DNA from: Ranitomeya imitator
Lineage: Eukaryota
Reading direction: 5' to 3'
DNA length: 64,000 bases
NCBI RefSeq assembly: GCF_032444005.1
Contig: NC_091291.1
Span: 120,652,001 to 120,716,000, forward strand
Position numbers and translations under genes: made by a program. Positions within the stretch are counted from its first letter, which is position 1. The number at the start of each line of letters is the position of its first letter. This document shows positions 1 through 64,000 of this stretch, in pieces. The notes below the pieces were generated by a model. That model saw only the letters and a program-made list of their open reading frames with translations. It made no database searches and was not told the origin of the DNA.

Positions 1-540
1 TCACCATCACTTCTCTAAGAAAGATGTGCATGCTTTACAGCAGCATGTCACAGACATCACCCTTTCCTTGAAAAAATCTATGTCTGCCAGGGTGCATTTC
101 ACCACTGAAACCTGGACGAGCAAGCATGGCCAGGGGTGCTACATCTCAGTGACTGGGCACTGGGTGACTCTGGTGGCTGTGTGGGCAGGTGGGAAGGGTC
201 TGCTTCACAAGCCTTGGAATCCTCAAGGCTTGCATGGCACTTGGGGATGGAAAACTAAACCACTACATATCAGAGGATAGAGAACTAAATTACTGGACAA
301 CAGAGGTTGGAGAACTAAACTACTAAACACCTAGGATTGGATAACTAAACCCCTACACACCAAGAGTTGGAGACCTAAACCAGTAGATACCAGGGGATGG
401 TGAACTAAACCACTAGCCACCAAGGTGTCACTAGACACCAAGTCTTGGAATCTTCAAGGCTTATGGGACAAACCTCTGTATCTAACACTTCCTCCACTGC
501 TTCTGCTTCCTCCATCTCCTCTAGGGCCTCCACCTGCTCC
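1..540 (+). mobile_element. Degraded hAT-superfamily transposase fragment, interrupted by short tandem repeats (~280-420)
   Basis: ORF 26-280 reads ARVHFTTETWTSKHGQGCYISVTGHWV, resembling the hAT first catalytic Asp region (TTDxWTS...Y.S.T.HW) with D>E; a Ser-rich continuation follows at 445-540. Confidence 0.6.
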
Positions 541-819
541 CTCAAACTCTCCCTTAGGCTGGAGTCACACACAACGTATAAAAATACGGTCCGTTTTTTA
601 CAGACCAAATACGCAGAAATGTTCCCTGAACAGTGATCCATATGTCATCCGTAGGCAAGGTGTGGCTGCGTATTTTGCACATGTAAACCTCCGTATGTAA
701 TCCGTATGGCATCTGTATGGCAAGATTGTCTCGCCGGCTTGCAAAATGAACATAGAATGGATCCATGGGCTCAAATATTCGTTAAAACATATATACAGTC
801 TATATATATATATATATAT

Positions 820-2603
820 ATTATTATTATTATTATTATTATTATACATTTTTATAGCGCCATTTATTCCATGGCGCTTTACATGTGAATACGGGGCAAA
901 TATAGACAAATACATTAAACATGAGCAGATAACAAGGCACACGAGTACATAAGGAGGGAGGACCCTGCCCGCGAGGGCTCACAGTCTGCAGGGGGTGGGT
1001 GAGGATACACTAGGAGAGGGAAGAGCTGGCTGTACGGCTGTTCAGTAGGTTGAGGATCACTGCAGGCTGTAGGCTTGTCGGAAGAGATGAGTCTTCAGGT
1101 TCTTTTTGAAGGTTTCTATGGTAGGCGCAAGTCTGATGTGTTGGGGTAGAGAGTTCCAGAGTATGGGGGAAGCACGGGAGAAGTCTTGGATGCGGTTATG
1201 GGAAGAAGAGATGAGAGGGGAGTAGAGAAGGAGGTCTTGGGAGGATCGGAGGTCGCGTGTAGGTAGGTACCGGGAGACCATGTCACAGATGTATGGAGGA
1301 GACAGGTTGTGGATGGCTTTGTATGTCAGTGTGAGGGTTTTGAACTGGAGTCTCTGGGCGATAGGAAGCCAGTGAAGGGCTTGACACAGGGGAGAGGCTG
1401 GGGAATAGCGGGGGGACAGGTGGATTAGTCGGGCAGCAGAGTGTAGGATGGATTGGAGTGGTGCCAGAGTGCTAGAGGGGAGTCCAGAGAGTAGGAGGTT
1501 GCAGTAGTCGAGGCGGGAGATGATAAGGGCATGCACTAGCGTTTTTGCAGTGTTGCGGTCAAGGAAAGCACGGATCCGGGAAATATTTTTGAGTTTGAGA
1601 CGACAGGAGGAGGCAAGGGCTTGGATATGTGGCTTGAAAGAGAGGGCAGAGTCGAGGATCACCCCGAGGCACCGGGCGTGTGGGACTGGGGATAGTGAGC
1701 AGCCATTGACATTGATGGATAGGTCTGGTGGAGGGGTAGAGTGAGATGGGGGAAAGATGATGAATTCTGTTTTGTCCATGTTCAGTTGTAGAAAGCGAGC
1801 AGAAAAGAAGGCTGAAATGGCAGACAGACAGTGCGGGATTTTGGTAAGCAAGGAGGAGAGGTCAGGTCCGGAGAGGTAGATCTGCGTGTCGTCAGCGTAG
1901 AGATGGTACTGCATACCGTGGGATTCTATGAGCTGTCCCAGGCCGAAAGTGTAGATGGAGAAGAGTAGGGGTCCTAGAACAGAGCCTTGAGGAACACCGA
2001 CTGACAAGGGGCGAAGTGAGGAGGTGGTGTGGGGGAGGGAGACACTGAATGTTCGGTCTGTCAGATATGACGAGATCCAGGAAAGGGCCAAGTCTGTGAT
2101 GCCAAGGGATGAGAGGATTTGTAGCAAAAGGGAGTGGTCTACAGTGTCAAAGGCAGAAGACAAGTCCAGGAGAAGGAGGACAGAGTAGTGTCGCTTGCTC
2201 CTGGCAGTTAGTAGGTCATTGGTGACTTTAGTTAGGGCAGTTTCAGTTGAGTGATGGGAACGGAAGCCTGATTGTAACCGATCAAAGAGGGAGCAGGAGG
2301 AGAAGTGGGAGGACAGTTCAAGATGGACGTGTTGCTCCAGCAATTTGGAGGCATAAGGGAGAAGAGATATTGGGCGATAGCTAGACACAGAGGATGGGTC
2401 GAGGGAGGGCTTTTTGAGGATGGGTGTGATCTTGGCATGCTTGAAGGATGAGGGAAAGACACCTGTTGTGAGTGAGAGGTTGAAGAGGTGTGTTAGGGTT
2501 GGGATGAAGACCGTGGAAAGGTTAGGGATGAGGTGGGATGGGAGCGGGTCAAGCGTGCAGGTGGTGAGGTGTGATCTTGACAGGAGGGTGGAGAGCTGAT
2601 CTT

Positions 2604-2605
<2 letters not shown>
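820..2605 (-). mobile_element. 5'-truncated L2-clade LINE with (AAT)n tail, inserted in a (TA)n tract
   Basis: RT ORF on minus strand; 3' stem-loop AGCGCCAT..ATGGCGCT followed by (AAT)n at 820-845; (TA)n on both flanks. Confidence 0.9.
1057..2604 (-). CDS. L2 ORF2 C-terminal part (reverse transcriptase), uninterrupted but 5'-truncated
   Basis: [33 protein letters not shown] and YADDTQIY motifs; the frame stays open upstream of the listed GTG at 2388 to about 2604. Confidence 0.9.
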
Positions 2606-2639
<34 letters not shown>

Positions 2640-2854
2640 AGTGAGACACATATATATATTTATATTTAATACAGCACTAGATACTGTAGCTTAAAAGCCG
2701 GTAATTCAATTGCCGGCTTTTGCTATCTCCTTATCAAACGCGACAGGATATAAGACATGGTTTACATATAGTAAACCATTTCATATCCCTTATTTTTTTT
2801 ACATATTCCTCACTAATAATGTTAGAATTGTCTGTGTGCAAAATTTGGGGGCTC

Positions 2855-4575
2855 GGTTGTGAATTCAGCTTTTGGGCTCCCTCCGGTGGTTGTAGAGGGT
2901 AATGCAGTTGTGCCTGGACTGCAGGAGTGGACAGGTGTATCTACTAATTGCAGAACTGACTGGGGTATATAGCTTTGGTGGATCCTTTAGTCAGTGCCAG
3001 TTGTCCATTGTTCTGGAAGGATTCACTTCCCTGCTGGTCTCTCCAGGTTGCTGTGCTTTTCTACAAAGATAAGTCCTTGCTTTGTTTTTGCTGTCCACCT
3101 GCTGTGGACCTATAGTTCTGTGCATATTCATGTTTTTGTCTTGTCCAGCTTAGTCTGTGAAGGATTTTTTGCAGCCTAGCTATTTCTCTGGAGATGCAGA
3201 TATACCCCCAATGTCTTTAGTCAGATGTGGTGATCCATATTTTCTGCAGTGGATATTTTCTAGTGTTTTTTATACTGACCGCATAGTACTCTATTCTATT
3301 CTTTCTTTTTAGCTAGTATGGCCTCCTATGCTAAAATCTGATTTCATATCTGCGTATGTTATTTCCCTCTCCTCTCACAGTCAATATTTGTGGGGGGTTA
3401 TCTATCCTTTGGGGATTTTCTCTGAGGCAAGATAGGTTTCCTGTTTCTGTCTTTAGGGGTAGTTAGATCTTAGGCTGTGCCGAGGGGTCTATGGAGTGTT
3501 AGGTACCCCCCACGGCTACTTCTAGTTGCGCTGCTAGGTTCAGGATTTGCGGTCAGTACAGGGACCACCTTCTCCAGAGTCCGTCTCATGCTGCTGCTAG
3601 GCCACCAGATCATAACAGTACAACTGGCCAACAATGAGTTAATTGCATCTCAGAAGAAGGGCGGGAAGCTTTTGAGCCATTTTTTTTTCCTTAGCCTGTT
3701 TGGTATTTTCCTCCCTCTTTACCTCTGGGTGGCTACGGAGTCTAGTATTAACATGAATGTTCAGGAGTTAGTTTCTCGGGTGGATCAGCTTGCTGCTAGG
3801 GTACAGGGTATTTCAGATTTCATTGTTCAGACTCCTGCCTTAGAACCTAAGATTCCCACTCCTGATTTATTCTTTGGTGGCAGATCCAAATATTTGAGTT
3901 TCAAAAATAACTGTAAACTGTTTTTTGCATTAAGAGCCCGGTCTTCTGGTGATCCTATTCAGCAGGTTAAAATCATCATATCTCTGCTGCGTGGTGACCC
4001 ACAGGATTGGGCATTTTCCCTAGAATCTGGCAATCCTGCTTTGCTTAATGTTGATTCGTTCTTTCAGGCATTGGGGTTGTTGTATGATGAGCCTAATTCT
4101 GTGGATCAGGCTGAGAAAATCTTGTTAGCCCTGTGTCAAGGTCAAGAAGTGGCAGAATTGTATTGCCAGAAATTTAGAAAATCGTCTGTACTGACTAAAT
4201 GGAATGAGGATGCCTTGGCGGAAATTTTCAGAAAGGGTCTTTCTGAATCCGTTAAAGATGTTATGGTGGGGTTCCCCACGCCTGCTGGTCTGAGTGATTC
4301 TATGTCTCTGGCCATTCAGATTGATCGGCGCTTGCATGAGCGCAGAGTTGTGCACACTGTGGCGTTGCCCTCTGAGCGAAGCCCTGAGCCTATGCAGTGT
4401 GATAGGATTTTGTCTAGAGCTGAACGTCAAACATTCAGGCGTCAGAATAGGTTGTGTTTTTACTGCGGCGATTCTGCTCATGTTATTTCTGATTGCCCTA
4501 AGCGTACTAAGAGAATCGCTAGTTCTGTTGCCATCAGTACTATACAACCTAAATTTCTGTTATCCGTGACCTTGA
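2855..4575 (+). mobile_element. Truncated Ty3/Gypsy (Tf1/sushi-type) element A: LTR 2855-3617 plus gag
   Basis: LTR (G)GTTGTGAATT...CATAACA, homologous at both ends to element B LTRs; gag follows; sequence breaks off at the start of the protease region. Confidence 0.85.
3753..4575 (+). pseudogene. Gag with CCHC zinc knuckle, truncated
   Basis: MNVQELVSRVDQL...LRGDPQDWAF...CFYCGDSAHVISDC; clearly homologous to element B gag. Confidence 0.85.
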
Positions 4576-5747
4576 CAGTACCCCGAAACACAGTGTCTGC
4601 AAATTGAGATTCTGGTTTGGCTATTATCCTAAGTCATGTGACAAGGCTCGTTAAAGGGTAGAAATTGACTGTTAGGATTGCTACTTCCAATAGGTGGCAC
4701 TCAAGTTCTAGTCCTCTTCCTCTCTGAAGAGACAATTTGCATATTTTCCAGAGGAGCATTGCGGCTTTAAGTCTCCTCACCTCAACATGCTTAGGATTTC
4801 GCTTGCCGGTGGACAGTCATGTCAGCACAAGTATGTGATTTGTATACTTCTGGCCACATTCTGACTAGACGTGCCTGGCCTCACTCAGTTCATTTTCATT
4901 GAGTGATGCCACACATGTCTAGTTAGCATGTGACCGCATGTATGTAAATCGCCAGCATGAGAGAATCCTGACAGCATGCAGGGCACACTGTGAGAAATCA
5001 GAAGTCTGCAGTCACACAGAATGACTGCAGACTCATTACAAACCTGGACATCCACTTTAATGCTCCCAACATAACATAGCAAACAACATTTACATCCAGG
5101 TACTCATCCACATCTTATCTCTGCAGACTTCCATCTTCTCCGCTCCCTTTGTAGAAAATCTCTACATGATGCCCTTAAAGATAGAAGTGTCATTATAATG
5201 CTCGTGAATAAAAAATTGCCCCTCACTATATTGTCTGCACAAAATGTGACCCTCACACTGTCCCTCTTCTGGTACATGCTCTTTACACTGACCTCTCCTT
5301 TCTATACCGGCCCCCCCTCTTCACACTGTTCTCTCATACTGTGTCCCCCCTATAGAGCTCAGTATTTATACTGTACTCTCTCATCACACTCCCCCTTCCT
5401 GGTACACTGTCCCCTCCTGGCTGTGCCCTTACATTGTCCCCCCCATGCTGTGCCCCTACTGCTCAGTTTCTAGTCTGTGCCAACTCACTTTTCTCCCCCC
5501 ATACTGTCTCTTCACACTATTCCCATCCCTCCTCATACTGTCTCCTCTCAAATCCCCCCTGTTCACCATACTGTCACCTCATATATTTACCCCCTAACTT
5601 TCTATACTGCCTGCTCACCTGACTCCTCATACTATGTCTGCACTCATCCCATCACCTTCACTCCCCGTACTCTGTCCGCATACATTTTTCACATCGCTAT
5701 TCATACGGTGTCCGCATACATTCACCATTCGCTCCTCATACTGTCTT

Positions 5748-6738
5748 TGTGGCACCCCAGGAGTCCAGTTGCCACAGTGGCATTGCCTCCCTCACAGGGG
5801 GTGATGTCATGCCTGGAAGCAAGGAGGGGTCCCCTTACCAGGTAACACCAGCATCCAATACTTTCCTACTCCAGACCTGAAGGGGGAGCTCTACACCCGC
5901 TTTCAGGAGAGCTTCCCTATAAGTTCTGGCCTGGAGGTGGACTTAGTCAGTAGTGAGTAGCTGTGAGGAGAGCAGGCAAGTCAAGGAGAACCTGGGGAGT
6001 GGAGCTGTAGCCAGGCTCACCCCAGAAGAGAGCGCTGACAAAAGAGGATGCCAGAGTCCTTGGCTGTACGCCACGACAGCCGAATCTGCAGGGCAGGGAA
6101 CTGCAAGCTCCCTGGCCATACTGACGCCTGGAGGCACCGCAGCAGACCAAGAGCCGAGGCTGCCAGTGAAAAGGCAGTGCCCGTGATAGGCTCACGCTGT
6201 CTGCCATACAGGTTAGAAGCAACACGCAGGAGAGGAACTTGAGCTTGGCTTAAAGCAGCAAGGACCTAGAGAATAGCACAGAAGGAAGACTTCCAAACCC
6301 ACCTGGCTAGGTGGATCTCAAGTTGCTTCCAGGCTGCCCAGACCCCATCATCATCTGATTCCCGTGCCCCAGACTGCACCTGCACTAACAAGGTAAAAGA
6401 AACTGCAATCCTTGTGTCCTCCAGTCCCGCACCCTCAGTCCTGCACGCCATCGTCTACAATCCCATACCAACTATACCGGTAGCCCTGGGCCTCGCTCCA
6501 CCTGTGGGGGCAGAACCATCCCAGCTGCATCACCATCGGCCCCAGCGGTCCCCATAGGCAGCGTCGGCCATCCATTGCCGAACACCACAGGTGGCTTCAC
6601 AAACGAATCTCCCATAAACTTTATTCCCCTTGCATTTTTATTGCACGTCCAGGGCCATGGAACGGGTCGCTGCTGTGACAACCCCCTTAAGAACCGTCTG
6701 ACCGGCCTGCGTATCCCACAACCCTGGTGGGCGTCACA
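5748..6738. mobile_element. Probable solo LTR (~990 bp)
   Basis: TGTGGCACCCC...GGGCGTCACA ends; interrupts a C/A-rich low-complexity repeat; flanks TCTT/TCTG form an imperfect 4-bp TSD. Confidence 0.5.
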
Positions 6739-7713
6739 TCTGCACCCATCCCCACTCACCATACTGTGTCTGCACCCATCCCCTATACTGTTTCCTCATA
6801 TATGCCCCCATTCCCTCATAGATTCCTTGTACATGCCCCCCATTCCCCAGTACTGTTTCGTCATGCCCTCATTTCCCTTACTGTTTCCTCATACATGCCC
6901 CCCATTCCCCCGTACTGTTTCCGCATACATGCTCCCCAGTCCCCTGTACTGATTCCTCATACATGCCCCATCTCCCCCTTTGCTCTTCATTTTGTGTCCT
7001 CAAATCTCCCCCACACATTAAATCCCCCATCCTTACTCCAAATCTCCCTACACACATTAAATCCACCATCCCCACTCCAAATCTACCCCCACACATTAAA
7101 TCCTCCCATCCTCACTCAATATCTCTCCACACATTAAACACCCCCATCCCCACTCCAATTCCCTTCACACACAAATAACCCCATCTCTAATCCAAATCTC
7201 CCACCACACAATAAATCCCCTCATCCCCACTCCCATTCTCCCCACACACATTAAACACCCCATTCCCACTACACATAATAAATCCCCCCATCCCCATGTA
7301 AGGTTCTAGCAGGAATGCAGGATGCAGTGAAGAGCAGGAGGCAGAGCAAGAGTTAACGGATTTTATCTCATGTACAGCACCATGGAATTAATGGTGCTAT
7401 ATAAATAAATAATAATATAGGTATATGATTTTCTCAGCAGTAAATACTCCACGCATGGAGTGAGGGGTTGTAAATATATAGGCCCACAAAGTGTATATAA
7501 CAATGAGGTAACTATAATGGGTGAAATATCAGGTTAACTTTTCAGTCTCTGGTTCCTGGAAAATCCTACGATGGCGCTGCAGGTGGCCCAAGAAGTCCCT
7601 AAGCCGGTTCAAAAGTAATTGTTCACTTTCCCGTCTTTTTCATCTGGCCCAGACCGACATGACAATTTCTTCTAGCCAGGACTTGGCAGCAGAGAATGCA
7701 ACAAAGATTTATA

Positions 7714-7975
7714 GGGCAGCACGGTGGCTCGGTGGATAGCACTGCAGCCTTGCAGCGCTGGGGTCCTGGGTTCTAATCCCACCTTGGACAACATCTGCAA
7801 GGAGTATGTATGTTCTCCCAGTCTTTGCGTGGGTTTCCTCCCACATTCCAAAGACATACTGATAGGGAATTTAGATTGTGAGCCCCATCGGGAACAGTGA
7901 TGATAATGTGTGCAAAACTGTAAAGTGCTGTGGAATATGTTAGAGCTATATAAAAAGATTATTATTATTATTATT
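7714..7975 (+). mobile_element. tRNA-derived V-SINE-like element with L2-type 3' tail
   Basis: A-box TGGCTCGGTGG, B-box GGTTCTAATCC, V-domain-like TGTATGTTCTCCC..TTGCGTGGGTTTCCTCC, 3' TAAAGTGCTG..GCTATATAAA plus (ATT)n. Confidence 0.8.
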
Positions 7976-8429
7976 TTGCGTCTCATATTTTCAGCACTGT
8001 CCCCAATGGGACTATTCCCAACCTGCACAAACTCCTCATCTTGCCGATGTCCCAATACTGAGCCGCTGCTGCCATATGTGACCCTGTTACTATCTACTGT
8101 GTGGTTGTCTGTGCCCTCTAAATTCTAAAGCAACCCTCTAGAATATAGTGATTCCAGGTGCAAGTGCCCTAGAAAAACAGTGCCCACATTTATCCCCTAG
8201 AAAGTAATAATGCCCGGTGTGCTCCTTCACAGTAACCTGGAGGTTCCCTTATAACAATAAGTGCCCACTTTACATTTAATAATGTCCCGAGTCTCTCCCT
8301 TTAAAGCTCCCCTCTACACAATATGATGCTCTTATACAGTCTAATGCCCCCTCACACTATATATATATATATTTTGACCCCTTACTATTCGCCAGTTTGA
8401 TAGCTCTAACACTAATCTCCACACTGTAT

Positions 8430-9295
8430 GACCCCCTAGATAGTCTCCATATAGTATAACGCACCTGACAATCCTCAATATAGTATAATGCACACCCCAT
8501 AGGCAGCCTCTATAGTATAATGCAGCCTCTAATATAATGCACCCCATAGGCAGCCTCTATAGTATAATGCAGCCCCTAATATAATGCACCCCCATAGGCA
8601 GCCTCTATAGTGTAATGCATCTCCATAAGCAACCTGTATCATATATTGTCAAACAAAAAAGGCAGCAAACTTTTGCACCAAAACTTGCAAACATGTAAAA
8701 TGAAAATTGAATTGCATTGCTGCACTAGAAATATGAAAATGTGAGAAAGTTTAGCTCAAAAATTGGCCAATTCATGTGTACCTGGTAGCCACGATAAGGT
8801 ATTTCTCGTATACCAGGACCTAGCAATGCTTTTCCTCACTTAGAATAAAGTCTTCATCTGTATGGAAACATGAATCCTCTGTTAGACTAAAATCTATCTC
8901 TCTGTGGAGGGGGTAGTGGTCCTGCTGTGATTAAAAACACCTGTGGCTAAAAGGCGGAGTGCTCAGTCAGAAGACTAATGAATACAAATTTCAAAAAACT
9001 GACTGTCACATCCAAACATAGACTAAGTGTGAACAGGTGCTGAACCTAGAGTCACCAACTACTCATATACACTCAAACAAAAAAGGCAGCGCTAAAACTT
9101 GCAATCATGAAAAATGAAAATTGAATTGCATTACTGCAATAGAAATATGAAAAATTTGTATCATATATTGCACCCCCATAGTCAGCCTCTATAGTATAAT
9201 GCATCCCCATAGGCAGCCTGTATAGTGTAATGCACCTCCATAGGCAGCCTGTATTATTGCACCCCCATAGGCAGCCTGTATAGTATAATGCCCCC
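8430..9295. repeat. ~30-bp minisatellite (CCCCATAGGCAGCCTCTATAGTATAATGCA), resuming at 15098-15260 after the Gypsy insertion
   Basis: Many tandem imperfect copies on both sides of Gypsy element B. Confidence 0.85.
8649..9156. mobile_element. 508-bp insertion with 14-bp TSD and ~85-bp terminal direct repeats (possibly Penelope-like)
   Basis: TGTATCATATATTG at 8635-8648 and 9157-9170; 8649-8740 is repeated at 9073-9154. Confidence 0.6.
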
Positions 9296-10100
9296 TGTTG
9301 TGAATTCTGTTGTCAAGCTCCCTCCTGTGGTTATGAATGGTACTTCGGCTGGTTCTGTCCATGGGCTTCCTCTGGTGGTTGTGAGTGGGGCTGAGGCTTC
9401 TGAGGTTCCTTCCACAGGTGACGAGGTTAATTCGTTAGCTGGCTGCTCTATTTAACTCCACTTAGATCATTGCTCCATGCCTCCTGTCAATGTTCGAGTA
9501 TTGGTCTAGTTCGCTCCTGGATCGTTCTTGTGACCTGTCTGAGTTCCTGCTTGTTTTTCTCTTGTTTGCTATTTTTCTGTCCAGCTTGCTATTTTGATTT
9601 TTGCCTTGCTTGCTGGAAGCTCTGGGATGCAGAGGGGCGCCTCCGCACCGTGAGTCGGTGCGGAGGGTCTTTTTGCGCCCTCTGCGTGGTCTTTTTGTAG
9701 TTTTTGTGCTGACCGCAAAGTTACCTTTCCTATCCTCTGTCTGTTCAGTAAGTCGGGCCTCTCTTTGCTAAATCTATTTCATCTCTGTTTGTAATTTTCA
9801 TCTTAACTCACAGTCATTATATGTGGGGGGCTGCCTTTTCCTTTGGGGAATTTCTCTGAGGCAAGGTAGGCTTTATTTTTCTATCTTTAGGGCTAGCTAG
9901 TTCCTTAGGCTGTGATGAGTTGCATAGGGAGCGTTAGGAGCAATCCACGGCTATTTCTAGTGTGTGTGATAGGATTAGGGATTGCGGTCAGCAGAGTTCC
10001 CACATCCCAGAGCTTGTCCTGTTTTATTAGTAACTATCAGGTCATTCCGTGTGCTCTTAACCACCAGGTCCATTATTGTCCTAACCACCAGGTCATAACA
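9296..10100 (+). repeat. 5' LTR of element B
   Basis: TGTTGTGAATT...GGTCATAACA; matches 14277-15097 with substitutions and a ~16-bp indel near 9540. Confidence 0.95.
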
Positions 10101-10235
10101 GTACAGGTGGCCCAAAGTATTAATGCATCTCAATAGAGGGATAAGAGAAGTTCTGAGACCATTTTTTTTCTTTGCAGTGTGTTTTGTCTCTCTTTTCCCC
10201 TTTACCTCTGGGTGGTTCAGGATACAGGTGTAAAC

Positions 10236-13200
10236 ATGGACATTCAAGGTTTGTACTCTTGTATGGATAATCTCACTGCAAGGGTACAAAACATTCAAGA
10301 TTTTGTGGTTCAGAATCCGATGTCAGAGCCTAGGATTCCAATTCCTGATTTGTTTTTTGGGGATAGATCTAAGTTTCTGAATTTCAAAAATAATTGTAAA
10401 TTGTTTCTTGCTTTGAAACCTCGCTCCTCAGGTGACCCTGTTCAACAAGTGAAAATCATTATTTCTTTGTTACGTGGCGACCCTCAAGACTGGGCATTTT
10501 CCCTTGCGCCAGGAGATCCGACATTGCGAGATGTAGATGTGTTTTTTTCTGGCGCTTGGATTGCTTTATGATGAACCAAATTCAGTGGATCAGGCAGAGA
10601 AAATCTTTCTGGCTCTGTGTCAGGGTCAGGATGAGGTAGAGATATATTGTCAGAAGTTTAGGAAGTGGTCTGTACTCAGAATGAATGTGCCCTGGCAGCA
10701 ATTTTCAGAAAGGGTCTCTCTGAAGCCCTTAAGGATGTCATGGTGGGATTTCCCATGCCTGCTGGTCTGAATGAGTCTATATCTTTGGCCATTCAGATCG
10801 ATCAACGCTTGCGTGAGCGTAAAGCTGTGCACCATTTGGCGGTATTATCTGAGCATAGACCTGAGCCTATGCAATGTGATAGGACTTTGACCAGAGCTGA
10901 ACGGCAAGAACACAGACGTCGGAATGGGCTGTGTTTTTACTGTGGTGATTCCACTCATGCTATCTCCGATTGTCCTAAGCGCACTAAGCGTTTCGCTAGG
11001 TCTGCCACCATTGGTACGGTACAGTCTAAATTTCTTTTGTCCGTTACTCTGATTTGCTCTTTGTCATCCTATTCTGTTATGGCATTTGTGGATTCAGGCG
11101 CTGCCCTGAATTTGATGGACTTGGAGTTTGCTAGGCGCTGTGGTTTTTTTTGGAGCCCTTGCAGTATCCTATTCCATGGAGAGGAATTGATGCTACGCCT
11201 TTGGCCAAGAATAAGCCTCAGTACTGGACCCAATTGACCATGTGCATGGCTCCTGCACATCAGGAGGATATTCGCTTTTTGGTGTTGCATAATCTGCATG
11301 ATGTGGTCGTTTTGGGGTTGCCATGGCTACAGGTCCATAATCCAGTATTGGATTGGAAATCTATGTCTGTGTCCAGCTGGGGTTGTCAGGGGGTACATGG
11401 TGATGTTCCATTTTTGTCTATTTCGTCATCCACCCCTTCTGAAGTCCCGGAGTTTTTGTCGGATTACCGGGATGTATTTGATGAGCCCAAATCCAGTGCC
11501 CTACCTTCTCATAGGGATTGCGATTGTGCTATTAATTTGATTCCTGGTAGTAAGTTTCCTAAGGGCCGACTGTTCAATTTATCTGCGCCAGAACGCGGAG
11601 TTATATAAAGGAATCCTTGGAGAAAAGTCATATTCGCCCGTCGTCGTCACCATTGGGAGCAGGGTTCTTTTTTGTGGCCAAGAAGGATGGTTCTTTGAGA
11701 CCTTGTATTGATTACCGCCTTCTTAATAAGATCACAGTCAAATTTCAGTACCCTTTGCCGCTGCTGTCTGATTTATTTGCTCGGATTAAGGGGGCTAGTT
11801 GGTTCACCAAGATAGATCTTCGTGGTGCGTATAATCTTGTGCGTATTAAACAGGGCGATGAATGGAAAACAGCATTTAATACGCCTGAGGGCCATTTTGA
11901 GTACCTGGTTATGCCATTCGGGCTTTCCAATGCTCCATCAGTATTTCAGTCCTTTATGCATGACATCTTCCGAGAGTACCTGGATAAATTCCTGATTGTA
12001 TATTTGGATGATATTTTGGTCTTCTCGGATGATTGGGAGTCTCACGTGAAGCAGGTCAGAATGGTATTCCAGGTCCTTCGTGCAAATTTTTTGTTTGTGA
12101 AGGGGTCAAAGTGTCTCTTTGGAGTTCAGAAGGTTTCATTTTTGGGTTTCATTTTTTCCCCTTCTACTATCGAGATGGACCCTGTTAAAGTCCAGGCCAT
12201 TTATGATTGGACTCAGCCGACATCTGTGAAGAGTCTGCAAAACTTCCTGGGCTTTGCTAATTTTTATCGTCGCTTCATCAGTAATTTTTCTAGTGTTGCT
12301 AAACCGTTGACTGATTTGACCAAGAAGGGTGCTGATGTGGTCAATTGGTCTTCTGCGGCTGTGGAAGCTTTTCAGGAGTTGAAGCGTCGCTTTTCTTCTG
12401 CCCCTGTGTTGTGCCAGCCAGATGTTTCACTCCCGTTTCAGGTGGAGGTTGATGCTTCTGAGATTGGAGCAGGGGCTGTTTTGTCGCAAAGAAGTTCTGA
12501 TGGCTCGGTGATGAAACCATGTGCCTTCTTTTCTAGAAAGTTTTCGCCTGCTGAGCGCAATTATGATGTTGGCAATCGAGAGTTGTTGGCCATGAAGTGG
12601 GCATTCGAGGAGTGGCGTCATTGGCTTGAAGGAGCCAAGCATCGCGTGGTGGTCTTGACGGATCACAAGAATTTGACTTATCTCGAGTCTGCCAAACGGT
12701 TGAATCCTAGACAGGCTCGTTGGTCGCTATTTTTCTCCCGTTTTGATTTTGTGGTTTCGTACCTTCCGGGCTCTAAGAATGTGAAGGCTGATGCCCTGTC
12801 AAGGAGTTTTGTGCCCGACTCTCCGGGTGTTCCTGAGCCGGCGGGTATTCTCAGAGAGGGGGTAATTTTGTCTGCCATCTCCCCTGATTTGCGGCGGGTG
12901 CTGCAAAAATTTCAGGCTGATAGACCTGACCGTTGCCCAGCGGAGAAACTGTTTGTCCCTGATAAATGGACTATTAGAGTTATCTCTGAGGTTCATTGTT
13001 CGGTGTTGGCTGGTCATCCTGGAATCTTTGGTACCAGAGATTTGGTGGCTAGATCCTTTTGGTGGCCGTCTTTGTCACGGGATGTGCGTTCTTTTATGCA
13101 GTCCTGTGGGACTTGTGCTCGGGCTAAGCCCTGCTGTTCTCGTGCCAGTGGGTTGCTTTTGCCCTTGCCGGTCCCGAAGAGGCCCTGGACGCATATTTCT

Positions 13201-14284
13201 ATGGATTTTATTTTGGATCTCCGTCTCTCAAAAGATGTCGGTCATTTGGGTGGTTTGTGATCGCTTCTCTAAGATGGTCCATTTGGTACCCTTGTCTAAA
13301 TTGCCTTCTTCCTCTGATTTGGTGCCATTGTTTTTCCAGCATGTGGTTCGTTTACATGGCATTCCGGAGAACATCGTTTCGGACAGAGGTTCCCAGTTTG
13401 TTTCGAGGTTTTGGCGATCCTTTTGTGCTAGGATGGGCATTGATTTGTCTTTTTCCTCGGCTTTCCATCCTCAGACAAATGGCCAAACCGAACGAACTAA
13501 TCAGACTTTGGAAACATATCTGAAATGCTTTGTTTCTGCTGATCAGGATGATTGGGTGTCCTTTTTGCCTTTGGCTGAGTTCGCCCTTAATAATCGGGCC
13601 AGCTCGGCTACTTTGGTTTCGCCGTTTTTCTGCAATTCTGGTTTCCATCCTCGTTTCTCTTCAGGTCAGGTTGAGTCTTCGGACTGTCCTGGTGTAGATA
13701 CTGTGGTGGATAGGTTGCAGCAGATTTGGACTCATGTGGTGGACAATTTGACATTGTCCCAGGAGAAGGCTCAACGTTTCGCTAACCGCCGGCGCTGTGT
13801 GGGTCCCCGATTTCGTGTTGGGGATTTGGTTTGGTTGTCGTCTCGTTATGTTCCTATGAAGGTTTCCTCTCCTAAGTTTAAGCCTCGTTTCATTGGTCCG
13901 TATAAGATTTCTGAGGTTCTCAATCCTGTGTCATTTCGTTTGACCCTTCCAGCTTCTTTTGCCATCCATAATGTATTCCATAGGTCGTTGTTGCGGAGAT
14001 ACGTGGCGCCTGTGGTTCCATCCGTTGATCCTCCTGCCCCGGTGTTGGTTGAGGGGGAGTTGGAGTATGTGGTGGAGAAGATTTTGGATTCTCGTATTTC
14101 GAGACGGAAACTCCAGTACCTGGTCAAGTGGAAGGGTTATGGTCAGGAAGATAATTCCTGGGTCTTTGCCTCTGATGTTCATGCTGCCGATCTGGTTCGT
14201 GCCTTTCATTTGGCTCATCCTGGTCGGCCTGGGGGCTCTGGTGACGGTTCGGTGACCCCTCCTCAAGGGTGGGTACTGTTGTGA
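10236..14284 (+). pseudogene. gag-pol of element B (frameshifts near 10545, 10680, 11150, 11600 and 13230)
   Basis: CCHC knuckle CFYCGDSTHAISDC; protease FVDSGA; RT YLDDIL; RNase H DAS..G.GAVL and TDHKNL; integrase SDRGSQF and QTERTNQ; chromodomain YVVEKILDSR..YLVKWKGYGQEDNSW. Confidence 0.95.
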
Positions 14285-15097
14285 ATTCTGTTGTCAAGCT
14301 CCCTCCTGTGGTCATGAATGGTACTTTGGCTGGTTCTGTCCATGGGCTTCCTCTGGTGGTTGTGAGTGGGGCTGCGGCTTCTGAGTTTCCTTCCACAGGT
14401 GACGAGGTTAATTCGTTAGCTGGCTGCTCTATTTAACTCCACTTAGATCATTGCTCCATGCCACCTGTCAATGTTCCAGTATTGGTCTAGTTCGCTCCTG
14501 GATCGTTCTTGTGACCTGTCTTCCCAGCAGAAGCTAAGTTCCTGCTTGTTTTTCTCTTGTTTGCTATTTTTCTGTCCAGCTTGTTATTTTGATTTTTGTC
14601 TTGCTTGCTGGAAGCTCTGGGATGCAGAGGGGCGCCTCCGCACCGTGAGTCGGTGCGGAGGGTCTTTTTGCGCCCTCTGCGTGGTCTTTTTGTAGTTTTT
14701 GTGCTGACCGCAAAGTTACCTTTCCTATCCTCTGTCTGTTCAGTAAGTCGGGCCTCTCTTTGCTAAATCTATTTCATCTCTGTGTTTGTAATTTTCATCT
14801 TAACTCACAGTCATTATATGTGGGGGGCTGCCGTTTCCTTTGGGGAATTTCTCTGAGGCAAGGTAGGCTTTATTTTTCTATCTTTAGGGCTAGCTAGTTC
14901 CTTAGGTTGTGACGAGTTGCATAGGGAGCGTTAGGAGCAATCCACGGCTATTTCTAGTGTGTGTGATAGGATTAGGGTTTGCGGTCAGCAGAGTTCCGAT
15001 GTCCCAGAGCTTGTCCTATATTATTAGTAACTATCAGGTCATTCCGTGTACTCTTAACCACCAGGTCCATTATTGTCCTAACCACCAGGTCATAACA
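14277..15097 (+). repeat. 3' LTR of element B
   Basis: TGTTGTGAATT...GGTCATAACA. Confidence 0.95.
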
Positions 15098-15599
15098 GCC
15101 CCCCCATCCATAGGCAGCATGTATAGTATATTGCACCCCCATAGGCAGCCTGTATAGTATAATGCACCCCCATAGGCAGCCTATATAGCATATTGCACCC
15201 CCCATAGGCAGTCTCTATATTATAATAATGTAACCCCATAGGCAGCCTCTATAGCATGATGCACCACCATAAAAAAAAATCCAATACTCAACTCTCTTCC
15301 TCCTGGTTCCTCTACTGCAGAGAGCGCCTGCACGTCTCCGGACCGTGGGCGCCTAGTGGTGATGTCATCACGCCCGCTGCCATGTCAGCGTCGGTGACAT
15401 CAGACATTGAGAGGGGGATGATGGGAGAAGGAGTAACGTTCCCGCTCTCATCAATGCAGTCAGCTGTATTGGCTAGATACTGATACAGTTGAACCTGCGA
15501 TGACGGGTGGGGGGCCCACTGCTGGCACTGGCCCCCGCCTGCTCAGGGGCCCCTTTGCGACCAAGTGGAAAGCAGGGTGATCGATTCTCCCTGTGCAGG

Positions 15600-16010
15600 G
15601 CTACAATTTTGTTTCTGGTGTCCTTCGACAGCTCTTTGGTCTTCAGCATAGTGGAGTTTGGAGTGTGACTGTTTGAGGTTGTGGACAGGTGACTTTCATA
15701 CTGATAAGTTCAAACAGGAGCCATTACTACAGGTAATGAATGGAGGACAGAGGAGCCTCTTAAAGAAGAAGTTACAGGTCTGTGAGAGCCAGAAATCTTG
15801 CATGTTTTTAGGTGACCAAATACTTATTTTCCACCATAATTTGTAAAATAAATCTTGCCAAATCAGACAAGGTGATTTTCTGGATTTGTTTTCTCATTTT
15901 GACTTTCATAGTTGTGGTCTACCTAGGATGTCAATTACAGGCCTCTCTCATCTTTTTAAGTGGAAGAACTTGTACAATTGGTGGCTGACTATATACTTTT
16001 TTCCCCACTT
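15600..16010 (-). mobile_element. Tc1-like transposon 5' end fragment (TIR and promoter region)
   Basis: Ends ...ATACTTTTTTCCCCACT, contains the internal CCAAATACTTATTTT repeat, and is related to the TIR at 56396. Confidence 0.6.
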
Positions 16011-17787
16011 TGTGTTTTATTTTTTCCTGTGTTGAGCACTCAGAGCATTATTACTTTTTAAGGTCTCTAACTTTTAGAGGATGTTAGGGCTCAAGAGCTG
16101 AGCTTATGCCACACATGGGACTTGCCAGCTGTGTCACACAACTGGCATCTTGTTATGAAGCATTGACCAGAGCTGGCTCCAATTGCTGCTGTATAATCAC
16201 TTAAATGTTGTTGTTGTTGTCAATCACTAACAGTGACACCAGCGCAATAGTGAGTGCGCACGTCTCCCATCGCCTTCCACATGTGGCAATCGCAGTAAAA
16301 TGCATCAAAACATCATTATTCACCCCAAAAATGGTATCAATAAAAACTTTCAGCTTGACATTCAAAAATACACGCTCTCACATTTGCTGGACCAATGGGA
16401 AAATATAGAAATTATGGGTTTCAGAAAATGGCAACACAAACCAATTTTTTTAGTTTTTTTTTTTTTAAAGAATTTCCCAAAAGTTTTTTTCACCACCTGA
16501 CCTTTGTATAGAGATTTTTATTTTGTAACCGCATTGTCATCTGAAGAGGTGCCCACTGTACCCATTAGGATTAGGGCGCACGTCTGCAGTTGTAAGTATG
16601 AGTTACTCAAATTGGGGGTGACAATTTGACCCACCTCCTACGAACCCCTGACTCTGCCTTTGAGTGGTACACAAATGCGGCACAAAAAGACTAAAAGGAA
16701 GAAAAACTGTCATACAAATACGCGGAGCTCTAGAAATTTTTGGAGCAAATCTTTAATTACAAATATCAATAATTTATAAAGGTTACAGTAGATTTATATA
16801 GTAAGAAAGTGTAAAAATCATTTAGTTCTAAAAATATTAACATAGATTTAACAGCATTATGTAGGTCAGACTAGAGCACCACAAAATGAATGCAGATTTA
16901 GGGAGAAAAAAAATAAAAATTTAAGGAGTATGGTCCATAACCTGACGTACAGAGAACCGTAGGTAGATGGCCACTGATCTAAGCAATAAACAGTTCTTAA
17001 TAATTTTCAAGGGTTTATCTGAAAATTTGAAGGACATTCCCAATGCTAAATGGCAGATAGCTAAAGGCCTCAGACTGTGAACCCCACCAAAAACTAGAAC
17101 GGGAATACCAAGCCTTCCCAACTTCCTTCTCACTTCCCAAATGCTGGTTCACTAGATACTAAAGAGTGGACACAGACAGAAGAGGCCTTTGTGCAAAAAC
17201 AATATATGGGCCCTTTGTAGTGCAATAGCTCGTCATTCCGCACAATTCCCACGGCTTTGAAGGTGAGAGTGGTCCCCTTACCAGTTACACGTTGCCCCAA
17301 TGGTGTGTCCACCCCTGCTAATTACTCTGAGCCCTTTGGCCTGTCGGATGGACATGCATAGCAAAAAGCAAGTATATCAGCAAGAAGAATGAGGAATGAA
17401 GACCAGACTGTATGCACTAATGCAAAATCTGCAACCTAACGTGTCATTTAGAATACTGAGGTCTTTTTATGTGACAGAGGAGCCTTAAGCCTCATTAGGC
17501 TCAGGGGTCCGGGTGAAATTGCGACATCCAAATCCCCGATTTTCCTTAATTACATTACCAACTTGCATTTAAAGTAGAGCTCTGCCACCCATCAATGGGT
17601 TCTCTTGTTTCAATAAAAAAAATTGGTGACAGACTGGTAATGCTTAAATTAAAATAATAATAAGCATTAAAGGGAACCTGTCAGCAGGATTGTGCACAGT
17701 AAACTACAGACAGAGTCAGGTCGGTGCCGTTATACTGATTACAATGATACCTGCTCATGAAATCCATCTTATGGTTGTTCTTTAATA

Positions 17788-19367
17788 CAGGTCCTTCTCA
17801 AAAAATTAGCATATAGTGTTAAATTTCATTATTTACCGTAATGTAATGATTACAATTAAACTTTCATATATTATAGATTCATTATCCACCAACTGAAATT
17901 TGTCAGGTCTTTTATTGTTTTAATACTGATGATTTTGGCATACAACTCCTGATAACCCAAAAAACCTGTCTCAATAAATTAGCATATCAAGAAAAGGTTC
18001 TCTAAACGACCTATTACCCTAATCTTCTGAATCAACTAATTAACTCTAAACACATGCAAAAGATACCTGAGGCTTTTATAAACTCCCTGCCTGGTTCATT
18101 ACTCAAAACCCCCATCATGGGTAAGACTAGCGACCTGACAGATGTCAAGAAGGCCATCATTGACACCCTCAAGCAAGAGGGTAAGACCCAGAATGAAATT
18201 TCTCAACAAATAGGCTGTTCCCAGAGTGCTGTATCAAGGCACCTCAATGGTAAGTCTGTTGGAAGGAAACAATGTGGCAGAAAACGCTGTACAACGAGAA
18301 GAGGAGACCGGACCCTGAGGAAGATTGTGGAGAAGGACCGATTCCAGACCTTGGGGAACCTGAGGAAGCAGTGGACTGAGTCTGGTGTGGAAACATCCAG
18401 AGCCACCGTGCACAGGCGTGTGCAGGAAATGGGCTACAGGTGCCGCATTCCCCAGGTAAAGCCACTTTTGAGCTACAGAGAAGCAGCACTGGACTGTTGC
18501 TAAGTGGTCCCAAGTACTTTTTTCTGATGAAAGCAAATTTTGCATGTCATTCGGAAATCAAGGTGCCAGAGTCTGGAGGAAGACTGGGGAGAAGGAAATG
18601 CCAAAATGCCTGAAGTCCAGTGTCAAGTACCCACAGTCAGTGATGGTGTGGGGTGCCATGTCAGCTGCTGGTGTTGGTCCACTGTGTTTCATCAAGGGCA
18701 GGGTCAATGCAGCTAGCTATCAGGAGATTTTGGAGCACTTCATGCTTCCATCGGCTGAAATGCTTTATGGAGATGAAGATTTCATTTTTCAGCACGACCT
18801 GGCACCTGCTCACAGTGCCAAAACCACTGGTAAATGGTTTACTGACCATGGTATTACTGTGCTCAATTGGCCTGCCAACTCTCCTGACCTGAACCCCATA
18901 GAGAATCTGTGGGATATTGTGAAGAGAAAGTTGAGAGACGCAAGACCCAACACTCTGGATGAGCTTAAGGCCGCTATTGAAGCATCCTGGGCCTCCATAA
19001 CATCTCAGCAGTGTCACAGGCTGATTGCCTCCATGCCACGCCGCATTGAAGCAGTCATTTCTGCCAAAGGATTCCCGACCAAGTATTGAGTGCATAACTG
19101 AACATTATTATTTGTTGGTTTTTTTGTTTGTTATTAAAAAACACTTTTATTTGATTGGATGGGTGAAATATGCTAATTTATTGAGACAGGTTTTTTGGGT
19201 TATCAGGAGTTGTATGCCAAAATCATCAGTTTTAAAACAATAAAAGACCTGACAAATTTCAGTTGGTGGATAATGAATCTATAATATATGAAAGTTTAAT
19301 TGTAATCATTACATTATGGTAAATAATGAAATTTAACACTATATGCTAATTTTTTGAGAAGGACCTG
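17788..19367 (+). mobile_element. Tc1 (DD34E) transposon, IR/DR type, full-length but defective
   Basis: ~210-bp TIRs starting CAGGTCCTTCTCAAAAAATTAGCATAT with an internal AAATTAGCATAT repeat; TA TSD at 17786-87 and 19368-69. Confidence 0.95.
18117..19089 (+). pseudogene. Tc1 transposase with a deletion/frameshift and stop near 18470-18505
   Basis: MGKTSDLTDVKK HTH region; FSDES; QHD...(34)...E in SPDLNPIENLW. Confidence 0.9.
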
Positions 19368-19387
19368 TATAGTTATAATTTTATATA

Positions 19388-20811
19388 CAGTGTGTCCGTA
19401 AAGTCATGGTGCACTTTTGACCAGTCACTGGAAAGCAACAAAAAAAAATGATAGAAATGTGAAATCTGCTCCAAATAAAAGAAAAACTCTCTCAGTTTCA
19501 TACCTATTCAGTGCAGTTCGATGTGGGCTCCATTTGATGCCCTACACCCATCCAAAGAATAGTGAAGTTCTTGCCACACACAGGTAAGGACGTCTGGTGT
19601 AACAGAGTTAATAATGTCTGTGATTCTCCGTTTTAAGTGATTAATGTCGTTTATACGTTCAATGTACACATGTTGCTTCACGTAACCCCAAAAGTAAAAG
19701 TTTAAGGGCCTCAGATACGGGGATCGTGGTGGCCATGGCTTGACAGAACCCCTGCCTATCCACCGCCGGGGGAATGTTCTATCCAGAAACTCCCGAACAA
19801 TGGTGGCATAGTGTGGAGGAGCGCCGTCCGGTTGAAAGACGACACCTTCTGGAAATTGTGGCACTGCATACAATTCCAACATGTCAAGATACGTGTTTGC
19901 CGTCACAGACCCCTCCGTGACAAAAAATGGGCCTATCACCTTATCATGCATCAGGCCACACCACACGTTCACTTTAGGGGTGTTACGTTCGTACTCAACG
20001 TAGGTATGAGGACGTTCAAGCAGCCCATATTCGGACGTTATGGTGATGAACATGTCCACCGATATGGAAGGTCACCTCATCGCTAAATACAATCTTCTGC
20101 AAAAATCTGGCATCATTGTCGATCTCCTGAAGCTTATCTGTAGCAAATGCGTCTTGTTTGGGTCTATCTGCCGGTTTGATAGCGTGCAACAGCCGTAATT
20201 TGTACCCCGTAAAACAGAGACGTTTCTTTAATACCTTATGAAGTGTAGTCTTGCTTAGGTGTTATTGTCGCGCACACACAGATTATTTAGGGCTCCTTAA
20301 GTAGCTATCCCGTATAGCCTCTACAGACTCGTCACTGACTGATGGTCTACCAGAGCGGGGTTTTTCCACCAAACTGCCGGTTTCCTTCAACTGCTTACTC
20401 CAGAGAGTAATGTTATTCCTATGTGGTGACGCTTCGTTATAAACACGTAGCACTTTTGTCACGGATTCGAATTTAGCGATCCACAAAACACACTCAGCTT
20501 TCCTCTGTACCGTCCACCTCTCGACTGGCATGGAAAACCACACGGTTGGCATAAGCTTGTGGTTGCATGATGTCACAGACCTGGCAGTGTATTGATCAGA
20601 GTCCAGTTTATCAGGGGCTAATCTGACTGGGGGCTCAGCAACGGCTTAAATGAGTTTGTGTTGTTTGATTGGTTCTGGTTATCTCTCCTCATGAACAGGT
20701 CTGATATGAAAGGGCCACAGAAAGGGCGCCAAAATGTAAGGGCGCCAAAATGTAAACTATAAATAGATCCTGTGACTGGTCAAAAGTGCACCATGACTTT
20801 ACGAACACAAA
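19388..20811 (-). mobile_element. Mariner-like DD41D-spacing (rosa/Visitor-type) transposon, degraded
   Basis: TIR CAGTGTGTCCGTAAAGTCATGGTGCACTTTTGACCAGTCAC, inverse at 20771-20808; VFSDE (~20080); 41 residues between the D of FQPDG and the N (ancestral D) of WPPRSPYLRPLNFYFWG. Confidence 0.8.
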
Positions 20812-22036
20812 ATATATTATATAATAATTATATAATGGAAAATATAGTTGCAATTAGTGAACCTTCCCCTCTAGGCTTTTCCTTTTTTTTTTTTTTTTTT
20901 TAATAATACAGAAAATAGGAAAATTCCTTCAAATCAACTTAAGCAGCAGGAGCATGACTGGCGATGACACCTTTATTTTTATACATACCATATTTCTAAA
21001 ATAAAAAAAATAAAAAATTAAAAAAAAGTAAAAAACAAATTTTTAATTAATAAATAAGTCTGCAATTAACATCTGGTTGAGTTACCGTTATCAGAATAAT
21101 TAAATGTGAAAAAATATTTAAAAGAATGGTAATAACCGTAAAACATCGACATTCATGGGAAGTCTTGGTTCACACTTGTGTCCGCAGTTTTTACCTGAGA
21201 AAATCTTGCCCCACATTCTGTATTGGTTAGACATTAGCTAAAAAAATAAAAAAGTTATAACTCGGTCCCCTAAACCAAGCCATGCTCCCTATAACTGTAG
21301 ACATGAGGCTATAGGGTTGAAGTAAAATATGCAATGTATTAGTTTATTAGCTCAACAGGGGGATACATCGGATTTGTTTTGAGGACCTGCGATAGCAGAG
21401 AGAAGTTACAACGGTGTCTATCCTGCTGGAGGAGTGGGAATATCTGGGAAATTGAAAGAAATCAGATGAGTTTCCCTTTATGCCAAGCTTTACCCAAAAA
21501 AAAAAAAGAGTGAGAAAAGAAAAAAAAAAAAGAGAGTGTGAGAAGAGGAAAAATTGAGAAAAAAAAAAAAAAAGTGTGAGAAGAGGAGATGATGAGCTCG
21601 TAACCTACCATACAGGATGACCATCCTGCAGGACACTGTGAATTAGGGGTTTATTATGTGATAACAGGTTCCCTTTAACATGTAATATTTAGGCAGCCTG
21701 CAGCCACCACTAGAGGGAGCTTACTGTATACACAGAGTGAATTCGCTCTTGTGCTCCCCCTGGTGGTGACTACAGGAAGCCTGAATTTTACATTTTAAAT
21801 TATGAATATGTACAGAATTTGAAATCTATAAAGATATATTAGGAATAAAATGTTGGGCCCCTAAAACAATACGATGATAAAAAGATTCACTTTAAATCTC
21901 TATGAAGCAATCTGTAGAGCCTCACAATCACTAAAAGCTCATAAAAGTAAGGTAGAGGGTCTAAGAATAGGTTCAGCGAGCTCAACCATTCATGTACGTT
22001 TGGTATATGGATACTGCCCTTTCATCATTATTGAGT

Positions 22037-22215
22037 TTATACAGAGATGGAGCCTTCTCGGAAATTGGTTCTTCCAATAAGCACATTGATCAGTGCAGCT
22101 TTCCCCTTTCGGGACGCGTCTTGAGCCTCCTTGAGGATGTCAGCTATTCTGTCTTCATCTTGTCGAGTGACCAGGAAACCTTTACCTCCAAAACCGTCGG
22201 CCACAACATGGTAAT
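22037..22215 (-). CDS. ILVBL: ILVBL/HACL2 coding exon 15 (last, stop TAA)
   Basis: TGCAG|AT TAC: DYHVVADGFGGKG...LIGRTNFREGSISV*, matching the C-terminus of vertebrate ILVBL. Confidence 0.95.
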
Positions 22216-22289
22216 CTGCACAGAAGTAAAGTATGGTTGAAAACAGCTCCTTCACTCATAGATAAGAGAGTGGGGGTCAGTAACGACCA

Positions 22290-23292
22290 CCCGATCAGCC
22301 ACGTGACTCATACTGTGTAGGTCCCAGTTGTGTTGTCAACATCGCTTTGACCCATTAAGACCTTGACCTGACAAGGTGTTCATCCCCAAGACGTTAGTAG
22401 AGAGCTTTGGCCTCCATGGATCAGATTTCTTTTTCTAGAACATCCCACACTTGCTTGATCAAGCTGACGCCTTGATCTTCTTGTCATATTCCTCTAACCA
22501 TTCCCGAGCTTGAGTTTTGCAATGTAACAGGACCCATTATCCGACTAATAGAGACCTCTGCCATTATGGAATGAAACTGCCATGGAGACGTGTGCATGGT
22601 CTTTACAAGATAAGGGATGCCTGTCACAGTGTCAACCACATGATGCCAATACCACACATTGCGCCTACTATCTGGTCTTCTTCCTGATAATGTATACTGG
22701 TCCCATCTCTTCCCTACCCGCCATCCACATGACGTAAAAGAAAACATGGTCAACGTCTACCATTGCTCCATGCTCTTGAACCCATTGCAGGTTCTATTGT
22801 TGGGCACCATGACCGGCCTGCAGCTACGCAGCCCAACACTCAGCAAGGAGTGCAGTCTGACAACTTTTTATCACAGCCAGTAGTAACTTTTTAGTAGTTT
22901 CTCCTCCAGTTGCTCTTTTTGTTGGACCAGACAGGCTAGCCTTCACTTCCCATGCACAGTGAGCCTTGCGTGCTCATAACCCTGAAACTAGATGTCCACC
23001 CATGGATCATTTTTGGTAGATATGGACCACATCATACCGGTAATACCCCACAAGATATGTCATTTTGGAGATGCCCTGACAGTCATCTAGCCATCAATAT
23101 TTGGGCCTGGTCAAAATCATAATGGAGGCCAGCCACAGTTTGCATTTTCCTTGCTTCCAACCCATGCACTTCTAGAAGTGACTGTTCACCCTGCTGCCTT
23201 AAATCCCAAGCATGTTGGTAAGTTCACCTGCCTTTGGTTTAGCCGATCAGCGTACACCTAATATGGCACACCCAACGTTTTTGCACACCCTG
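22290..23292 (-). mobile_element. Old degenerate Tc1-like remnant in the last ILVBL intron
   Basis: Minus strand ends ...GGGACCTACACAG (Tc1 GPTQY-like end); fragmentary transposase-like words; TIR-like TTTGCACACCCTG at ~23280. Confidence 0.4.
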
Positions 23293-23666
23293 TGATGGCT
23301 GTGCAAGCCTTTGACTGCTGCAGTCAGTCACTGGCCACAGTGGTCATACATTGGTCAGCACTGCACTTAGCCATTTGCTGCAGTGGTCACATGTCTATAC
23401 AGCAAGAAGATGATGTATGGAACCAATTTCAACCTGTGAAATGTTAGAAGTGCAGGGGATCTGTACGACGGGTAGGTTTTACTTTATTTAGTCCATTGTA
23501 TAACATACTCTTATAGTTAGTACTGAAAAAGAAGCTGGTCCATGGAGGTCAACCTAAATGGTCAGAGGATATACAATATGGCTTAGTGGCACCACGAACA
23601 GTCAACACAACATACACGGTCATGTGCTAGAGCAGCAAGAAAAGACAAGACTCCGGCATATCTTAC

Positions 23667-23772
23667 CATTAAAAGCCAGACCACATGCAACATTGCTCCC
23701 CAGCATAGGAACTTGCTCCCGAGAGATCTGGCTCCAGCAGGCATCATTTCCAACAATGGAAATAATGGGAGT
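23667..23772 (-). CDS. ILVBL: ILVBL coding exon 14
   Basis: CCAG|ACT: [36 protein letters not shown]|GTAAG; 106 bp. Confidence 0.95.
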
Positions 23773-25548
23773 CTGGAAGGCAAGAGGTCATCCATTACTA
23801 TACTTGTAGTGAAATATGCACAGGTATGAATGTATGACTAGCAGTAATTTAACATCTGTCCTGAGGCTGCAGGTCTCACAGGGGTCACAGCACATGTTAT
23901 CCTGAAAAGGCAGTCTCCTGTCTCCAATCTCGCCAGGGGGCCTTGCAAAGAACCAGGAAGGGGAAACGTTTCACACCTTCTGGCTCTTTTGATGAGAGAT
24001 ATCAATTACAGCCTGACACTATCCATCTATGAGAAACGTGACAAAAAGAGTTTCAGAGAAAATATTATATTCATTGGTGCAGTGGCCATGGTACAGTCAC
24101 AAACCAGCAATTATAATATTAACATGAGACGCTGGTTTAGAAATTTGACCTCTAGGCTGACTATAAATTAGGCCTACACACAAAGAAAGATGTTCACATG
24201 TGGGGGCAGCCTGGAAAGCTGATGTGAGCCATTCCATATTTCTCCCTCCCTCAGGGACAGAGAACCAGAATGCAAAGTTCGATATTTCTGTAACTTTTAT
24301 CCCTTTATTTTATCACTGTTTTTGCATATTTGTATGTCACTTTTTATTCCCATATTTTTATACCCTTTTTAATTGTAAGCACTGTACCTTTTCTATTAAA
24401 GCTTAAAACTTTAATAAGTCTGAACTTTGTATGCTCTAAAGAATCCATAGCCTTAAAGTGTGTGATCCTTATGATTGGTAGACAGTATTAGTAATATTTC
24501 CGGGACTCATCGCCCGTGTGTTTGGTGAGTGGTGGCAGCGTGCATGAGAAGGGTGTGTGGCCTGTGACAGTGTATGACTTATGCTCCCATTACAGCATAG
24601 GACAGAGGTTGAATGCTGGACTGAGTGAGAGGAGATAGATTAACCCTTGCAGGCGCAACCCCAAGTCACGTACCGAGAAGCGGGTACGTGACCATAGTAT
24701 TATCTTTTTCCATTTTTTTTTTTTTAAAGCCATGTCCACTTGTGCAGCCATTTCTGTAATACAAATTAAACCCATTATAGGTTTATTGCTAGCAAAGGAA
24801 ATGATTTACTGTTCATTGGGTTCTGATTGATCCCAATATGGAGGCTCTGGAACCTGGTTCTGCAGAGCCCCACCCTGAATGAAGAAGAGGTGCGCATGCT
24901 TGACCACCGCCCCATTCATTGCCTATGGGAGAGAAAGCAAAGTATAAAGCTTGGTTATTTCACAAAGTCCTATAGACAATGAATGAAGCAGAGGTGGAAC
25001 ATGTGCACCTATGCTTTATTCAAGATAAGGGTCTGCAGAGGCGGGTTCTTGGCTTCCATCACCTAATTCTCAGGATAATTGGGGGGGGGGGGAAGGGGTA
25101 GGCATTCACAATGATTAGACCCCCATTGATAACATTTTCATAAATGAATAATGGACATGAAAATAAGAAACTTTTCCATATATCCGATGAAAGAAATCTG
25201 CTTCTATCTTCTCCTGGACTGATTCTTCACTCTCAAAATTCTCATTTCACAGGTATAATATGTTTTCAGTGACTACAGATTTTTCCATCAATGAGATGGG
25301 AGATGACAGTTGGTGATCATAAAGTTCTACGGAGAACTGTAACTATGGTTTTAGTCTTCTTTTAGCTCCTCCTCCATAGAATTTTAAATGCAGTAGAAAG
25401 AATCAGATCTCTCGGATAAGATATTACAAATTTGCTTATTTTCATGTGCATTATTGATTGATGAAATAAAAACAATAAAGACGATTACTTTGACTGTAAA
25501 CTATGAAGATTAGAACATTTTCTAACAAAATTACAGAACATAGCTCAC

Positions 25549-25620
25549 CTTATGGCGAGTGTATGTGTCATACTCTACAATACTGTATCCCAACGAGCCA
25601 TCTCCAAATACAACCCAAAC
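25549..25620 (-). CDS. ILVBL: ILVBL coding exon 13 (ThDP-binding GDG motif)
   Basis: TAAG|GTT: [24 protein letters not shown]|GTGAG; 72 bp. Confidence 0.95.
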
Positions 25621-26218
25621 CTTAAAAGAAAAAAAAAAAAAAAATTGTAAAAATAAAATCATAAGAGTTATTTAAAGGTAAAAATAAGGGCCCAAATTTA
25701 TCATTTTCATTTTTATCTTATCTTTGATATTTTGTATTTTGTTACCCCAAATTCTTCAAAATGGCGCATTCGATTCATGAATTTTGAACAAAGTTAAAAA
25801 TGCTTTTTATTTATTTATTTATTTTTTTTATTGTTTTGTTTTTTTCTGGACTGTTCAGTACAAAAAAAAAAAAAAATATGAATCATGTTTCGCAAAATGG
25901 AGCAAAGACTAAACCAAAATATCTAACTTACATCAAATCATGTGGGAACTAGAGTATATTGGTGACTTTTCAAAAGTATATGCAAATAATGAATCCGGAG
26001 AAAATATCTATAAAACCTATTAACAGTGGCAAACTTAAAAAAAAAAATGAACAAAAGACAAAAGAACTCCAAAAAAAAGCACAAATGGAAAGATGAAAAG
26101 GTGCAAAAAAAATAAAATAAAAGTTGCAAAACACTAAAAACCCAACAAAAAAAATGCACAAATTAAAAATTGAAATTGGGTCCTAAGACTCCGTTTAGAC
26201 CATTGAGAGTTCTAGTAC

Positions 26219-26289
26219 CTCTGATTCTGGCCGACAAAGTTTGGCTCCCAAAGCAAATCCTCCTCCAACTCCCAAAGTACCAAAAGCAC
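26219..26289 (-). CDS. ILVBL: ILVBL coding exon 12
   Basis: TCAG|GT GCT: (G)AFGTLGVGGGFALGAKLCRPESE|GTACT; 71 bp. Confidence 0.95.
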
Positions 26290-27731
26290 CTGAAGTGAAA
26301 AGAGAAGTCATTGAGTTGCATCCGTGTCTCCACAAATCTGTTACTCAGAGCGGGATAGAATAAAAAGATTGTTATATCTGAGGATTTGAATCTCGGCAGC
26401 ACCAGGGAGGAGGGACACTGAGGAGCTGTCAATCAGGCTAAAGGGGTGGGGATTTTGTAAAACTTTCTGAAAGGATTATACAGCCACTCTAACATGGATT
26501 TTTAATGTAAATACAGCAGCCTTATCAGGCCTAAAATCTCAGTAATAATGTACGCAGTTTGCATTGTGAAATCTGGTGACAGGTAAACAGCTAACTGTTG
26601 TACAGAAATAAATAGACTAGAGAGAGGTGGCTGGGATCTTAGGAGTTAACTCCTCTCCTGGATTTATACTGATGCGTACTCTCATGCAAGCTTTGGTGGC
26701 CAAGCTTGATGGAAACATGCTGTACACTATGTAAAATAAAAGCTCTAATTGCAGGATAATAACAGCAGCTAGAAAAAGAAGTCAACTGCAAACTTGCATA
26801 TTTTTATGTTGTCTAACTAATGTAATTTAATAATATTAGAATACCCCTTTAATGACTGTAGGCAAAGCACAAAGGCATGGTTCTTTTTGACTAGATACCA
26901 CCTTCATTCTTGGACTTATCCAGACATATTTGTCAATTTTATCATGTCTGTCCAGCAGAAACGTAAATATTTGTCTTTATAGCCATGCCTCTTTTTCAGA
27001 ACATACCCCCAAGACATCTCTTCCCAGACCCTACTTACCTCTTCCATGCCATGCCCCTAGATGTGCATTTTGACAAACATCTAATCCTCCCGAAACCTAT
27101 TTTCCGTGAGGTTTCAGCAGCTTCTGGGAAATCTGACAACTCTTCAGGGAGGTTTCCTGTTTTTTTTTTTTTTCTCCCTAGGAACCTCGCAGACACTTTT
27201 TGAGATTGGTAAATTATGGACTAGTTACTAATACCAGCATTAGACGTTGGGGTGCATGCAGAGGACATAAAAGTGACCATAGAAGTGTCCAAGGGACCTC
27301 AGTACCCAGAATTGTGAAAATTGATAAACCTAGTAGAAATGCTCTGAATTCTCAGGACCTGGTCCATCGGTAATGTCAATTTTATGTTGCTACTGGACAG
27401 GAGACCTGATCACCTCCTACCTGGAATCATCCGTGGTTCTTCCTTTGATTAGCCGGCTTGGCACAGTGGTCAAGTACCTCATGCTGCAATAATGATGCCG
27501 TGTCAGGCTGAATAATCAAAAAAAGAGGGGTTGTGGATGCTGGTGGATAGGAGACGGCTACAGATTAGCGAAGATGCCGCTGGATCTGGTCATACAAATC
27601 TCCAATACCTGGCTCTTACCACATGGAAAGACACTAAGGCACAGGGACTGTTTAAAAGGAAAAAAAGGCAACCTTGACAAGACATGAATGGAAATATATG
27701 AAGTGATGGCAGCTTCGTTCATTAATATTAC

Positions 27732-27901
27732 CTGGATCCAGCCAGCGCAGAGGTCCTCTTGGACGCAGAATGTAAGCAGCGCTACCTACAAAGTCCCCAC
27801 CATCTGCTACTATGATACTGTCTTCCGGCAGAGCTTCTTCCACCAGATGCAAAACTTTCAGAGGATTTAGATGCCGTTCAGTTTTCTCTTCAGCCTTTTT
27901 T
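27732..27901 (-). CDS. ILVBL: ILVBL coding exon 11
   Basis: KKAEEKTERHLNPLKVLHLVEEALPEDSIIVADGGDFVGSAAYILRPRGPLRWLDP G|GTAAT; 170 bp. Confidence 0.95.
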
Positions 27902-28140
27902 CTGCAGGATAATAAATTAAAAGAAAGGAGCCATTGTTAAATATTTATTCTAGTCTACACAGCTTATCACCTATTTACCGGATTGCCAACTGTCACATCT
28001 ACGAGCCATTACTGATCGAGAGCAGGTAAAAAAAATGCAATTTGGAAGTGCTGATATCTCAGCTCAACATTGAATCCATAACAACATATAAAAAAAGAGA
28101 AAAATCCAGGGCATTTCCATCTGTAATGGTGATACATTAC

Positions 28141-28255
28141 TCGTTTGCCTTCTCTTTACTGATGTCTCCAGCCTTAAGGCCTTCTGTCCAGTCTGAGGGA
28201 CATGTGTATCCGCGGAGTCCTTCTGCAAGACTAACTATGAATGATCCAGCATCTC
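28141..28255 (-). CDS. ILVBL: ILVBL coding exon 10
   Basis: CTAG|GA GAT: (G)DAGSFIVSLAEGLRGYTCPSDWTEGLK...KAN GA|GTAAT; 115 bp. Confidence 0.93.
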
Positions 28256-28312
28256 CTAGAAGGGAAAAACAGTCTGAGAAACGTCTACTGAGAAGACAGT
28301 TATTTCGATACA

Positions 28313-31300
28313 AGAAAGAGGGATTTTTGGTTCTTACCATAAAATCTCTTTCTTGGAGCCTTCATTGGGGGACACTGGTAACCATCGGTGTATGCTGCTG
28401 TCGCTAGGAGGCTGACACTATGCAAAAAATAACTCCTCCCCGGCAGTATACACCCTCCGACAGGCACCCGGCAACTCAGTTGGTGCAAAAGCAGGAGTAG
28501 GAACGAGTATACAAAAAACTCAACCTATGTACCAACCCACAACAACGGCACGTTGGCCAATATGGTACAACATAAAAAGGGAGGGTGCTGGGTCCCCAAT
28601 GAAGGCTTCAAGAAAGATTTTACGGTAAGAACCAAAAATCCCTCTCTCTCGCTTCATTGGGAGACACAGGTAACCATGGGACGTCCAGAAGCAGTCCCCA
28701 GGGCGGGATAATAAGAATAGAAAACTAGGTCGGCTGGTGCAAAACCGCTGCCTGCAGTATCTTCGTACCCAGGCCTGCATCCGCAGAAGCCTGAAAGTGC
28801 ACCTTGTAGAATTTCACAAAGGTGTGGATGGACAACCAAGTTGCGGCCTTGCAAACCTGCGAGGCCGTAGCTTGGTGACGAACAGCCCAAGAAGCTCCCA
28901 CAGCCAGGGTAGAGTGAGCCCTCACCCCTGGGGGAGGCTGTTTGTCTTGAACACGGTGTGCCTCCAGCACCGCCGAACGGATCCACCTAGCAATTGTGAA
29001 CTTAAAGGCATGGAGCCACTTCTGACAACCTTCCGAGATGACAAGCAGGGTCGGACTGACGAAAAGGAGCAGTTCTGGCAAGGTAGACTCGGATAGCCCA
29101 GACCACATCCAAATTGTGGAGAGATTTCTCCAAAGGATATACTGGGGAAGGGCACAAAAAAAAGGAAGGACGATGTCTTCATTGATGTGAAAAGTCGAAA
29201 CCACCTTTGGTAAAAAAAGAAGGGACAGGCTGAAGGACAACTTTGTCCTGATGAAGGACCAGAAAGGGAGAACGACAGGACAATGCCGCCAACTCGGAAA
29301 CTCTCCTGATTGAGGTGATGGCAACCAAAAGAACTACTTTCTAGGAAAGAAGCGAAAAAGAGATGTCCCGAATCAGTTCAAAAGGCGTACACTGGAGGGT
29401 GCCGAGCACAAGGTTGAGGTCCCAAGGAGCGACCGGAGGATGGTAAGGAGGTGCAACATGAGCAACCCCCTGAAGGAAGGTCTCTTTGAAAGAATTAACA
29501 AGGCAGAAACCGGACCCTTTAACGTGCTCAGGGAGAAGTTCGAATCTAGACCAGACTGAAGAAATCCGAGAAGCGAAGGAAGGGAAAAAACCATAGGGGA
29601 TAGACCGTTGACGTCACACCATCGGAAAAAGGCCTTCCAACATCTATGGTATATACGGGAAGATGCCGGTTTCCTAGCTCTTATCATGGTTTGTATGACT
29701 CGTTGAGAAAAACCTGCGTCCTTCAGGATCGCGGCCTCAACGGCCATACCATTAAATTCAGAGACCGAGAACTCGGGTGGAAGAGGGGACCCTGCGATAG
29801 AAGATCTGGACGGTCTGGAAGCCTCCAAGGTACGTCCGATAACATGTTCACTAGCTCTGCGTACCAGAACCTGCGGCGCCAATCTGTAGCTGCTAAGAGA
29901 ACGGGAACTCCCTCTGACTAGCTTTTTTACAACCCTTGGAAGCAAGTAAAGAGGCGGGAACAGGTAAGGCATCTGAAACTGGGCCCACGAGATTACGAGA
30001 GCATCGCAGCAGACGGCCCTCAGATCCCGGGATCTGGATACGTACTGGGGAACCTTGTGGTTTGCTCGGGAGGCCATTAGGTCAACGTCCGGCACACCCC
30101 ACCTTAGGCAAATCTGGTCGAAAACAGCGGGGAGAAGAGCCCACTCGCCTAACATGAGCCCCTGACGGCTGAGAAAGTCGGCTTCCTAATAGTCCACCCC
30201 TGGGATGTGGACAGCTGATATGGAGGGAACGTGGTTCTCCGCCCACTGCAGAACTTTTGCCACCTCCGTCATGACTTGCTTGCTGCGAGTCCCTCCCTGA
30301 TGGTTTATGTAAGCCACAGCTGTGGCGTTGTCCGACTGAATGTGGACCGGTTTTCCTGAGAGGAAGGGGCTGCCAGCAGAGGAGGGCTAGAAAAAAAGCC
30401 CTGATTTCCAAGAGATTGATCCGGAGGCGTGCCTCTTGAGCAGTCCAGCGCCAGTGGGCCGTGAGGTGGAGAAAGACAGCACCCCAGCCCTGGAGACTGG
30501 CATCGGTGGTGATGACCTGCCAGCGGAGGGGGAGAAACGATCTCCCGTGCAGAATGGAAGTGGATAGCATCCACCAAGTGAGAGACTGTCTCACATCGAG
30601 AGGGAGGCAAACTGGGCGGTCTAAGGAGAGTGGATTCCTGTCCCAAACTGACAGAAGGGCCAGCTGGAGAGGGCGAGAGTGGAACTGAGCATAAGGGACC
30701 GCTTCCATGGAAGAGACCATCTTGCCCAGAACCCTCATGCCGAGCCGTAGAGGTAGAGAGGTAGGATGCTTTAAGACTTTGATGCCCCTCCGAAGAGAGA
30801 GGAATTTCTCCCTTGGGAGGAAGACCTAAGCCTGAATGGTGTCAAATTCCATGCCCAGGAATTCTAGACGCTGGGTCGGAATCAAGGTGGACTTTTGTTC
30901 GTTGATTATCCAACTGAGTCGGGTTAACGTGTCCAGAGTGATCTGACCGCAGTCGCGATGAGACGGACCCTTTACGAGGAGATTCTTGAGATGGGGATTC
31001 TTGTAATCCCCTTCGACCGAAGGATGGCCATGACCCCCGCCATTACCTTCGTCAAGACTCTGGGGGCGGACGCCAAGCCGAAAGGAAGAGCCGTGAATTG
31101 GAAATGTTGGTCCTGGATCGCGAAACGAAGGAACCTCTGATACTGAACACAAATCGGAATGTGCAGATACGCATCCCCAATGTCCACAGAGCACAGAAAT
31201 TCTCCCGGTTCCATGGAGGCAATCACAGAGCGCAAGGACTGCATCTTTAAGTGCCGAACCCGGAGGTGGCGGTTCAACCATTTTAAGTCCAAGATTGGGC

Positions 31301-32553
31301 GAAGAGAGCCGTCTTTTTTTCAGAACTACAAATAGATTTGAGTAAAAACCGGAAAACCGCTGGCTGGAAGGTACTGGGACGATTACCCCTGAGGCAAGAA
31401 GGAAATCGACCGCCTGAAAAAGCCCTGGGACATGGGAGGGCTGTTTGGGTGGGCGGGAGAGGAAAAAACATCTTCCTGGGGGCGACAAAAATTCTATTTT
31501 GTAACCTGATGTGACAATCTCCCTGACCCAGGCGTCGTCGATCACCGATAGCCAAAGCTCTGTGAACAGAAGAAGCCTGCCTCCCACCCTGGAAAGATTT
31601 CCAGGTGGGGGTGACCCATCATTTGGAAGAAAAGCTGTGGTCGCGAGAACTGGAAGATTTGGAGGAGCGGCCTTTAGTTCTCCAGTGAAGGGTAGGCCTG
31701 AAAGAAGGCTTCCTTCGGTCCCTCAGAGCAGCCTATCATGTGAATATCAAGGAATATGTGGAAAAAGCGCGCTGCGAGGAAAGAGGCGTGAGATTTAAAT
31801 AAAAGAGCGCCCGATGGTCCCCGAATCCCATAGCCCGGTAACGGAGCACCCGTGCAGCGGCGAGTGCTGCTGGATAATAAAGTTAAGTGCACTTGCATGG
31901 AGATTGCGACGAAGCAGGGACTGGGGGGGGGGGGTTGCTTGAAGATCTTCCTACCTGAAGATGAGGAACGCATCAGGATCCCTTGATGGCAGAAAGGGTC
32001 CTGGGAGATGTGGTTCTCCTTCCTGCGCTATATCAACCGGCGCAGAAGATGGCGTCAACCCCTTAAACCGCAGGTGACCACCATCTTCCTCTCAGCCCAC
32101 TCTGAGGTGAGAGATGAGAGGGGGGAAGGCAAGGACTGGCCACCGAAAGTAAACATGAACACCCCAGGGTGACATGAAACAAAGTCCTGCCCAACGGATC
32201 TGAGAGGGTGCGATGTGGGCGATACCACACTGCTCTCTCGGTCACTTAATGCGGGGAATCGGGGTGAGAAGAACTGCACCCTGTAACACCCAGAAGTGTA
32301 TCTGAAACAAAAGGGAAAAAGATTAATAAACACACACAATCCCTGAAAGAAAAAGAAATGCCAATCTGGTGTTAGATCCAGGTTCGCCTCCTACAGACAC
32401 TAAGCAAAAAACTGAGTTGAGTTGCCGGGTGCCTGTCGGAGGGTGTATACTGCCGGGGATGAGTTATTATTCTTTATTTGCATAGTGTCAGCCACCTAGC
32501 GACAGCAGCATACACCCATGGTTACCTGTGTCCCCAATGAAGCGAGAAAGAAA
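28313..32553 (-). mobile_element. DIRS1-type YR retrotransposon, internally deleted and frameshifted, in an ILVBL intron
   Basis: ITRs ~28350-28470 / ~32410-32545; internal complementary region ~28593-28680 matching both termini; RT 30826-31587, RNase H 30082-30738, methyltransferase-like ~29900-30150, YR 28725-29700 (VRAHSTLAVGASWA). Confidence 0.92.
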
Positions 32554-32669
32554 TAGCTTTTAGCATAGCCAAATGCTGTTTTAGAATCTCACACTTATTC
32601 CTCGGTAATTGAAGAGAAACTGCTATTTTGCTATGCGCCTACTCTCAAAGATAAGCTATTATTTGCTTT

Positions 32670-33135
32670 ACAAAGCTGAATTGAATATCTTGTAAAATTC
32701 TCTGAGCCTCACAGATTCTGCCGCTCTTTTCCATTTTGCACTGCATCGCTCCATTGTGGAGATATTCACATATTTTGCTTTTGGAACGCAGTATGTGAAA
32801 TCTCTGTTTGTAGTCCAACTGGGCATTTCTTCAAAGTCTTCTCAGGGAACGTTCACTTTTGCCTCACCCTCAAAGATTCTGCGGATAACAACTCGGTACC
32901 ATCTGAAACAGCTGCAGAGCTGTAATTGGCAGTGTTTGGGAGGCAGACATGATGACCCCAGAGAAGACTCTAAAGAAACATCCCGTTGGAACATCAAGCA
33001 GAGATTTCACATAGTGCTCCAAAAGCAACAAGTGTGAATATCTCTGCAATGGAACGATGCGGTGTTAAACGGAAAAGTGCAGCAGAATCAGAAGTGCTCA
33101 TGGATTTTTACAAAGTATTAATTCGATTTTTTAAA
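32670..33135. mobile_element. Near-palindromic MITE
   Basis: Left and right halves are imperfect reverse complements (e.g. GAGATATTCACA / TGTGAATATCTC). Confidence 0.55.
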
Positions 33136-33667
33136 GCAAGTGACAGTTCATCTTTAAAAATATAGGGTCAATATAACATAGAGCCTAATGCATACAGACC
33201 TAAATCTGGATCCATAATACAAACTTGTTTTATAGACTGTGCGTCTTAGTGTAGTTCTGTCAGGTTAATAATAAATCTAATGGAACAGTCTGTGAAACAT
33301 CCACAATTTAATTTTTTCATGGTCTTCCATCTTTATAATAAAAATGTTGCACCAAGTTTATAATTTATCACATATCCAATGGATAGGAAATAACGCACTA
33401 ATCATTTGGACCCACACCAGTCCCAAGCACGGGGATCTGCAGAACCCTACATGATCCATTCATTCTTTATAGGACTGTCAGACAGATCTGGAATTATGGG
33501 GAATACCACCAATAGTAGGTCCAACAGCGATCAATAAGTCATGTTATATATTGGGGATAACTTGGAAGAAGTCCTTTACATTTATATTCTCAAGCCAGAA
33601 AAAAAAAAAAAAAAAAAAAGAATAAAAGAAGAAGAAAATACTCCCATATTGGACTTAGAAATATTAC

Positions 33668-33802
33668 CTTGAATAGCAACGGTTGGCTTCCAAAACATAT
33701 CAGAGTTCTTCAAGAGCTGAGAGCGGTCTCTGTTCACAGCGATGATCTTACTACGTCTGTTCAACACACGGCCATAGGAAAGTCGAAAATCACACACTGT
33801 AC
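33668..33802 (-). CDS. ILVBL: ILVBL coding exon 9
   Basis: TTAG|GT ACA: (G)TVCDFRLSYGRVLNRRSKIIAVNRD...WKPTVAIQ G|GTAAT; 135 bp. Confidence 0.95.
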
Positions 33803-34720
33803 CTAAATTATTAATAAAACGAGAACGATGAGATGAGGTTACAAATGAGAGAGCTTGTTGTAAAAGTCAAAGATGTCCATTTATATGGTCAGCCATATGG
33901 TCCTATGGTTTGAGCTGAAATCTGACTGCAAGTTTACAACTTCAGAGACCTTCAATTATCTCCTTAGACCTCTCCCAACATTGATGTGTCCCAGTTTGGA
34001 ACTTTATCATTATGCGCAAAGATATCTGTCTGGAAGTGAAATTTTCACCTGAACATAAATAGTTTCACCAAAGACGATAAAGGATAACCCTTAAAAGTGT
34101 AACTAAAGTTTTATTTATTGTTTAATAATTTTGTCCAGCATGGAAAGTTATAAAAGTTTGAAAATCACTTTATTAGTGGATTTATCTTTTCGATGTTAAA
34201 AAATAAAAAATTACAAAATTTGTAGGTGGTTTCCAAACCCCTGCCTTTCCCCAATTTGGAGTACAGATGATGGCAGTGATGGGTCAGCTCTGGCACTACG
34301 TCTCATTAACTCTGGAAAGAAGCTGGTGCAGAGGACTGGTCTGATAAAGCAGGAGGAGGAGACAGGGGCTGACCCATCACTGCCATCATCTGTACTCCAA
34401 ATGAGTAAGTTCTGATATAAATGCAGCTGAAGACAGAACGTACTTATGTGAAGTACAGATGATGGCAATAAAAGGGTCAACACCTTCCTCCACACCCAAG
34501 TGTTCTGCTAACCCTAACAATCTCCGTCAGTAGCTTAACCCTAGAGACAGATGCTGAGCTGAGCCTCTCACTGCCAGTATCAGTACTCCAAATGAGTATG
34601 AGCTGCTTGGAAGCAACTTCCATGCATTTTTTTTTTTACATGGAAAGGAAGACATAGCCTAATAAAGTGGTTTGGAAAGTTTCATAAATTTTCATGCTGG
34701 ACAATATTATTTTTTAAAAA

Positions 34721-34776
34721 TAGGGATTTTTGTGTACTCACCGTAAAATCCTTTTCTCCGAGCCACTCATTGGGGA
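34721..34776 (-). mobile_element. Isolated DIRS 3'-terminal tip remnant
   Basis: GGGATTTTTGTGTACTCACCGTAAAATCCTTTTCTCCGAGCCACTCATTGGGG resembles the termini at 28321 and 60992. Confidence 0.65.
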
Positions 34777-34829
34777 AAGTGAAAGTTTAGTTACTCTTTT
34801 AAAATAATTAACCGGGTGCAGCTCCTTAC

Positions 34830-34966
34830 CAGCCAGGATTACTAAATCCGCCTCCTTAAGAGCATCCCTTCGATTCTGACGTATATGTATGGGGCTGTCT
34901 CTTCCCAGCATGCCTCTAGCCATTCCACCCAAGAAAGACGGGATACCCAAAGTTTCCAAGGCCTTC
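34830..34966 (-). CDS. ILVBL: ILVBL coding exon 8
   Basis: [46 protein letters not shown]|GTAAG; 137 bp. Confidence 0.95.
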
Positions 34967-35043
34967 CTGAAGGACGAGAAAAACTGGATTTTTTTCTTCT
35001 TTTTTCGACACCAGCCTTATAGTAGGGCACTAAGGTGTAGTAC

Positions 35044-35141
35044 CTGAGATTGTCCACAGGTGTTGGGGGCAGAGTGCACTGACTGCCCAGGATGAAGACA
35101 GGTTTCTTAGCGCGGCTCAACAGTTCCACACACTTCTGGAT
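35044..35141 (-). CDS. ILVBL: ILVBL coding exon 7
   Basis: GCAG|ATC: IQKCVELLSRAKKPVFILGSQCTLPPTPVDNL AG|GTACT; 98 bp. Confidence 0.95.
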
Positions 35142-35348
35142 CTGCAGAACCAAAAAGCACAAGATTGATTTGAAGCGATATCGGACATCACAAGCTATAT
35201 GGAGTTTTTCGGAGGGGGAGATATATCGGTGATTTATGAGAAAACCCAAATAGGAAGCAAATGGCTGAATCTCCAATAAGTGACTTACATTCATTAATTA
35301 CAAAACAACAAAAGTATTCAACCCCCATTGGGGCTCCAACTCCCTGAC

Positions 35349-35448
35349 CTGCTCAGTCGTGGCCTTGGGGATGGAGACGGGAAGAGGGGAAGTGTCTCTT
35401 GGCTCCCAGGCTCCAGCAAACAGGTTATTCAGATGATTCTGCAAGTAC
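35349..35448 (-). CDS. ILVBL: ILVBL coding exon 6
   Basis: YLQNHLNNLFAGAWEPRDTSPLPVSIPKATTEQ|GTCAG; 100 bp. Confidence 0.95.
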
Positions 35449-36105
35449 CTACGGGGTGGGAAAATAAAATATTGATAGTTATAATACTGACCCATCTCAA
35501 GCCGTACTAATATAGAATCAAAGAACAGTTCCTACCGTCACTTATAAAAAAAAAAAAAAAAGGGGGGTAAAATTGCATTTACGAATATGGAATTTCTGTG
35601 CAATTTTCAGTAGTGGTCTACCATTGCAATGTGCTATATACTCTCAGGGCCATGGGTAGCAGTACAAATGAACATAAGAAGCTTTGTGATATATCTAATC
35701 TGAGAAATGTGATTTTTTTTTTGTCCACTTATAAGCCATTTCTTTTCTTCACTCTGCCTCCTGAACTCATCATTCATCTTGAAAAAAAGACCCCAGCTCA
35801 AATCCATCTTGGTGAAAACAAGATGATCTACCAGCTTAGAGAGAGATCAGATCACAGATGTGTATTGAGGTCTATGGAATGGGGAGGAGAAAAGGAGAAG
35901 CAGAGAGACGGGTGCACTGCTGCTTTCTAGTAAGTGTTTATCTCATCCCAGTGCTAGATTTACAGAGATACTGTTCAGTGCAGATGCTGCTTCTGAAAAA
36001 TGTGCTGCATAAAGACGGGAGAGTAGGACTCCCTCATACAGGGCATCTCTACGAGACATCATTGTCTCCACCAACTAACTCAGAGACAACTGAAAATTAG
36101 AGTTA

Positions 36106-37418
36106 GGCCGGCGTCACACTAGGGAGTTTTACGGACGTATGAGCGCATAAAATACGTCCGTAAAAATACGTCCTCATATGAACTCGAGCCTGGGAGCTTT
36201 CTAGGAAAGTTCCCACGCTCCAGGAACAGCCAGCAGATGGCGCCTCACCGCAAATGAAGGTAAATATAGGTCATTGACCTACTTTACCTTCATTCTCCGG
36301 GGTTTTGCAGCCAGGAGCAGCGCTGCATTAGCAGAGCTCATGGCTGCAAAATATTTTAACACCTTCCGATGGATTTACATCGTGGGACGTTACAGATCTT
36401 CAGAAGGTATGTATATTGTTGGTTTATTTGTTACAGAGCGAGGGTCTTCAGAAGGATTGAGCGAAGAATAAATTACTACAACAACCTTTGTTTTTATTTC
36501 ATTAAAATAATTTTTAATAATGTGTTTGTGTTTTTTTTAACCCTTTACTAGTATTGGATTAATGATGGATAGGTGTCATAATTGACGCCTCTCCATTATT
36601 AATTTGGCTTAATGTCACCTTACAATAGCAAGGTGACATTAACCCTTCAGTACCCCATATCCCACCGCTACACAGGAATGGGAAGAGAGTGGCCAAGTGC
36701 CAGAATAGGCGCATTTTCTAGATGTGCCTTTTCTGGGGTGGCTGGGGGCAGGTGTTTTTAGCCAGGGGGGGGGGGGGCGCAATAACCGTGGACCCTCTCC
36801 AGGCTATTAATATCTGCCCTCAGTCACTGGCTTTACTACTCTGGCGGAGAAAAATGCGCAGGAGCCCACACCAATTTTTTCCGCCATTTAACCCTTTAAT
36901 TTAATAGCTAGAACGGCCAAATTTTGCATATACACACTACTAACATTAGTAGTGTGGAATATGCAAAAAAAAAAAATGGGGATATGAGATGGTTTACTGT
37001 ATGTAAACCATGTCTCATATCATGTCGGGTTTAGGAAGGAGATAGCAAAAGCCGGCAATTGAATTACCGGCTTTAAAGNNNNNNNNNNNNNNNNNNNNNN
37101 NNNNNNNNNNNNNNNNNNNNNNNNNNNNNNNNNNNNNNNNNNNNNNNNNNNNNNNNNNNNNNNNNNNNNNNNNNNNNNNNNNNNNNNNNNNNNNNNNNNN
37201 NNNNNNNNNNTGTATAGCCGTATGTCGGTTTTGCAAGCCTGCGAGAAAAACACGCAGTACGGATGCCATGCGGATTACATACGGAGGATGCCATGCGCAA
37301 AAAACGCTGAAACACCCTGCCTACGGAGGAGCTACGGACCACTATTTTGGGGACTTTTCAGCGTATTACGGCCGTAATATACGGACCGTATTGTCTTACG
37401 CTGAGTGTGACTCCAGCC
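36106..37418. mobile_element. TWA-target (PIF/Harbinger-like) MITE containing an assembly gap
   Basis: TTA|GGCCGGCGTCACACT...AGTGTGACTCCAGCC|TTA. Confidence 0.8.
37079..37210. other. Assembly gap (N run)
   Basis: 132 Ns. Confidence 1.
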
Positions 37419-37422
37419 TTAA

Positions 37423-37866
37423 AGGGGTTGTCCACTACTCGTACCAACCCTTATCAATCCCAAGGCTTTTTCCAAGTAAAATAACTCTTTACACTCACCT
37501 CCAATACCGGCGTCATTCACTGCCTCCACCGGAGATTGCGCCACATTATGTCATGCGATCCCTGCAACCGATGAGCGCTGCCTTCACTGTTCCCTCCAAC
37601 AGATGTGATCAGATATCCGGAGGAAATGGAAGCTGCAGCTGTTCTCTCACTTTCTCCAATGACGTGATATGTCCAAAGGAGGGAACAGTGAAGCCAACAA
37701 TGACTTGGCTGCAGGGATTGCATGACATAATGTCACGTGATCCCTGGGAGAGGTAGCGCCGACACTGCTGGAACGGCGCCAGCAACAGAGGCGAGTATAA
37801 GTGTTAAAAAATTTTTGGGAGACACATGGAAATTGAGAAAGGTTGTCTGAGCAGTGGACAACTCCT
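37423..37866. mobile_element. TTAA-target (T2/Kolobok-type) MITE
   Basis: TTAA|AGGGGTTGTCCACT...AGTGGACAACTCCT|TTAA. Confidence 0.8.
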
Positions 37867-37991
37867 TTAAAGTCTGCAGAGGGAAAAACTGTAGGATGCA
37901 AGTCATATAATACACATTTGTACATCACTCTTATACCAGATAGAAGGGCGCAGCTGTATCTGAATACCAAGCCAGCTAATATTTCACTTAC

Positions 37992-38103
37992 CAGCTGATT
38001 ATTTTTCCCATGATCCCTTTCGGGGCTCCTTTTGGGGCTAGCTCTTTTTGGATGACATGATACGGATATAGAATATCGATAGGAAATTCTACAAAAACAG
38101 GGC
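37992..38103 (-). CDS. ILVBL: ILVBL coding exon 5
   Basis: (G)PVFVEFPIDILYPYHVIQKELAPKGAPKGIMGKIIS TG|GTAAG; 112 bp. Confidence 0.95.
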
Positions 38104-38601
38104 CTGTAAATGCAAGAAGGAATTAGGCAAACATTCTGATTTCAACAAATCTATTAAAATTCATGATACAATTTTTGCAGCACTTTATGTAATTTTGCAG
38201 CATTTTTTTTGCTGCCAAGTTGTACAAAGCATCTTCCTATGTCTGATTAAATCCCTATCTGCTCCAAGACAATCAACAAATCAGAGATCTGGTCAGTTGA
38301 CTTTCTTGTGCTCTCAGCCTATCAGAGGGTGTCCTGCTGGAATCTGGCAGCAGGTGCTTGCTTCTCAGTGCAGCGCCTCCACAGGTGAAATAAGGTATTA
38401 CACAATTCCTACTGGAATCTATGGGCTGCATGTGTAGTGCAGCAACATGAAAAGGTCCTCCAGCAGGGCTGTAGCTATAGTGGATGAAGTCGGGCCCTCT
38501 GGTCTAGATGGTCTGTTTGGTCCATATAAAAAGAGCAATATTATTAATTAAGGACCTGGCATAGTTGGGAGATTGGTGTCCACAAACTTCAAGCTACTCA
38601 C

Positions 38602-38740
38602 CAGGAGTTCCTGACTGGGCCTCAGCTAGAGCTTTCTTTAACACCGGGACAATGTCACGTATCGTCCTGACAGATGCACAAAATTTACAAATGGGCTTGA
38701 AAAGGGACAATTGGTCTATATCCTGGAGAGCTCCTCGCCC
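38602..38740 (-). CDS. ILVBL: ILVBL coding exon 4
   Basis: GRGALQDIDQLSLFKPICKFCASVRTIRDIVPVLKKALAEAQSGTP G|GTGAG; 139 bp. Confidence 0.95.
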
Positions 38741-38970
38741 CTAGATTAAAAAAAAAAAAAAAAAAAAGGAGAAAAAAGGAAACATAAAATATACCAGCAA
38801 TACTAAATATATCCATAAATTGCTTTCTTCTTGGTGGAGGGCAAAGCACGTTCATCCTGGGCCTCCTGTTTCAGATGGCTGTGTGCATGTTACTGCAGGT
38901 GAGAGCGCGGTGCACGATACAGGTTCTCTTTTCCTGATTCTTAGGACCCTGGTGTCATGCACCGTCTTAC

Positions 38971-39098
38971 CTGTAGCAATGTTGCCGCTGCTCCACCGAT
39001 CAGCAGCAGGGGGGACTCCGCCATCTGAGCATTTTTAACAGCAGTCACAGTATTGGTTAATCCTGGACCGGCTGTCACTGCTGCCACACCGACCGTAC
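38971..39098 (-). CDS. ILVBL: ILVBL coding exon 3
   Basis: (G)[42 protein letters not shown]|GTAAG; 128 bp. Confidence 0.95.
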
Positions 39099-40016
39099 CT
39101 GCACCGAAATAACGTGCGTTACTATAATTCGTGAGGGGGGCCCACAACCATTACGCAGTACAAGGATCACCTTGCAATATTTTACCCCTGCCATGGTCAT
39201 CAATGATCCCAATAAGGCTAGGATCATTCCAGCCTTAGACATTCCCAGTGCAGGGCACAAATGTCTGATAGGTTCCACTTTTAGGCCATTCATGCGTACC
39301 GTAATCGGTTACACGGCACAATCCATGCCGTTAAACGGCAGTGGATCAGCTGAAGACAAGCCAATGGACGGTCTTTTGCTGGGTCTGTATAGGCAGGCTG
39401 ACGACCATTCTATACCCACAGAACGATTGTTAATACGATCGATCGTTCTGTGCACATAGGATGTCATAATACTCTGCAGAACTTCCTGTTTACACATGAC
39501 ATAGGGTATACGTGAGTTCCGTGACCTGGAAAAAATTACCCCAACCCCCTTAAACAGATCTCTTAACAATCTAAAGAATAAACTTCTAACGTACTCAAAA
39601 CAGCAGACGGAGACATATGTTGGATTTAATTGGCCACAGCAGCCATTTTATTAAATAAAAGATAACAGAACTTTTATGACAACCCAGAATAGGAGGGGCG
39701 GTCCTCGAAGCCCCAAAGTTATAAAAAACTCAGTATCCCAAAAACTCCACAATGTTCAGCCCAGGATGAGTCTTACCCCCAGCCGTAAAGCACCAGCTCA
39801 GGGATAGATAACAACCAATCCTGGTCCACCGAACCCACCCCCATGCCAGGGGTCCATAAATCCACCTCACGCGGAATAACCGTACCGCGCCTTGTTAAAT
39901 TCTCTCATGGGGTGTCCAGGACCTCTCAAGATCCCCACCCCATTGAACCACGATTTACCATTTCCACCAACTTCGAGGACCTCCACCCCCGCCACGAACA
40001 CGAATGGCCTGACACC

Positions 40017-40601
40017 TTAGCCATTCATGTCCCTCCACACCTTCAAGCTTAATTCAATGCCACTACGGATAGCCAAACACCACATATCATTACCCACCGC
40101 GTTCAGGTGCACGCCATCAGCTCTCCAGTAAGCTCCTTGACCCGATTCCAAGTCCACATGTCTCACGGCCAACGCGCCATTCCTCACCATAAACCGAGAT
40201 ATGGCCCTGTTTATTTTAATCCGGGCCCTGTTCACCCCCTCGTGTGATCTAGCACCTCTCCATCTTTTACGGGGAATGATGTCGGACCACACCAACAACA
40301 CTTTTGGAAACATGACCCAGAACCTCAGGATATCGAATTTGATATCCTCAATCAGCTCCCTACAAGACCGTTTAGCCAAATCATTCCCCCCTGAATGTAT
40401 CACCACGATCTCCGGCACTCTATCCAGTCTAACAAAACGATGAAATTCAGGTAACCATTCCTTCCACACCATCCCCCTTTTACCGATCCATCGTAAAGTC
40501 ACTGTCTCTCGAGAAAGACCCAACTGACGACCGTCCGGACGAACCGCAGCACGCAACGCAGCCCATACAACATACGAATGCCCCATGATCCAGACGAGCA
40601 T
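40017..40601 (-). CDS. SGNH/GDSL-family hydrolase (esterase) of the Ngaro-like element, intact
   Basis: Block I GHSY, block II G, block III GGND, block V DGVH; 194 aa with no stops. Confidence 0.88.
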   Translation of the reverse strand: MLVWIMGHSYVVWAALRAAVRPDGRQLGLSRETVTLRWIGKRGMVWKEWLPEFHRFVRLDRVPEIVVIHSGGNDLAKRSCRELIEDIKFDILRFWVMFPKVLLVWSDIIPRKRWRGARSHEGVNRARIKINRAISRFMVRNGALAVRHVDLESGQGAYWRADGVHLNAVGNDMWCLAIRSGIELSLKVWRDMNG

Positions 40602-41079
40602 CGGATCAGGCCCTGCAACACAGAAAGAAAGGCAACAAACAATTAACTTAACACAGCTTCTAACTCACAATAGGTTTGGGCGAACATACGACTGGAATCT
40701 TGAAGATTCCCACCTCCCAATTCTCCGAACCACATCCTCGCCAAGGCCCCACCTAGCGGCCTCAGTCGCTGCCCCGATCCTGAAGGAGTGACCACTATAT
40801 TGTGTTGCAGGTAAGCCCGCTGCCGCCAAACATTTCCTAAAAACAGAAATGAACTGAAAACGGGACAAGAAAGACCCATTTTCGTGCACCAAGAATGGCT
40901 CGTCTAACACCCCGCCTTTTGCCATGTACTTCTTCACGGATGCCACCGGGCACACCGGGGATCCTTCAACATTGAACAACACCACTTTGCACCCTTTCCC
41001 ATACACGTCCGTTTTGGAAGCCTTAATAAACACTACCACCTTATTCCCTTCGACATCCACGTTTTCTCTTAACAAAATA

Positions 41080-43353
41080 CCGTATATACTCGAGTATAAG
41101 CCGACCCGAGTATAAGCCGACCCCCCTAATTTTGCCACAAAAAACTGGGAAAACTTATTGACTCGAGTATAAGCCTAGGGTGGAAATGCAGCATTTACCG
41201 GTGAATTTCAAAAATAAAAATAGATCATTATTTCCCCATAGCTGTGCCATATAGTGCTCTGCACCGTTCATATTTCCCCATAGGTGTGAACCATATAGTG
41301 CTCTGCACCGTTCATTGTGCCCCCTAGCTGTGCCATATACGGTGCTCTGCACCGTTCATTGTGCCCCATAGATGTGCCATATACGGTGCTCTGCACCGTT
41401 CACTGTGCCCCATAGCTGTGCCATATACGGTGCTCTGCACCGTTCACTGTGCCCCATAGCTGTGCTGTGCCATATACGGTGCTCTGCACCGTTCACTGTG
41501 CCCCATAGCTGTGCCATATACGGTGCTCTGCACCGTTCACTGTGCCCCATAGCTGTGCTGTGCCATATACGGTGCTCTGCACCGTTCACTGTGCCCCATA
41601 CATAGCTGTGCTGTGCCATATACGGTGCTCTGCACCGTTCACTGTGCCCTATAGCTGTGCTGTGCCATATACGGTGCTCTGCACCGTTCACTGTGCCCCA
41701 TAGCTGTGCTGTGCCATATACGGTGCTCTGCACCGTTCACTGTGCCCCATAGCTGTGCTGTGCCATATACGGTGCTCTGCACCGTTCACTGCGCCCCATA
41801 GCTGCGCTGTGCCATATACGGTGCTCTGCACCGTTCACTGTGCCCCATAGCTGTGCTGTGCCATATACGGTGCTCTGCACCGTTCACTGTGCCCCATACA
41901 TAGCTGTGCTGTGCCATATACGGTGCTCTGCACCGTTCACTGTGCCCTATAGCTGTGCTGTGCCATATACGGTGCTCTGCACCGTTCACTGTGCCCCATA
42001 GCTGTGCTGTGCCATATACGGTGCTCTGCACCGTTCACTGTGCCCCATAGCTGTGCTGTGCCATATACGGTGCTCTGCACCGTTCACTGCGCCCCATAGC
42101 TGCGCTGTGCCATATACGGTGCTCTGCACCGTTCACTGCGCCCCATAGCTGCGCTGTGCCATATACGGTGCTCTGCACCGTTCACTGTGCCCCATAGCTG
42201 TGCTGTGCCATATACGGTGCTCTGCACCGTTCACTGTGCCCCATAGCTGTGCTGTGCCATATACGGTGCTCTGCACCGTTCACTGTGCCCCATAGCTGTG
42301 CTGTGCCATATACGGTGCTCTGCACCGTTCACTGTGCCCCATAGCTGTGCTGTGCCATATACGGTGCTCTGCACCGTTCACTGTGCCCCATACATAGCTG
42401 TGCTGTGCCATATACGGTGCTCTGCACCGTTCACTGTGCCCTATAGCTGTGCTGTGCCATATACGGTGCTCTGCACCGTTCACTGTGCCCCATAGCTGTG
42501 CTGTGCCATATACGGTGCTCTGCACCGTTCACTGTGCCCCATAGCTGTGCTGTGCCATATACGGTGCTCTGCACCGTTCACTGTGCCCCATAGCTGTGCT
42601 GTGCCATATACGGTGCTCTGCACCGTTCACTGTGCCCCATAGCTGTGCTGTGCCATATACGGTGCTCTGCACCGTTCACTGTGCCCCATAGATGTTCCAC
42701 ATAAATTTGTGCCGCCGCTGCCGCAATAAAGAAAAAAAAACACATACTCGCCTCCCTTGATTGCAGCTCCCGGCGTCTCGTTCCGGCGCCTCCATCTTCC
42801 CGGCGTCTCTGCTCTGACTGATCAGGCAGAGGGCGCCGCGCACACTGTATGCGTCATCGCGCCCTCTGCCTGAACAGTCAGAGAGCAGAGACGCCGGGAA
42901 GATGGAGGCGCCGGCCGGGAAGATGGATCGGCGCCCGGCGGCTGGAACGAGGACAGGTGAATATGCGATACTTACCTAGTCCTGGCGATCCTCGCGCTGT
43001 CCCTCTGCCTGGTCTTCGGTGCCGCAGCTTCTTTCTCTATCAGCGGTCACCGGCACCGCTGATTAGAGAAATGAATAAGCGGCTCCGCCCCTATGGGAGG
43101 TGGAGCCGCTTATTCATTTCTGTAATGAGCGGTCCCACGTGACCGCTGAAGAGAGGAAGAAACTGCAGCGCCGAAGCCCGTGGGACGGCAGGGACAGCGC
43201 GAGGATCGCTGGGACTAGGTAAGTATACCTCAGCGCCCTCACCCCCTCACCCGCCGACCCCACCGCTACCGTGACTCGAGTATAAGCCGAGGGGGGCACT
43301 TTCAGCCCAAAAATTTGGGCTGAAAATCTCGGCTTATACTCGAGTATATACGG
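41080..43353. mobile_element. Tc2/pogo-like non-autonomous TA-target element inserted in the YR gene
   Basis: TIR CCGTATATACTCGAGTATAAGCCGA at both ends; TA TSD at 41078-79 and 43354-55. Confidence 0.9.
41240..42700. repeat. Minisatellite, ~49-bp unit (44/49/53-bp variants), about 30 copies
   Basis: CTGTGCCATATACGGTGCTCTGCACCGTTCACTGTGCCCCATAGCTGTG repeated head-to-tail with no spacers. Confidence 0.95.
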
Positions 43354-43813
43354 TACCTTTTTTACTAACGGACGGGCTAACCAACTCACCTAACCGAAAT
43401 GCCCCAAAGAAGGCCAAAGAAAAGGCTGCACAGAACAGAACCACTTCCCATTCGGAAAAACACACCTCTTGCAACTTCCGCTCAATGGCTGAGAGCACCT
43501 CATAAGATACGGGTCGGCGACCGTCCGAAGCCTTCCAGCCTTTCTTCCAACCCCGAACAACTTGCTGAACCAAGAAGGATTTCGTTATATCCTTACCCCC
43601 CCTCCATTTAAAGGTTGAAGGCTAGCCCCGCCAGAAACTTATTCAAACGTGTCACTGACCAACCTGCCTCCCAATGATGACCTAAGAATAACAACAAACC
43701 ATACTCCTCCTCCATATCCTGGTCCATACTTGACATCCAGGATTCCCACAAGCTCCAAGCCTGATTATAATGAGACCAAGATGAATCCGCGAGCGATTTG
43801 GTAAATAACTCTG

Positions 43814-45400
43814 TTACGGCCCTCGCGGCAGGTTCCACAACTCCACTGGACAATCCCGGCCCGCGCTCTCCGCCTGTGGTGCCAAATCCCGGAAAAGCTG
43901 CCACTGAAATTGAGAAAGAGCAACAACTATTAGATCAGGCGCTGACAAGCTAACTTCAGATACAATCCATAAGTTAAACTTAAGACCCAGGAAAACCAAG
44001 TGCTGCAAGACCTTCACTACTGCAGGCGTAGCCGCTGACAACGAGTTTACCGCCGTCACCGTTCCAACATGCTCACAATGAAAAGAAATCTTCAAATTCC
44101 TCAATTTGTCACCCCACAGGGCCAACGCAACTACCCTGGGGAACAAATGCAACAGTAGCCGGTTGTTTGTTAACCCCTCCTCCTTCCATTCTTCCGGCCA
44201 AGCCGCTGCTGACCAGCTACCATGAAAGAAAAGACCAAAGCCACTCATTTCAACGACATGCACCAAAATGCCCAAGGAGGTAGCATCTGCCACCGGCTGA
44301 ATCCACAGAGATCTGCCATTGTACTCGTCCAGAAAATCCGCCCACATCTTCAAATCGTCCCGAAACTCTTTCTTTATCCTGATGAAATGCAAAGGGGACT
44401 TTACCCCTACTGTTGCCAAGGATAGGCGGCGGCAGAACGCTCGACCCATCGGCATGATCCTACATGCAAAGTTCAGTTTCCCTAACAACGATTGCAAACT
44501 GCGCAAATTTATCTTCTTCAAACCAATCGTATTAACCACATCTTGGCGCAACGCGGTAACCTTGTCTGCAGGTAGCCTACATTCCATTGCTACCGTGTCG
44601 ATTTCAATGCCTAGGAAGCTCAACACTGTCACCGGACCAACTGTTTTATCCTCCGCCAAAGGCACCCCGAAGTTTTTTGTCACACTCTCCATTGTATGCA
44701 ACAAAATCGAACAATCTGCTGATTCCGCTGGCCCTATAAACAGAAAGTCATCCAGATAGTGCGAACATGAGCGTATCCCAGACACATCTTTCACCACCCA
44801 TTCTAGGAACGTGCTGAAGGCCTCAAAGTAAGCACATGAAATCGAGCAACCCATGGGAAGACAACGATCAACAAAGAAGCCGCCATCCCAAAAACAACCC
44901 AATAAATGCAAACTGTCAGGATGAACTGGCAACAAACGAAAGGCCGCTTCGATGTCGGTCTTAGCCAGCTTAGCCCCCTTTCCACATGCTCTAACCCACT
45001 CCATCGCTGAATCGAATGATAAGTACGACACCGAACTCAACTCGGGATCAATACCATCATTAACCGAAGATCCCTTCGGAAATGACAGGTGATGGATTAA
45101 CCTAAATTTATTAGGTTCTTTCTTAGGGACCACGCCAAGAGGTGACACCCTCAGATTTGCAATCGGAGGGGCGACAAACGGGCCTGCCATTCTTCCCAGA
45201 GCAACTTCCTTATTCAACTTCTCCGACACGACCTCCGGGAATTGTAACGCCGATTTCAAATTTTTTCTTTTTAAACTAACATCCTGCTCAACATAAGGGA
45301 TTTTGAAACCCTCCTTAAAACCGTCGCGCAATAAAACTGCAGCTGACCTATCAGGGTATCTACTTAGAAAGGCCTCCATCACGACCCACTGCACCGGAGT
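43814..45400 (-). CDS. Reverse transcriptase-RNase H of the Ngaro-like element (open frame 45535-43814)
   Basis: SPLGVVPKK..FRLIHHLS, KTDIEAAFR, LPMGCSISC, HYLDDFLF; RNase H-like C-terminus overlapping the YR start. Confidence 0.9.
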   Translation of the reverse strand, partial: TPVQWVVMEAFLSRYPDRSAAVLLRDGFKEGFKIPYVEQDVSLKRKNLKSALQFPEVVSEKLNKEVALGRMAGPFVAPPIANLRVSPLGVVPKKEPNKFRLIHHLSFPKGSSVNDGIDPELSSVSYLSFDSAMEWVRACGKGAKLAKTDIEAAFRLLPVHPDSLHLLGCFWDGGFFVDRCLPMGCSISCAYFEAFSTFLEWVVKDVSGIRSCSHYLDDFLFIGPAESADCSILLHTMESVTKNFGVPLAEDKTVGPVTVLSFLGIEIDTVAMECRLPADKVTALRQDVVNTIGLKKINLRSLQSLLGKLNFACRIMPMGRAFCRRLSLATVGVKSPLHFIRIKKEFRDDLKMWADFLDEYNGRSLWIQPVADATSLGILVHVVEMSGFGLFFHGSWSAAAWPEEWKEEGLTNNRLLLHLFPRVVALALWGDKLRNLKISFHCEHVGTVTAVNSLSAATPAVVKVLQHLVFLGLKFNLWIVSEVSLSAPDLIVVALSQFQWQLFRDLAPQAESAGRDCPVELWNLPRGP

Positions 45401-47480
45401 CACCCCTTTTGTCAGCTGAATCTCCAACTTTTTGCCTGTTACCCCTGAAACATTTTGAAGCGCTATGCACCCCCCCGCAGGTTGAACACTCGTGCCTATA
45501 TTTACACTTGCTCCCGAATCTGCATATGCCATCATTGAAGGCGAAACACAGTCCCTTCTGCAAAGCCGCCGAGTGTCCTGACTGCCCTGAACTCCCGGCG
45601 CCCCCGTGAAAAGGCTGGCTAGTCTGACCTAAACGGGACGGGACCATAACTCTCATCCACAACGCTATGTCCTTGTGATCCCACCTGATACTTGGCCTAA
45701 AAGCCTTACGCTGACGAAACTGTTCGTCATAGCGTAACCAACCCTGTCCCCCATAGGTCCTGTAAGCCTCCCCTATGGCATCTAAGTAACAAAATAATGC
45801 CGAGCAATTTTCCGGGGCCTTCTCCCCGATTACGCTAGCCATAATAGCGAAAGCTTGCAGCCAATTTGAAAATGATCTGGGAATCAGCCTATATCTCCGT
45901 TTCTCCTCATCTTCTTTTTTAGAGTCCTCCCTTCTAGGTCTATCCAAATTAAATCTCTCTAGGGGTAAAAGAGAAAATATTTCTATGTACTCCCCTTTCC
46001 AGATTTTTTCCCTAACCTCTTGTTTTAAATGTGCCCCTAACGGGCCCTCGAAGCAGACATAGACCTCCCCCCTAGCCGCATCGTCTAGTTGCGGTACATC
46101 CTCCTTTTCCTTATCCTGCAAAGCTCCCTCACCTGGTGCATCAATTCCTGACCCAGGCCCTGGTGCTGTTCCGTCCTTCTCCCTTGATGAGCTCCCCGTG
46201 TCTGCCGCAGGACCCGCACTGCTGGATGTACCCGTAACTTCAGACAACTGTCTAGACCCCTCAAACGACCCCGTATTTCCCAACCAAGCAGCTGACGGCA
46301 AAGACCCCCTGCTAAGACCGGACCCCCACAAGCCCGCTAGCTCCCCTAAACCTCTAAGGATTAAACCCATACCCCCGCTAGCAACTCCCGAAGTAATGTC
46401 ACTATTCCTAGCTTCAGGGGAAACTATGCCTGGCAAATTAAAGATAGGGAAAATGTTCTCACCTAGCTGCCTGGGTGCTGTGAGCCCAGCAGCCGAAGAT
46501 CCAGCTCCCAGCCGAAGGTGTCCTGCATCCCAACCGGCTTGATCCGCGATGTTGCCCGCCGAACTCCTGGCGGCCGTATCCGTGTCCTGGCGACTCGGTG
46601 ATGCCGTCGACTGCCCTGGTGCTGCGGAAAGGGAAAAGGCCGAGCCAGCATCCTGCCGCCCGATGGAAGATGTGCGGCTCCTTGCCACGGATACGTCCCC
46701 GGCACTGCGTACCGAAGCGACGGAATGTCGCCTGCCGGAATCCGGAAAATTTCCGCCACCACCAGCAGAGGACGCAGATCCAGGAAAGTTCCGGCCATCA
46801 CCAGCAGAGGGCGCAGATCCAGGAAAATCCCGGCCATCACCAGCAGAGGGCGCAGCTGCAGGAAAATCCCGGCCAACACCAGCAGAGGGCGCAGAACTTG
46901 CAATATCCAGGCCACCACCAGCAGAGGGCGCTGCTGCGTTGAAGACTCCAGAGCTGTGCACTGCAGAAGGCCGCACGCTGATGCCAGGGCCAGCCGACTG
47001 CCGCCCGCATAATCCTCGGCGCTGAGGGGCCACCGCACCTGACCCCCGTCTCCTCGGCTGTCGCTGCCTCCCACGCTGAGCGGCGCCAGCGGGCATGCTG
47101 GCGGCCGCCGTACCGGCTCCTGCTCCTGCCGCCCCACGTCGCCCGGACACTGAAGGAGGGGAGGAAGGATCCACCCCCCGTTGTAGGCCCCGCCGCACTG
47201 GAGGATTCCTCCCGGCGCCGCGCTGTGAGGTGGAGGGAACAGCGCTGCTTACCGGAGGGTCCGCAGAGGGGCTCCTATTTCGGCGCCGGGCCCTGGGGAT
47301 GATGTCCGGGCTTAGGCGCGCCGGAGGCCTAGTCCTCCGCGGCCGGCGCCCGTCCTGCGGTGCCTGCGATGGTGCTCCCGATGTCCCCTGGAGAAGGCTG
47401 TTAACGGATGCATTCAGCCAATCTGTCCCCTGGGAGCTGGCTGCCGTCCGGAGACGCTGGAGGATCGCTTCAACGTCCAT
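45360..47480 (-). CDS. ORF1 (Gag-like) of the Ngaro-like element, 706 aa, intact
   Basis: Low-complexity N-half with 13-aa repeats; C-terminal WLRYDEQFR and CFAFNDGICRFGSKCKYRH-ECSTCGGVHSASKC zinc-finger-like motifs. Confidence 0.85.
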   Translation of the reverse strand: MDVEAILQRLRTAASSQGTDWLNASVNSLLQGTSGAPSQAPQDGRRPRRTRPPARLSPDIIPRARRRNRSPSADPPVSSAVPSTSQRGAGRNPPVRRGLQRGVDPSSPPSVSGRRGAAGAGAGTAAASMPAGAAQRGRQRQPRRRGSGAVAPQRRGLCGRQSAGPGISVRPSAVHSSGVFNAAAPSAGGGLDIASSAPSAGVGRDFPAAAPSAGDGRDFPGSAPSAGDGRNFPGSASSAGGGGNFPDSGRRHSVASVRSAGDVSVARSRTSSIGRQDAGSAFSLSAAPGQSTASPSRQDTDTAARSSAGNIADQAGWDAGHLRLGAGSSAAGLTAPRQLGENIFPIFNLPGIVSPEARNSDITSGVASGGMGLILRGLGELAGLWGSGLSRGSLPSAAWLGNTGSFEGSRQLSEVTGTSSSAGPAADTGSSSREKDGTAPGPGSGIDAPGEGALQDKEKEDVPQLDDAARGEVYVCFEGPLGAHLKQEVREKIWKGEYIEIFSLLPLERFNLDRPRREDSKKEDEEKRRYRLIPRSFSNWLQAFAIMASVIGEKAPENCSALFCYLDAIGEAYRTYGGQGWLRYDEQFRQRKAFRPSIRWDHKDIALWMRVMVPSRLGQTSQPFHGGAGSSGQSGHSAALQKGLCFAFNDGICRFGSKCKYRHECSTCGGVHSASKCFRGNRQKVGDSADKRGDSGAVGRDGGLSK

Positions 47481-48170
47481 TCTGGTAAGTGTGACAGAGA
47501 TTCCTCACTTGTCACGCAGGCACCTAAAATGGATGCCTGCGTGAGGAGCGTGCCCCTTTTTATGTGCCCCCTCCCCACAGTCCCCTAGTTCCACCCCTTA
47601 TTTTCAAAAAATGCCCCTAAAGCCACCCCTCAAGTTCCCAGTTAACCCCTTACCACCGTATCCCTTCTAACTGCTCCAGCTCCCCAGGTCCCACGTAACC
47701 CCGTCATGGCGGCCTCCCTTTACGTGCCGTGGGCCCCCAGTACGGCCTTTCTGGATAATGTGCTGCCGAGAATGCTGATTTTCTTTTTCTTAAAAATAAT
47801 TCCAGCCAACGTCCATACATTCCAATCATTCATCTGGTGATCAGCAGCCTGTTTAATGTGTCCGATAGTCAGGAACAACTTAAGCTCGTTTTAAGATTAT
47901 TGTTTCATCTAAATAGGCCATAAGTCTGAAGACAGAAGCATCTTTCCAAACCATCGACACACGTGACCCCATGATGCTACACAGAACAGGGATTGCAACT
48001 CATCCCTCCCAAAGTAATACCACACATAGCCTGAAGACAGGTGAGGCACTGTTTCAGGAAGAAAGCAAAGATTTGTCTAAACACAGATGGAAGATGGAAG
48101 GAGAGGTATGTTATACAGAGTCATCACTCTTATTATTTTATATCCACATTAATAATGGAGATTTTCCTAC

Positions 48171-48372
48171 CGGAGAGTCTGGCTACTGCATCTGCAGCAA
48201 ATACCGCCGTGGCCTCGTGTCTCGTGTCAACCACCCGTATTCCCAACTTTTCACTTGCAACCAAGATGGGCGAGATATGGCCACCAACTAGGGTGAATAA
48301 AAATTTAACACCATGGGATTGAAGCACTTCAGCCACCAACTCTCCTCCATGACAGGGACTTTGAGTTTCCAC
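48171..48372 (-). CDS. ILVBL: ILVBL coding exon 2 (catalytic Glu in TRHE)
   Basis: ATAG|GTG: [17 protein letters not shown]...[20 protein letters not shown]|GTAGG; 202 bp. Confidence 0.95.
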
Positions 48373-49149
48373 CTATGAATACAATAAATTTAGATGTATT
48401 TAGGGTCAGACGGATCAGCTTTGATACAGCGCATTACATAAAGCTAACAGAGTTCCTGGAAGAAATACACAGGAACACTGATCTGTAACTGCAATATGTT
48501 CAGAAAAAGATGGTGGTATAAGATAGGGGAGCATATTGAACTCCTGTGGCCCCATAGCAAACATCCGAATTGTGAACAGACTTCAGGCACTAGATGGCAA
48601 CAAGCCCCTTCACCCAACTCAAGGAGCCCATAGCGTTCGTGTAGGTCACCATATGTGGTATAGGAAATTCATATGATATGAGACTTGGGTGACCAGAGTC
48701 TAAAACCTCCTTTAAATGCAAGGTGTAACCTTGCTGCCTGTCCAAAGCAACAGCCGATACATGACAAAAAAAAGTTGTGATTTTCCTCAGGTTATTTGAT
48801 TGGCATTTTTCTAGAACATTGAAGCGTAAGAAGGAGATTGAGGCTGAACATACATGTCCATTGTTTAATTCTCTCCCCTTACTCCCCAGTAAAGTCAGGC
48901 CTTGTCATCTTCCATGTTCCTAGGAACGTGGGATAAGACAGTTCCCAAAGGGATTCTATCACATTTTTTTGGTCCTTTGACTGCACTTTTTAGTAACTAA
49001 GCGTTCCAGCTTGGGGTGGACTCTGATCGCTCTCTAGGCTGGAACGGCTCAGAGGATTTTCACCTGTACCACATCCTGAAAGATTCTCCACTCTTTTCTT
49101 TCTATTCCTAAGGAGGGCCAACCCTGAGACTCCTCTCTCATGGCCAACT

Positions 49150-50215
49150 CGTTTACTAAATGTGACCACCACAGACTCTCACTTTACTGCTCCACTTTCT
49201 CCACAGGAGGCATATTTCCACCAAAAGACAACTCTAACCCATACCTTGTGGGGACCTTAAGATCCCCTGTTAGAAGACTTACTACTATCGGAAATAAATG
49301 TCACCCTGGGAAAGAGAACTTTGCGCCCAGTGGATCAATAATCTTTTGTGGTGGATTGGATCAGAGATTGTGATTATGCATGTGCCCTTTGTTTTTTCCC
49401 CATCCCTTGGCTGAGCTTGATGGACATTTGTGTTTTTCAACCTTATTAACTATTACAGGATGAAGGGCTTAATTCCTTCAATTCATCACATAAATTAATT
49501 TGGGTTAAAGAGAAGAACCATAAACTCCTCACCAGGGAGTAGAGGAGTCTGTTTTAACTCCTTCCCTTCTATCTCGGAGAAATGTAGGAGATGTGGGATG
49601 AGCAGAAGGACCATGCGTCATCTATGGTGGGACTGTCCAACATCGAAACCTTTCTGGAACATGGTATTCATTACTCACTGTAAAGTCAGTGATTGTCTTC
49701 CTCTAGCTACTCCTCAAATATCCCTACTCTCCATTATGCATGGCTCATTTAAATACCATTACGCCATTTTTTCAAGGAGTCATCCCCAGACAATGGAAGT
49801 CCACTGTTGTACCCAGAAAGTGAGAATAGTTCCAGGAACTCAGCTATGATACGGATGGAGGAGCTATTAGCAGAAGACACTTTGACTAATGACAAATTTT
49901 GGGTTCCTTGGCAGCCGCGGTTGTCATTCTAGGACTCCATAAAGTCCCACAAACGTCTTTCTTATTCACTTCATATCCCCCTCATTTTTTTTTTTACTTC
50001 TTTTCCATTTTCTTATTACAGGGTGTCTGGAGTAAAGGGCAAGCTTTTGATTATTCCTCTTAATTAGTAAATTGATGGTCAATGATTTATGACAAGTTAA
50101 TTTGATGTCTTGTAAGATTCTTTCCCCCTGGAGATTCTCGTTTATACTTTTTTTTTTTTATTAAAAAAAAAAAAAATATATATATATAAACATCAATAAA
50201 AACTTATAAAACATA
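49150..50215 (+). mobile_element. Degenerate L1-like LINE 3' fragment
   Basis: RCGMSRRTMRHLWWDCP Cys/His motif typical of the L1 ORF2 C-terminus, then RMEEL and an A-rich tail at ~50160-50215. Confidence 0.5.
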
Positions 50216-50574
50216 AAGAAGAACCCAAGACCATGCATTAGGTGGAGCTATCTTCAATCTTTTTATTGTTATTTTTTGGGGGGGCATGAATTTATGGTTT
50301 CGCCAGTCTAAAATGGCAGCAGGAGCATCGACAGTTTATCTAACCCACCTCTCTATGAAATAATCACATACGTCCAGCTGCAGGAATGGTAGAGCAGGAA
50401 TCATGCAAGTCTTTAGCGAGAGTGGATTTATTAGACATTAAATACCTGATGGTGGAGCTCGTTTGCCCGGTTAGGCTATAAATATGGTTAGATATTTTGT
50501 AATGTGTATTAAAGCGAGAAAATATTCCAGTTGTGGATTCATATTGTGTAATGCAAAGTTTTCATACGATTTAC

Positions 50575-50691
50575 CTTATGAAAGAGCTGATAGAGGACAC
50601 CCAGACGGCGCCCCAACCACAGCAGTACAATGGACACTAATGCTCCAAGGGCTGCACCCACAAGGTATATGCACTCACAACCGTGATCCAT
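50575..50691 (-). CDS. ILVBL: ILVBL coding exon 1 (ATG; N-terminal hydrophobic anchor)
   Basis: Acceptor CTCAG| at 50700; MDHGCECIYLVGAALGALVSIVLLWLGRRLGVLYQLFHK|GTAAA, homologous to human RLGLFYQLLHK; summed CDS is 1881 nt = 626 aa + stop. Confidence 0.92.
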
Positions 50692-51175
50692 TGAAGTGCC
50701 TGAGAAAAAAAAAAAAACGTCTTCATTAAATACGTACTTCCATTTTACTACTGCCTTTGTCTAGGCAAGTACAGATCCATCAGAACTTCTGCTTGGTTTT
50801 AATTTCTCGCTTTTTTTTTTCTTCCCCATCCAGCTTAGTATTAGGGTGTGTTTCCGCGGTCAAGAAACGCTGCGTGTTTGACGCTGCGTAGAGCGTCAAA
50901 CACGCAGCGCCAGATGTTACAGCATAGTGGAGGGGATTTCATGAAATCCCGTCTCCACTATGTGTTAAAAGACGCATGCTGCAGACCCGCGGAAACGGAC
51001 ACGCGGCGCGTCTTTTCTGAACGCAGCATGTCTGTTTACAATGCGGTGACACCGGAAACGTCACAATAGGAGATTCTAGTTCTCGGCGAAGCTTCGCTCA
51101 GACTGCATAATGCAAAGTTTTACATTTTGCCCTAAAGAACTTTTTCAGGACAGCATTGCACAATCCGAGACTTAC

Positions 51176-51470
51176 CGTAGAAGTGGATTTCAGCTCCTAA
51201 AGCCCCTGCAGACCGTCGACAATAGATATATCGTATTTACATGACATAAGGGTGTACGCATTCATCACACCATTGTCTGGTGCTCTTGAGGGACCTTCGG
51301 GCACCCACCAAGGACCCTGCCCCTTACCTGAGTCAAGCAGCAGCCTTGCAATGAAGGGGACTGGAATCACAGGCTTGTACTTCCTCCCTCTCCCCTGATC
51401 TTTACCCAGACATCCTCTCTGGCTGCTGCTCACGTGATCTCACAGATGTCACACACAACTCACTGCTGAG
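51176..51470 (-). promoter_or_regulatory. ILVBL: Candidate ILVBL promoter / non-coding first exon(s)
   Basis: Strong donors CAG|GTAAGG (51328) and ACG|GTAAGT (51176); palindromic E-box TCACGTGA at 51430-51437; repeat-poor island just upstream of the ATG exon. Confidence 0.4.
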
Positions 51471-52907
51471 ACAGCAAAAACAGCCGGTATTAATGGGGTT
51501 AAACATTGGGACTGGGACAGGGGTTACCCAAGGAGGAGCCGCATTATGATGCTCTTTTAACTCTTAGCATTCCAAGACGTACTGATTACAGGGGTCATTA
51601 GAGGTTACCGTTCTAATTCGTTTCCATAATGAGATTTTCTGGCATTTTTTTTTTTTTCATTACTTTTTTCCATGAGTTTTTTACAAGTTTTTTTTTTCAA
51701 CTGCAATTTTTGTTTCTTTTTGGTATGTCATATTTTAAATAAAACTGCTTTGGGTAAATATCTCCGGCGTTTTGAGAGAATCGCATGCGTTTTCTTATCT
51801 GTGTTTTTTCCTCATCTCATTCAACCCTACGAGGAAAATATGCAAATAAAAAGTATATTTACTACAAGAGATTGACTTGCAAATTTCACAATTGCACCTC
51901 AGGTCACTTTCTGCAGGGGGTAAAAAAAAAACATAGTGGGCGTGAAAATTATATTTATTCCATACACTTTACTGAGATGCTATGTTCACACATTGCGTTT
52001 TTGCTGCGGTTTTTTTCTGCAGCATTGCTGCGTATTTGCTGCATTTTGATTGTATTTTGTGCATGCTGATAAAGTGCCCCCCCAAAACCCCATGATACAA
52101 CTTCCTTAGTTTTTTGCATAAAAAATGCTGGAAAATCTGCTGTGTTTTTGCACTCACTCATTGTTTTCTATGGGACAAAAAATGCTTAGATAAGTGACAT
52201 GCTGCAGTTTTCAACAGTTTTCCAATTCAGTCAGGAAAAAAAAACTGTGTGCGTGAGATTTCTGAAATCTCATAGCTTTTGCTGGTAATGTAAAACGCAG
52301 CTTAAAATTTGCATAAAAAATCAGCAAAAAAAAGCACCAAAAATGCAACGTGGGAGCATAGTCTAAGGCTATGTTCACACTTTTTTTTTTTCCGAGTTTT
52401 TTTATGCAATTTATTTCGTAACATTTTTTGAGACCCATTACATTTTAGTTTTTTAGTTTTTCATCGATGGAGCTGTGTGACGTCTTGGTTTTTTTGTGAC
52501 TTGAGCTGACGTTTTTATTGATATCATTTTAGGGCACATAGGAATTTTTGATATCTTTTAATTGCATTTTTGGTGCAGCAATTAAAAAATGGCAATTCTA
52601 GCATCCTGATTTTTTTTTGGGGGGGGGGGGCATTTAATGTATGGTTTAATCATTTTATATTTTGATAGATTGCACTTTTTGGGTCACGTTGATGCCAAAT
52701 ATTTGCATTTTTTTTTTATTTCAAAGTGACAGAAGGGGGCGAGTTAAGTTTCTATATATTTCATATACCGTATGTATTTTTAATTTTGACTTTTTAGTCT
52801 CTGTAGGGAGCTTTGAACCTGTGATCATCCTATCGCTTATGCGCAGCTGTGAAAATCGCAGTCTCCTATTAAGCCCAGCCTGTAGCTGAACTTCACAAGA
52901 GAACTAA

Positions 52908-53326
52908 GGCTACTTTCACACTAGCGTCGTTCGACTCACGTCACAATGCGTCGTTTTGAAGAAAAACGCATCCTGCAAAGTTGCCTGCAGGATGTGTTTT
53001 TTCTCCATAGACTTTCATTAGCGACGCATTGCGACGGATTGCCACACGTTGCATCCATCGTGCGAAGGATGCGACGTGTTTTTGCAGTCCGTCGGGACAA
53101 AAAAACGTTGCTTGCAACGTTTCTTTATCTGTCGGGTCGGCTTTTTCCGACTGCGCATGCGTGGCCGGAACTCCGCCCCCTCCTCCCCGGACCTTACAAT
53201 GGGGCAGCGGATGCATTGTAAAACTGCATCCGCTGCCCCCATTGTGATTTTACTTCACAGCTTGCGTCGGTACGTCGGCCCGACGCACTGCGACGGGCCC
53301 GTACCGACGCTAGTGTGAAAGTAGCC
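52908..53326. mobile_element. PIF/Harbinger-like MITE
   Basis: TAA|GGCTACTTTCACACTAGCGTCG...CGACGCTAGTGTGAAAGTAGCC|TAA. Confidence 0.9.
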
Positions 53327-53454
53327 TAAGATGGCAGTGACTTGGGCCTTCTACAGGCTCCCAGCTGCCATGGTAACGTTTCGTTTCCCTGTGATTGTGT
53401 ACACCAGCAATGGTGTCTTTTAACTGCCCCTTTCAGACACTGACAAACATTTAA

Positions 53455-53782
53455 AGGGAACCTGTCACCTGAATTTGGCGGGACTGGTTTTGGGTCATAT
53501 GGGCGGAGTTTTCGGGTGTTTGATTCACCCTTTCCTTACCCGCTGGCTGCATGCTGGCTGCAATATTGGATTGAAGTTCATTCTCTGTCCTCCGTAGTAC
53601 ACACCTGTGCAAGGTAAGATTGCCTTGTGCATGCATGTACTATGGAGGACAGAGAATGAACTTCAATCCAATATTGCAGCCAGCATGCAGCCAGCGGGTA
53701 AGGAAAGGGTGAATCAAACACCCGAAAACTCCGCCCATATGACCCAAAACCAGTCCCGCCAAATTCAGGTGACAGAGTCCCT
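53455..53782. mobile_element. Fully palindromic T2/Kolobok-type MITE
   Basis: TTAA|AGGGAACCTGTCACC...GGTGACAGAGTCCCT|TTAA; arms complementary over ~150 bp. Confidence 0.9.
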
Positions 53783-55863
53783 TTAAGTGGTCAAACCACA
53801 GAGAACCGAAAAAGTTGTGGTCGCTGTAGTTACAGGCAGATGCCGGCTGTATGAAACAGCCGGCATCTGCATGGTATGGGCACATTCACACATTCATTAT
53901 TTGGTCAGTATTTTACCTCAGTATTCGTAAGCTAAAACCAGGAGTGGAACAATCGGAGGAAAAGTATAATAGAAAAACATCTCCCCACTTCTGTATTTAT
54001 CACCCACTCCTGGTTTTGACTTATAAATACTGAGGTAAATACTGACCAAATACTGCTAGTGTGAATGTGGCCTATGAAGCAGGATCAGCTCCTGACCTGG
54101 TGTCATAGTTACCTTAGTAACCTATAACAAAATGGACATCATAGGTCTTTATGGAGTTATTGGAGAGGTCTTTCAATGTTCTGAGAGGATGGTCTTGAGT
54201 GGATATCTACATGTATCTGCTCATGTGGACAAGTGTCGGAGCGGCCTTTACATTGCATGTATTATACTGGGCCATAAAATGGACCAAAGTAGTGCATGCT
54301 GCCATTTTTTTTTTACACGCAAACCATTAGTTCATGTGGATAATCGTCCACGTTTACTGGTTCATTGGCTATAATGGGTGCATGGCCTCTCCATGTGTGG
54401 TCCTTGATACGCTGGTTTGAATGAGCACTAGAACAGACCTGTGTGAAACTAACCAAGGCACCATTCAGACCTGTTTGTACAATAGACCATTTTTCATCAG
54501 TGTGCTGAATTCAATTTTCACGCATTTTGTTTTTCCCATGCATCCATTTTTCTTGTATACAGAAAATAAAAATCAAACTTTTCGTGCCCATGTAATAGTA
54601 AAAAAAAGATGATACATGGATGGCATCCACGTGCTCTGTGTTTCTCATAAACCCATTGATTTGAATGGGCGACCCGTGACACAGAAATGTCTAAATTTTT
54701 TTTTTATTGACACCCAGTCCACAAAAAAAAACCCCGGACATGGACTATAATCAGATAACGATTTGTGGAAAAACTCAGAACGTATGCTTGAAAGGCGGAC
54801 ATCTTAATGAGGCCTTATTATTCAATCACATGGCCACAGTAATAAAGACTATGACTGGAGCAGTGGAGGTTAGTTAAGGGGAGGGTGATTAAAGATCTTC
54901 TTAATTTTTTTTTGCTAATTTGTTTTTTAAACCGCAGCCAGGAGTCAAGAGGTTTTCTAAAATCGTAAATCCAAATTAAGCCTTTTTCTGAGCAAAAAAA
55001 TAGAGCTACAATTCAGGGATGTGAATTATTGATCATGCTTTAGTCAGTCATTGTGAAACCTTGGCACAGTCAGACAGCTGTATAAATCAGAGCGAGACTG
55101 GCTGACGGCTCTCCCTCCTTGAGTGTGACAGCTTCATGCATTTCTATGCAGCTGTCACACTTGGGTTGGGAGAGCCGCCAGCCAGTCCGTGCACTGCGTT
55201 CCGAATTCGGTCCAATTTATACAGCCGTCTCACTGCGTTGTAAAGAGGACATGCTCATAGGATAATCCTTGGCTGAGAAGTCATTAGTTGGATAGGCATC
55301 TACCATGCACATACCATGATGCTGGGATCATTGTTTCTCGAGAGCAGCGTGGACTTGGATCCTATTGAAATCGGTAGGATCTATTGGGAGTTTACACTTA
55401 CGAGGCCTCCGTATGATAAGCCCCAGATTCCTAAGTTTCCAGAACCATACAGTATCTTTGGTGGTCAATATTACTCATTAACGCAGGGACAATATAATTT
55501 ATGTCTACAGGATGGACTCTATCCTTTGACTGTCGTACATGTGCTAAAGAACAGATAAGGAATCAATGGACGCTTATTAAAACTACCAGGACTTTGAGCC
55601 AAGTATCCCAGCAATGTTTGAAAAATCAATGGCCCGGAAGGCTACATTACTATGACGAGCTTTTGGTGAGATTTTGATGTTGCAGATTTTCTGCACCCAA
55701 TAAGTAAAATAGGTTACATGCATTCTTTGAAAATACAAAGCGTCAAAAACTCACCAAAAGCTCATTGTGGGAACGTAACCTAACATTCAGCATCTGTTTA
55801 CGTCCCTCCACCCAAGTACTGAAAATGGGGAGGACAAGTGCTGGTCTCTCTGGATGACAGTAA

Positions 55864-56285
55864 GGGTACTTTCACACTAGCGTTTTTTGTAAATCCGTCA
55901 CAATGCGTCGTTTTGCAGAAAAAACGCATCCTGCAAAAGTGCTTGCAGGATGCGTTTTTTCCCCATAGACTTCTATTGGCGACGCATTTGCAACGGATTT
56001 GCACACTTCGCATCCGTCTTGCGACGGATGCGTCGTGCTTTGGCGGACCGTCGGGAAAAAAAAACCCTACATGTAACGTTTTTTTCTCCCGACGGACCGC
56101 TTTTTCCGACCGCGCATGCGCGGCCGGAACTCCGCCCCCACCTCCCCGCACCTTACAATGGGGCAGCGGATGCGCCGGAAAAATGCATCCGCTGCACCCA
56201 TTGTGCAAAGCGTTAAACGCTAGCGTCGGAATCTCTCCCCGACGCATTGCGACGGGGAGATTCCGACGCTAGTGTGAAAGAAGCC
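55864..56285. mobile_element. PIF/Harbinger-like MITE, same family as 52908-53326
   Basis: TAA|GGGTACTTTCACACTAGCG...CGCTAGTGTGAAAGAAGCC|TAA. Confidence 0.9.
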
Positions 56286-56395
56286 TAAGACTTTTCACTC
56301 CATTTACCATAGTCTTTCCTTTGAACAAAGATGTGTAGAATGGTTTTTTGGACCTGTAGTTATGGACTACCTGTTTGAGCTAGGTGTTTCATTTA

Positions 56396-56853
56396 CAGTG
56401 GGAAAAACAAGTATTTGATACACTGCCAATTTTGCACGTTTTCCCACCTGCAAAGAATGGAGAGGTCTGCAATTTTTATCATAGGTACACTTCACCTGTG
56501 AGAGACAGAAACTAAATAAAAAAGAAAATCACATTGTATGATTTTTACATAATTAATTTGCATTTATTGCATGAAATAAGTATTTGATACAATAGGAAAG
56601 CACAACTTAATATTTGGTAGAGTAACCTTTGTTTGCAATTACAGAGGTCAGAAGTTTCCTGAGGTTCTTGACCAAGTTTGCACACACTGCAGCAGAGATT
56701 TTGGCCCACTCCTCCGTACAGATCTTCTCAAAATCTTTCAGGTTTCAGGGCTGTCAGTGGGCACCATTGAGTTTCAGCTCCCTCCAAAGATTTTCTACTG
56801 GGTTCAGGTCTGGAGACTAGTTAGGCCACTCCAGAACCTTGAAATGCTTCTTA
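56396..56853 (-). mobile_element. Tc1 transposon 3' end fragment
   Basis: TA|CAGTGGGAAAAACAAGTATTTG TIR; minus strand reads KVLEWPN*SPDLNPVENLW...[11 protein letters not shown]. Confidence 0.8.
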
Positions 56854-57310
56854 CAATGGGTGGGGTTTGTGATGCGCTTCCGGCATGAGCATGTTAAAGC
56901 CCACACTCACCTCCCGTGCTAGAGCGGTTCCGGCGGTGTTGGCACTCACGGTCTCGGGGCCAAAATGCAGTGAAATGACACGTAAAACCCGGCGCCCAAT
57001 CAGCGCTGGTGTCACTGACTCAGTCTTCGGACAAACTAAACATGAAGAGGAAGTCCAGGCTGCAGCTGATCCCTGGCTTCCTCTTCATGTTCAGCTCATT
57101 GCTCAAGGCAAAGGCCGAAAGTGAGTGACGCCAGCACTCACTGGGCGCTGGTGTCACGTGTCGCAAGACCGCATCACAGCCCCGGAGAGAGCGAGTGCTG
57201 ATACTGCATGAACGAAGCCATCATGAGAGGCAAGTTTAGGCTTTATTACTTTATCGGGGCCAGACATTTAGTTTAAGAAGGGGTTGTCCTAGTAGTGGAC
57301 AACCCATTAA

Positions 57311-58148
57311 AGGGAACCTGTCACCCTGTTTTTTCAAGACGAGCTAAAAATAGCGTTAAATAGGGGCAGAGCTGTGCTTTACATTAGTGTATTTTGGAGC
57401 CTTTATTCCCCACCTATGCTGCCGAAATACCTTTGTAAAGTTGCCGTTTTGGGCTGTCACTCACGCTGGTCAGGTCATATGGGCGTGGTGACAGCGCTGT
57501 TTCTCCCCCAGATCTCCGTTGTGGCGTAGTGGTGTGCGCATGTCCAAGTGGCGAATCCACTGCGCAGCTTCAAGGAAAATAGCGCGATCTGCGCTATTCA
57601 GCCGTTTATCGGTGGGCGCGGCCATCTTTGTGAGGCCGCGCGTGCGCAGATGGTTCTTGTCGGCTTCCCGAGGCTTCAGGAAAATGGCCACGGGATGCCG
57701 CGCGTGCGCAGATGGAGATCGCGGCGGCCATTTTCCTGCAGTCGAGATGCGAACGCGCGGCATCCCGCGGCCATTTTCCTGAAGCCCCGGGAAGCCGAGA
57801 AGAACCATCTGCGAATGCGCGGCCTCACGAAGATGGCCGTGCCCACCGATAAACGGCTGAATAGCGCAGATCGCGCTATTTTCCTTGAAGCTGCGGAGTG
57901 GATTTACCACTTGGACATGCGCACACCACTACGCCACCAACGGAGATCTGGGGGAGAAACAGTGCTGTCACCACGCCCATATGACCTGACCAGCGTGAGT
58001 GACAGCCCAAAACGGCGACTTTACAAAGGTATTTCGGCAGCATAGGTGGGGAATAAAGGCTCCAAAATACACTAATGTAAAGCCCAGCTCTGCCCCTATT
58101 TAACGCTATTTTTAGCTCTTCTTGAAAAAACGGGGTGACAGGTTCCCT
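57311..58148. mobile_element. 838-bp near-perfect palindromic T2/Kolobok-type MITE
   Basis: TTAA|AGGGAACCTGTCACCC...GGGTGACAGGTTCCCT|TTAA; arms complementary over ~400 bp. Confidence 0.92.
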
Positions 58149-59191
58149 TTAAGTGGCGCTGTCAGAGACTGATAGTGGCATTTAACATGTTAACAGCCGC
58201 GGGTGGATCACGATTCCACCTGTGGCTGTTAGGGACATATGGCAGCTGATCAAATCAGCTGTCATGTGCGTGAAAAGATGCGGGTTTAGCGATGGAGCAT
58301 GCATCAAATTCCGGGACACGACTTATGACATAGCAATACGTGATAGGTCAAGAAGGGACCCTCCTGATTGGGTACACCTTGTCGCGGTGGGATGGCGTTA
58401 ATGCTTTGTTTGATCAAAATAGTTTTAATTAAGTACAATATGTTATTTACATGTACTACTATTATTTACTTACTACAGAGTATATGCTCATTTTGTTATT
58501 TTTCGGGTTTTATTTCCAAGCATTTCTGAAGCTATTTTTCTAAAGCATGTTTTTTTAGCCGGACCCCTTCCAAAAAACCTTGTGTGTACAGGGGCCCCCT
58601 GACTCCACCAACAGCTGATATTGGGAGAAAAAAAACGATCAGACATATTGAATTTCATTACGAGCTCATTTTAGCCTTTGAACCTTTTCACATATCTCTC
58701 TTTGTTTACAGAACGATGGTCCAGGAACGATGGTCCCCCAAAAAAAAAAAAAAAAAAAATGTCTGAGCTCGGTCCAATTTGTTGGTCTGCTAAAAATGAC
58801 AGACAGCACATCTATGCTGCCTAATGCAAGAGGACGGCGTGGGATCACATATGGATGGTACAATCGGACCAAAAACAAATTAAGACTAGTTCCAGCTCAG
58901 TAAGTCTGTCCACCTTTTGCATGAGAAAAAAAAAAAAACAACAAAAAACCGATGTATGAATTTGGCCATAATCAAGTTCGTGAGAATTAACTCCTCTTTC
59001 CAGAATAATCTTCTGAATTGATTTGCTTGTAAAGCGCTGCGGAATACGTTGGCGCTATATAAATAAAATTATTATTATTATTATCATCCGCTATCTTACA
59101 ATACAGTTATCGACTGAATGAAAATTGTTGTAAACGCATTTAATTCATATAAAAATGTGCAAAGGTATCCAAAAAATAAAACACAACTGTA

Positions 59192-59387
59192 TCAGATATG
59201 ATCCAATGCCATTATCGCAGCGGCGTAGTCGTACATCTTTCTGTAGCCAACATTTAACTCTTCAGGGTACGGTAAGAATTCTTGTACATGTTTGACCACG
59301 CACGCGGGGATCAGCTTGTACTTGCGAAAGTTCAGAAAGCCGTGGGCCCAGACTACAAAGGTTCTATAGGACGTCCGCCTTAGCTTG
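59192..59387 (-). CDS. Last exon of a stand-alone P2X7-ballast/KolX-like protein
   Basis: TTGCAG|C AAG: (H)KLRRTSYRTFVVWAHGFLNFRKYKLIPACVVKHVQEFLPYPEELNVGY..*, resembling P2X7 LRHCAYRCYATW...LPSCCRWRIRKEFP...YSGF. Confidence 0.8.
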
Positions 59388-59536
59388 CTGCAAGAAAGCA
59401 AAAAAAATAATAAAAAGACAGATTAGAAACTAAACTTTCAACACTAAAGGAATAAGTAATGGTTTTTTAACCTCTTTTATGGACCAACATTGGTTAACCG
59501 TTTGGCCTTTTATTCAATTGTATAGGTAAAATCCGG

Positions 59537-59690
59537 NNNNNNNNNNNNNNNNNNNNNNNNNNNNNNNNNNNNNNNNNNNNNNNNNNNNNNNNNNNNNNNN
59601 NNNNNNNNNNNNNNNNNNNNNNNNNNNNNNNNNNNNNNNNNNNNNNNNNNNNNNNNNNNNNNNNNNNNNNNNNNNNNNNNNNNNNNNNNN
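59537..59690. other. Assembly gap (N run)
   Basis: 154 Ns, inside the intron of the ballast-like gene. Confidence 1.
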
Positions 59691-60041
59691 CAGACTATAG
59701 GCATTACAGATGAAAAATCGTCTTTATTTTTTTCTGGTCAAAAACCAAGCTATTTTGCATTCTCTGGATCTGGCCTAAAGCTCACGACATGCTATGCAAT
59801 ATTCCACCGTAGATAGGCTAATAACTTTCTTAAATAATTGTTGCATACTCTTAAGCTGTTAGAAGTATTTAGTTTGTATTGGTTTTGTGCTTTTTATTTT
59901 AAAGCAAAAGAAGTATGAGTTAATTTACTAATGGCAAGTAAAGACCTCGAAAATTAAGGAATTTACACATAAGTGTGTCACAAAACTAGAATTAAATATT
60001 GCAGCAAAAACCTATATGGCGATAACGTAACTAATACTTAC

Positions 60042-60397
60042 TGAAGATAATACAGAACATCATTTTTTCTCTTAATTTTGCCTAAGAAACGATAAAGGAA
60101 ATCAAGACGGTCCTTGTCTAAACACATCTCCTGAAAGGATGGATGCTTCGTGATACACAGGCGCTCTTTGTTAAGCTGCGGGAGAAGTACGGAAATCTCG
60201 TGGCAACATATGGACTCTTCCAAGGTAGACATGACGCAGCAGTGGCCACATTTACACCAACTGGTGTTTCTTATATCACGTCTGATATCCGGGATTGCGG
60301 GAAGTTCTTCCTTTACTCCTTGATGGTTTGTAGGATCGAACATAAAATTGGCCTGTGCTTGAGATGGTTTTTCCATGCCTTCCAGGACCCGGATACG
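60042..60397 (-). CDS. Middle exon of the P2X7-ballast/KolX-like protein (Cys-rich Zn-binding region)
   Basis: TTCACAG|CGT...WCKCGHCCVMSTLEESICCHEI...CITKHPSFQEMCLD...YYL CA|GTAAGT; 356 bp, phase 0 to 2. Confidence 0.85.
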
Positions 60398-60858
60398 CTG
60401 TGAAAAAATAAAAATTTGAATATATAACTCTATATACGGAGTGGTTTTTTTTTCTGCACCAAAACCAAGAATAGTGGCAAGAAGAACTTGGCTCAGGTTC
60501 ATTTTAATGAGTGAAAAGCACTGCAAAAAAAAACAAAAAAAAAAAACATTGAAAGGATTAATATACTGCATCTTGGCAAAAACGTAGCAGGAATCAAAAT
60601 ACGGGGGAGGATAAAAAAAAAAAAAACTGTGTGCATGAGATTTCAGAAATCATCTAATTAATTTTTAATTAGTGGGGGTCTGTCACCCACCACCCCCATT
60701 ACATTGCAGTGTGTCCTACTAATCATCAGAGGCACTGGGGATGCTGGCGGGTAGTAGGAGGTTCACCGGGCTCTGGTCTGGGGGCCACATACTACCACCG
60801 TGGCTTCTGGACCAGGGTCCTGCAAATCTTATACAGCTATTTCCAAACTTTCACCTAC

Positions 60859-60939
60859 CCTGGCTTCTCTTTCTCGTAAACTCAGAATATCACCATGAAC
60901 TTGTGGACCAAATTTCCTCTTCTTTGCTTCCGTTTCCAG
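60859..60939 (-). CDS. Upstream internal exon of the P2X7-ballast/KolX-like gene (5' part lies beyond the DIRS, outside the window)
   Basis: CCTTTTTAG|CTG: LETEAKKRKFGPQVHGDILSLREREAR|GTAGGT; 81 bp, phase 0-0, in frame with the next exon. Confidence 0.6.
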
Positions 60940-60986
60940 CTAAAAAGGGTAAAAGAAAAAGTTTAACAAACTTAAGTTAAAAAGAA

Positions 60987-63900
60987 AAACAGGATTTTTG
61001 GTTGCTTACCGTAAAATCTGTTTCTCGGAGCCTTCATTGGGGGACACAGGAACCATGGGTGTATGCTGCTGCCACTAGGAGGCTGACACTATGCAAATAA
61101 AAAAGTTAGCTCCTCCTCTGCAGTGTACACCCCACCGACAGGAAGTAGGATCTTCAGTTAGTGAGAAAGCAGTAGGAGAAGCAACGTGTAAAAGAGAAGG
61201 ATAATATAATAATAATAAACCTTATATAGCGCCAACAAAATCCATGGCGCTTCACAGATTAACAGCTTCAAACACTCAGAGTGTTCAAAGAACTCAAACG
61301 TAGACAGTAAACAGAGCTGTTCAACTTGGGAGGGTGCTGTGTCCCCCAATGAAGGCTCCGAGAAACAGATTTTACGGTAAGCAACCAAAAATCCTGTTTT
61401 CTCTATCGCCTTTCATTGGGGGACACAGGAACCATGGGACGTCCCAAAGCAGTCCCTGGGGTGGGAAAAAACAGACTTCCATCAGGCCAGAGGACTCACC
61501 ACTGCCGCCTGCAGGATCCTTCTGCCCAGGCTGGAGTCCGCCGTAGTTCGGCAAAACCTGTGGATGGAAGACCAGGTTGCCGCTTTGCAAAGCCGTCGGC
61601 GAAAGCCCTGTGACGTACCGCACTGGAAGCGCCGACTGCCCGGGTAGAGTGAGCCTTCATCTCAGGAGGGGGCCCTCTGTGCTTGACCCGGTAAGCTTCC
61701 AAAATTGCCATTCTGATCGAGTGAGCAATCGTCGCCTTGGAAGCCGGCAGGCCTCTACGCACGCCATCAGGGATGGCGAAAAGAGAATCCATCTTTTGGA
61801 AAGCGGCCGTGCTAGCCAGGGAGATCCTCACTGCCCTGACGAGGTCCAGCCTGTTCAACGATCGCTCCAGAGGATGAGTCGGAGCTGGACAAAAGGAAGG
61901 TAGAACGAAGTCCTCGTTGAGGTGGAAAGATGAAAACCACCTCGAGAAAGGAGGAAGGCGGAGGCCTGGGACCACCTTATCCTGGTGGAAAAATCAAGAA
62001 AGGAGGACGGCAGGAAATGGCCGTCAACTCAAAAACGCGGCGGATCGAAGAGATGGACCTGAGAAAAGCCACCTTCCGAGATAGAACTGACAGGGAAAAC
62101 TCCCTGAGAGGCTCAAAGGGGGGAACCCCTAAGAACAACCAACACAACCTTTAAATCCCATGAATCCACAGAGGCCCTGAACGGAGGGACAGCGTGGACT
62201 ACTCCTTGAAGGAAAGTCTTAACCTGTGGCTGAGGAGATAAAGTCTTCTTAAAGGGAAGAAGAGCGGAGGAACCTGGCCCTTTTGAGAACTGAGAGCGAA
62301 GCCCGAATCCAGTCCTGCCTGAAGGAAAACCAAATGGAAGGCAGGGAAAAGGGACATAGGTGAAAAGCGGTTGGACTCGCATCAGCGAAAGTAAGCCTTC
62401 CAGGTACAATAGTAGATCCTGGAAGAAGACGAAGGCTTCCTAGCCTGGATTATAGTGTGACTCATCCGGGCCGAAAGGCCGGACACTCTTAAAAACAGTG
62501 GAGTCCACATCCACGCCGTTAAACTGAGCGACCGATAATTCGGGTGGCAGATCGGACCCTGAGACAGCAGATCGGGTCTGTTTGGAAGGCACCAGGGGTG
62601 TCCGCGAGAAGATAGACGATGTCTGCAAACCAAGACCTCCAGGGTCAATCCGGGACGATCAGAATGACCGGCACCCATCCCGCCTTGATCTTTTTCGACA
62701 GCTTGGAAAGCAATGGAAGGGGTGGGAACCGATAGGGGAGCAGGAACTGCGACCAAGGAATGGCCAAAATGTCAACACCACTGTGAGGGGATCACGGGAC
62801 CCTGGGCCGACCCGAGGGACCTCCTGTTCAATCGGGACGCCATGAGGTCCACCTCTGGAGTCCCCCATCGAAGAGCAATCCGACGGGAAACCTCCTGAAG
62901 TACCATTCCCCTGCCGCGAGGCCCTCGAAGCCGAGGAAGTCGGCGGCCTAAATGTCCATGCCGGGGACATGCACTGCGGAGCTCACCAGGACCGTTGCCT
63001 CTGTCCAAAGGAGGATCCTGGAATCTCGGCCGAGGCCAGAGAACGCCGAGTCCACCCCTGGTGGTAGACGTATGCCACTGCTGTGTCATTGTCTGTCTGG
63101 GTTCGAATTGGCAGGCTGCTGAGAATCCTTACCCAGTGAAGGCAAGACGGAAAGATGATCCGGAACTCGAGAACATTGATCGGCAAAGAGGACTCCTGCG
63201 CCGACCAACAACCCTGAAATAACAGGAGACAAAGCCCCGCGCCTCCGCCGAGCGGGCTGGCGCCCGTCGTCACCACCTGCCAGGGAACTGGAAGGAAGGA
63301 TATGCTGAGAAGGATCTACTCTGGGATAAGAGAAGTGACCTCGGCCACCAGTCGAGGAACCATTTGACCCGGGAGAAAACCGGATCGGACGATGCAGGGA
63401 GAAGACAGACCTGTCCCCTGTGATAGAATAGCCTGCTGAAGAAGTCTTGAATGAAACGGGCGAAGGGAAAATTGCTTCCGATGTTGCAACCAACCTCCTT
63501 AGGGCCTTTAAGGCCCATCGGAAAGGAGGGGAGCCGAGAACCCTGGAGCAAGTGAACTTCCTGACAAAGGAGGGATATCTTGTCTTCGGGAAGGAAGACT
63601 CTGGTCCGACAAGTGTTGAAGAACATGCCCGGAGATACGAGGCGCTGAACAAGACGGAACTTCTTCCTGTTGACGAGCCACCCGCAACAGTTAGAATGTC
63701 GGGAAAGATGGATAGACTTTCGGGAGCCTGAAACCGAAATTCCTGAGCCTCCATGGAAGCGATTACTGAACGAGGGGATATCGTCCTGAAGTGTCTCCGA
63801 CGAAACTTCTTGTTCAGCAAATTGAGATCTTGACTGGGACGACCCTTGTCGTTCTCTGTCAGTACAAAAAGATTCGAAGAGAAGCCTGTGAACCGTTCCT

Positions 63901-64000
63901 GTTCTGGGACGGGAACGATTACTCCGGATTTAAGGAGGGAAACAATGGCAGTAAAGAAAAACCGGGACTAGAGCGGGGTCTCTCGTAGGTTGGGATTTGA
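60987..64000 (-). mobile_element. Second DIRS1-type element (3' part; runs off the window), heavily frameshifted
   Basis: Terminus nearly identical to 28321-28430; ICR 61341-61438; YR (MKAHSTRAVGAS) ~61500-62400, methyltransferase-like VDLMASR ~62850, RNase H (INVLE, QTDNDTAVAY) ~63000-63280, RT fragments to the end. Confidence 0.9.

What the first reader, a model, noticed from the sequence alone, without database searches (positions are those of the whole stretch)
40017..47480. Predicted spliced ORF1-SGNH esterase fusion in a Ngaro-like YR retrotransposon
Seen: the hydrolase ORF is preceded by a complete 3' splice site (branch-like TTAAT, then GCCTTTCTTTCTGTGTTGCAG|GG CCT GAT CCG ATG; exon starts 40612, phase 1). 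ORF1 carries a strong donor, GCAGCTAG|GTGAGA (exon ends 46463), that falls after the first base of codon 340, also phase 1. Joining them gives ORF1(1-339)-Gly-Pro-Asp-Pro-SGNH, 537 aa in frame, removing the ORF1 zinc fingers, RT/RH and YR. Known: some vertebrate Ngaro elements carry an SGNH ORF, and some CR1/L2 ORF1 proteins are esterase fusions. Inference: alternative splicing yields two ORF1 isoforms, nucleic-acid-binding and esterase-bearing, which would explain how a distal fourth ORF is translated. I do not know of this being described but could not search.
Basis: partly seen in the sequence, partly recalled or inferred. Interest (0 to 1): 0.8.

Follow-up and report, generated by a model that had tools for sequence, protein, structure and literature searches.

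The report
Frog Ngaro retrotransposon splices gag to esterase
A poison-frog jumping gene of the Ngaro type carries conserved splice signals that should join the front of its gag-like gene in frame to a distant esterase gene (and probably to its recombinase gene), which would explain how these start-codon-less genes get made; I could not get the RNA reads needed to prove it in this species.

Summary
On the minus strand, ORF1 (47480-45360) has an AG|GTGAGA donor with its exon ending at 46463, phase 1. A pyrimidine tract plus CAG|GG acceptor at 40612, also phase 1, lies 3 codons before the SGNH domain. Joining them gives an open 537-aa ORF1(1-339)-G-PDP-SGNH.

The in-window signals alone are only suggestive; comparison is what supports the reading.
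- Full-length Ngaro loci from Engystomops, Dendropsophus, Eleutherodactylus, Xenopus tropicalis and Spea have a phase-1 donor at the homologous ORF1 Gly codon. It reads G|GTGAG in all but Xenopus, which has G|GTACG.
- They also have a phase-1 acceptor 3-8 codons before the catalytic GHS.
- RefSeq and GenBank models in about 20 anuran species encode this ORF1N-SGNH fusion.
- In the three intact Engystomops and Dendropsophus elements the first in-frame ATG falls after the catalytic serine. In Xenopus it sits one residue before GHS.

New here:
- A second conserved phase-1 acceptor (TTTCAG|TGG, 43903) opens the equally ATG-less recombinase ORF.
- This copy is defective: a 1-nt indel and a 2.3-kb MITE with a satellite interrupt the recombinase.
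- A second, family-specific phase-1 donor lies at 46133.

No junction reads were obtained. Only contigs were available, and the satellite blocked laying reads across the intron. Other first-stage readers proposed the same programme elsewhere in this genome. The papers I could search do not describe it.

The parts
47556..47564 (-). TATA-like CATAAAAAG about 80 nt upstream of the ORF1 ATG. Putative promoter element; inference only.
   Evidence: Read from the sequence. Contigs of four runs break at about 47484-47497.
45360..47480 (-). ORF1, gag-like, 706 aa. It has a conserved N-terminal domain of about 35 aa followed by an RRxRPPxRLSP motif, a long low-complexity linker with 39-nt repeats, a conserved central domain (..YVCFEGPLGAHLK..) and a C-terminal CCCH zinc finger.
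   Evidence: The AlphaFold model of the Bufo homologue P0015 shows an N-terminal helical hairpin at residues 2-36, then disorder.
46463..47480 (-). Proposed exon 1 coding part: ORF1 codons 1-339 plus the first base of Gly340.
46457..46466 (-). Conserved 5' splice site TAG|GTGAGA, with the exon ending at 46463 in phase 1. It splits a Gly codon; the unspliced ORF1 reads Gly-Glu here.
   Evidence: GGTGAG is the only invariant block in the alignment of six loci. It lies 99-135 aa upstream of VCFEGPLG in the window, L003 and L005.
46127..46136 (-). Second, family-specific phase-1 donor CAG|GTGAGG, with the exon ending at 46133. It would give a 647-aa fusion.
   Evidence: A Ranitomeya imitator gene model, P0005, uses it. 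L003, L005 and L006 have no counterpart.
43814..45535 (-). RT/RNase H ORF, 573 aa. It has its own conserved ATG, overlaps the end of ORF1, and lies inside the proposed intron.
43901..43928 (-). Conserved 3' splice site GTTGTTGCTCTTTCTCAATTTCAG|TGG at the start of the recombinase ORF. The exon would start at 43903, in phase 1 and in frame with the ORF1 donor.
   Evidence: X. tropicalis and Spea gene models use the same site. Bufo bufo P0204 is an ORF1N-recombinase fusion.
43356..43904 (-). Tyrosine recombinase ORF, N-terminal part. There is no ATG before the conserved domain. In this copy the frame is shifted by a 1-nt indel near 43610.
   Evidence: tblastn frames change from -2 to -3. All four runs' contigs lack one base at 43610 (table 4).
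41078..43355 (.). Nested MITE-like insertion of 2278 bp. It has 27-nt perfect terminal inverted repeats, TA flanks and an internal 44/49-nt satellite (41247-42700). It interrupts the recombinase and lies inside the proposed intron.
   Evidence: The 5.2-kb family contigs leave the window sequence exactly at 43354/43355 (table 8).
40665..41077 (-). Tyrosine recombinase C-terminal part, ending ..RFQSYVRPNLL with a TGA stop at 40667-40665.
40611..40652 (-). 3' splice site in front of the SGNH domain: branch-like TTAAT, the tract TTGCCTTTCTTTCTGTGTTG, then CAG|GG. The exon starts at 40612 in phase 1.
40017..40601 (-). SGNH/GDSL hydrolase ORF, 194 aa. The catalytic motifs are intact: GHS at residue 7, GGND at 71, DGVH at 162.
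   Evidence: The fold of the homologous domain matches SGNH esterases, including the ZfL2-1 ORF1p esterase 4c1b.
39647..39652 (-). AATAAA about 365 nt downstream of the SGNH stop. Possible poly(A) signal and 3' region of the element; the boundary is not defined.
   Evidence: Read from the sequence. No split direct repeats were found.

Best explanation
The region from about 47.7 kb to 39.6 kb (minus strand) is a young Ngaro-type tyrosine-recombinase retrotransposon of a Ranitomeya genome. Its recombinase is broken by a 1-nt indel and a nested MITE.

The family's genomic RNA encodes ORF1 (gag-like) and RT/RNase H, each with its own ATG. I propose that part of the transcripts are spliced from one conserved phase-1 donor inside ORF1 (46463). 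The splice goes to a phase-1 acceptor directly in front of the SGNH esterase domain (40612). This removes the ORF1 central domain and zinc finger, the RT/RH and the recombinase.

The intron is 5850 nt in this copy and about 3.57 kb in copies without the MITE. The resulting subgenomic mRNA starts at the ORF1 ATG. It encodes a 537-aa protein made of the ORF1 N-terminal helical module, a disordered linker and the SGNH esterase.

The same donor is also in frame with a conserved acceptor at the recombinase ORF (43903). Splicing therefore probably plays the role that frameshifting plays for Gag-Pol: it tags the distal, ATG-less enzymes with the gag N-terminus.

What is shown: the sites, their phases, their conservation, the missing ATGs, and gene models encoding the fusions. 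What is inferred: that the junctions are used in vivo in this family; that the shared N-terminal module brings the esterase and recombinase into the ORF1 particle; and that the esterase acts on lipids or membranes as proposed for the L2 ORF1p esterase.
For: 1. Exact sites, phases and an open 537-aa product.

2. Donor conservation. GGTGAG is the only invariant block across six aligned ORF1 regions whose flanks are otherwise variable. All are phase 1. In L003 and L004 it is the only GTRAG in the whole ORF1. In X. tropicalis the donor is G|GTACG in phase 1, and in Spea it is G|GTGAGT in phase 1.

3. SGNH acceptor. A pyrimidine tract plus AG in phase 1 lies 3-8 codons before GHS in the window, L001, L003, L004, L006, L007, L008 and L009.

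4. Intron content. Introns of 3551, 3521 and 3608 nt hold the ORF1 C-terminal half and the RT. The recombinase was also mapped in L006.

5. Start codons. The first in-frame Met of the SGNH frame is at +46 in L003 and L004 and at +98 in L006, which is after the catalytic Ser. In X. tropicalis it is at +8, one residue before GHS.

6. Architecture in databases. 44 of the fetched SGNH relatives, nearly all from the 150 best 50%-identity cluster representatives, carry the ORF1 N-terminal domain at their N-terminus with SGNH at the C-terminus. Only the chimeric model P0005 and P0029 matched the ORF1 C-terminal part.

7. Sources of the fusions. They are RefSeq or GenBank models from Bufo, Hyla, Hyperolius, Rana, Engystomops, Eleutherodactylus, Dendropsophus, Anomaloglossus, Ranitomeya variabilis, Phyllobates, Pyxicephalus, Spea and Xenopus. 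Many are numbered isoforms. Gene spans of 4.9-5.1 kb for 445-503 aa products fit this.

8. Recombinase acceptor. TTTCAG|TGG in phase 1 is invariant in five loci. Xenopus and Spea models use it, and Bufo bufo P0204 is an ORF1N-recombinase fusion.

9. Structure. A model of the Bufo fusion P0015 has an N-terminal helical hairpin, a disordered stretch of about 260 aa and a confident SGNH fold.
Against: - No junction read or contig was seen for this species. The runs are kept only as contigs and their RNA status is a guess. They show the unspliced 5.2-kb form. No joint or loose end at 46463 or 46133 was among those listed, and 117 loose ends were not shown.
- Gene models choose GT-AG sites with compatible phases by construction, and homology-guided annotation can copy a model from one species to the next. 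The 'isoform' labels imply transcript support, but I could not inspect that support.
- This family has an in-frame ATG at +3 of the SGNH exon and a fair 5'UTR donor (47509), so a stand-alone esterase mRNA is possible here.
- A stronger-scoring second donor (46133) exists.
- Ranitomeya imitator's own annotation joins the acceptor to various donors. That shows predictors like the acceptor, not that it is used.
- No split direct repeats were found in this copy.
Confidence: 0.78

Rival explanations
1. An env-like subgenomic mRNA. The acceptor at 40612 is real, but in this family it is joined to a donor in the 5' leader (for example CAA|GTGAGG at 47509). The esterase is then translated alone, as 194 aa, from its own ATG at 40601.
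For: There is an in-frame ATG 3 codons after the acceptor. A fair donor at 47509 lies upstream of the ORF1 ATG and downstream of a TATA-like box. Another first-stage reader proposed an env-like mRNA elsewhere in this genome (unchecked).
Against: The ATG is not conserved. Relatives have A, L, P, C or I at that position, and the intact Engystomops and Dendropsophus elements have no ATG before the catalytic Ser. The exact phase match between the ORF1 donor and the acceptor, conserved across families, would have no purpose for a leader splice. All database models start at the ORF1 ATG.
Confidence: 0.1
2. The fusion is the same, but it is made from the other donor. In this family the splice goes from 46133 (CAG|GTGAGG) to 40612, giving a 647-aa ORF1(1-449)-SGNH protein. 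Alternatively, both donors are used.
For: 46133 has the highest crude donor score in the element and is phase 1. The product is open. A Ranitomeya imitator gene model, P0005, uses it.
Against: L003, L005 and L006 have no homologous GTRAG. The junction in Bufo and in other Ranitomeya families follows the ..AAG.TAP..xG motif, which corresponds to 46463. P0005 is a chimeric model whose N-terminus is read in the wrong frame.
Confidence: 0.07
3. There is no functional splicing. The consensus-like sites are chance, and the database fusions are artefacts of gene predictors run on unmasked transposons. The esterase would be made by readthrough of the recombinase stop, by reinitiation, or not at all.
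For: In this window the recombinase TGA and the SGNH ORF are in the same frame, 18 codons apart. The in-window site strengths are not unique. No junction evidence was obtained.
Against: The frame relation between the recombinase and SGNH is not conserved: it is the same in the window and L003 but different in L004 and L006. The spacer is a pyrimidine tract. Nucleotide-level invariance of GGTGAG and TTTCAG|TGG amid variable flanks, together with constant phase 1 in lineages as far apart as Xenopus, Spea and neobatrachians, is not expected by chance.
Confidence: 0.05

Closest known systems
Amphibian Ngaro-like elements with a fourth SGNH ORF (Repbase DIRS-53_XT and DIRS-54_XT of Xenopus tropicalis; Goodwin and Poulter 2004 as cited in PMC9210276)
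   Same: The gene order is the same: gag-like ORF1, RT/RH, tyrosine recombinase, SGNH hydrolase. There is no methyltransferase. The host group is the same. The X. tropicalis locus L008 is homologous along its whole length.
   Different: The published description treats these as four overlapping ORFs whose hydrolase has 'no proven function', and says nothing about splicing. Here the distal ORFs are read as exons joined in frame to an ORF1 5' exon.
Esterase-type ORF1 proteins of CR1/L2 non-LTR retrotransposons (ZfL2-1 ORF1p, PDB 4c1b; PMC3905857)
   Same: The product would likewise be an N-terminal helical module followed by an SGNH esterase, made by a retrotransposon's first gene. The fold matches, and 4c1b has the highest sequence identity among the listed hits at 22-24%. 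A lipid or membrane role has been proposed for it.
   Different: In L2 and CR1 the esterase is contiguous within ORF1. Here it lies about 3.5 kb downstream and would be attached by splicing, alongside a second, zinc-finger isoform. The element class is different (tyrosine recombinase, not an endonuclease-bearing LINE).
Retroviral subgenomic env mRNA, especially avian leukosis/sarcoma virus, where the splice donor lies inside gag so that env uses the gag ATG and its first codons (my own knowledge, not checked here)
   Same: One donor in gag joins an acceptor before a distal ORF. The distal protein starts at the gag ATG.
   Different: Here 339 codons of gag, including a conserved domain, are carried over rather than six. 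The cargo is an enzyme, not an envelope protein. A second acceptor serves the recombinase.
Spliced mRNAs of LTR retrotransposons: copia and BARE gag mRNA (my own knowledge), and bdelloid Vesta elements with a GDSL ORF3 (PMC5408684)
   Same: Alternative splicing sets the protein output of a retrotransposon. The Vesta paper states that ORF3s of LTR retrotransposons are typically expressed from spliced messages, and it describes GDSL esterase ORF3s.
   Different: Those splices yield gag alone or a stand-alone ORF3. They are not in-frame gag-enzyme fusions, and none is in a tyrosine-recombinase element.

Membership tests
Ngaro-type tyrosine-recombinase retrotransposon (order DIRS) | Reverse transcriptase/RNase H ORF | tested here: met
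   RVT_1 at E 6e-8, above Pfam's cut-off. The ORF is 51-64% identical to the RT of other anuran Ngaro loci.
Ngaro-type tyrosine-recombinase retrotransposon (order DIRS) | Tyrosine recombinase instead of integrase or endonuclease | tested here: met
   Weak Phage_integrase match, E 1e-3, below the cut-off. tblastn to the recombinase ORFs of relatives gives 49-59% identity over 138 aa. The gene is broken in this copy.
Ngaro-type tyrosine-recombinase retrotransposon (order DIRS) | Split direct repeats A1 ... B1-A2-B2 | tested here: not met
   No direct repeats were found between 47400-48400 and 38800-40700, or within the 3' region. The ends of this copy are undefined or lost. Contig breaks at about 47485-47497 hint at a repeat boundary.
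Ngaro-type tyrosine-recombinase retrotransposon (order DIRS) | No methyltransferase domain; an SGNH ORF after the recombinase in amphibians | tested here: met
   No MT match in any ORF, and Lipase_GDSL_2 in the last ORF.
SGNH/GDSL hydrolase | Catalytic Ser (block I), Gly, Asn (block III) and Asp-x-x-His (block V) | tested here: met
   GHS at residue 7, GGND at 71, DGVH at 162. The Pfam match is only 24.3 bits against a cut-off of 32.9. There are 946 relatives at E<=1e-10.
SGNH/GDSL hydrolase | SGNH alpha/beta/alpha fold | tested here: met
   The AlphaFold model of the homologue P0015 (56% identical domain) has mostly pLDDT >90 over residues 301-496. Foldseek matches GDSL lipases, PAF-AH, sialate O-acetylesterases and 4c1b at E 1e-8 to 1e-6. 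The window protein itself was not folded.
Esterase-type ORF1p of CR1/L2 LINEs | Esterase encoded contiguously within ORF1 of a non-LTR element | tested here: not met
   The esterase is separated from ORF1 by RT and recombinase genes in a tyrosine-recombinase element. The product would be an analogue, not a member of this family.
Spliced subgenomic mRNA of a retroelement | Consensus donor and acceptor, in-frame, conserved among relatives | tested here: met
Spliced subgenomic mRNA of a retroelement | Junction observed in RNA | tested here: inconclusive
On 42850-47700 only contigs were available, and no joint at the donors was listed. Transcript support for the RefSeq isoforms could not be inspected.

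The most novel reading that the evidence does not exclude
Anuran Ngaro elements run a retrovirus-like splicing programme with one gag donor and at least two in-phase acceptors. Both ATG-less distal enzymes, the tyrosine recombinase and the SGNH esterase, would then be made as fusions to the gag N-terminal module, sometimes through in-frame cassette exons as in the Xenopus and Spea models. Splicing would do for tyrosine-recombinase retrotransposons what frameshifting does for Gag-Pol. It would also give them an L2-like esterase-bearing gag isoform.
Probability: 0.6. Interest if true: 0.75.

Novelty: new variant of a known kind. Interest (0 to 1): 0.66.

Why it matters
How DIRS/Ngaro elements express their overlapping ORFs, some of which lack an ATG, is unknown, and so is the purpose of the amphibian SGNH ORF. 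The only paper on anuran Ngaro elements that I could read calls the hydrolase of 'no proven function'.

A conserved splice design gives a concrete and quickly testable answer. It predicts two or three gag-N-terminal fusion proteins. It links tyrosine-recombinase elements to the esterase-type ORF1 proteins of L2 and CR1 LINEs by convergence. It also explains why genome annotations of about 20 frog species contain hundreds of odd 'uncharacterized protein isoform X3' entries. Finally, it matters for masking and annotating the very large, transposon-rich frog genomes.

Tried and rejected
It used contigs only, showed the unspliced 5.2-kb form, and listed no joint at either donor.
- Searches for contig-derived (Logan) fusion proteins found none. 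P0196 is a degenerate recombinase-SGNH read-through, and P0004 is a plain ORF1.
- I considered mini-introns between the recombinase and SGNH in the window: GTGAGT at 40668 (56 nt) and GTATGT at about 40690 (77 nt, used by model P0009). Both are phase 2 in the recombinase frame and run into a stop after the acceptor, so I rejected them.
- I considered stop-codon readthrough from the recombinase into SGNH. The two frames agree in the window and L003 but not in L004 or L006, so I rejected it as a general mechanism.
- I looked for a conserved acceptor in front of the RT ORF. There is none, and the RT has its own conserved ATG.
- Split direct repeats were not found. There is no other copy of the family in the window.
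- Complex prediction on two copies of the ORF1 N-terminal 60 aa gave no verdict. It is evidence neither for nor against self-association.
- phmmer of the SGNH ORF against PDB sequences gave nothing useful.
- Goodwin and Poulter 2004 and Poulter and Butler 2015 are not held in the library. I therefore could not rule out an earlier mention of splicing in those papers. Six further text searches found none.


Full report
**What is in the window**

The minus strand from about 47.7 kb to 39.6 kb carries one retroelement.
- ORF1 (47480-45360, 706 aa) ends in a CCCH zinc finger.
- An overlapping 573-aa ORF (45535-43814) has a reverse-transcriptase domain.
- Pieces of a tyrosine recombinase follow (43904-43356 and 41077-40665).
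- A 194-aa SGNH/GDSL hydrolase ORF (40601-40017) comes last.

ORF1 is 99% identical to a Ranitomeya imitator protein, so the genome is that species or a very close relative. This gene order is the one described for amphibian Ngaro-like elements, whose fourth ORF is said to have no proven function.

This copy is not intact.
- A 2278-bp insertion sits inside the recombinase at 41078-43355. It has 27-nt perfect terminal inverted repeats, TA flanks and an internal 44/49-nt satellite of about 30 units.
- The recombinase frame also shifts near 43610.
- In three of four sequencing runs from four studies, a 5.2-kb contig matches 47484-43354 with 5-7 differences. The fourth run covers the same stretch in shorter pieces. 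All four lack one base at 43610. The long contigs leave the window sequence exactly at the insertion border and run on for about 1.1-1.6 kb.

The family is therefore young, and copies without the insertion exist. I found no split direct repeats.

**Check of the observation**

- The donor GCAGCTAG|GTGAGA ends its exon at 46463. That is 1018 nt after the ATG, so phase 1.
- The acceptor TTGCCTTTCTTTCTGTGTTGCAG|GG starts its exon at 40612, also phase 1 relative to the ATG at 40601.
- The join is open and gives 537 aa with the junction ..TAPRQLG-PDP-MLVWIMGHSY.
- The catalytic motifs GHS, GGND and DGVH are intact.

Within the window alone this is only suggestive. With a crude matrix recalled from memory, the donor ranks 4th of 507 GT sites and the acceptor about 7th-13th of 588 AG sites. 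A still stronger phase-1 donor, CCAG|GTGAGG, lies at 46133. A random strong pair is phase-compatible one time in three.

**Comparative test**

The esterase ORF has 946 relatives at E<=1e-10 among 1.84 billion cluster representatives. In most of the best 150, the domain sits at the extreme C-terminus of a 300-750-aa protein.

A profile of the first ~110 ORF1 residues finds that domain at the N-terminus of 44 of the SGNH relatives fetched so far, nearly all from those 150. Only two of them (the chimeric model P0005, and P0029) matched the ORF1 C-terminal part in the single-sequence search.

Those I looked up are RefSeq or GenBank gene models. They come from Bufo gargarizans, B. bufo, Hyla sarda, Hyperolius, Rana temporaria, Engystomops, Eleutherodactylus, Dendropsophus, Anomaloglossus, Ranitomeya variabilis, Phyllobates, Pyxicephalus, Spea, Xenopus laevis and X. 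tropicalis. Many are named isoform X2 to X5.

In Bufo the fusion junctions read ..SAAAGITAPVVPG|F.. and ..PAAAGFTAPGQLG|G...

I fetched the DNA of seven such loci, together with a Logan contig (L005) that ends before the SGNH region.

*Engystomops (L003, L004) and Dendropsophus (L006).*
- The models have two exons.
- The donors are CAGCCTG|GTGAGT in phase 1.
- The acceptors are long pyrimidine tracts plus AG in phase 1.
- The introns of 3551, 3521 and 3608 nt hold the ORF1 C-terminal half and the RT; in L006 I also mapped the recombinase.

*Eleutherodactylus (L007) and a decayed Engystomops locus (L001).*
- Both show the same phases.

*Donor alignment.*
- In the alignment of the six donor regions, GGTGAG is the only invariant block.
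- The site lies 99-135 aa before the VCFEGPLG motif in the window, L003 and L005.
- In L003 and L004 it is the only GTRAG in the whole ORF1.
- The window's second donor at 46133 has no counterpart in the other loci.

*Start codons.*
- In the three intact elements the esterase frame has no ATG before the catalytic serine. The first Met is at +46 or +98.
- In X. tropicalis the first Met is one residue before GHS.
- The window's ATG at +3 is therefore particular to this family.
- The frame relation between the recombinase stop and the esterase varies between loci, which argues against readthrough.

**A wider programme**

The recombinase ORF also lacks a conserved ATG. In five loci from four families it opens with an invariant TCTC..TT.CAG|TGG, always in phase 1. 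In the window the exon would start at 43903, in frame with the ORF1 donor.
- Bufo bufo has an annotated ORF1N-recombinase fusion.
- The X. tropicalis GenBank model enters the recombinase through this acceptor and leaves after 84 nt. It then enters the esterase, with all junctions in phase 1.
- A Spea model joins the ORF1 N-terminus, the recombinase and the esterase.
- The RT ORF, by contrast, keeps its own ATG and has no conserved acceptor.

Other first-stage readers proposed the same one-donor, two-acceptor design on other pieces of this genome. Those notes are unchecked and do not count as independent evidence.

**Most likely mechanism**

The family's genomic RNA serves as mRNA for ORF1 and RT. 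I propose that a fraction is spliced from the ORF1 donor to the esterase acceptor, and probably also to the recombinase acceptor. Translation from the ORF1 ATG would then yield proteins that share the ORF1 N-terminus.

That N-terminal part is a conserved helical hairpin of about 35 aa, an RRxRPPxRLSP motif and a disordered linker. The esterase-bearing product resembles the L2 ORF1p esterase in layout and fold.

It is inference that the shared module recruits the enzymes into the ORF1 particle, and that the esterase acts on lipids. A self-association prediction gave no verdict.

**What is missing**

I have no direct junction evidence for this species.
- The satellite blocked laying reads across the intron.
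- Gene models are not reads, and homology-guided annotation can propagate a model between species.

What cannot be an annotation artefact is the nucleotide-level conservation of the sites, the constant phase and the missing start codons.

**Novelty**

The papers I could search describe the SGNH ORF but no splicing in tyrosine-recombinase retrotransposons. Two key subscription papers were not available.

I rate this a new variant of a known kind. The element type and its ORFs are known. The expression strategy is not described in anything I could read.

Noticed in passing
window 41078-43355: Nested MITE-like element of 2278 bp. It has 27-nt perfect terminal inverted repeats (TACCGTATATACTCGAGTATAAGCCGA), TA flanks and an internal 44/49-nt satellite (41247-42700, about 30 units). 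Contig depth over its ends is 20-70 times that of the Ngaro element in four runs, so it is a very abundant family.
   Followed up: partly
window 46744-46938: A 39-nt tandem repeat inside ORF1, with four overlapping 78-nt register copies reported. It encodes repeats of the type (A/S)PSAG(G/D)GR(D/N)FPG.
   Followed up: no
L008:5710-5793 (Xenopus tropicalis): The GenBank model KAE8630892.1 contains an 84-nt in-frame cassette exon made of the first 28 recombinase codons. It is entered through the conserved TTTCAG|TGG acceptor and left at CAG|GTATGA, before the SGNH exon. All three junctions are phase 1.
   Followed up: partly
L009 (Spea bombifrons), about 3339, 5828, 6748 and 6876: The RefSeq model P0057 is a triple fusion of the ORF1 N-terminus, the whole recombinase and SGNH. 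A 127-nt intron (ATTG|GTAGTT ... TTGCAG|GG) removes the recombinase C-terminal tail and stop. The window has no GT at the homologous place.
   Followed up: partly
P0173, P0174, P0206 (Aquarana catesbeiana, Lithobates pipiens): In a ranid family the annotated fusions keep two or three CCCH zinc fingers in front of the SGNH domain. The donor there must lie after the fingers, so the position of the donor differs between Ngaro lineages.
   Followed up: no
window 46133-46463 versus P0003 (Dendrobates tinctorius): The 330 nt (110 codons) between the two AGGTGAG repeats are absent from a D. tinctorius RefSeq model, which reads ..PRQPG-ESCQKDKEE... This is either an in-frame ORF1-internal intron (GT..CAG) or a deletion between the repeats. 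The segment is coding and conserved in other families.
   Followed up: partly
window 37079-37210 and 59537-59690: Two runs of N (132 and 154 bases). I left them as they are.
   Followed up: no
window 59192-60939: Another first-reader note on this window reports a stand-alone P2X7 'ballast'-like gene (s1-295039). I did not examine it.
   Followed up: no

What the first reader, a model, noticed from the sequence alone, without database searches (positions are those of the whole stretch)
59192..60939. Intact, spliced, stand-alone P2X7 'ballast'/KolX-like gene with no channel domain
Seen: three exons with canonical sites and matching phases give an uninterrupted ~210-aa frame containing WCKCGHC..EESICC..C and a LRRTSYR..W..IPAC..F motif block. 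Known: this matches the Zn/guanine-nucleotide-binding cytoplasmic ballast of P2X7, and similar domains occur in nanor-like proteins and the KolX accessory protein of Kolobok transposons. No P2X transmembrane or ectodomain sequence is present in these exons. Inference: either the accessory gene of a Kolobok element or a domesticated free ballast-domain gene of unknown function.
Basis: partly seen in the sequence, partly recalled or inferred. Interest (0 to 1): 0.7.

Follow-up and report, generated by a model that had tools for sequence, protein, structure and literature searches.

The report
Frog KRAB–ballast fusion gene, 3' half
These three exons are the expressed 3' half of an old, conserved frog gene that joins a KRAB repressor box to a transposon-derived "ballast" zinc domain like the tail of the P2X7 receptor; it is neither a stand-alone ballast gene nor a live transposon gene.

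Summary
On the minus strand, exons 60939-60859, 60397-60042 and 59387-59192 have canonical splice sites and give a 210-aa frame.

- **Domain:** the frame matches Pfam P2RX7_C. A family profile hits only P2X7 in the PDB (E 4.5e-18), and an AlphaFold model hits only P2X7 ballast structures.
- **Assembly gap:** it lies inside the intron between exons 2 and 3. Spliced contigs from three runs join the exons exactly as predicted, and nothing is missing.
- **Not stand-alone:** exon 1 opens at a splice acceptor, and the transcript contigs carry about 770-820 further 5' bases that lie outside the window.
- **Full gene:** the 210 aa equal the C-terminus of a Ranitomeya imitator RefSeq model. Orthologues of 410-490 aa in more than 10 frog species all read KRAB box, acidic linker, ballast domain.
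- **Host gene, not a Kolobok copy:** it sits just upstream of ILVBL in this window, in Nanorana and in Spea. Its three C-terminal exon boundaries are conserved, its tree follows the species tree, and dN/dS is 0.08-0.22.

I found no paper describing a KRAB-ballast fusion. The likely function, inferred only, is a nuclear KRAB adaptor whose zinc fingers were replaced by the ballast module. The scan had already noted a different ballast capture (KBTBD4) elsewhere in this genome.

The parts
60859..60939 (-). Exon E1 (81 nt, 27 aa, LETEAKKRKFGPQ...REREAR). An internal exon with an NLS-like KKRK and the start of a conserved helix.
   Evidence: AG acceptor at 60941-60940 and GTAGGT donor. RNA-like contigs align for exactly 81 nt on this side of the 60397|60859 joint and then leave the stretch. 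An 81-nt exon sits at the same place in Nanorana, E. coqui, R. variabilis, D. tinctorius and Anomaloglossus.
60398..60858 (-). Intron 1 (461 nt, GT..AG)
   Evidence: The joint 60397|60859 is present in runs X3, X4 and X19 and absent in DNA run X12.
60042..60397 (-). Exon E2 (356 nt). Disordered stretch, then the first half of the ballast domain with six of the seven Zn-ligand cysteines (WCKCGHC, ICC, LCIT).
   Evidence: Pfam P2RX7_C profile 53-127, E 4.5e-7. Covered by spliced contigs. Invariant W74, C75, C77, C80, C91, C92 and C108 in a 50-sequence alignment.
59388..60041 (-). Intron 2 (654 nt as written, GT..AG). It contains the assembly gap 59537-59690.
   Evidence: The joint 59387|60042 is present in three runs. 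Low-depth intronic contigs (depth 2 against 22 on exons) look like pre-mRNA. The orthologous intron is 570 nt in R. variabilis.
59192..59387 (-). Exon E3 coding part (64 codons plus 1 split codon plus TGA). Second half of the ballast domain (LRRTSYR helix, IPAC, C-terminal ...MALDHI).
   Evidence: Pfam P2RX7_C profile 144-189. R149, Y153, R154, P173 and C175 are invariant or nearly so. A 196-nt terminal coding exon is conserved in five neobatrachian orthologues: Nanorana, E. coqui, R. variabilis, D. tinctorius and Anomaloglossus (190 nt in Spea gene B).
59055..59191 (-). 3' UTR (at least to 59095, probably to about 59055, running into a common repeat)
   Evidence: Contigs X3 record 17 and X4 record 24 align down to 59095 and carry 40 more letters where the tool skipped repeats 59055-59094.
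60986..61400 (.). MITE-like insertion (69-nt inverted ends, 97%) in the intron just 5' of E1. DIRS-like repeat sequence follows to the window end. No upstream exon of the gene lies in 60940-64000.
   Evidence: Inverted repeat I3. Very high multi-copy contig depth. tblastn of the full RefSeq model and blastn of a relative's mRNA find only E1-E3 in the window.
50572..50691 (-). First ILVBL exon (synteny anchor). ILVBL runs 50691 -> 22037 on the same strand, 8.5 kb downstream of the gene's stop codon.
   Evidence: 15 colinear tblastx blocks against the Spea ILVBL gene. TPP_enzyme_M Pfam hit at 34741-35016.

Best explanation
The three exons are the last three coding exons of a single-copy, transcribed host gene of Ranitomeya imitator. 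Its roughly 414-aa product reads KRAB box (aa 6-47, encoded beyond the window's end), then an acidic, KxE-rich linker, then a KKRK nuclear-localisation-like motif and a conserved helix (E1), then a C-terminal ballast / Zn-coordinating cysteine domain (E2-E3). That last domain is the fold known from the P2X7 tail and from KolX proteins of Kolobok transposons.

Shown here: the exon structure, the splicing, the domain identity, orthology across frogs at the ILVBL locus, and purifying selection.

Inferred origin: a ballast cassette that already carried these two introns, probably from a DNA transposon, was captured by splicing from the KRAB and linker exons of a neighbouring KRAB-C2H2 gene. This happened before Pelobatoidea and Neobatrachia split.

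Inferred mechanism (about 0.35-0.4): the protein is nuclear. The KRAB end engages a co-repressor (TRIM28-type, if this divergent KRAB still binds it). The dinuclear-zinc ballast domain replaces the zinc-finger array as the partner- or target-recognition module. Possible partners are transposon-derived proteins or DNA, or another nuclear ligand.

The confidence figure given (0.85) is for the identity of the gene, not for the mechanism.
For: Structure and expression: (exons, phases, splice sites). (joints 59387|60042 and 60397|60859 in three runs, absent from a DNA run; contigs of 1538 and 1591 nt with 768 and 821 nt 5' of E1 that do not lie in 58001-64000).

Domain: (P2RX7_C, 58 bits against cut-off 23.5). 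(family profile against PDB: only P2X7, residues 466-593, E 4.5e-18). (AF2 pLDDT about 90 over residues 63-210; Foldseek top 14 hits all P2X7, prob 1.00; next hit E 3.3). (seven invariant Cys).

Fusion: (the 210 aa equal P0174 residues 718-927). (KRAB + P2RX7_C in orthologues of Ranitomeya, Dendrobates, Anomaloglossus, Rhinoderma, Bufo, Hyla, Eleutherodactylus, Leptodactylus, Engystomops, Lithobates, Pyxicephalus, Nanorana, Staurois). (a 1589-nt transcript contig of a relative holds one uninterrupted 451-aa KRAB-ballast ORF; its alignment to the window breaks exactly at the exon borders).

Host gene: (olfactory receptor > KRAB-ballast > ILVBL, all on one strand, in Nanorana and Spea; KRAB-ballast directly upstream of ILVBL here). 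(conserved exon sizes). (clade with SH-aLRT 98 whose branching follows frog phylogeny, one row per species). (dN/dS 0.08-0.22). (exons 1.9% against non-coding 5.1% divergence from R. variabilis, with no exonic indels).

KRAB: (aligns to the ZNF568 and ZNF93 KRAB A+B boxes). (54% identical over 89 aa to the KRAB and linker of the adjacent KRAB-C2H2 gene).
Against: - The KRAB exons of R. imitator itself were not read, because they lie beyond base 64000. The link rests on the RefSeq model, which is a read-through fusion of two genes, on contig lengths, and on orthologues.
- A shorter KRAB-less isoform cannot be excluded. The 250-aa, 233-aa and 261-aa models in R. imitator, Mixophyes and Mantella may be partial or may be real.
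- The runs are only guessed to be RNA.
- Mechanism: the KRAB box has IKE where canonical KRABs have the MLE motif, and NCBI names the relatives ZNF777/282/398-like. Old variant KRABs mostly do not recruit KAP1 (PMC6745500).
- Only one of five rat P2X7 GDP-contact positions is kept (R546 = R149). H547 is R, R574 is V, R578 is Q and K583 is Y, so GDP binding is doubtful.
- To my knowledge no binding partner is established for any KolX or stand-alone ballast protein; for the P2X7 ballast, GDP and Ca2+-calmodulin binding are reported (PMC9574498, title seen, paper not read).
- The transposon donor (Kolobok or piggyBac) is unresolved.
Confidence: 0.85

Rival explanations
1. It is the KolX accessory gene of a (possibly decayed) Kol0-lineage Kolobok DNA transposon copy, as in Kolobok-1_XT of Xenopus.
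For: KolX proteins adopt the ballast fold, and the Kol0 lineage that carries them is represented by Kolobok-1_XT (PMC9587614). The gene lies in a very transposon-rich region. A weak 51-nt inverted repeat (76%) brackets it at 59028-59078 and 61206-61256.
Against: - No transposase or THAP ORF and no convincing TIRs surround it.
- The bracketing repeat arms are pieces of abundant repeats, shown by extreme contig depth in bins 59001-59200 and 61201-61400. The 3' UTR also runs into one arm.
- The same locus next to ILVBL is occupied in Nanorana and Spea.
- The tree is species-tree-like with one copy per species.
- dN/dS is 0.08-0.22.
- It is spliced to upstream exons.
Confidence: 0.03
2. It is a stand-alone, nanor-like domesticated ballast gene. 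The KRAB exons belong to a separate upstream gene, and the KRAB-ballast models are read-through artefacts.
For: The R. imitator RefSeq model is demonstrably a read-through of two genes across a Tc1 fragment. Shorter KRAB-less models exist (P0173 250 aa, P0005 233 aa, P0164 261 aa). Rump et al. 2020 describe Xenopus ZCD proteins without other domains (PMC7016195).
Against: - E1 starts at an acceptor, and contigs continue about 770-820 nt further 5'. That matches 204 aa plus a 5' UTR.
- Transcript contigs of a relative carry KRAB and ballast in one uninterrupted 451-aa ORF. Eight full-length (450-451 aa) members of the nine-member cluster come from separate contigs.
- Thirteen NCBI-annotated proteins of 375-489 aa from twelve frog species share the architecture.
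- The KRAB-to-ballast linker is alignable along the whole length (47-67% identity, 98-100% coverage).
Confidence: 0.07
3. It is the C-terminal part of the true P2RX7 receptor gene.
For: The only solved structures that match are P2X7.
Against: - Identity to P2X7 is only about 18-24%.
- Orthologues and the identical RefSeq model have KRAB, not P2X, upstream.
- The transcript contig is too short to hold a roughly 390-aa channel part.
- The domain is split by an intron that all frog paralogues share. In P2RX7, by contrast, the Zn domain lies in the last exon (PMC7016195).
- The locus is the ILVBL flank.
Confidence: 0.01

Closest known systems
P2X7 cytoplasmic ballast domain (Pfam PF20478 P2RX7_C; the ZCD of Rump et al. 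2020; structures 6u9v, 9e3m)
   Same: Same fold and family: profile E 4.5e-18 to residues 466-593, and the Foldseek top hits are P2X7 only. All seven Zn-ligand cysteines are kept, as are R546, Y550, R551, P570 and C572 equivalents.
   Different: It is not attached to a P2X channel and has no C-cys anchor. Four of five GDP-contact residues are replaced. The domain is split by an intron. It is attached to a KRAB box and an NLS-like motif, which implies a nuclear rather than sub-membrane setting (inference).
KolX, the second protein of Kol0-lineage Kolobok transposons, and nanor, a proposed domesticated KolX (Kojima & Bao 2022, PMC9587614)
   Same: A ballast-fold protein module of transposon origin that has been recruited by hosts. 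Like nanor, this is a conserved host gene.
   Different: It is not inside a transposon and is not stand-alone: it is fused to KRAB. No KolX sequence was available here for a direct comparison, so descent from KolX rather than from piggyBac-borne ballast genes is not shown. One Spea paralogue carries a piggyBac-type zf-Tnp_2 finger directly before the ballast domain.
KRAB-transposase host-transposase fusion genes (Cosby et al., bioRxiv 10.1101/2020.05.07.082677)
   Same: A KRAB module from a host KZFP-type gene is spliced to transposon-derived exons and kept under purifying selection. The KRAB and linker are 54% identical to those of the adjacent KRAB-C2H2 gene.
   Different: The captured part is not a transposase DNA-binding domain but a ballast domain like the KolX accessory protein, with no known DNA binding. 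That paper's text mentions Kolobok only among the transposase superfamilies that contribute fusions.
BTB-BACK-ballast isoforms of KBTBD4 / 'kelch-like 2' in frogs (earlier scan note s1-279655; database models P0047, P0091, P0168)
   Same: The same kind of event in the same genome: ballast exons used as an alternative C-terminus of a host gene. The two C-terminal intron positions are shared with a paralogue from that clade (X. laevis P0189).
   Different: It is a different ballast clade, a different host domain (a CUL3 adaptor, not KRAB) and a different locus.

Membership tests
P2RX7_C / ballast (ZCD) domain family, PF20478 | Profile match above the curated cut-off | tested here: met
   E2 alone scores 30.4 bits and the whole frame within P0174 scores 58 bits, against a cut-off of 23.5. 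A profile of 50 relatives hits P2X7 chains at E 4.5e-18.
P2RX7_C / ballast (ZCD) domain family, PF20478 | Seven conserved cysteines of the dinuclear zinc site | tested here: met
   C75, C77, C80, C91, C92, C108 and C175 are invariant in 50 sequences and align to the P2X7 WCxCGxC, CC, C-ITT and PSC motifs. Metal binding itself was not tested.
P2RX7_C / ballast (ZCD) domain family, PF20478 | Ballast fold | tested here: met
   AF2 model with pLDDT about 90 over residues 63-210. Foldseek top 14 hits are all P2X7, prob 1.00, 132-150 aligned columns.
P2RX7_C / ballast (ZCD) domain family, PF20478 | Guanine-nucleotide site (rat R546, H547, R574, R578, K583) | tested here: not met
   Only the R546 equivalent (R149) is kept. 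The others are R150, V177, Q181 and Y186. Rump et al. note that most non-mammalian ZCDs also lack these residues. This is not a family-defining feature, but it bears on function.
P2X7 receptor (P2RX7 gene) | P2X ectodomain and two transmembrane helices upstream of the ballast | tested here: not met
   The identical RefSeq C-terminus and all orthologues have KRAB upstream. No P2X hit among the window ORFs scanned with Pfam. The transcript contig is too short.
KolX accessory gene of a Kol0 Kolobok transposon | Lies within an element with a DDD/E (THAP) transposase, RR..YY termini and TTAA duplication | tested here: not met
   No such ORF or ends surround 59192-60939. The flanks are unrelated repeats.
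KolX accessory gene of a Kol0 Kolobok transposon | Multi-copy, transposon-like distribution | tested here: not met
   One syntenic copy per species beside ILVBL, a species-tree-like clade, and dN/dS of 0.08-0.22.
KolX accessory gene of a Kol0 Kolobok transposon | Direct sequence kinship to Repbase KolX proteins | not testable with these tools
   No KolX sequence was available as a reference. Kinship is inferred from the paper's statement that KolX matches P2X7 residues 476-595.
nanor-like stand-alone ZCD proteins | ZCD plus a short N-terminal region only, with no other domain | tested here: not met
   KRAB box in the full-length product.
KRAB-containing host-transposon fusion genes | KRAB box and transposon-derived domain in one spliced mRNA | tested here: met
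   A single 451-aa ORF sits on a 1589-nt transcript contig of a relative.
KRAB-containing host-transposon fusion genes | Captured part is a transposase DNA-binding domain | tested here: not met
   The captured part is P2RX7_C, the fold of the KolX accessory protein, not a transposase domain. A zf-Tnp_2 finger occurs only in one Spea paralogue.
KRAB-containing host-transposon fusion genes | KRAB able to recruit TRIM28/KAP1 | not testable with these tools
   It aligns to the ZNF93 and ZNF568 KRAB A+B boxes but has IKE in place of MLE. Old variant KRABs mostly fail to bind KAP1 (PMC6745500).

The most novel reading that the evidence does not exclude
The ballast/KolX module is a portable nuclear recognition or sensing domain that frogs have repeatedly wired to chromatin and ubiquitin effectors. 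Examples are KRAB (here), SET, BTB-BACK/CUL3 adaptors, and THAP in other animals. On this reading, the KRAB-ballast gene next to ILVBL is an anuran-wide regulator older than the Pelobatoidea-Neobatrachia split, in which a dinuclear-zinc domain replaces the zinc-finger array. It could act as a repressor aimed at the transposon family that donated the domain, or as a ligand-gated co-repressor. That would give a new handle on what the enigmatic P2X7 ballast fold binds.
Probability: 0.25. Interest if true: 0.75.

Novelty: new variant of a known kind. Interest (0 to 1): 0.55.

Why it matters
The function of the ballast domain is an open question, both for P2X7 and for the KolX proteins of Kolobok transposons. 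A frog gene that has kept this domain fused to a KRAB box, under purifying selection, since before spadefoot toads and neobatrachian frogs split places the fold in a nuclear, transcription-linked setting. It also offers a soluble, tractable protein for binding and localisation studies.

It extends the catalogue of KRAB-transposon fusions from transposase DNA-binding domains to an accessory-protein domain. Together with the BTB, SET and THAP fusions, it suggests that the ballast cassette, which carries its own introns and splice sites, is a recurrent substrate for exon shuffling.

On the practical side, it shows that RefSeq XP_069599113.1 merges two genes, and that earlier descriptions of frog ZCD proteins as lacking other domains are incomplete.

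Tried and rejected
- **Word-index search with exon 2 alone:** it found nothing because its length filter (65-206 aa) excludes the real 410-450-aa proteins. The exhaustive search was therefore needed.
- **Failed look-ups:** exact look-ups for the Pyxicephalus protein, the probable Xenopus KRAB-ballast protein P0008 and the Rhinophrynus protein were not on record. Whether pipids have the ILVBL-linked orthologue stays open. X. laevis P0189 sits at another locus and in another clade.
- **Candidate TIRs:** the inverted repeat 59028-59078 / 61206-61256 was considered as transposon ends around the gene and rejected. It is 76% complementary, both arms are parts of very abundant repeats, and one arm lies within the 3' UTR region.
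- **Bacterial promoter/terminator scan:** irrelevant for a vertebrate gene.
- **Contig depth:** depth is about 13-16 over the gene and thousands over the flanking repeats in the DNA run. This is compatible with a single copy, but the tool says depth is not a copy number, so I did not use it as evidence.
- **dS:** it is saturated for the Nanorana and Spea comparisons. Only dendrobatoid and E. coqui pairs are quoted.
- **Same-genome fetch:** I did not fetch the R. imitator locus from another copy of this genome, to respect the rule on the N gap. The KRAB exons of this species were therefore not read directly.
Full report
**1. What is in the sequence**

The gene lies on the minus strand. There are three exons:
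- E1, 60939-60859 (81 nt)
- E2, 60397-60042 (356 nt)
- E3, 59387-59192 (196 nt, including TGA at 59194-59192)

Each exon has a polypyrimidine-AG acceptor, and E1 and E2 have GTAGGT and GTAAGT donors. E1 begins directly after an acceptor, so it is an internal exon.

**2. The assembly gap**

The N run 59537-59690 lies inside intron 2 (60041-59388) and touches no coding base. Four results show that nothing coding is hidden in it.
- Pfam P2RX7_C matches E2 up to profile position 127 and E3 from position 144. The 17 residues between the matches fit the 16 unmatched profile positions (128-143) between them.
- Contigs of three runs (X3, X4, X19) join 60042 directly to 59387.
- The orthologous intron of R. 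variabilis is 570 nt and holds no extra exon.
- The mRNA of a relative aligns to the window in three blocks that break exactly at the exon borders.

I neither filled the gap nor looked its letters up.

**3. Transcription and splicing**

I laid four runs on 58001-64000 (6000 letters).
- Three small runs, probably RNA, carry both predicted joints (59387|60042 and 60397|60859, CT..AC on the plus strand, which is GT..AG on the gene strand). Exon contigs have depth 17-48, and intron fragments have depth about 2.
- The DNA run of a sister species (X12) has neither joint, and its contigs run through the intron.
- The two spliced contigs are 1538 nt (X3) and 1591 nt (X4). On the E1 side of the joint they align for exactly 81 nt. 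They then have 768 and 821 further 5' letters that lie nowhere in 58001-64000.
- The message therefore continues into exons beyond the window end.
- The 3' UTR reaches at least 59095.
- The RNA contigs differ from the window at 60134 (synonymous, F115) and at 60312 (K56R, the allele of the older R. imitator protein CAJ0922146.1).

**4. Domain identity**

- E2 and E3 each hit Pfam P2RX7_C. The whole frame scores 58 bits against a cut-off of 23.5.
- A profile built from 50 relatives finds only P2X7 chains in the PDB (residues 466-593, E 4.5e-18).
- An AlphaFold2 model is confident (pLDDT about 90) from residue 63 to the end. It has one more helix at residues 21-34 and disordered stretches at 1-17 and 36-62.
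- Foldseek against the PDB returns 14 P2X7 structures (prob 1.00, 132-150 aligned columns). Nothing else scores below E 3.
- Seven cysteines are invariant in all 50 sequences (C75, C77, C80, C91, C92, C108, C175). They align to the zinc ligands of P2X7.
- Also conserved are R149 (rat R546), Y153, R154 and P173.
- Of the five rat GDP-contact residues listed by Rump et al., only R546 is kept. The other four positions hold R150, V177, Q181 and Y186. The position of R578 is R in Bufo, Spea and Pelobates but Q in this lineage.

**5. It is not stand-alone**

The exhaustive protein search with E2 gave best hits that are 350-880-aa proteins, in which E2 aligns about 160 to 700 residues from the start.
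- Pfam shows a KRAB box at residues 6-47 and P2RX7_C at the C-terminus.
- A second search lists KRAB + P2RX7_C proteins of 410-490 aa from Eleutherodactylus, Rhinoderma, Bufo, Anomaloglossus, Hyla, Ranitomeya, Leptodactylus, Engystomops, Lithobates, Pyxicephalus and Nanorana, a partial 391-aa model from Staurois, and two sets of transcript-derived proteins.
- The window's 210 aa are identical to residues 718-927 of XP_069599113.1 of Ranitomeya imitator, which names the species.
- That 927-aa model is a read-through. It strings together a KRAB-C2H2 gene, a Tc1 HTH_SB fragment and the KRAB-ballast gene.
- The real product is the last 414 aa. This matches the 414-aa R. variabilis protein, which is 98% identical over the 210 aa.
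- 204 aa upstream of E1 need 612 nt, which leaves 156-209 nt of 5' UTR in the contigs of section 3.
- In a related frog, a 1589-nt transcript contig holds one uninterrupted 451-aa ORF with both domains.
- No exon of the N-terminal half lies in the window. The stretch 5' of E1 is a MITE-like element (60986-61400) followed by DIRS-like repeats.

**6. A host gene, not a transposon copy**

- **Synteny:** ILVBL runs from 50691 to 22037 on the same strand, 8.5 kb downstream of the stop codon. In Nanorana parkeri the order is olfactory receptor, KRAB-ballast, ILVBL, all on one strand. In Spea bombifrons it is olfactory receptor, two tandem KRAB-ballast genes, ILVBL.
- **Exon structure:** it is conserved (E1 81 nt, E2 353-359 nt, E3 196 nt) in Nanorana, Eleutherodactylus, R. 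variabilis, Dendrobates and Anomaloglossus.
- **Phylogeny:** a maximum-likelihood tree of the C-terminal part puts all these proteins in one clade (SH-aLRT 98). Its order is P0008 (a KRAB-ballast protein of unrecorded species), then Pelobatoidea, then Neobatrachia. Ranoidea, Dendrobatoidea and Hylidae are recovered, with one row per species.
- **Selection:** pairwise dN/dS over the 210 codons is 0.08-0.17 within dendrobatoids and 0.15-0.22 against Eleutherodactylus (NG86). Against R. variabilis the exons differ at 1.9% with no indels. Aligned non-coding sequence differs at 5.1%, with 58 gap columns.
- **No transposon features:** there is no transposase ORF and there are no convincing terminal repeats around the gene.

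**7. Origin (inference)**

- The KRAB box and the following 45 residues are 54% identical to those of the adjacent KRAB-C2H2 gene. The same two genes are also merged in a Dendropsophus model. This points to a local KRAB donor.
- A ballast paralogue of another clade and locus (X. laevis P0189) has introns at the same two positions. The captured cassette therefore already had these introns and splice sites, as expected for a transposon gene recruited by splicing. This is the mechanism described for transposase capture.
- Kojima and Bao showed that KolX of Kol0 Kolobok elements has the ballast fold, that nanor is probably a domesticated KolX, and that a few piggyBac families carry a related ORF.
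- One Spea paralogue has a piggyBac-type zf-Tnp_2 finger just before the ballast domain. The donor family is therefore open.

**8. Likely function (inference)**

The product has these parts:
- a KRAB A+B box that aligns to ZNF568 and ZNF93 (the latter solved with TRIM28)
- an acidic linker
- a conserved KKRK/KRRK motif in E1
- a conserved helix
- a zinc-binding ballast domain

The simplest reading is a nuclear adaptor in which the ballast domain takes the place of the zinc-finger array as the recognition module of a KRAB protein. Three caveats apply.
- The KRAB has IKE instead of MLE, and NCBI names its relatives ZNF777/282/398-like. Old variant KRABs mostly do not recruit KAP1.
- GDP binding is doubtful (section 4).
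- To my knowledge no partner of any KolX or stand-alone ballast protein is established. For the P2X7 ballast itself, GDP and Ca2+-calmodulin binding are reported (PMC9574498, title seen, paper not read).

The same domain is also fused to SET (Hyla), BTB-BACK (KBTBD4 / 'kelch-like 2' models in Eleutherodactylus and Ranitomeya), THAP+SAP (a pipefish) and THAP (Ixodes). This favours a nuclear or protein-turnover role.

**9. Novelty**

These things are already known:
- stand-alone ZCD proteins, including three from Xenopus
- the link between KolX and the ballast fold
- KRAB-transposase fusions

The KRAB-ballast architecture exists in databases only as automatic annotation ('uncharacterized', 'KRAB domain-containing', 'ZNF777-like'). 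Full-text searches for KRAB with KolX, and for KRAB with P2X7 and ballast, found no paper on it. Rump et al. state that ZCD proteins lack other domains except in P2X7 and two tick proteins. It is therefore a new variant of a known kind: a host-transposon fusion gene built on an accessory-protein domain.

My searches met those models independently.

**10. Verdict**

It is a ballast homologue, it has no channel, and it is domesticated. It is not stand-alone, the gene is not complete in the window, and it is not a Kolobok copy.
- Confidence that this is the 3' half of a conserved KRAB-ballast host gene is about 0.85.
- Confidence in the repressor-adaptor mechanism is about 0.35-0.4.

Noticed in passing
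window 22037-50691 (minus strand): ILVBL gene: 15 colinear coding blocks match Spea ILVBL. The second assembly gap (37079-37210) lies in one of its introns.
   Followed up: partly
window 40020-47504 (minus strand): A tyrosine-recombinase retroelement (DIRS/Ngaro-like) sits inside an ILVBL intron. It has a CCCH gag-like ORF, a reverse transcriptase, a phage-integrase-type recombinase and a GDSL/SGNH hydrolase ORF.
   Followed up: partly
window 9465-14762: A Ty3/gypsy chromovirus (RT, RNase H, integrase, chromodomain) is flanked by twin LTR ORFs at 9465-9767 and 14490-14762. A Tc1-type DDE_3 remnant lies at 18472-19086.
   Followed up: partly
window 57307-58152: A nested palindrome (215-nt arms at 98%, inner 190-nt arms at 94%) has extreme contig depth in all runs laid. 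It looks like a very abundant foldback element 1 kb downstream of the gene's 3' UTR.
   Followed up: no
window 60986-61400, then to 64000: A MITE-like element with 69-nt inverted ends (97%) starts 46 nt 5' of the E1 acceptor. DIRS-like repeat ORFs follow. It pushes the preceding exon out of the window (that intron is only 1.9 kb in R. variabilis).
   Followed up: partly
P0174 = XP_069599113.1 (R. imitator), P0002 = XP_069802723.1 (Dendropsophus): These RefSeq models merge the upstream KRAB-C2H2 zinc-finger gene with the KRAB-ballast gene. In R. imitator the merge runs through a Tc1 HTH_SB fragment. They are annotation read-throughs.
   Followed up: yes
L003 3019-17057 (Spea bombifrons): Two tandem KRAB-ballast genes lie upstream of ILVBL. 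The second (542 aa) has a piggyBac-type zf-Tnp_2 cysteine-rich finger encoded by its own exon just before the ballast domain. This may be a clue to the donor transposon.
   Followed up: partly
P0066 (Hyla sarda), P0091 (E. coqui KBTBD4 isoform X2), P0047 (R. imitator 'kelch-like 2' X2), P0087 (pipefish), P0143 (Ixodes ricinus): The ballast domain is also fused to SET, BTB-BACK, THAP+SAP and THAP. It seems to be a recurrently shuffled module.
   Followed up: partly
L005 20542-22626 (Xenopus laevis P0189): A ballast paralogue at a different locus shares both C-terminal intron positions with the ILVBL-linked gene. The introns therefore predate the split of these paralogues.
   Followed up: partly
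P0169-P0171 (Rhinatrema bivittatum): Caecilian 'ZNF282-like' proteins combine a similar KRAB with Tc5/CENP-B-type transposase DNA-binding domains (precomputed Pfam).
   Followed up: no
window 60134 and 60312: The assembly differs from all contigs laid at 60134 (synonymous). It differs from the three RNA-like runs at 60312 (K56R, the allele of the older R. imitator annotation).
   Followed up: yes
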